Shown: positions 1 to 20,000 of the stretch, piece after piece
How positions within the stretch are numbered: the first letter of the stretch is position 1
Layout: each line of letters opens with the position of its first letter
Source of the DNA: an uncultured virus (IMG/VR IMGVR_UViG_2882593062_000003)
Taxonomy: Duplodnaviria > Heunggongvirae > Uroviricota > Caudoviricetes
DNA length: 20,000 nt
IMG/VR virus record: IMGVR_UViG_2882593062_000003
Strand: one strand, 5' to 3'
The notes under the pieces: model-generated
What the model was told of the DNA's origin: nothing
The model's input: only the letters and a program-made list of their open reading frames with translations
Database searches by the model: none
Made by a program: the position numbers and the translations under genes

Positions 1-781
1 TTATTCCAATTTGGGTTTTAATTTCATTTAAACGATTAACCTCTCTTTCATAAGATGCATTAAGCTTAAAACCTTTTAACTGCTCATTTGTAACGTCAAT
101 ATTATGGTCTATTATTTTTAGTATTTGTTTACTTGATTGAATTGACCTATTTCCTGACTTCAAAGCTTTCAACCTTTTTTCGGTCTTTTGCAATTCTTTT
201 ATTGCATACAACCTATCTACTAATAAATTATGATCAGTGAAACCAAACAAAAAAAGGAATAATACCTCATATTCATCCTTTGTCGTTGTAGAATAAAGGA
301 ATTTTAACGCATTAGTCATTGAAGTCATATCTTTTCGAATAAACTTATGCATTAATTGCCTTATTGACGGTTTTGAATTTTTAATGCTGAAAATCTCAAG
401 CTCAAGCTTTTCTCTATATTGTTTTAAAGATGGAAAGGATTCATTATTAATTTTTAATAATGAACTATCATTAAATCCTCTTTCTAATATGTAAGACTTA
501 TTATTACTTGTTAATGATAAAGAAACCACTATTCCATTCTTAAATAGGTATTCATAAACGGGCTGATTTATAGTCCTAAACTCTGGATCAGTATAGATAT
601 CTTTGCCATCCGAACCAAAACAAAAATCGATTACTCGAAGTAATGTAGTTTTACCTACATTATTTCCAGATTCAGTATTCTTCTTCGTTGTCTCATCTAT
701 TACCAAGTTTAAACCAAGCTTAAAATCTACCTTTCGGATTTCGATTTTATCTAACTTTACTATTAATTGATTTAATAGCAT
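1..781 (-). CDS. ABC-three-component / Lamassu LmuB-like ABC (SMC-like) ATPase, DUF2326-type, N-terminal part (runs off left edge)
   Basis: Not in the ORF track. Manual translation from the ATG at 781 gives MLLNQLIVKLDKIEIRKVDFKLGLNLVIDETTKKNTESGNNVGKTTLLRVIDFCFGSDGKDIYTDPEF, i.e. the GLN-I, Walker A (GNNVGKTT) and IDFC.G pattern of DUF2326 ATPases. The start overlaps the stop of the upstream middle-component gene. Confidence 0.88.
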   Translation of the reverse strand, partial: MLLNQLIVKLDKIEIRKVDFKLGLNLVIDETTKKNTESGNNVGKTTLLRVIDFCFGSDGKDIYTDPEFRTINQPVYEYLFKNGIVVSLSLTSNNKSYILERGFNDSSLLKINNESFPSLKQYREKLELEIFSIKNSKPSIRQLMHKFIRKDMTSMTNALKFLYSTTTKDEYEVLFLFLFGFTDHNLLVDRLYAIKELQKTEKRLKALKSGNRSIQSSKQILKIIDHNIDVTNEQLKGFKLNASYEREVNRLNEIKTQIGI

Positions 782-1011
782 CTTTCAATTCCAGATTTAG
801 AGTTAATACTTATAAGACCTAAAATAAATAGCCAATCTAAGGCATATAAAAAGTAACTAAACGAAATCTTTTCTGGAAAATTCTTCGCCAGCTTCTCATA
901 CAAAATTTGAATGTCAATAATTCCCATACTTTCAGAATTTAGGGTCTCTAAAATTTTTGACCCAATTACATACAAACTTTTTTCTGGTTTAATATCAATT
1001 GGTAATATCAT
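772..1011 (-). CDS. ABC-three-component middle component (MC6-like / LmuC-like)
   Basis: 79 aa, MILP..IKPEKSLYVIG..IL...FLYALDWLFILGLI pattern. Sits between the CTD protein and the ATPase and is translationally coupled to both. Confidence 0.82.
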   Translation of the reverse strand: MILPIDIKPEKSLYVIGSKILETLNSESMGIIDIQILYEKLAKNFPEKISFSYFLYALDWLFILGLISINSKSGIERCY

Positions 1012-1589
1012 CAGCCTTTGTTTGGGTTCTCTAATATCTTACAGTCGATAAAAGCTTTACAAACAATAATTACTAAACAAGCTTGAAGGTCTTCCTCCAT
1101 GATTTGTTCAAAGTTAGATGATCTTTTATAATCAATACTTAATGAATCTATTATGTTTGTTATAATTATATCTGCATATTTACAAATTAAACTGTGTTTA
1201 TCCTGATTCGGATTTTGTGCAACTAAGTCACTTACTTGCCTAATATACTTATTATTTATGCTTTTTAAAAATCTGCTTTTAGAATTAGGCTTTTCATTAT
1301 CTAGCGTTTCATAAATTTTATCTACTATTGCACCATAGTTTCCATAGTTTTCAATTACTTCTTTGTAAACCTTTATTTTATTGAATTCGATTTTTTCATT
1401 TATTTCATATAATTGTAGTGTGGTCAGACCTTGCGGTGTATCATCAAGCACTTTTTCAAGTCGGCTGATTACAATAGATAAATAAGATGGAAGTCTTTCT
1501 TGTAAATATTTGTAATCGTTAATAATTAGGGTACCGGCCGATTGGTATACTGTCCCTTTTGCTTTAAAATTAGTTAATGCTCCCTTCAT
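1011..1589 (-). CDS. ABC-three-component CTD protein (LmuA-like) with a short N-terminal motif instead of an enzymatic effector domain
   Basis: 192 aa. Contains Y.I.EKI.FN and ends in AFIDCKILENP, typical of ABC-3C C-terminal domains. Lies directly upstream of the middle component and ATPase. Confidence 0.75.
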   Translation of the reverse strand: MKGALTNFKAKGTVYQSAGTLIINDYKYLQERLPSYLSIVISRLEKVLDDTPQGLTTLQLYEINEKIEFNKIKVYKEVIENYGNYGAIVDKIYETLDNEKPNSKSRFLKSINNKYIRQVSDLVAQNPNQDKHSLICKYADIIITNIIDSLSIDYKRSSNFEQIMEEDLQACLVIIVCKAFIDCKILENPNKG

Positions 1590-1794
1590 TTTTCCCTTTA
1601 TTTATAGTCATATCTCCAGAAGTTTGGAAATTTTCTTTACCTTTTGCTTTAAATTGGATGTCACCTTTGTGACTTTTATTTGTTTTTATAGTTTTAGATA
1701 TTTTGTTCGCTTTCCTTAATGCCATAATGCTTACAATCATTGAAATGATCGAAGAGGCTCCTACAATTATGTTAAATATATCTATTGCTTTCAT
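1570..1794 (-). CDS. Small single-pass membrane protein with C-terminal motif shared with the downstream CTD protein; putative effector
   Basis: 74 aa. Hydrophobic helix at residues ~6-26, basic linker, then KGDIQFKAKGKENFQTSGDMTIN. Overlaps the next gene by 20 nt. Confidence 0.7.
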   Translation of the reverse strand: MKAIDIFNIIVGASSIISMIVSIMALRKANKISKTIKTNKSHKGDIQFKAKGKENFQTSGDMTINKGKNEGSIN

Positions 1795-1899
1795 ATTAAT
1801 GATAAGAGTTAGGATTGTATTTTCAAATGTATTAAAAAACTTGTTTGTTTTTCTCCGCTCGTTAAGTCAATCTCGAACTTGCGATTTTGGTGCCATAGG

Positions 1900-1931
1900 T
1901 TTGTGTGAACCTCGTTCAACATCTAACTTTA
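1900..1931 (+). promoter_or_regulatory. Putative Bacteroidota sigma70 promoter for the XRE gene, with an internal inverted repeat
   Basis: TTTG (1900-1903), 20-nt spacer, TAACTTTA (1924-1931; one mismatch to TAnnTTTG). TGAAC-ctc-GTTCA at 1906-1918. Confidence 0.4.
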
Positions 1932-1938
1932 GCACAAA

Positions 1939-2163
1939 ATGATCGCCGTAATGCCGGAAACCCCTGAAGAGATAGGCCAGCTTATCAAAGAACTGAGAAA
2001 AAAGCGAGGTATGACTCAAACCGAATTGGGTGAAAAATTCGGCGCGAACAAGTCAACAATTGCGCTTTATGAAAAAGGGCGTAACGGCTTCTCGGTTGCG
2101 ACATTAAAGCGATTTGCGGAGGCTTTGAATGCGGAGCTCAAAATCGATATCATATTGAAGTAG
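1939..2163 (+). CDS. XRE/Cro-CI family HTH transcriptional regulator
   Basis: IGQLIKELRKKRGMTQTELGEKFGANKSTIALYEKG is a canonical HTH_3 pattern. Confidence 0.92.
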   Translation: MIAVMPETPEEIGQLIKELRKKRGMTQTELGEKFGANKSTIALYEKGRNGFSVATLKRFAEALNAELKIDIILK

Positions 2164-2179
2164 ATATTTTTTTGCCCCA

Positions 2180-2214
2180 AAAGTTTGCAATATTGCAAAC
2201 TTTATCTATCTTTG
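2180..2214 (+). promoter_or_regulatory. Bacteroidota sigma70 promoter overlapped by a perfect 24-bp palindromic operator
   Basis: -33 TTTG (2184-2187), 19-nt spacer, -7 TATCTTTG (2207-2214). Palindrome AAAGTTTGCAATATTGCAAACTTT at 2180-2203. Confidence 0.75.
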
Positions 2215-2373
2215 TAATAAGGAAACGGCAGAAATCAGAAAAGGCGATACAGTACCCATAAGGTTGCCCGCTGGACCGTATGAAGAAAGCCCAAACCCCA
2301 TAAAAAACCCCAACGCTACGAATCTTGGCGGATGAAGCGAAGGGGCATGTGACACCCAAAACACGTTCATGTT

Positions 2374-2682
2374 ATGAGCACGGAGCAAAACTACGACAAT
2401 GCCTCCTTTGGCGCAAGTGCGCCCCAACCTGGCCCCGCATCTTCCGACCTGCGGCCCCGCATCTTCCCCGGCGAAACCGGCGTTTTCTATCCCGCCGACC
2501 TTTACTTTCAGGAACTGGCCCGGCGTGAAAAGCTGCTGGCGCGTCACATCGATCACCGCGATCAGGTGATCGATTCTCAGAAACGACTCATCGACCGCTT
2601 GCTGACGCTGCTAAAGAACCAGCTGCCTCAGCCTAAACCCGCTACGGCCGACACCTTTCCCTACCGCTTCTCCCAAAACTGA
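2374..2682 (+). CDS. Hypothetical protein with short coiled coil
   Basis: 102 aa ORF, first gene after the promoter, ending 9 nt before the recombinase. Heptad-like segment ELARREKLLARHIDHRDQVIDSQKRLIDRLLTLL. Confidence 0.6.
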   Translation: MSTEQNYDNASFGASAPQPGPASSDLRPRIFPGETGVFYPADLYFQELARREKLLARHIDHRDQVIDSQKRLIDRLLTLLKNQLPQPKPATADTFPYRFSQN

Positions 2683-2691
2683 TTCTTTCCC

Positions 2692-4137
2692 ATGAATGCC
2701 TCTAGCTTTCAGGCTGGCCCCTTCTCCGGGCCCGCCCTCTACACCACGCTCTCGCACAAGCCCCTGCGCTGCCGCTTCGAGTTCAGAAAGAACCGGCGGA
2801 CCCTGCAAGCCAGCCCGGCCGGAATAATTCAGGTGCTGATCTTTCTGGGTGAGGAAGCCTCCGCCCCGCTTTCCACGAAGATCGAAACCACCCGGCCCGT
2901 CTGGGAGAACCGCTACCGCTTTCCCAACCGGCCCGACTCCATTGACCTCAACACCAAGATCGAAGGCTTTCGCCGGAGGCTGGAACTGGCTCACCTGCTG
3001 CTGATACAGGAGAAGATTGGGCCGACCCCGCGAAACCTCTACCAACTGGCCGTGTGGATGCAGAAACGCCACCAGCGCACGGGCTTCGACCCCCAGACGG
3101 AAGCCTTTCACCCGGACGCGGAAGTCCAGCACACCTTTCGCAAGGAAGCCACCGAAATGCTGAAAGGAATTCGTCGGAAGGTCGTCACGCTGGAAAGCCT
3201 CTACGGAGAGTTTATCGCCGTGCGGGGCAGACTCATCAACGACAACCGGTTCACTCGGGACGGAGAGCAGATCAGCACCGCTACCTACCAGTCGTATGGC
3301 TATCGGTGGAAGCTGATCGAAACCTTTCTCAGGGAAAATAACCTCGCCGAACGGTCTCTGTTGGAGGTAACGGCTGCCGATGCGGTGAACCTGAAAGAGT
3401 TTTTGCAGGGACAGTCCTCGCGCTACGGCCGGCCGGTCAAACACTCCACCATCGCCTATACGGTCACGTTTCTTCGGCAACTGCTGGATTATGCCGTGCT
3501 GAAAGGCTACCTGAAATACAACCCCCTGCACGCCGTGCGCAACGGGGGCAAGTCAAAAGCCAGCCCTAAGCCTCTGACCTTCGAGCAAATGGACTTCCTC
3601 GAACGGATGGACTTACCCCACGACCTGCAACACTACCTCGAAAGCTGGCTGGTGGCGGCTGAACTCTGCCTGCACCACGCCGATTTCATGGAACTGCCCA
3701 CGATGCACTTTAAGACCGATGCGGTCAGCGGGAGACGCTACTTCATTCACCCGCGGGTTAAACAGCGCCGGGCCGACATTCACATGTACGTCGATGTGAC
3801 GCCCCGCGCCGAACGCCTGCTGGCGAAGTGGGGTGGGGTGAAGGGGCTAAAGTACGCCGGTTACAGTCTGTACCATGCCCGGCTGATGCAGATCAGCCTG
3901 TTGGCAGGTCTGCGGGACAACAAGGGTAAGCCGATCAAACTAACCTTCGGCATGGGCCGGGATACGGGCCTGACGCACCGGGCGATGCTGAAAACGCCCA
4001 CGCTGGTCCTGCAGGCGAACGCGGGGCATACCTCCTCCGAAATGCTGACGAAGTACGTCGATGCCGGAGAGCAGCTACTCCTCAGCCAGATGGCCCAAAC
4101 CAATCCCTATCCTCTTCAAACGCTATCCCTCCGATGA
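2692..4137 (+). CDS. Tyrosine recombinase / integrase-like protein with atypical catalytic motifs
   Basis: SAM-like core-binding region (ISTATYQSY...TIAYTVTFLRQLLDYAVLKGYLKYNPL). Box I reads ELCLHHAD, box II reads FGMGRDT, and NAGHTSSEMLTKY keeps the His and the nucleophile Tyr. Confidence 0.8.
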   Translation: MNASSFQAGPFSGPALYTTLSHKPLRCRFEFRKNRRTLQASPAGIIQVLIFLGEEASAPLSTKIETTRPVWENRYRFPNRPDSIDLNTKIEGFRRRLELAHLLLIQEKIGPTPRNLYQLAVWMQKRHQRTGFDPQTEAFHPDAEVQHTFRKEATEMLKGIRRKVVTLESLYGEFIAVRGRLINDNRFTRDGEQISTATYQSYGYRWKLIETFLRENNLAERSLLEVTAADAVNLKEFLQGQSSRYGRPVKHSTIAYTVTFLRQLLDYAVLKGYLKYNPLHAVRNGGKSKASPKPLTFEQMDFLERMDLPHDLQHYLESWLVAAELCLHHADFMELPTMHFKTDAVSGRRYFIHPRVKQRRADIHMYVDVTPRAERLLAKWGGVKGLKYAGYSLYHARLMQISLLAGLRDNKGKPIKLTFGMGRDTGLTHRAMLKTPTLVLQANAGHTSSEMLTKYVDAGEQLLLSQMAQTNPYPLQTLSLR

Positions 4138-4871
4138 ACGCGCTGATTCCCATTCAACAGCAATCCGGGCGCACGGTGGTGTCTGCTCGTGACCTGCACA
4201 CCTTTCTGGAGGATAAACAAAAGTTTGCCGACTGGATTAAAAAACGGATTCAAAAGTACGAGTTGGTGGAGGGCGAAGATTATCTCACGTTTTCATTAAA
4301 TTCTGAAAACGGAGGGCGCTCGATTGAATACGCTCTGACGGTGGAAGCGGCCAAGGAACTGGCGATGGTTCAGGGCAACGAGAAGGGCAAACAGGCCCGG
4401 CGCTACTTCATCGAATGCGAAAAGCGGTTACAGCAGACCGTTCCCGCCCCCGAAGCAGTGGCGGGCGGTTCGGCGGAACTGATGCTGCAACAAGCGGCCC
4501 TGTTGGTCAACCACGCCCAGCAACTCACCGAGCAAAGCGGCCGGTTGGCGAAGCTGGAAACGCTGGTCACGCACCTGATTTCGGGCGGTCGCTACAGCCA
4601 GGCCGCCCCGGTCGCCCCGCCCCCACCTTCGACCAGCCGGGAGGAAATCAACAAGCTCATCAACGACTACTGCGGAGAGCGGGACATTCCCCAGCACGAA
4701 GCCTGGAACTGGCTGTATGACCGGCTCTATCAGCTTTACCGGGTCAACATCCGGGGGTATCGCCGTCAGCCGGGCGTCTCGCTGCTGGAAGTGGCCGAGC
4801 GGCACGGTCATCTGGAAAAGCTGTACGGCATCATTATGTCCGAACTCTTCTACCATGACTACACTCCGTGA
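4134..4871 (+). CDS. AntA/AntB-family phage antirepressor
   Basis: VSARDLHTFLE..FADWIKKRI..Y..GEDY..EYALTVEAAKELAMVQGNEKGKQARRYFIECEK, followed by a coiled coil and a C-terminal helical domain. ATGA overlap with the recombinase. Confidence 0.92.
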   Translation: MNALIPIQQQSGRTVVSARDLHTFLEDKQKFADWIKKRIQKYELVEGEDYLTFSLNSENGGRSIEYALTVEAAKELAMVQGNEKGKQARRYFIECEKRLQQTVPAPEAVAGGSAELMLQQAALLVNHAQQLTEQSGRLAKLETLVTHLISGGRYSQAAPVAPPPPSTSREEINKLINDYCGERDIPQHEAWNWLYDRLYQLYRVNIRGYRRQPGVSLLEVAERHGHLEKLYGIIMSELFYHDYTP

Positions 4872-5202
4872 CCGGCCTGCCCAGCCCATTAAAGTCGCCG
4901 TCTTCACGCTTCGCATTGGGGCGAATACGGATTGGGTGTACCTCAGCCAGATCGTGCGCTTTGAAGCGGCCGGAAGCTATAGCTGGCTTATTTTGAAAGA
5001 CGGACGAAAATACCTGATTGCAATTCATCTGGCCCGTTTGGCCCGCCAGCTGCCCGGTTTTGTGCGGGTTCACCGTTCGCATCTGGTCAACCGGGAGTGG
5101 ATTCTGGCCGACATAGATATAACCTTGCCTGAAGCGGTGATTCAATTAAAAACCGGGGAGCGTATCCCTGTTTCCCGACGAAAAGGCAAAGCATTACGAT
5201 AA
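4855..5202 (+). CDS. Stand-alone LytTR DNA-binding domain protein
   Basis: IVRFEAAGSYSWL...FVRVHRSHLVN...IPVSRRK is the LytTR signature. The ATG at 4855 overlapping the antirepressor end is preferred over the 4717 start. Confidence 0.88.
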   Translation: MTTLRDRPAQPIKVAVFTLRIGANTDWVYLSQIVRFEAAGSYSWLILKDGRKYLIAIHLARLARQLPGFVRVHRSHLVNREWILADIDITLPEAVIQLKTGERIPVSRRKGKALR

Positions 5203-5235
5203 CCGCTCACTGATGCCCTCTTTAATAACCGAAGC

Positions 5236-6321
5236 ATGAAAGTCAGGTATACCTTTCGCTGCTATCCTACGGACACACAGGCTCAGGCGTTAAGCCGGGT
5301 ATTCGGACACACCCGCTTTGTGTGGAACTGGGCTTTGCGACTGCGTACGGATGCTTGGGGCCATGGTGAGCGCATTAATTACAACCAGACTAGTGCGGCC
5401 CTGACTGCTCTCAAAAAGACCGCTGAATACCAATGGCTCAATGAGGTCAGTTGCGTTCCGCTTCAACAAAGTTTGAGAAACCTGCAAAAGGCGTTTTTGA
5501 ACTTCTTTGCCGGTCGGACAAGGCGCCCCCGATTCAAGAAAAAGCGGCACAAACAAGCAGCTGAATACACAGCATCGGCTTTCAAGTATCAGGATGGCGA
5601 ACTGAGTCTGGCAAAGATCGGCAAGTTAAAAGTTCGCTGGTCGCGCCCGTTTCAGTCCCAGCCTACTACCGTTACCGTCATACAGACGCCAACGGGTCGG
5701 TATTATGTCACCCTAGTACTTGATGAAATGCCTCAGCCTTACAATAAAACAGGAGAGTTGATTGGCATTGATTTAGGTATCAATCGACTGGCAACGCTCA
5801 GTAATGGCGAACACATTCCCAACTTGAAATTTACAAAAAAGCACGAACGTCAGTTGGCGAAAGCCCAAAAGTCCTTGAGCCGGAAAACCAAAGGTTCAGG
5901 ACGTTGGATTCGTCAACGAATGAAGGTGGCCCGTGTGCATGAAAGATTGACCAATGCCCGTATTGACCACATCCATAAGATTACCACCGACCTGGTGCGT
6001 AGGTTTGATGTGATTGCAGTGGAGGATTTGAATGTTCGGGGCATGCTAAGAAATAAAAAACTGGCAAAGCAGATTAGCGATGCAAGTTTTGGCCGATTCG
6101 TTTCCATGCTTCAATACAAGTGCGTTTGGCGTGGTAAAGAACTGGTGAAGATTGACCGTTACTTCCCTAGCAGTAAACGCTGCTCATGCTGCGGCTACAT
6201 TGCTCAGACGCTACCCCTTTCGGTGCGTAGCTGGCAGTGTCCCGAGTGTCAGTCAATACATGACAGAGACGAAAATGCGTCTCGTAATATTCTGAATTTT
6301 GCGGTGGGACACCCCGTTTGA
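5236..6321 (+). CDS. tnpB: IS200/IS605-family RNA-guided endonuclease TnpB
   Basis: N-terminal YTFRCYPT..FG..RFVWN, RuvC triad intact (GIDLG, VEDL, DRDENA), zinc ribbon CSCCG..CPEC. Confidence 0.95.
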   Translation: MKVRYTFRCYPTDTQAQALSRVFGHTRFVWNWALRLRTDAWGHGERINYNQTSAALTALKKTAEYQWLNEVSCVPLQQSLRNLQKAFLNFFAGRTRRPRFKKKRHKQAAEYTASAFKYQDGELSLAKIGKLKVRWSRPFQSQPTTVTVIQTPTGRYYVTLVLDEMPQPYNKTGELIGIDLGINRLATLSNGEHIPNLKFTKKHERQLAKAQKSLSRKTKGSGRWIRQRMKVARVHERLTNARIDHIHKITTDLVRRFDVIAVEDLNVRGMLRNKKLAKQISDASFGRFVSMLQYKCVWRGKELVKIDRYFPSSKRCSCCGYIAQTLPLSVRSWQCPECQSIHDRDENASRNILNFAVGHPV

Positions 6322-6467
6322 GCGCGTGGATTCGATGTAAGACCTTCCGGGCTTTGCCTGTAGGGCGGTTGAAGAGGAAGCGTGAACTGTCTCAGGCTAT
6401 ATATTAGTTTGAGAATCCCTAACATAGTATGGGATAGAAGATGTCAAGACGCGAGGTAGGCCCGGAT
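6300..6467 (+). ncRNA. TnpB omegaRNA (reRNA) scaffold plus putative guide (6448-~6467)
   Basis: Stem-loops after tnpB, e.g. CTCAGGCTA/TAGTTTGAG at 6391-6413 with G-U pairs and ATCCC/GGGAT at 6415-6435. Ends in the IS605-type right-end pattern GAATCCC...GATGTCAA (TCAA at 6444-6447). The 5' boundary is approximate. Confidence 0.75.
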
Positions 6468-6896
6468 TCGGGCCAGATATTTCGGTTTCAGGTAGTCGGC
6501 CAGTTCGGCCTTATCGTCTTCGGAGAGGCCCAGAATGCCGTCTCCGTACTTCTTTTTCAAACCTTCCGCCTTCGGGTCGGAATCGTCGACCGAAAACGTC
6601 CGGTCGAACACCTTCGTGAAGATTTTGTCGTAGAAACCGCCCTTGTCGCGCAGGGTGACCCGGTCGGTCGGTTGGTTTTTTCGCCGTTTGATGGCTATGG
6701 TCAGGGGTTTGTAGGCCGGTTCGATCGGCGATCCGTCGACGTTTTCGCCCCGGTAAAGCCGCTCCTGATTCAGCCGGCGGATGTAATCGCTGTTTTCCTC
6801 GATCACCTCGCCCAGCAGCTGGTACAGCACCGCCGGGGTGAGCGTCAGGAACGGTTCGACGAAGCAGGTAAACAGCGATTTGCGGGCGGAAGCCAT
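6444..6896 (-). CDS. Phage neck / virion morphogenesis-like protein
   Basis: 150 aa. The motif Y.PLTIAIKRRKNQPTDRVTLRDKGGFY..ILGL resembles phage virion morphogenesis / tail-completion proteins. Last gene of the structural operon. Confidence 0.6.
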   Translation of the reverse strand: MASARKSLFTCFVEPFLTLTPAVLYQLLGEVIEENSDYIRRLNQERLYRGENVDGSPIEPAYKPLTIAIKRRKNQPTDRVTLRDKGGFYDKIFTKVFDRTFSVDDSDPKAEGLKKKYGDGILGLSEDDKAELADYLKPKYLARIRAYLAS

Positions 6897-8023
6897 CAGT
6901 ATTCGGCGTCAAAGAGGCTACCGATGCGGATTTTCTTCCGGGATTCCTCCTGAAGGCAGGCAGGCCGCATCTTTTCCAGTTGGGCCTTCAGGTCCTTGAT
7001 CAGGCGGTCGCGCCTGGCGGCCAGCCCGTTGTCAGAGGTGCTGCTGCCCTGTCCGTACAGCGCGACATAGGCTTCATTCTTCAGCTGCTGTTTGACTGAG
7101 TTGACCCGGTCGCTTGTCGACAGCTCCTCCAGCACGTCGCAGGCCAGCAGATGGAGCAGCGCCCCGGTCAGCATATCCTTATTGGTCAGCAGGGTGTTGG
7201 TGATGTCGCAGCGCACCTCGATGACCGCGTTCAGGCCCCATGTCTGAAGGCTGACGGCCTTCTCTTCCGCCCAGCTGAGGGTGCGGCCCGTGCCGACCGA
7301 CTCGACGTACACCGGCTCAATGTTCAGGTACGGCGAGCGGGTCCGGATGAATTCGGCTTCGATGCCTCCGCAGGTGTTGCAGTCGGCCACGTTCCAGCCC
7401 CGCTCGGCGCCGATCGCCCGCACGTCGGTCGGCAGGTCGCTTTCGAAGTAGCCGACCAGATAATACCCGCCCTGACGGCTGTACAGCCAGCAGTCGGCCG
7501 TGTTCCAGGCGGTACGGCCCGACAGCGTGGTGGTCAGGTTGACGGTCTTGATCGGGGTGGCCGCATCCGAATGGAACACGTACAGGGGCAGGTTGGTAAC
7601 GGGCCCTGACAGCTGAAGACCCAGCTTGACCAGGTTGACAGCCGTATCCCGACGGGGCAGGCGGATGCGCAGGCCCAAAAAGCGGCCTGTTTTGTTGAAG
7701 GCGCCCTGAATATTGCCCTCCTTCGGATGCAGGGGCGTTGCTTCCAGCAGCGGCCGGGCGGGTGGGTTGCCCGCGACCAGCAGGCCCAGTTTGTTGATGG
7801 CGCCCTTTTCGATCTGGGTGTACCATTCCATCAGGTCACCCCCGGCCGAAAGGTTGGGGCCCAGGGCGGTCAGTACATCCGAGCGAAGGAGCTTATGGGC
7901 GTCCTGCAGGTAGACGGTCGGGGCGTTGTGGGCATCGTCGCTGTAGTCGGTATCGGGCCGGGAGCCGGGATACAGGCCGACCGTGCCGACGAGCAGGGAA
8001 TGAAGTTGGGTCAGGTCCAGCAT
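6896..8023 (-). CDS. Phage structural protein, putative head-tail adaptor with inserted domain
   Basis: 375 aa, downstream of the capsid gene, TGATG-coupled to the neck gene, helical C-terminus, internal CNTC. The function is inferred from position. Confidence 0.5.
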   Translation of the reverse strand: MLDLTQLHSLLVGTVGLYPGSRPDTDYSDDAHNAPTVYLQDAHKLLRSDVLTALGPNLSAGGDLMEWYTQIEKGAINKLGLLVAGNPPARPLLEATPLHPKEGNIQGAFNKTGRFLGLRIRLPRRDTAVNLVKLGLQLSGPVTNLPLYVFHSDAATPIKTVNLTTTLSGRTAWNTADCWLYSRQGGYYLVGYFESDLPTDVRAIGAERGWNVADCNTCGGIEAEFIRTRSPYLNIEPVYVESVGTGRTLSWAEEKAVSLQTWGLNAVIEVRCDITNTLLTNKDMLTGALLHLLACDVLEELSTSDRVNSVKQQLKNEAYVALYGQGSSTSDNGLAARRDRLIKDLKAQLEKMRPACLQEESRKKIRIGSLFDAEY

Positions 8024-8049
8024 GGGCGATAGTTGTTTTTTACATAAAG

Positions 8050-8077
8050 CCCGGTGACCGCATTGGCAGCCACCGGG
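8050..8077 (-). terminator. Hairpin, possible terminator after the signal-peptide gene
   Basis: CCCGGTG (8050-8056) / CACCGGG (8071-8077), followed by CTTTAT on the minus strand. Confidence 0.4.
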
Positions 8078-8098
8078 ACCCGAATTATTCCTAAACCC

Positions 8099-8563
8099 TT
8101 AACCTTTTTCTTCACCGGGGCTGTGGCCCCACAATTTTCGACGGCCGCCCGGCCCTTTGAACCGCAGCAACAGAAGCGAGAGCAGCGAGAAGGCGCCGAA
8201 CATGTCGGTGCGAAGCTGCTTGATCGTCAGCGAGTCGCGTAGCGTTCCGGCTGCGTTGTTGATCCCGGTTTTTTTCAGCCGGTTGATGTTTCCCTTCCAG
8301 ACGACCTCGCCAGTCCGCCCGTCTCGGATTTCGACCAGCCCCTTATACCCGTTGTGGTTGAAGGTGACCGGTTTGGGGACCAGGTAGGTCTTTTTGTAGT
8401 TCGGCGAGTTGTAAACGGCCGTGGAGTCGTAAAACTCGATCGTCGTCGAGCCGGTGGAGGCTATGACGGTATTGGCAAACGAAGCCTTGCCCGTGGTCTG
8501 TGCCTCGGAGAAACCGGCGATCAGCAGCAGGACGGACCCAAAAAAAAGTTGAAACCCTTTCAT
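8099..8563 (-). CDS. Hypothetical exported/membrane protein
   Basis: N-terminal signal peptide MKGFQLFFGSVLLLIAGFSEA-Q (Gln at +1, common in Bacteroidota) and a short hydrophobic C-terminal segment followed by basic residues. Confidence 0.65.
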   Translation of the reverse strand: MKGFQLFFGSVLLLIAGFSEAQTTGKASFANTVIASTGSTTIEFYDSTAVYNSPNYKKTYLVPKPVTFNHNGYKGLVEIRDGRTGEVVWKGNINRLKKTGINNAAGTLRDSLTIKQLRTDMFGAFSLLSLLLLRFKGPGGRRKLWGHSPGEEKG

Positions 8564-8611
8564 GATTTCCGAGTTGTTTAAAAAAGGTGTTGGTTAATTC
8601 CGTACCCAGAG

Positions 8612-8645
8612 AAAAGTCAGGCCCCATAATCGAGGCCTGACTTTT
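8612..8645. terminator. Intrinsic terminator after the major capsid gene (potentially bidirectional)
   Basis: AAAAGTCAGGCC-N10-GGCCTGACTTTT perfect inverted repeat, 8 nt after the capsid stop. Confidence 0.8.
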
Positions 8646-8653
8646 TGCTTTTA

Positions 8654-9706
8654 TCAAGCCGGCGTGATCTCGAACCGCTTGATAGGCGATTCGCCACTCG
8701 TCGAGGTGAAGCCAGAAGAGATGATGAAGTCGCAGGACAGCTTCACATCCATCTGCCGGGCCTCATTCGCGCAGGTGATCTTCTGCAGAACCCCCCACTC
8801 CCAGCCTTCGAACAGATCGTCCGTCGTGCGGGCCCAGCTGGTCAGGTCCGACTTGTTGTCGAACCCGTTCCAGGCGTCCAGATACTCCGGAGAGCCCAGC
8901 GCCGGTGCAGTGCGGTAGTCGTAGTCGATCGCGTTGACGATCCCCACCGAACCGGTCGGCATCACGAAGTACACCGTGCGGTTCGAGCCGCGGGCGATGC
9001 GGTTGGTCCACTCGAAGTTTTCGATACCGGCCCCCTGCATGATCGCTTTGGTGTTGTAGATCGACCCGCCACCCGGGTTCATCAGCTTGTTGCGGTCGGC
9101 CAGCGCGTAGGTCGAGGCCACCACTGAATACGGGCCTTCGAAGTCCAGCTCGGCCATGATCGCCGGCAGGTTGTTGTAGAAGTCTTCCGGCTTCGAGGAA
9201 GGCAGCTGGTAGGCACCGGAGACGGCATCGTACAGCGGGTAGCTGCCCGGCGTCATCGTCGTGTCCTTGTTGGTGTCCAGGTGAGCCGCGCAGAGCGTAT
9301 CCAGATACTCAAGCACCGCCCGGCGGGCGTTCTTGTACTGGTGGGCCAGCACGTCTTCGGCCGTCACGTAGTTGTCCTCCAGCGTTGCCGGGACAATCGA
9401 CATGTCGATGGCTACGTGAATGCGGCTCAGCGTCTTCAGCGTCGGCGAGATGTCCGGGCCGGAGATCGAGCAACTGCGCACGGTCAGGACCGTGTGGGCG
9501 TACTTGTTGAGGATGGGAATCTTGACCGTCCGGGTGAACGGCAGTTTCCGGATTTTTTCAAGCAGAGCCTTGCTGAACAGCTCATTGGACTGCGCGTAAT
9601 AGGAGTTCAGGGCCCCGTAGTGGCTCAGACGTCCTTCCAATGCTCCGAACTTGCCAGGCGAGATGCTTGCAATTACCTCGGGTAACAACAATGCGGTAAG
9701 CGCCAT
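8654..9706 (-). CDS. Putative major capsid protein
   Basis: 350 aa, directly after the scaffold gene and followed by a terminator. The TVKIPIL segment is typical of capsid proteins, and it ends SPIKRFEI. Confidence 0.72.
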   Translation of the reverse strand: MALTALLLPEVIASISPGKFGALEGRLSHYGALNSYYAQSNELFSKALLEKIRKLPFTRTVKIPILNKYAHTVLTVRSCSISGPDISPTLKTLSRIHVAIDMSIVPATLEDNYVTAEDVLAHQYKNARRAVLEYLDTLCAAHLDTNKDTTMTPGSYPLYDAVSGAYQLPSSKPEDFYNNLPAIMAELDFEGPYSVVASTYALADRNKLMNPGGGSIYNTKAIMQGAGIENFEWTNRIARGSNRTVYFVMPTGSVGIVNAIDYDYRTAPALGSPEYLDAWNGFDNKSDLTSWARTTDDLFEGWEWGVLQKITCANEARQMDVKLSCDFIISSGFTSTSGESPIKRFEITPA

Positions 9707-9791
9707 GATTGAAAAAGTGGTTTAAAAGTGAAACATGGCTCACGATTGGCAGTCCGGTAGCGCTTCGTAAGTATTAATTGAGAAAAATGCG

Positions 9792-10706
9792 TTAAACGAT
9801 GCCGGCGAGCTTCTTCTGCTCGGCGACAAACTTCTTCCAGTCTGGGGTCCCGAAAGCCAGCCCTTGACCGGCAGCCTCCTTGTAGATGTCCGTCAGCGTT
9901 TTGGCCCCACCGGTTCCGCCGTTTCCGGGTTTGTGGGTGCCACCGCCGGCCTGCTGATGCCCTTCTGAAGCCAGCAGCAGCTTATGGTTCTGTTTGATGA
10001 TCTCCAGCGGGGACAGATACCGGGCCTCATTAGCGTTCACCAGCGGGTCCTTCGATCCTTTCTTAGTGAAATACACCTCCCCTTCCTCATCGGAATGGGA
10101 TTCGTACTTCGCTTCGAAAAAGTCCTTCAGATCGCTGATGGCCTCGGCTTTCGCCTTGTTTTTGGCCGCTTCCTCCTTGATCGTGGGATCGATCGGGACA
10201 TTGGCTGCCCGCAGATCCGCTTTGATGACGGCCGAAACCTGCTTCTGGAAGGCTTTTTTCTCGCCCTCCTCTTTTTCCTGCTGAAACTTTTCGAGCTGCT
10301 TCTGCAAACCGTCGATGACCGCATCGCCTTTGGGGGAACCTCCCCCTTTCAGGGCGGCTTTCAGCTTCTCGATCTGGGCGTCGGAGAAGGGCAGCAGGCC
10401 ATCTTCCTCCAGCTTGGCGACCCATTCCCGCGTCCGCATCTTGTCGGGCTTTGTCTGTCCGGTGGCCAAAGCCAGCATGCCGTCGACGGACCGGTAAAAT
10501 TTGGCGCCTTCCTGATCGATGGCTTCCTGATTCTTTTTGGTCACCTCTGCCGCCAGTTCGGCATCGTATTCGGCCTTCGTTTTGACCAGGTGACCTTTGC
10601 CCGTCAGGAATTTGGAGGCATCGGCGGTGCGCTTTTCAAGCAGCTGGGTGAACAGATCCGGGGTTTCGGTCAGTTCGGTTTCGAGTTGTTCCAGTGTAAG
10701 GGCCAT
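9792..10706 (-). CDS. Putative capsid scaffolding protein
   Basis: 304 aa, charged coiled coil, Gly-rich linker (QQAGGGT..GGTGG) and short C-terminal helix, directly upstream of the capsid gene. Confidence 0.7.
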   Translation of the reverse strand: MALTLEQLETELTETPDLFTQLLEKRTADASKFLTGKGHLVKTKAEYDAELAAEVTKKNQEAIDQEGAKFYRSVDGMLALATGQTKPDKMRTREWVAKLEEDGLLPFSDAQIEKLKAALKGGGSPKGDAVIDGLQKQLEKFQQEKEEGEKKAFQKQVSAVIKADLRAANVPIDPTIKEEAAKNKAKAEAISDLKDFFEAKYESHSDEEGEVYFTKKGSKDPLVNANEARYLSPLEIIKQNHKLLLASEGHQQAGGGTHKPGNGGTGGAKTLTDIYKEAAGQGLAFGTPDWKKFVAEQKKLAGIV

Positions 10707-10765
10707 AATCGGTCCGGTGGAGTTATGGTTTGTAAAGAATGTACGGTTTTAGCACTCTGTTTCAG

Positions 10766-11380
10766 TTACTTCCCGGGCTGATGCAGCACCGTAAAGGCCA
10801 GACCCAGGGCGTCATACGCCGAAAGGCCGGTGGCCTGCTGGGGCTTGGAGAAGGCCTCGAAGTCCAGCGGGTCGATGAACTGAATCTCCCGAAGCTTCTT
10901 ATCCTCGTGTTCGTCGCCGGAAGGCAGCTTAACGAAGGTTTGCTTCAGGATGATCACCTTGTTGTCCGGCAGCTGGGGCAACGGGATGATGTCCCGAATG
11001 TTGAACTGCTTTTTTTTGTCCTGATTGCCATACAGCGGCTTTGACAGGTCCACTTCCTGCGTTTCAGTGGTTGACGCGGCAATTTCCGCAGCCTTGGCAG
11101 CCTCGGCGGCCTGCTGCTCTTTCCGGCGTTCTTCGGCAAACTGGGCTTTGAACTCCTCCATTTGCCGGCTGAACTCCTTTGAAAGCTCGCCTTGATGCGC
11201 CGAAACGGCATCGGCTACGGCTTTCTTAAATTCTTCGGTTTCATGCAGCGGCACCTGGGGCTGGTTTCCCTCTCCCTGGGGCTCCGGCTGGTTTGCCGTT
11301 TCCGGGCTGCTGGCCGGCGGGGTTGGCTGGCTGGGGGTTGAGGCCGACGTCTGGTCGGGACTTGAGTTGCTCTTCGACAT
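10766..11380 (-). CDS. Hypothetical phage head-module protein
   Basis: 204 aa with disordered P/S/Q N-terminus, coiled coil and globular C-terminus. Overlaps the portal 3' end. Confidence 0.6.
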   Translation of the reverse strand: MSKSNSSPDQTSASTPSQPTPPASSPETANQPEPQGEGNQPQVPLHETEEFKKAVADAVSAHQGELSKEFSRQMEEFKAQFAEERRKEQQAAEAAKAAEIAASTTETQEVDLSKPLYGNQDKKKQFNIRDIIPLPQLPDNKVIILKQTFVKLPSGDEHEDKKLREIQFIDPLDFEAFSKPQQATGLSAYDALGLAFTVLHQPGK

Positions 11381-13082
11381 AGTCGTATAGTTTTTGAGAA
11401 ATGGAAGCGATGCGTTTGGGGTAGTCGGTCGCCAGACCGAAGCGCTCGATCGGCATATTGTTTTCCCGCTCGAACCGGCGGATCAGGCCCGACAGGCCCG
11501 TAGCGACCCCGAACCCGATCGGATCGGTCACGTTGACCTGGGCGGTGGTCAGCTCCTCCATCGTCCGGAACGGGTAAGGGTTCAGGTCGTTGATCATCCG
11601 GTAGCGCAGGCGCCGGGAAGCGTCCGAGCGGGCGTAGAAGTCCTGCAGCATGCTGTCGATCTCCTCCAGCAGCCAGTCCGACATACCGCCTTCCTTAGCC
11701 AGCTTGTAGAGCGTGGCCAGCGTTTCGCTGGAAAGCACTGAAAACCGGCGGCCGTAGTCGACCGTGCAGCCCAGATAGTTGTCACCGTAGCGGAGCCGGC
11801 CGATGGTGTTGATCAGGTTGCGGTGCAGGTTCTCGAAATGCACGGCCAGGTACTGACACACCTGCCGGGCCCGTTCCAGAATGGCCATCACCTGATCCTC
11901 GTTGACAGCGGCCTTTTTCATGGGACTTCCTTCGTAGCCGGTGGCCGTCTTCAGAATCTCGCTGCGGATCGAGGCCAGCCAGTCCCGGTGAAAGGTCAGC
12001 GCGTTGTTGTCGACGCCGATATAGCCTGCCGGCGGCCGCATGTCGGCATCCGTATTGGTCTGAGGAGCCGGAATGGGGATGCGCGAGCCGAGGCCGAACT
12101 TGTTCTTGTTCAGACAGCGGGGGCAGGAGCGGCCCGTACCCACTTTATGTCCCTGATCGTTGTAGGCCATCAGGGTTCCGTGCTCGCAGTAGAAACCTTC
12201 CAGCGACTTGTAATCGCAGTTTTCTGACTCCAGATGCCAGAACAGCGGGATAGCGGAGGTCAGCCGGAACAAGCGGAAGGCTCCCTCCTCGAACACCAGA
12301 CCGTCCAGCTTACCCAGCAGGGGGCGAAGGACCGTATTCGATAGCAGGGGATTCGTGCCGGAGACGTCCGACCAGGCCTTGAACACCGGAGCGACGCCCA
12401 GCGGGTGGGGGGATGCCGTTTCCAGCGTCCAGTCTCCGCCTTTGGGCTTGATGTAGATGCTGTAGGCTTCGCTGTCGTACAGCGCACGGCGCAGCACATC
12501 GGGCGTTTCAGGCAGGGGTGGCAGGTCAAAGAAGGCAAACACCAGCTGACCGGCCTGCTGATGAAACTTATGGGCCTCGATGGCCTGCACCTGATCCAGT
12601 GTCAGCAGGTAGACGTACGGTTCGGGGAAGTCGGTGGTCTGCTCTCGGGGCAAATCGACGACGACCAGCGCGTTGGGCGACTCAAACAGGGCGTTGTGGC
12701 AGTCGCCGGAGATGAAACCTGACAGGTTGATCTGCTCCAGATAATCGTCGAAGTCGCGCTGGAGCTTCTCATCCCGCATATCCACAGAAATGTTGCGGTC
12801 CTGGGCGTGGTGGACGGCTGAACAGGCGTCGGAGATCTCGTCGACGACTTCGACGGTACAGAGGGGCCAGTAAATCTGACGGATGAGCTGGTCTAAGGTA
12901 CCTTTGCCGTTGACGGAAGGGCGAATGACGGTATCGACGAAGCGGGGCCAATAAGGCGAAGCCGAGGCTGCGTCGGTGGCAGCCTCGGCATGGAGCCGGT
13001 GACGGTCATCATCAGCCTTGGCGGCCTGAAGTGCCCTTCGATTGGCTTTTTTTACCCTCGGATCGTTGGGTGTCAGCGGCAT
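11241..13082 (-). CDS. Putative portal protein
   Basis: ~613 aa from the ATG at 13082 (MPLTPNDP). Motifs HPLGVAPV, VDYGRRF and largely helical C-terminal half. Lies between terminase and scaffold/capsid genes. Confidence 0.72.
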   Translation of the reverse strand: MPLTPNDPRVKKANRRALQAAKADDDRHRLHAEAATDAASASPYWPRFVDTVIRPSVNGKGTLDQLIRQIYWPLCTVEVVDEISDACSAVHHAQDRNISVDMRDEKLQRDFDDYLEQINLSGFISGDCHNALFESPNALVVVDLPREQTTDFPEPYVYLLTLDQVQAIEAHKFHQQAGQLVFAFFDLPPLPETPDVLRRALYDSEAYSIYIKPKGGDWTLETASPHPLGVAPVFKAWSDVSGTNPLLSNTVLRPLLGKLDGLVFEEGAFRLFRLTSAIPLFWHLESENCDYKSLEGFYCEHGTLMAYNDQGHKVGTGRSCPRCLNKNKFGLGSRIPIPAPQTNTDADMRPPAGYIGVDNNALTFHRDWLASIRSEILKTATGYEGSPMKKAAVNEDQVMAILERARQVCQYLAVHFENLHRNLINTIGRLRYGDNYLGCTVDYGRRFSVLSSETLATLYKLAKEGGMSDWLLEEIDSMLQDFYARSDASRRLRYRMINDLNPYPFRTMEELTTAQVNVTDPIGFGVATGLSGLIRRFERENNMPIERFGLATDYPKRIASISQKLYDYVEEQLKSRPDVGLNPQPANPAGQQPGNGKPAGAPGRGKPAPGAAA

Positions 13083-13257
13083 TCGTCTCTGTTTCCGTTG
13101 GCGGGATGTCGGCATGTACGGTGGGCACGACTTCCCAGCATTGTACCCCGATGCGCTGTTCGAGATCGAGCAGGCGGGCTGCGTGATCATCGTCCAGCTC
13201 AATCTCCCGGCCGAAGTAGGGCATGTCCGGCTGGTGTATTTCCCGCAGCCTGACCAT
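13012..13257 (-). CDS. Small hypothetical phage protein
   Basis: 81 aa from the ATG at 13257 (MVRLREIH...), TAATG-coupled to the stop of the upstream gene. Confidence 0.65.
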   Translation of the reverse strand: MVRLREIHQPDMPYFGREIELDDDHAARLLDLEQRIGVQCWEVVPTVHADIPPTETETNAADTQRSEGKKSQSKGTSGRQG

Positions 13258-13880
13258 TAATTCTTGATCAGGGAGTGGTTGAAGCCGAGGTCGAGGACTT
13301 TGGCGTCTCTCCACCAGCCTTTCGGAAGTTCCAGTTCAAAGTTGAACAGCGTCAGGCTGTGCAGCTGGCCGCCGGCCGGATCCGATACGAAGGCGTTCAG
13401 GATGTCGATGCCGCCACCGCCTTCGAGGAACACGATCTGACGATCACCGAGCAGCATGTACATCCACAGCTGAGGCAGGTCGGCCGAGGAGTTGGCCCAG
13501 GCGAACAGATTCTCCATTTCCTTGTACTGAGTCGGTGACAGGCCCATGTATTGACCGCGGAGCATCGGCACGGACTGACCGACGACGTAGCTGCGGCCGT
13601 CAGGCGTCGAGTTGTCGTTGGAGCCGACTTTCACGGCTTCGGTGGCCGTCAGCTCCGGGGCAAAGATCTTTCCGGTCGGCGCGACGATCTTCGTGTCGTC
13701 GGAAGCGGCCAGGGCCGTCGTCCAATTGGAGAGCGTGAGGATGGTCGTGTTGGTGAAGGTGGCCGTCCCCTGCTTCTTTTGCAGGACGACTCGTCGGACC
13801 TGTTGCAGGATAGTCGCGCAGTTCGCTTCGCTTACGGCGGTAAGAACGCCCGTCAGGGCGGCACAGCTTTTGAATTGCAT
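13257..13880 (-). CDS. Phage structural protein, possibly major tail tube protein
   Basis: 207 aa from the ATG at 13880 (MQFKSCAA...), beta-rich and T/S/G-rich. Resembles tube-like proteins of Bacteroidota siphoviruses from recall, not from a search. Confidence 0.5.
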   Translation of the reverse strand: MQFKSCAALTGVLTAVSEANCATILQQVRRVVLQKKQGTATFTNTTILTLSNWTTALAASDDTKIVAPTGKIFAPELTATEAVKVGSNDNSTPDGRSYVVGQSVPMLRGQYMGLSPTQYKEMENLFAWANSSADLPQLWMYMLLGDRQIVFLEGGGGIDILNAFVSDPAGGQLHSLTLFNFELELPKGWWRDAKVLDLGFNHSLIKN

Positions 13881-14021
13881 GGATGTTTGTCGGAAACGCT
13901 CGGTGAGCGAGCGAGGTGAAACAACGGTTGTTTCCGACAGTCCGGTAGCCGGATAGAGTGAGAGCAAAGATAATTATTATCTGAAACTTGTCAAGCATAT
14001 TTACTTGCCCTCATAAGCATG

Positions 14022-15506
14022 CTAACTGTTGTCGGCGCCCCTTAGAGTTCTGGGCGGCCGGAAGTATTTAGTGAACACCGCCCCGCGCACGGCGTCGATG
14101 CCATGGTTAAAGGCGTCGATCGGCGTGTTGGTAGCCACCCCACCCATCATGATCCACTGGTAGTTGTTGCGTTCGCGGAGCAGGTTGCGGCTCCGGCGGG
14201 TCACATACACCTCGAACTCCTTCAGCTTATTGATGCCGGCGCTGATCGAGTCGGGGCCTTTCGTCGTGGGCAGGACCATCAGGCCCGGCAGTCGGGTGCC
14301 GCCGGGAAGAATCGTGCCCCTTCTGAGCTCTTCGATGGATTTCGGTTCGGCGCTGTCGGCGTAGGTCTCCTGATGACGGGGGATTCTGAGGGCTTCAAAC
14401 CGCTGGGCGATATCCGGGTTGGTCAGGCCCGTTTCGTATAGCAGCTCGTCCAGGTACAGCCGGCGGCCCATCTTGCCGATCCGGATCAGGGCCGTCGGGT
14501 CGTTGGTGTAGCCGAAATCCATGCCGTTGAAAATGACCTCGCAGTCGGCCGGAAACTCGTCGCATTCCTTCCAGTCGCCGAACACCAGCGCTTCCAGCGA
14601 CGGTTTGGGGTCCTGCTGGTAGAGGCTGTTGAAGGTGACGGGGTTCTCGTCGCGGATCTTCTCGATCTTCGCCTGGCTGTGGCGCTCGGGCCAGAGGGCC
14701 TGACCCAGAGGACGGGGGTCGAAATCGTTAATATCCTCAGTCCGAAGGGCCGGAAACGACACGACGCGCCAGCCGGTGGGGTTTTCCGGGCTCAGAATGC
14801 CGTCGCGGGCCAGCAGGCGGCCGCCCAGGTCGTCTTCGTGCCAGCGCGTCTGGATCAGCACCTGCGCGGAGTGGTTGTGCAGGCGCGTTTCAAACACATC
14901 CGTGTACCAGTTCCAGAGGTTTTCCCGGATCGTCAGCGACTGGGCGTCCTGCCGGTCCTTGATCGGATCGTCGATAATGCCGTCGTCGACAGGGGTACCC
15001 GTCAGCGAGCCTCCGACCCCCACGGTTTTGACGAAGCCGCGGCGGCCGACGACCTCGAAAATCTCACTGTTACGCAGGGCCACGCCTTTGGCCACGGTCA
15101 CCACGTTGGTGGCGTTCAGGCGGGTGGCCGGAAACAGGCGGTAATAGGGTTCGTCGTCCATTCGGCGCTGGATATCCCGGTTGAAGGAGCTGGCCAGCGT
15201 GGCCGAGTAGGAGGCTACGACGATTTTCCGGTCGGGATCTTTGCCCAGCACCCAGGCGGGGTAGGAGCGGGTGGAAATCTCCGATTTGCCGTGCTGGGGA
15301 GGCACGAACAGCATCAGGCGGGTGATCTCCCGTTGGTAGACGCGCTGCAGCTCGTCGGCGATGAGGGCGTGAAACCACTGCATCTGGTAGCCGTCCCGGA
15401 TGTAAGGCAAAAAATCCCGGAAGTTATTCCTCGCCAGAATCCTCTGATACAGTTCCAGCTCTAATCGTTGCTCTAAGAGCCGCAATTCGTGTGCGGAGTT
15501 CTTCAT
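14022..15506 (-). CDS. terL: Phage terminase large subunit
   Basis: Walker A region VPPQHGKSE, Walker B IIDDP, QTRWHEDDL, SLYQQDP, and nuclease motifs GMDFGYTNDP, ADSAEPKSI, NHGIDAVR. Confidence 0.95.
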   Translation of the reverse strand: MKNSAHELRLLEQRLELELYQRILARNNFRDFLPYIRDGYQMQWFHALIADELQRVYQREITRLMLFVPPQHGKSEISTRSYPAWVLGKDPDRKIVVASYSATLASSFNRDIQRRMDDEPYYRLFPATRLNATNVVTVAKGVALRNSEIFEVVGRRGFVKTVGVGGSLTGTPVDDGIIDDPIKDRQDAQSLTIRENLWNWYTDVFETRLHNHSAQVLIQTRWHEDDLGGRLLARDGILSPENPTGWRVVSFPALRTEDINDFDPRPLGQALWPERHSQAKIEKIRDENPVTFNSLYQQDPKPSLEALVFGDWKECDEFPADCEVIFNGMDFGYTNDPTALIRIGKMGRRLYLDELLYETGLTNPDIAQRFEALRIPRHQETYADSAEPKSIEELRRGTILPGGTRLPGLMVLPTTKGPDSISAGINKLKEFEVYVTRRSRNLLRERNNYQWIMMGGVATNTPIDAFNHGIDAVRGAVFTKYFRPPRTLRGADNS

Positions 15507-16083
15507 CAGTCAGTTTGGTTACGTCGTCGATCGGGATGGGGGCACCACCGGGGCCGGAGTGCTCGATTTTGCGGACGATTTTGCCCCGCACTTCGAGGAT
15601 GTTGCGCACGGCCGTCATGGGGTCGTTGAGCTTAATCTTGGTTTTGACCGTCTCCGTGCTGCCCGTTTCGGAATAGTGGGTGGTTTTGACCTGCTCGACC
15701 TCTTTCAGAAGGCCGATGTTCTCCCGGGCCAGGGGCGTGTCGAGGCTGACTTCTCCGGTGTAAAGGAAGGGGTGAAGCGTGCCGCGTCCCCAGGTCGTCA
15801 GCTTATCGATGGCCTCCTCGACCGACATTGACCGCTCCTCGAAGTAGCGTTTGATGGCCCTCAAAAGGTTAACATTGGTTAACAGGCGGCTGGCCTGCTC
15901 TTTGGCGGTATGCTCGCTGTAACCCGCTTTTCGGGCCGCCTCTGCCCCTTTTCCATGCTTACAATACTCTTCGACAAACTGCTGCTGTTGCAGCGTCAAA
16001 CCCTCGTACCAGGGCGCATATTCATCAGGCTCCGATGCAGAGTCAGGGGCGTTTTGGTCCGGTGAAAACTCCTCTTGATCCAT
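15424..16083 (-). CDS. terS: Phage terminase small subunit
   Basis: LTLQQQQFVEEY...AEAARKAGYSEHTAKEQASRLL HTH and C-terminal KIEHSGPGGAPI. Directly upstream of terL. Confidence 0.9.
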   Translation of the reverse strand: MDQEEFSPDQNAPDSASEPDEYAPWYEGLTLQQQQFVEEYCKHGKGAEAARKAGYSEHTAKEQASRLLTNVNLLRAIKRYFEERSMSVEEAIDKLTTWGRGTLHPFLYTGEVSLDTPLARENIGLLKEVEQVKTTHYSETGSTETVKTKIKLNDPMTAVRNILEVRGKIVRKIEHSGPGGAPIPIDDVTKLTDEELRTRIAALRATIRAGTVSEDSGEE

Positions 16084-16150
16084 AAAATGACGGTGGGTAA
16101 AACCAGTAAATAATTCAATAAAAGTATACTTAAAAAATTATGTAAGCAAT

Positions 16151-16181
16151 TTTGGCAGTTTATATAAATTTATTAAATTTG
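16151..16181 (+). promoter_or_regulatory. Bacteroidota sigma70 promoter for the rightward operon
   Basis: TTTG (16151-16154), 19-nt spacer, TAAATTTG (16174-16181), inside the AT-rich divergent intergenic region. Confidence 0.7.
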
Positions 16182-16206
16182 CTTATACTTAAAGCAAAGC
16201 ATAATT

Positions 16207-16524
16207 ATGAAACGCAACGTACTTCAACTGGCATGGCGACTGATCAAACAGTTCGGCCTTGACCGCAAAACGGCCCTCCTTCAGGCATGGAAGACCTGCA
16301 AGGTCAAAGTAAAACTGCAAAACACGGATGAGCGCGGGATGTGGGTGCATTTCCGGAAAGTGAACGGCGAGGAAACCTATCGGCTGGTGACGCGGACGCT
16401 GTCGCACATTCCAGCCGATCAGCTGCCGAAAAACTCGAAGGTGGACGGTGTGACCGTTCCCTGCTACGATCTGTTCAAAGGGGCTTGGATTTCCTTCAGG
16501 GCTGATCTGCTGATTGCTGCGTAA
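16207..16524 (+). CDS. WYL_2 / DUF2693 SH3 beta-barrel fold protein
   Basis: LAW....ALLQAW...HFRKVNGE..R..TL...YDL.KGAW.SFR matches the Bacteroidota DUF2693 pattern. Confidence 0.8.
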   Translation: MKRNVLQLAWRLIKQFGLDRKTALLQAWKTCKVKVKLQNTDERGMWVHFRKVNGEETYRLVTRTLSHIPADQLPKNSKVDGVTVPCYDLFKGAWISFRADLLIAA

Positions 16525-16540
16525 ATCGAAATAATCATAC

Positions 16541-16570
16541 GCCCGGCGGCTCAATGCCGGGCTTTCTTCT
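16541..16570 (+). terminator. Intrinsic terminator-like hairpin
   Basis: GCCCGGC-N8-GCCGGGC followed by TTTCTTCT. Confidence 0.6.
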
Positions 16571-16596
16571 CTTCATTTCTAACTTTTATCCTAACA

Positions 16597-17217
16597 ATGG
16601 CGAATCAATCCAAGCAAGAAGGCCAGCCTGTGGCCGAAACCACCACCGACGTCAAATACCTGCCGGGCAACCCGAAACAGTACCGGTTCAATGGACAGGT
16701 CGGCCAGTTCTTCTTAGGGGCCGATAAGGCGATCGGAACCACCTTCACCTTTCAGCCGATCGCGTGGCGAATTTTCGAGGAAAACCTGTTTGCGCGGGGT
16801 CGGAAAGACGAATGGGCAGAGTTGTTTTTCGTCGACGAAAAGAACTGCGTGGCCTCGATCATGTTCAACAATACCTCGGTGGGTATTTTGATGAAGCTGA
16901 TTACTGAGTTGTTTTATGATGATCTGACATTGATGGATGTCGTTCTGACGGTGAAACCCGAAAAGAAGGAAAACGACAAAGGGAAGTACTTTGCGGCCTC
17001 CTTCGAGTGGAAACCGGCCGATCCGGCCCGCACGGAAGCGCTTCAACAGTTAGTCGACAGCGTCCCCATCTTCCGGGAGGACACGCTGACAACGACGGCC
17101 GTCTACCGGCTGTTTTCGCCCAGCTTCTACTTCCCCGATCGGTACAATCCTGCTCTGGGGACGGGGCCGGGCGTCGCTCAATTGCCCGAATACACTTCTC
17201 AGGAAACGGCTGAATAA
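16597..17217 (+). CDS. Hypothetical protein (possible ssDNA-binding / recombination protein)
   Basis: 206 aa ORF, aromatic-rich beta core with flexible, mildly acidic tail. The function is inferred only from context. Confidence 0.55.
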   Translation: MANQSKQEGQPVAETTTDVKYLPGNPKQYRFNGQVGQFFLGADKAIGTTFTFQPIAWRIFEENLFARGRKDEWAELFFVDEKNCVASIMFNNTSVGILMKLITELFYDDLTLMDVVLTVKPEKKENDKGKYFAASFEWKPADPARTEALQQLVDSVPIFREDTLTTTAVYRLFSPSFYFPDRYNPALGTGPGVAQLPEYTSQETAE

Positions 17218-17229
17218 ATCCTACACCCT

Positions 17230-17265
17230 GCCCGGCTACCGATCTGGTGGCCGGGCTTCTGCTTT
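17230..17265 (+). terminator. Intrinsic terminator-like hairpin
   Basis: GCCCGGCTACC-GATCT-GGTGGCCGGGC followed by TTCTGCTT. Confidence 0.65.
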
Positions 17266-17311
17266 CCCATGTAAAAAGGTTTTCCCTCTCACATTTTAAC
17301 TCATATTGATC

Positions 17312-17887
17312 ATGACTACCAGTACAGCGAAGTTTGCCGAAAAAGAATTAAGTATTCTTATTGCATCATCAGACGATCCTGGTAACAGGCCGCTTATTGA
17401 AGAATTTATTCCTGAAATTCTTGCTTTATGTGAGAAGTTTGGTCTTTCTGGACAAAGTGGAGGTTCAGCCCCTTATGCCGCTGGAGCCATAGCTGACGCC
17501 ATCCGTAAATTATGCCTTTTTCAGCCACTTTGTCCAATTACTGGCATGGACGAGGAATGGTTCAACGTAACAGATTTAGGTAGCGAAGGTCAGCTTTTTC
17601 AAAACTGTCGCTTAAGCTCGGTTTTTAAAAAACTGAATGGGAAAGCGTACTATTTAGATGCCATTGTTTGGAAGACACAAACCGGTTCAACTTGGTCAGG
17701 CTCAGCTTTCCTGCCTGGTGGGACTAAAATAATGAGTCGTCAGTTTATAAAGCAATTTCCCTTCACACCAAAGACTTTTTATATTGATGTGATTGAAGAG
17801 GAAATTGCTAAAGATGATTGGAAATTCACAATTATAGACGAAAAACAGCTGGAAGAGGTGTTTAGTTACTACCAGAAACCGGCGTAA
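17312..17887 (+). CDS. Phage hypothetical protein
   Basis: ~191 aa from the ATG at 17312. The GQSGGSA..PL.PITG.DEEW..FQN.R.S.VFK..AYYLD motif looks like a recurrent phage hypothetical family. More AT-rich than its neighbours. Confidence 0.65.
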   Translation: MTTSTAKFAEKELSILIASSDDPGNRPLIEEFIPEILALCEKFGLSGQSGGSAPYAAGAIADAIRKLCLFQPLCPITGMDEEWFNVTDLGSEGQLFQNCRLSSVFKKLNGKAYYLDAIVWKTQTGSTWSGSAFLPGGTKIMSRQFIKQFPFTPKTFYIDVIEEEIAKDDWKFTIIDEKQLEEVFSYYQKPA

Positions 17888-17889
17888 TA

Positions 17890-18543
17890 ATGGACGATCT
17901 AACCTACCGACGCCTTCCCGCCTACGCCAACTCCGATCTGACTGAATTGCTATGCCTGAAAACGGGGCGATCGCTTCAAAAAGCTGATCCCAAAACGCTC
18001 CAGTTCGGCACGATCTTTCACCAGCTGGTACTGGAGCCTGAAAAGCCGGTCGACTGGTCCGGAATCCATGTCAAAGAGCAGTACGCCTTGATTCAAATGC
18101 AGGAGAGTTTTTTGAAATGGATCGACCCTTTCTGGCACAGCCTTCATGATCGGGAAGTAATCATTACCGAAACCGATGTAGCTACAAAACTTCCAATCAA
18201 AGGCCGGATCGATGCGGTTCACAAGATCAGCGGCCGGATTATTGATGTCAAAACGACGTCCTGCCGGGATGCGCAGTCGTTCTACAATACGTTCGTCGAG
18301 TACGGCTATGACCGCCAGGCGGCTTTCTACTTGGACCTTCATGGGATTTCCATAGCCAACTTCCTGTTTATTGGCATCCAAAAAATAAAGCCCTTCGGCC
18401 TGTTTATGATTGATATGGGGGTGAGCGTGGAAAGGCGATTAATGCTGGAGGAGGGCCGGCGGAAGAACGTCCGGCTTCTTCAACAGGCACTTCGGGAAAG
18501 TCAGAATCCCATGGGATGGCGGCCCAGCAGCTGGTCCCGTTGA
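17890..18543 (+). CDS. PD-(D/E)XK nuclease-like protein (DUF3799 / RecE-like)
   Basis: FGTIFHQLVLEP...E...KGRID...IIDVKTT...YGYDRQAAFY motif set. Confidence 0.85.
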   Translation: MDDLTYRRLPAYANSDLTELLCLKTGRSLQKADPKTLQFGTIFHQLVLEPEKPVDWSGIHVKEQYALIQMQESFLKWIDPFWHSLHDREVIITETDVATKLPIKGRIDAVHKISGRIIDVKTTSCRDAQSFYNTFVEYGYDRQAAFYLDLHGISIANFLFIGIQKIKPFGLFMIDMGVSVERRLMLEEGRRKNVRLLQQALRESQNPMGWRPSSWSR

Positions 18544-18636
18544 ATCAGAAAGGTTTCTCTATCAGAATGATAGGTTGTACCTTGCCCGAGTAAAGAATTT
18601 ATTGTTACGGTGGGTAACGGTTCGCCGTTGCGACGG

Positions 18637-18704
18637 AATCCCTGCTTTCAACTGAAGGCGGGGATTTTTAATAAAAATCCCAACCTGGAAGCCAGGCTGG
18701 GATT
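18637..18704. terminator. Back-to-back terminators between convergent genes
   Basis: AATCCCTGCTTTCA/TGAAGGCGGGGATT plus T-run for the plus strand. AATCCCAACCTGG/CCAGGCTGGGATT preceded by an A-run for the minus strand. Confidence 0.7.
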
Positions 18705-18734
18705 ATGTCCTACTCTCTAAAAATGGTAAGCGGA

Positions 18735-20000
18735 TTACCGATTCCGGTACAATTCACGGACAGCGGCCTCGATCTGCACACTGGAGTAATAATTGACCAT
18801 CCCATCAGTAGCATGTCCCATCAGCAGGCTGGTGGCCTTACTGGACAATCCGGAACGGTTGCGCCAGTGATGGGAAAAGGTTTTACGGCCGATCCGCGAG
18901 GTCAGGTATTTATCAATGCCGCACATCTGGGCGGCACAGCGGACGAGTACGTTCAGGTCGTGGACCTCGGCAAACTGGGGCATCCTGCCTGCTCCTCCAT
19001 ATTGTTCCAGCAAGCGAAGCGCCTGTTTGGATAAGGGCACCGCGAAGGGAACACCCGTTTTCTGGCGGGCATCGATCAACCAAAGTTCCTCCGGGTCGAT
19101 CCGGTCACGGATGTCGCTGGGCAGTTCGATGTCGCCCAGGCGTTTGACCCAGTCGTCCCTCATTCGCTTATAATCGACAAAGGAGATTCCCGTCTCGGCC
19201 AGAAAAATGAAGGCGTCAACAGCCTCCTGCGTTTTCGGATCCAGAAAGAAATGACGACTCAGCCGCTCCAGTTCGTCCTGAGTCAGGTAGGTCAGGTTTT
19301 TCTGCCAGTCGGAGGTATCTACCGCATAGACCGATACCGGATTCTGGGTAATGTAATCGCGCTGCACGGCATAGGTCATTACCTCCGTCAGAAAATGGAC
19401 CTGCTGTTTGAGGGTCAGTACGCCCAGGCCCCGCCGACTGCCCTTCCGGGTGACGTATTCATCGCGGAAATACTCTTCCATGGCCATCATAAAGGCATTG
19501 TTGACCTCATAGAGGGTCAGTTTCCGGCGGCCCAGCACCTCTTCCACATAGTACCGCAGATTCTCCAGACGGGTTTTATAGGCCCGGAAGGTTCCGTTTT
19601 TAATTTTACCCCGCAGGCGCCGGCGTTCGACCGAGTCAACGTATTCCTGGGCCACGACCAACATATATCGGGCTGGCTTGTTTTTGTTGAGGTAATCGGT
19701 CAGCAGCATTTCCCCAGTGGCCGGAATGTTCATGGCTTCGTAGCGGGCATTAATTTCCGTCAGGGCCGCTTCCAGTTTCTTTTTGGCCTCTAAGGCATCG
19801 GCCGGCCATCGTCCGGCGTCCCAGTCAGCGGGAGCGCAGTAGTAACCCATGTGGACATCGTGCGAACGGCTGGCTGATTCGCCGGCTCCGGTAACCACAT
19901 AATACATGATGGGACATTTACCGTACTTGGAGGAATGAGGGCGACGGCAGACCCGCTGGCGACGAAGCCAGAAGTTCACGTTCATGATATGGTAAATCAT
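18735..20000 (-). CDS. Bacteroidota-type tyrosine integrase (arm-binding, SAM-like and catalytic domains); start at 20000 or 19985
   Basis: MNVNFWLR..CPIM arm-type N-terminus, TFRAYKTRL, YAVQRDYITQNP, ETGISFVD, RQKTG, SRIGRKTF, MGHATDGMVNYY. Confidence 0.88.
   Translation of the reverse strand: MIYHIMNVNFWLRRQRVCRRPHSSKYGKCPIMYYVVTGAGESASRSHDVHMGYYCAPADWDAGRWPADALEAKKKLEAALTEINARYEAMNIPATGEMLLTDYLNKNKPARYMLVVAQEYVDSVERRRLRGKIKNGTFRAYKTRLENLRYYVEEVLGRRKLTLYEVNNAFMMAMEEYFRDEYVTRKGSRRGLGVLTLKQQVHFLTEVMTYAVQRDYITQNPVSVYAVDTSDWQKNLTYLTQDELERLSRHFFLDPKTQEAVDAFIFLAETGISFVDYKRMRDDWVKRLGDIELPSDIRDRIDPEELWLIDARQKTGVPFAVPLSKQALRLLEQYGGAGRMPQFAEVHDLNVLVRCAAQMCGIDKYLTSRIGRKTFSHHWRNRSGLSSKATSLLMGHATDGMVNYYSSVQIEAAVRELYRNR

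Follow-up and report, generated by a model that had tools for sequence, protein, structure and literature searches.

The original description of ABC-3C systems, by Krishnan et al. in 2020, is said to place the effector domain as an N-terminal fusion to the CTD. These systems are counted within the Lamassu superfamily (available portions of PMC12663957 and of the review PMC10586767). In Lamassu itself, LmuA is kept as a monomer, and its CTD docks the effector and mediates tetramerisation on activation, according to the available portion of PMC12663957. The release and oligomerisation of LmuA, which the initial annotation of the present locus took as established, are therefore in print as CTD-mediated tetramerisation. 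Amyloid signalling has so far been tied to NLR-type receptors, once to a TGP-type receptor, and largely to multicellular microbes. In the Bab/Agp system, as presented in the accessible part of the preprint (bioRxiv 10.1101/2024.11.07.622273), an amyloid motif common to the C-terminus and the N-terminus of the products of adjacent genes drives antiphage abortive infection.

The window, which is the whole analysed stretch of 20,000 nucleotides, contains a cassette with the gene order small TM protein, short CTD10 protein, MC6, and SMC-like ABC ATPase. Its features are the following.

1570..1794, minus strand: gene of a small membrane protein (74 aa), candidate effector; ORF with TM helix, basic linker, and C-terminal motif
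1723..1779, minus strand: predicted TM helix, residues 6-24 of the 74-aa protein (Kyte-Doolittle)
1600..1668, minus strand: effector-side motif copy, residues 43-65 of the 74-aa protein, KGDIQFKAKGKENFQTSGDMTIN (alignment and regex scan)
1518..1586, minus strand: sensor-side motif copy, residues 2-24 of the 192-aa protein, KGALTNFKAKGTVYQSAGTLIIN (alignment and regex scan)
1011..1589, minus strand: gene of the effector-less CTD10 protein (192 aa), in the LmuA position (PF20275 match)
1029..1481, minus strand: CTD10 domain, residues 37-187 (PF20275)
772..1011, minus strand: gene of the MC6 middle component (79 aa), in the LmuC position (PF20293)
1..781, minus strand: gene of the SMC-like ABC ATPase (560 aa), in the LmuB position, 5' part in the window (DUF2326)
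1550..1568, no strand: 19-nt direct repeat, with a second copy at 1635-1653 that is 89% identical, spacing 85 nt

The ORF calls return the same reading frames and coordinates as the initial annotation. The 74-aa and 192-aa ORFs lie in different frames and overlap by 20 nt. The ATPase gene leaves the window, and the complete gene is L002:6642-8324(-). Both copies of the 19-nt repeat underlie the FKAKG core of the two motif copies; as the codons in the repeat are all A/T-rich preferred ones, it is only a weak sign of recent gene conversion. The cassette sits in an island of 28% GC, flanked by a restriction-modification system (Dcm/MvaI-BcnI/Vsr) and an integrase-bearing prophage.

The 192-aa protein is a CTD10 protein (PF20275, E=9.7e-16, 59 bits against a cut-off of 28.1). 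Just 36 residues precede the domain, and they match no family, which bears out the initial description of an ABC-3C CTD protein without room for an effector domain. Its AF2 model has an all-alpha domain at residues 35-182, while residues 1-32 have a pLDDT below 50. Foldseek against the PDB gives nothing at E<=0.001, the top row being the YydD-YydB integrative model 9a6c_B (E=0.099, TMq 0.48), and a profile search of PDB sequences gives chance-level FliS matches alone (E>=0.11). The middle gene encodes MC6 (PF20293, E=1.5e-20, 73.4 bits against a cut-off of 27.2). The ATPase matches DUF2326 (PF10088, 58.4 bits against a cut-off of 28.7), and its translation comprises a Walker A sequence GNNVGKTT, a long central insert, and a Walker-B-like RFVLHD.

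The cassette is an ABC-3C (Lamassu-family) system. It has a DUF2326-type SMC-like ATPase, an MC between the CTD protein and the ATPase, and a C-terminal CTD, but it lacks the N-terminally fused effector domain, and this is the point of variation. The name Lamassu, which the initial annotation used alongside ABC-3C, is loose for this cassette. The ABC-3C part of that identification holds by Pfam. With PADLOC, however, the ATPase matches LmuB weakly (2.5e-11) and the candidate family PDC-M68B at 1e-45, and the LmuA and LmuC models have no match among the cassette proteins. The CTD10, MC6, and TM proteins match no PADLOC model, and none of the four proteins has a match in NCBIfam.

Near its N-terminus, the 74-aa protein has a hydrophobic stretch of 19 residues (6-24, mean Kyte-Doolittle 2.17), after which comes a basic linker; AF2 models the protein as a helix at residues 3-40 with a low-confidence tail. 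A family with the same layout comprises 32 unannotated proteins of 51-120 aa. The best 19-residue Kyte-Doolittle window is at least 1.6 in 34/34 family proteins, and the TM proteins of loci L038-L041 carry two helices. Across the family, K/R residues average 3.5 in the 15 positions that follow the helix versus 0.6 ahead of it, which predicts a cytoplasmic tail. No match to the TM protein is present in Pfam, NCBIfam, or PADLOC, including no Bell/HeLo-like domain, and annotation from those libraries would thus not flag it. The ESM Atlas returns unnamed nearest clusters and nothing else.

The likeness between the two proteins lies at their adjoining ends. The C-terminal 40 residues of the 74-aa protein and the N-terminal 40 of the 192-aa protein align locally with a score of 39, whereas shuffles score 17.7 +/- 3.6 and reach 39 or more in 1/2000. 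A six-frame regex scan finds the consensus given in the initial annotation at exactly two sites in the 6.93-Mb genome, 1600-1668 and 1518-1586. An N-terminal motif is also kept in the 8 close homologues of the 192-aa protein. By itself, the window pair is moderately above chance, and the strong support comes from the recurrence of the likeness in every related locus examined. The match between the C-terminus of the one protein and the N-terminus of the other, as first noticed in the sequence, is upheld by all three: score, genome scan, and recurrence.

The composition of the tag is distinctive. In 146 short representatives, residues 2-28 hold 3.15x as much G, 2.5x as much Q, and 2.4x as much N as the remainder of the protein, and less L, E, and K. 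BASS motifs have the same compositional bias, being G/Q/N-rich, and they are K-depleted (accessible part of bioRxiv 10.1101/2020.01.06.895854). The window motif, in contrast, is K-rich, with 5 K in 23 effector-side residues, and this counts against the amyloid reading. The motif core strings are absent from the available BASS paper text (bioRxiv 10.1101/2020.01.06.895854) and from part of the PMC8086366 supplements. The tag region is modelled by AF2 as disordered in both proteins.

An upstream same-strand small TM gene with a matching tail is present in 16/16 distinct short-CTD10 loci examined (the window, L003, L004, L010-12, L014, L022, L031-33, L035, L037-39, and L041). The short-form loci come from Bacteroidota genomes, metagenome contigs, prophage contigs, and Clostridium plasmids, and homologous cassettes also occur in IMG/VR prophage contigs and capsid-encoding plasmids. 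Such a partner is found upstream of 0/10 distinct long-form CTD10 proteins, which carry SMEK_N or HNH-like domains. At E<=1e-3, the CTD10 relatives comprise 621 representative clusters (50% identity). Among the best 150 representative matches, taken without a length filter, 142 are 173-224 aa long, and those shown start at the tag; five long relatives in the same set have SMEK_N, HNH-like, or other N-termini and no TM helix. A class-level sample of 401 genomes adds no further short-form locus, an IMG/VR scan with close homologues as the query gives no short-form locus, and the phage collection gives no match. The later scans used two alignment subsets, the 48-sequence alignment being too diverse.

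These loci bear directly on whether the two ORFs are a single gene. A frameshifted gene, or one read by a programmed frameshift, would yield a fusion of the type TM-repeat-repeat-CTD10 that carries a tandem repeat inside it. The 20-nt overlap in the window does lie at an A-rich stretch where a +1 shift would join the ORFs. Across the 16 loci, however, the distance between the TM stop and the CTD start ranges from -20 to +7 nt, the frame offset is 1 or 2, the stop is followed by a gap of 2-7 nt before the CTD start in 6/16, and a conserved fusion never occurs. The lengths of the CTD10 relatives, with the long ones free of a TM helix, argue the same way. A frameshifted or fused gene is accordingly rejected as highly improbable. 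Fused homologues, which the initial annotation had named as one of the findings that would overturn its reading, give way to two separate ORFs in 16/16 loci.

Across five extended loci of 12 kb, the four genes alone are conserved, and the TM protein is consequently the only candidate effector. Two neighbouring genes considered as system components, the HTH_3 gene at 1939-2163 and a 481-aa NERD-like ORF, are not conserved in the other four extended loci. The TM protein might still be something other than an effector: a regulatory or antitoxin-like partner keeping the CTD10 tag sequestered, or an unrelated holin-like prophage gene, with killing residing elsewhere, for example in the CTD10 tag or the ATPase. 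Prophages commonly encode small TM proteins whose tails are charged, and the unnamed ESM Atlas clusters would suit this idea. It is improbable, though, because the TM gene goes strictly with the effector-less form (16/16 versus 0/10), occurs in chromosomal loci outside prophages too, and carries the tag as well, and because no other conserved gene is able to supply an effector.

The motif itself differs strongly between loci, and the CTD10 domains are mostly 23-50% identical. At least four very different tag types occur, among them QQAGxDI-like, NSGDNxGxIxG-like, QxHSGxGxN-like, and GGIGSxNxQ-like. The alignment scores of cognate pairs sum to 895, compared with 462 +/- 46 for permuted partners (maximum 699), and 0/200,000 permutations reach the cognate sum, a test that overstates independence since the loci are related by descent. 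The cognate partner is the column top in 14/16 loci and the row top in 11/16. For each locus, the orthologous CTD N-terminus exceeds the tail of its own partner in similarity in only 0-3 of the 15 other loci, a comparison that addresses kinship in part. The two motifs therefore co-vary within loci, which the initial annotation had put forward as a check. A chance likeness of two low-complexity segments would be compatible with the modest score of the window pair (39; 1/2000 shuffles), but not with its recurrence in 16 loci with locus-specific motifs or with a consensus unique to two sites in the 6.9-Mb genome. The genome-wide regex scan and the permutation test together rule it out, leaving it a negligible probability.

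Co-variation and adjacency are compatible with any sort of specific binding interface, and a stable tether without amyloid is the most substantial of the competing explanations, though still an unlikely one. The tags would form a small, defined hetero-oligomeric beta structure that permanently anchors CTD10-MC6-ATPase to the inner membrane. The TM protein would then be either a simple anchor placing the sensor at the site of phage DNA entry, or would be clustered 1:1 upon CTD tetramerisation, with neither templating nor polymerisation. The tight translational coupling (-20 to +7 nt) suggests stoichiometric co-assembly, and the TM helix looks constitutively membrane-inserted. The aligned tag cores span 10-27 columns, and in L010 and L011 they are as short as 10-11 residues versus about 25 typical of BASS, which also counts against the amyloid reading. 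Binding partners need complementarity rather than likeness, yet both sides are alike in every locus across at least four motif types, and this two-sided likeness suggests that the arrangement is homotypic and in register. With nothing but an anchor, the system would also lack an effector, as the four genes alone are conserved, and the G/N/Q-rich disordered tag resembles known amyloid signalling motifs.

The preferred reading is that the usual N-terminal enzyme effector has probably been replaced by a G/N/Q-rich tag of about 20-25 residues that is copied on the cytoplasmic tail of the co-translated, single-pass TM protein, so that CTD oligomerisation would lead to cross-beta clustering and killing. 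In the resting state, the ATPase/MC6 complex would hold the CTD10 protein monomeric with its tag disordered. On sensing foreign DNA, the ATPase would set the CTD10 protein free to oligomerise via its CTD, as LmuA does; for the CTD10 protein, this step is proposed by analogy. The clustered tags would then seed a homotypic assembly that is most likely cross-beta (amyloid-like) and in register. This assembly would draw in and template the TM protein's matching tails and bundle the TM helices into a membrane lesion, and the infected cell would die ahead of phage completion (abortive infection). Tag-tag binding, cross-beta assembly, toxicity of the TM protein, and a defence function are all inferred here. 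One feature counts against this reading with respect to the control of toxicity before activation, as the candidate effector is a constitutively hydrophobic TM helix and not a soluble Bell/HeLo-type domain. The initial interpretation is thus supported in part: the cassette, the separate genes, the co-variation, and the layout stand, and its remainder is the putative amyloid coupling to the TM protein.

A wider proposal, given somewhat less than an even chance, is that prion-like amyloid templating is a general effector coupling in a large and so far neglected branch of Lamassu/ABC-3C immunity. A membrane protein of 51-97 aa would there be fired by a CTD10 adaptor that bears a nucleating tag of about 25 residues; it would be the smallest amyloid-controlled cell-death executioner known, and the locus-specific tags would be new BASS families that insulate co-resident systems. 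If true, amyloid signalling reaches beyond NLR-type receptors and multicellular bacteria, the motif is a portable connector joining any oligomerising sensor to a membrane killer, and a large set of apparently effector-less Lamassu-like operons is explained. The system is very small and genetically tractable, with an effector of about 70 aa and a tag of about 25 residues. It is suited to asking how induced proximity nucleates functional amyloid and how motif divergence insulates immune pathways. The literature searched contains no report of defence by the short-form CTD10/MC6 cassette. Among the matches listed (titles and abstract starts), none links amyloid signalling to ABC-3C/Lamassu, and no paper among those listed combines 'amyloid signaling motif' with DUF2326 or SMC-like.

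Lamassu/DdmABC (LmuA-LmuB-LmuC) resembles the cassette in the order of CTD protein, small middle component, and SMC-like ABC ATPase (available portion of PMC12663957). The N-terminal enzymes of LmuA listed there are Cap4, Mrr, protease, Sir2, HNH, SMEK, lipase, and FMO, whereas the cassette has none of these and adds a separate membrane protein. The word 'membrane' does not appear anywhere in PMC12663957's main text. Long-form CTD10 ABC-3C systems (for example locus L021 on a Priestia megaterium plasmid and the prophage loci L042-L050) have the same order of CTD10, MC6, and DUF2326. In contrast to the short form, a SMEK_N or HNH-like effector is fused to their CTD protein, and an upstream TM gene or tag is absent (0/10).

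On the amyloid side, the Bab/Agp pair (BASS11, E. coli ECOR25) is similar in its adjacent collinear genes, abortive-infection logic, and prophage/defence-island location, as far as the accessible part of the preprint goes (bioRxiv 10.1101/2024.11.07.622273). It also shares an effector of small size, with a hydrophobic helix at the N-terminus and a motif of about 23 residues at the C-terminus, and the same motif at the extreme N-terminus on the sensor side. Bab, however, has a helical Bell-like domain of about 90 aa, while the window protein comprises one TM helix and a linker. The terms ABC, Lamassu, and SMC have 0 occurrences in the Bab/Agp main text (bioRxiv 10.1101/2024.11.07.622273).

In the Bell/NLR pairs BASS1-10 and in fungal HET-S/NWD2, the C-terminus of the effector and the N-terminus of the receptor share a Q/N/G-rich motif of about 25 residues (accessible part of bioRxiv 10.1101/2020.01.06.895854). 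These pairs are further alike in their mostly collinear genes at very short distance and in having several unrelated families of motifs on shared domain scaffolds. Their receptors are NACHT/NB-ARC NLRs, mainly from multicellular Actinobacteria and Cyanobacteria, whereas the receptor side here is an SMC-like ABC ATPase system. The pairing and the G/N/Q motif of BASS/FASS, with its patterned hydrophobic residues, are present in the cassette, but the sensor side is an ABC-3C CTD10 protein, presumed to oligomerise as LmuA does, and not an NLR, and a Bell/HeLo domain is absent. The amyloid-signalling layout proposed in the initial annotation is therefore the one observed, with adjacent collinear genes and a G/N/Q-rich motif that stands at the C-terminus of the effector and the N-terminus of the sensor-side protein, as in BASS/FASS pairs. 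Judged by sequence layout, the tag pair carried by this ABC-3C cassette appears to be known so far otherwise from amyloid-signalling immune gene pairs only.

The cassette consists of four closely packed minus-strand genes that fill positions 1-1794 of the window. The initial annotation read it as an ABC-three-component (ABC-3C) cassette with an ABC-3C CTD protein, and this is borne out, as CTD10, MC6, and DUF2326 all score above their Pfam cut-offs.

Genes of the cassette
1570-1794, minus strand: ORF of the 74-aa transmembrane (TM) protein
1011-1589, minus strand: 192-aa ORF, CTD10 of ABC-3C systems (Pfam 59 bits, cut-off 28.1, residues 37-187)
772-1011, minus strand: 79-aa ORF, middle component MC6 (Pfam 73.4 bits, cut-off 27.2)
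From 781 off the window start, minus strand: ATPase ORF (DUF2326 58.4 bits, cut-off 28.7), full 560 aa at 6642-8324 of L002, the genome region extending past the window start

The translated 560-aa protein contains a Walker A motif (GNNVGKTT), a Walker-B-like motif (RFVLHD), and a long insert in the middle. Its best PADLOC match is the candidate family PDC-M68B (1e-45), and LmuB is matched weakly (2.5e-11). No PADLOC or NCBIfam model matches the TM, CTD10, or MC6 proteins. As also proposed, the 192-aa protein has no room for an effector domain, because only 36 residues precede the CTD. In its AF2 model, residues 1-32 are disordered and residues 35-182 form a seven-helix bundle.

The C-terminus of the TM protein and the N-terminus of the CTD10 protein share a short tag, found at the two places first described for it, 1600-1668 and 1518-1586. 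A regex for the proposed consensus, run over all six frames of the entire 6.93-Mb genome, matches at those two sites only. The two ends align as claimed, with a local score of 39 versus 17.7 +/- 3.6 for shuffles (39 is reached by 1 of 2000). A 19-nt direct repeat, 89% identical, lies beneath the FKAKG core of the copies; nothing is concluded from it, because preferred, A/T-rich codons are used there.

The 74-aa and 192-aa ORFs overlap by 20 nt in different frames. The 192-aa protein's eight nearest homologues have 192-201 aa and start with a conserved F-x-A-x-G...QQ...DI-x-N tag. A profile search with no length limit found 621 representative clusters of CTD10 relatives, 357 of them at E<=1e-10. 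Among the best 150 of the 621 clusters, 142 have 173-224 aa, and the sequences listed start at a G/N/Q-rich tag; in the five long proteins, the N-terminal part is SMEK_N, an HNH-like module, or of another kind. CTD10 matches occur in 12 genomes of a 401-genome phylum sample, with the short form, which lacks an effector domain, in 5 of the 12. The short-form set comprises 16 distinct loci (19 including three duplicates) from a genome collection and a metagenome (L003, L004), the phylum sample, plasmids, and IMG/VR prophage contigs. In all 16, a TM protein of 57-112 aa is encoded upstream on the same strand, and its tail motif matches the CTD10 N-terminus of its own locus. The spacing of the two genes is -20 to +7 nt with a frame offset of 1 or 2, and in six loci a stop is followed by a short gap before the CTD10 start. 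One gene split by a frameshift is rejected, as the 16 loci contain no conserved frameshift site or fusion; the check for a fused or frameshifted gene was negative in 16/16, and the ORFs stand as two separate genes. The long form, with a SMEK_N/HNH-like module fused to CTD10, served as control. None of 10 distinct long-form proteins has a matched TM neighbour, and the upstream ORFs, where present, reach a Kyte-Doolittle value of <=1.15 and an alignment score of <=18. These 10 come from 28 loci, the other 18 being duplicates or outside the C-terminal regex.

The motif varies sharply from locus to locus. The two copies were predicted to co-vary within loci, and they do: the cognate scores of the 16 loci sum to 895, versus 462 +/- 46 for permuted partners (maximum 699). 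Chance resemblance is ruled out by the recurrence in 16 loci and by the permutations, 0 of 200,000 of which reach 895. The cognate ranks first in 14/16 columns and 11/16 rows, and second elsewhere, always behind a close relative. Because the loci share ancestry, own-partner similarity was also compared with that of orthologous tags. Each CTD10 tag resembles the tail of its partner more closely than it resembles the orthologous tags, save in 0-3 of the 15 other loci. Since, in addition, the CTD10 domains are mostly 23-50% identical between loci, the copies stay alike inside a locus while the pair diverges among loci.

Motif copies at five loci
Window: effector side (TM protein) FKAKGKENFQTSGDMTIN; sensor side (CTD10 protein) FKAKGTVYQSAGTLIIN
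L011: effector side QTHSGNGDNIS; sensor side QKHSGDGDNLS
L022: effector side IENSGDNKGTMSGIITGGV; sensor side LDNSGDNTGTIAGAIEGNV
L037: effector side NNHGNNSGIQIGNNNGDIN; sensor side NNHGNNDGLQIGVNKGPIN
L041: effector side QRGGSFSQNTQNNY; sensor side QRGGIGSTNIQNNF

The closest homologues of the 192-aa and 74-aa proteins, P0002 (64% identity) and P0174 (65%), both come from a 57,348-nt contig of the same source and have matching F-x-AKG..NYQ tags. They are probably a 17th locus, given the shared contig description and the tags. Two Clostridium botulinum plasmids, large and related to each other, carry the four-gene cassette at a common site (loci L022 and L031). Its neighbours there, a capsid gene and a gene with a P63C domain, give a phage-plasmid-like setting. 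The two alleles differ slightly in the tags of both partners, and the proteins of an IMG/VR locus, L036, are identical to this cassette.

In the 74-aa protein, residues 6-24 make up a hydrophobic helix (Kyte-Doolittle 2.17), and a K-rich linker comes next; the AF2 model has a helix at 3-40 and a tail of low confidence. A profile built from seven TM partners found a family of 32 proteins of 51-120 aa, and the members bearing a source name are all called "hypothetical protein". The members listed have a TM helix with a conserved small/polar face (SIISLI...), a basic linker, and the tag. All 34 TM proteins (the 32 and two from plasmids) have a 19-residue window with Kyte-Doolittle of at least 1.6. 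K/R residues are more numerous after the helix (mean 3.5 in 15 residues) than before it (0.6), so the tail should lie on the cytoplasmic side, together with the CTD10 protein. The partners have one N-terminal TM helix, and two in L038-L041. The two-helix partners of the prophage loci (L038:2166-2411, L039:668-913, L041:1537-1782) keep the motif-matched tail, and by their predicted layout realise this effector idea in a second form. In the L037 partner (2236-2487), the linker is ~25 consecutive asparagines directly before the tag. Polyasparagine is itself prion-like. P0189 (120 aa, 598-nt contig) has ~50 residues beyond the tag, is assigned PF27135 in the database's precomputed annotation, and may be a fused or extended form.

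The cassette lies in a 28-33% GC block within DNA of 50-60% GC. One flank has a Dcm methylase, MvaI/BcnI endonuclease, and Vsr unit, and the other an integrase, then AntA, IS605-type TnpB, and phage terminase genes. This position is typical of defence islands.

Features around the cassette
L002:416-3441 (G000:C12 about 92415-95440): type II restriction-modification unit, ~3.2 kb past the ATPase gene, just upstream of the window
L002:5194-6639, plus strand: 481-aa ORF, outside the window, in the cassette's low-GC block
1939-2163, plus strand: Xre-type HTH_3 protein, 74 aa, divergent from the cassette
2692-20000: prophage-like region (Pfam)
2692-4137: integrase-like ORF
4134-4871: AntA antirepressor
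5236-6321: IS605 OrfB/TnpB
14022-15506 and 15424-16083: terminase large and small subunits
17890-18543: PD-(D/E)XK protein
18735-20000: second integrase-like ORF

The restriction-modification unit comprises a C-5 cytosine methylase (PF00145, 5.7e-92), an MvaI/BcnI-family endonuclease (1.7e-42), and a Vsr mismatch endonuclease (9.7e-34); its distance of ~3.2 kb from the ATPase gene assigns the cassette to a defence island. Several large ORFs of the prophage-like region have no Pfam match. The 481-aa ORF is convergent with the ATPase gene and ends 3 nt from it, has only a sub-threshold NERD match (E=0.0011), and is not kept beside the cassette in the four further loci that were extended. It could be an uncharacterised defence gene in its own right. 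The HTH_3 gene, with a terminator-like hairpin at 2180-2203, is probably part of the flanking element, because it is not conserved in the related extended loci. Both are therefore rejected as parts of the system. Only the TM, CTD10, MC6, and ATPase genes are kept across five loci extended to 10-12 kb, which leaves the TM protein as the sole candidate effector.

In Lamassu, LmuA is held monomeric via its CTD in an A1B2C1 complex, its release is proposed to follow DNA-end sensing and ATP hydrolysis, and active LmuA is a tetramer through CTD-CTD contacts (PMC12663957). In fungal NWD2/HET-S, bacterial Bell/NLR, and E. coli Bab/Agp, receptor oligomerisation gathers N-terminal motifs, which turn cross-beta and template the identical C-terminal motif of a membrane-targeting effector whose gene lies next to the receptor's; in Bab/Agp, abortive infection is shown, and proline substitutions in either motif abolish it (bioRxiv 10.1101/2024.11.07.622273). 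Because the cassette joins features of both, a tag-clustering mechanism is proposed. The released CTD10 protein would oligomerise and so cluster its tags. These would nucleate a homotypic, probably cross-beta, assembly that catches the TM protein tails and bundles their helices into a membrane lesion. The two proteins very probably contact each other directly and homotypically through their tags, and the TM protein is likely to be the killing effector.

For that contact, a templated amyloid and a fixed small oligomer are about equally likely, and the chief alternative to the proposal is a stable tether of non-amyloid type. Residues 2-28 were compared with the remainder of the protein across 146 short representatives. 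G (3.15x), Q (2.5x), N (2.4x), and T (1.7x) are over-represented there, L, E, K, Y, F, and C are under-represented, and the G+N+Q fraction is 0.33 versus 0.13. The same G/N/Q bias is reported for bacterial amyloid signalling sequences (bioRxiv 10.1101/2020.01.06.895854). Three points speak against amyloid: the motif in the window is rich in K, only short cores can be aligned in L010 and L011, and the effector is a constitutive TM helix, not a latent Bell/HeLo domain.

In the searchable literature, no paper was found that links amyloid signalling with ABC-3C, Lamassu, DUF2326, or SMC-like ATPases. The terms ABC, Lamassu, and SMC are absent from the main text of the Bab/Agp preprint, as is the word "membrane" from that of the Lamassu paper. 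An earlier mention of short CTD10 forms is possible, as the search did not reach the founding ABC-3C description. Three of the four ABC-3C features are present in the cassette; the fourth, a fused effector, is missing, which is what makes it interesting among ABC-3C systems. It resembles amyloid signalling pairs in layout and composition, but has neither their NLR receptor nor their Bell effector. Judged from sequence, it would represent a known signalling principle on a new sensor class, with a new minimal effector, within a family that numbers hundreds of clusters.
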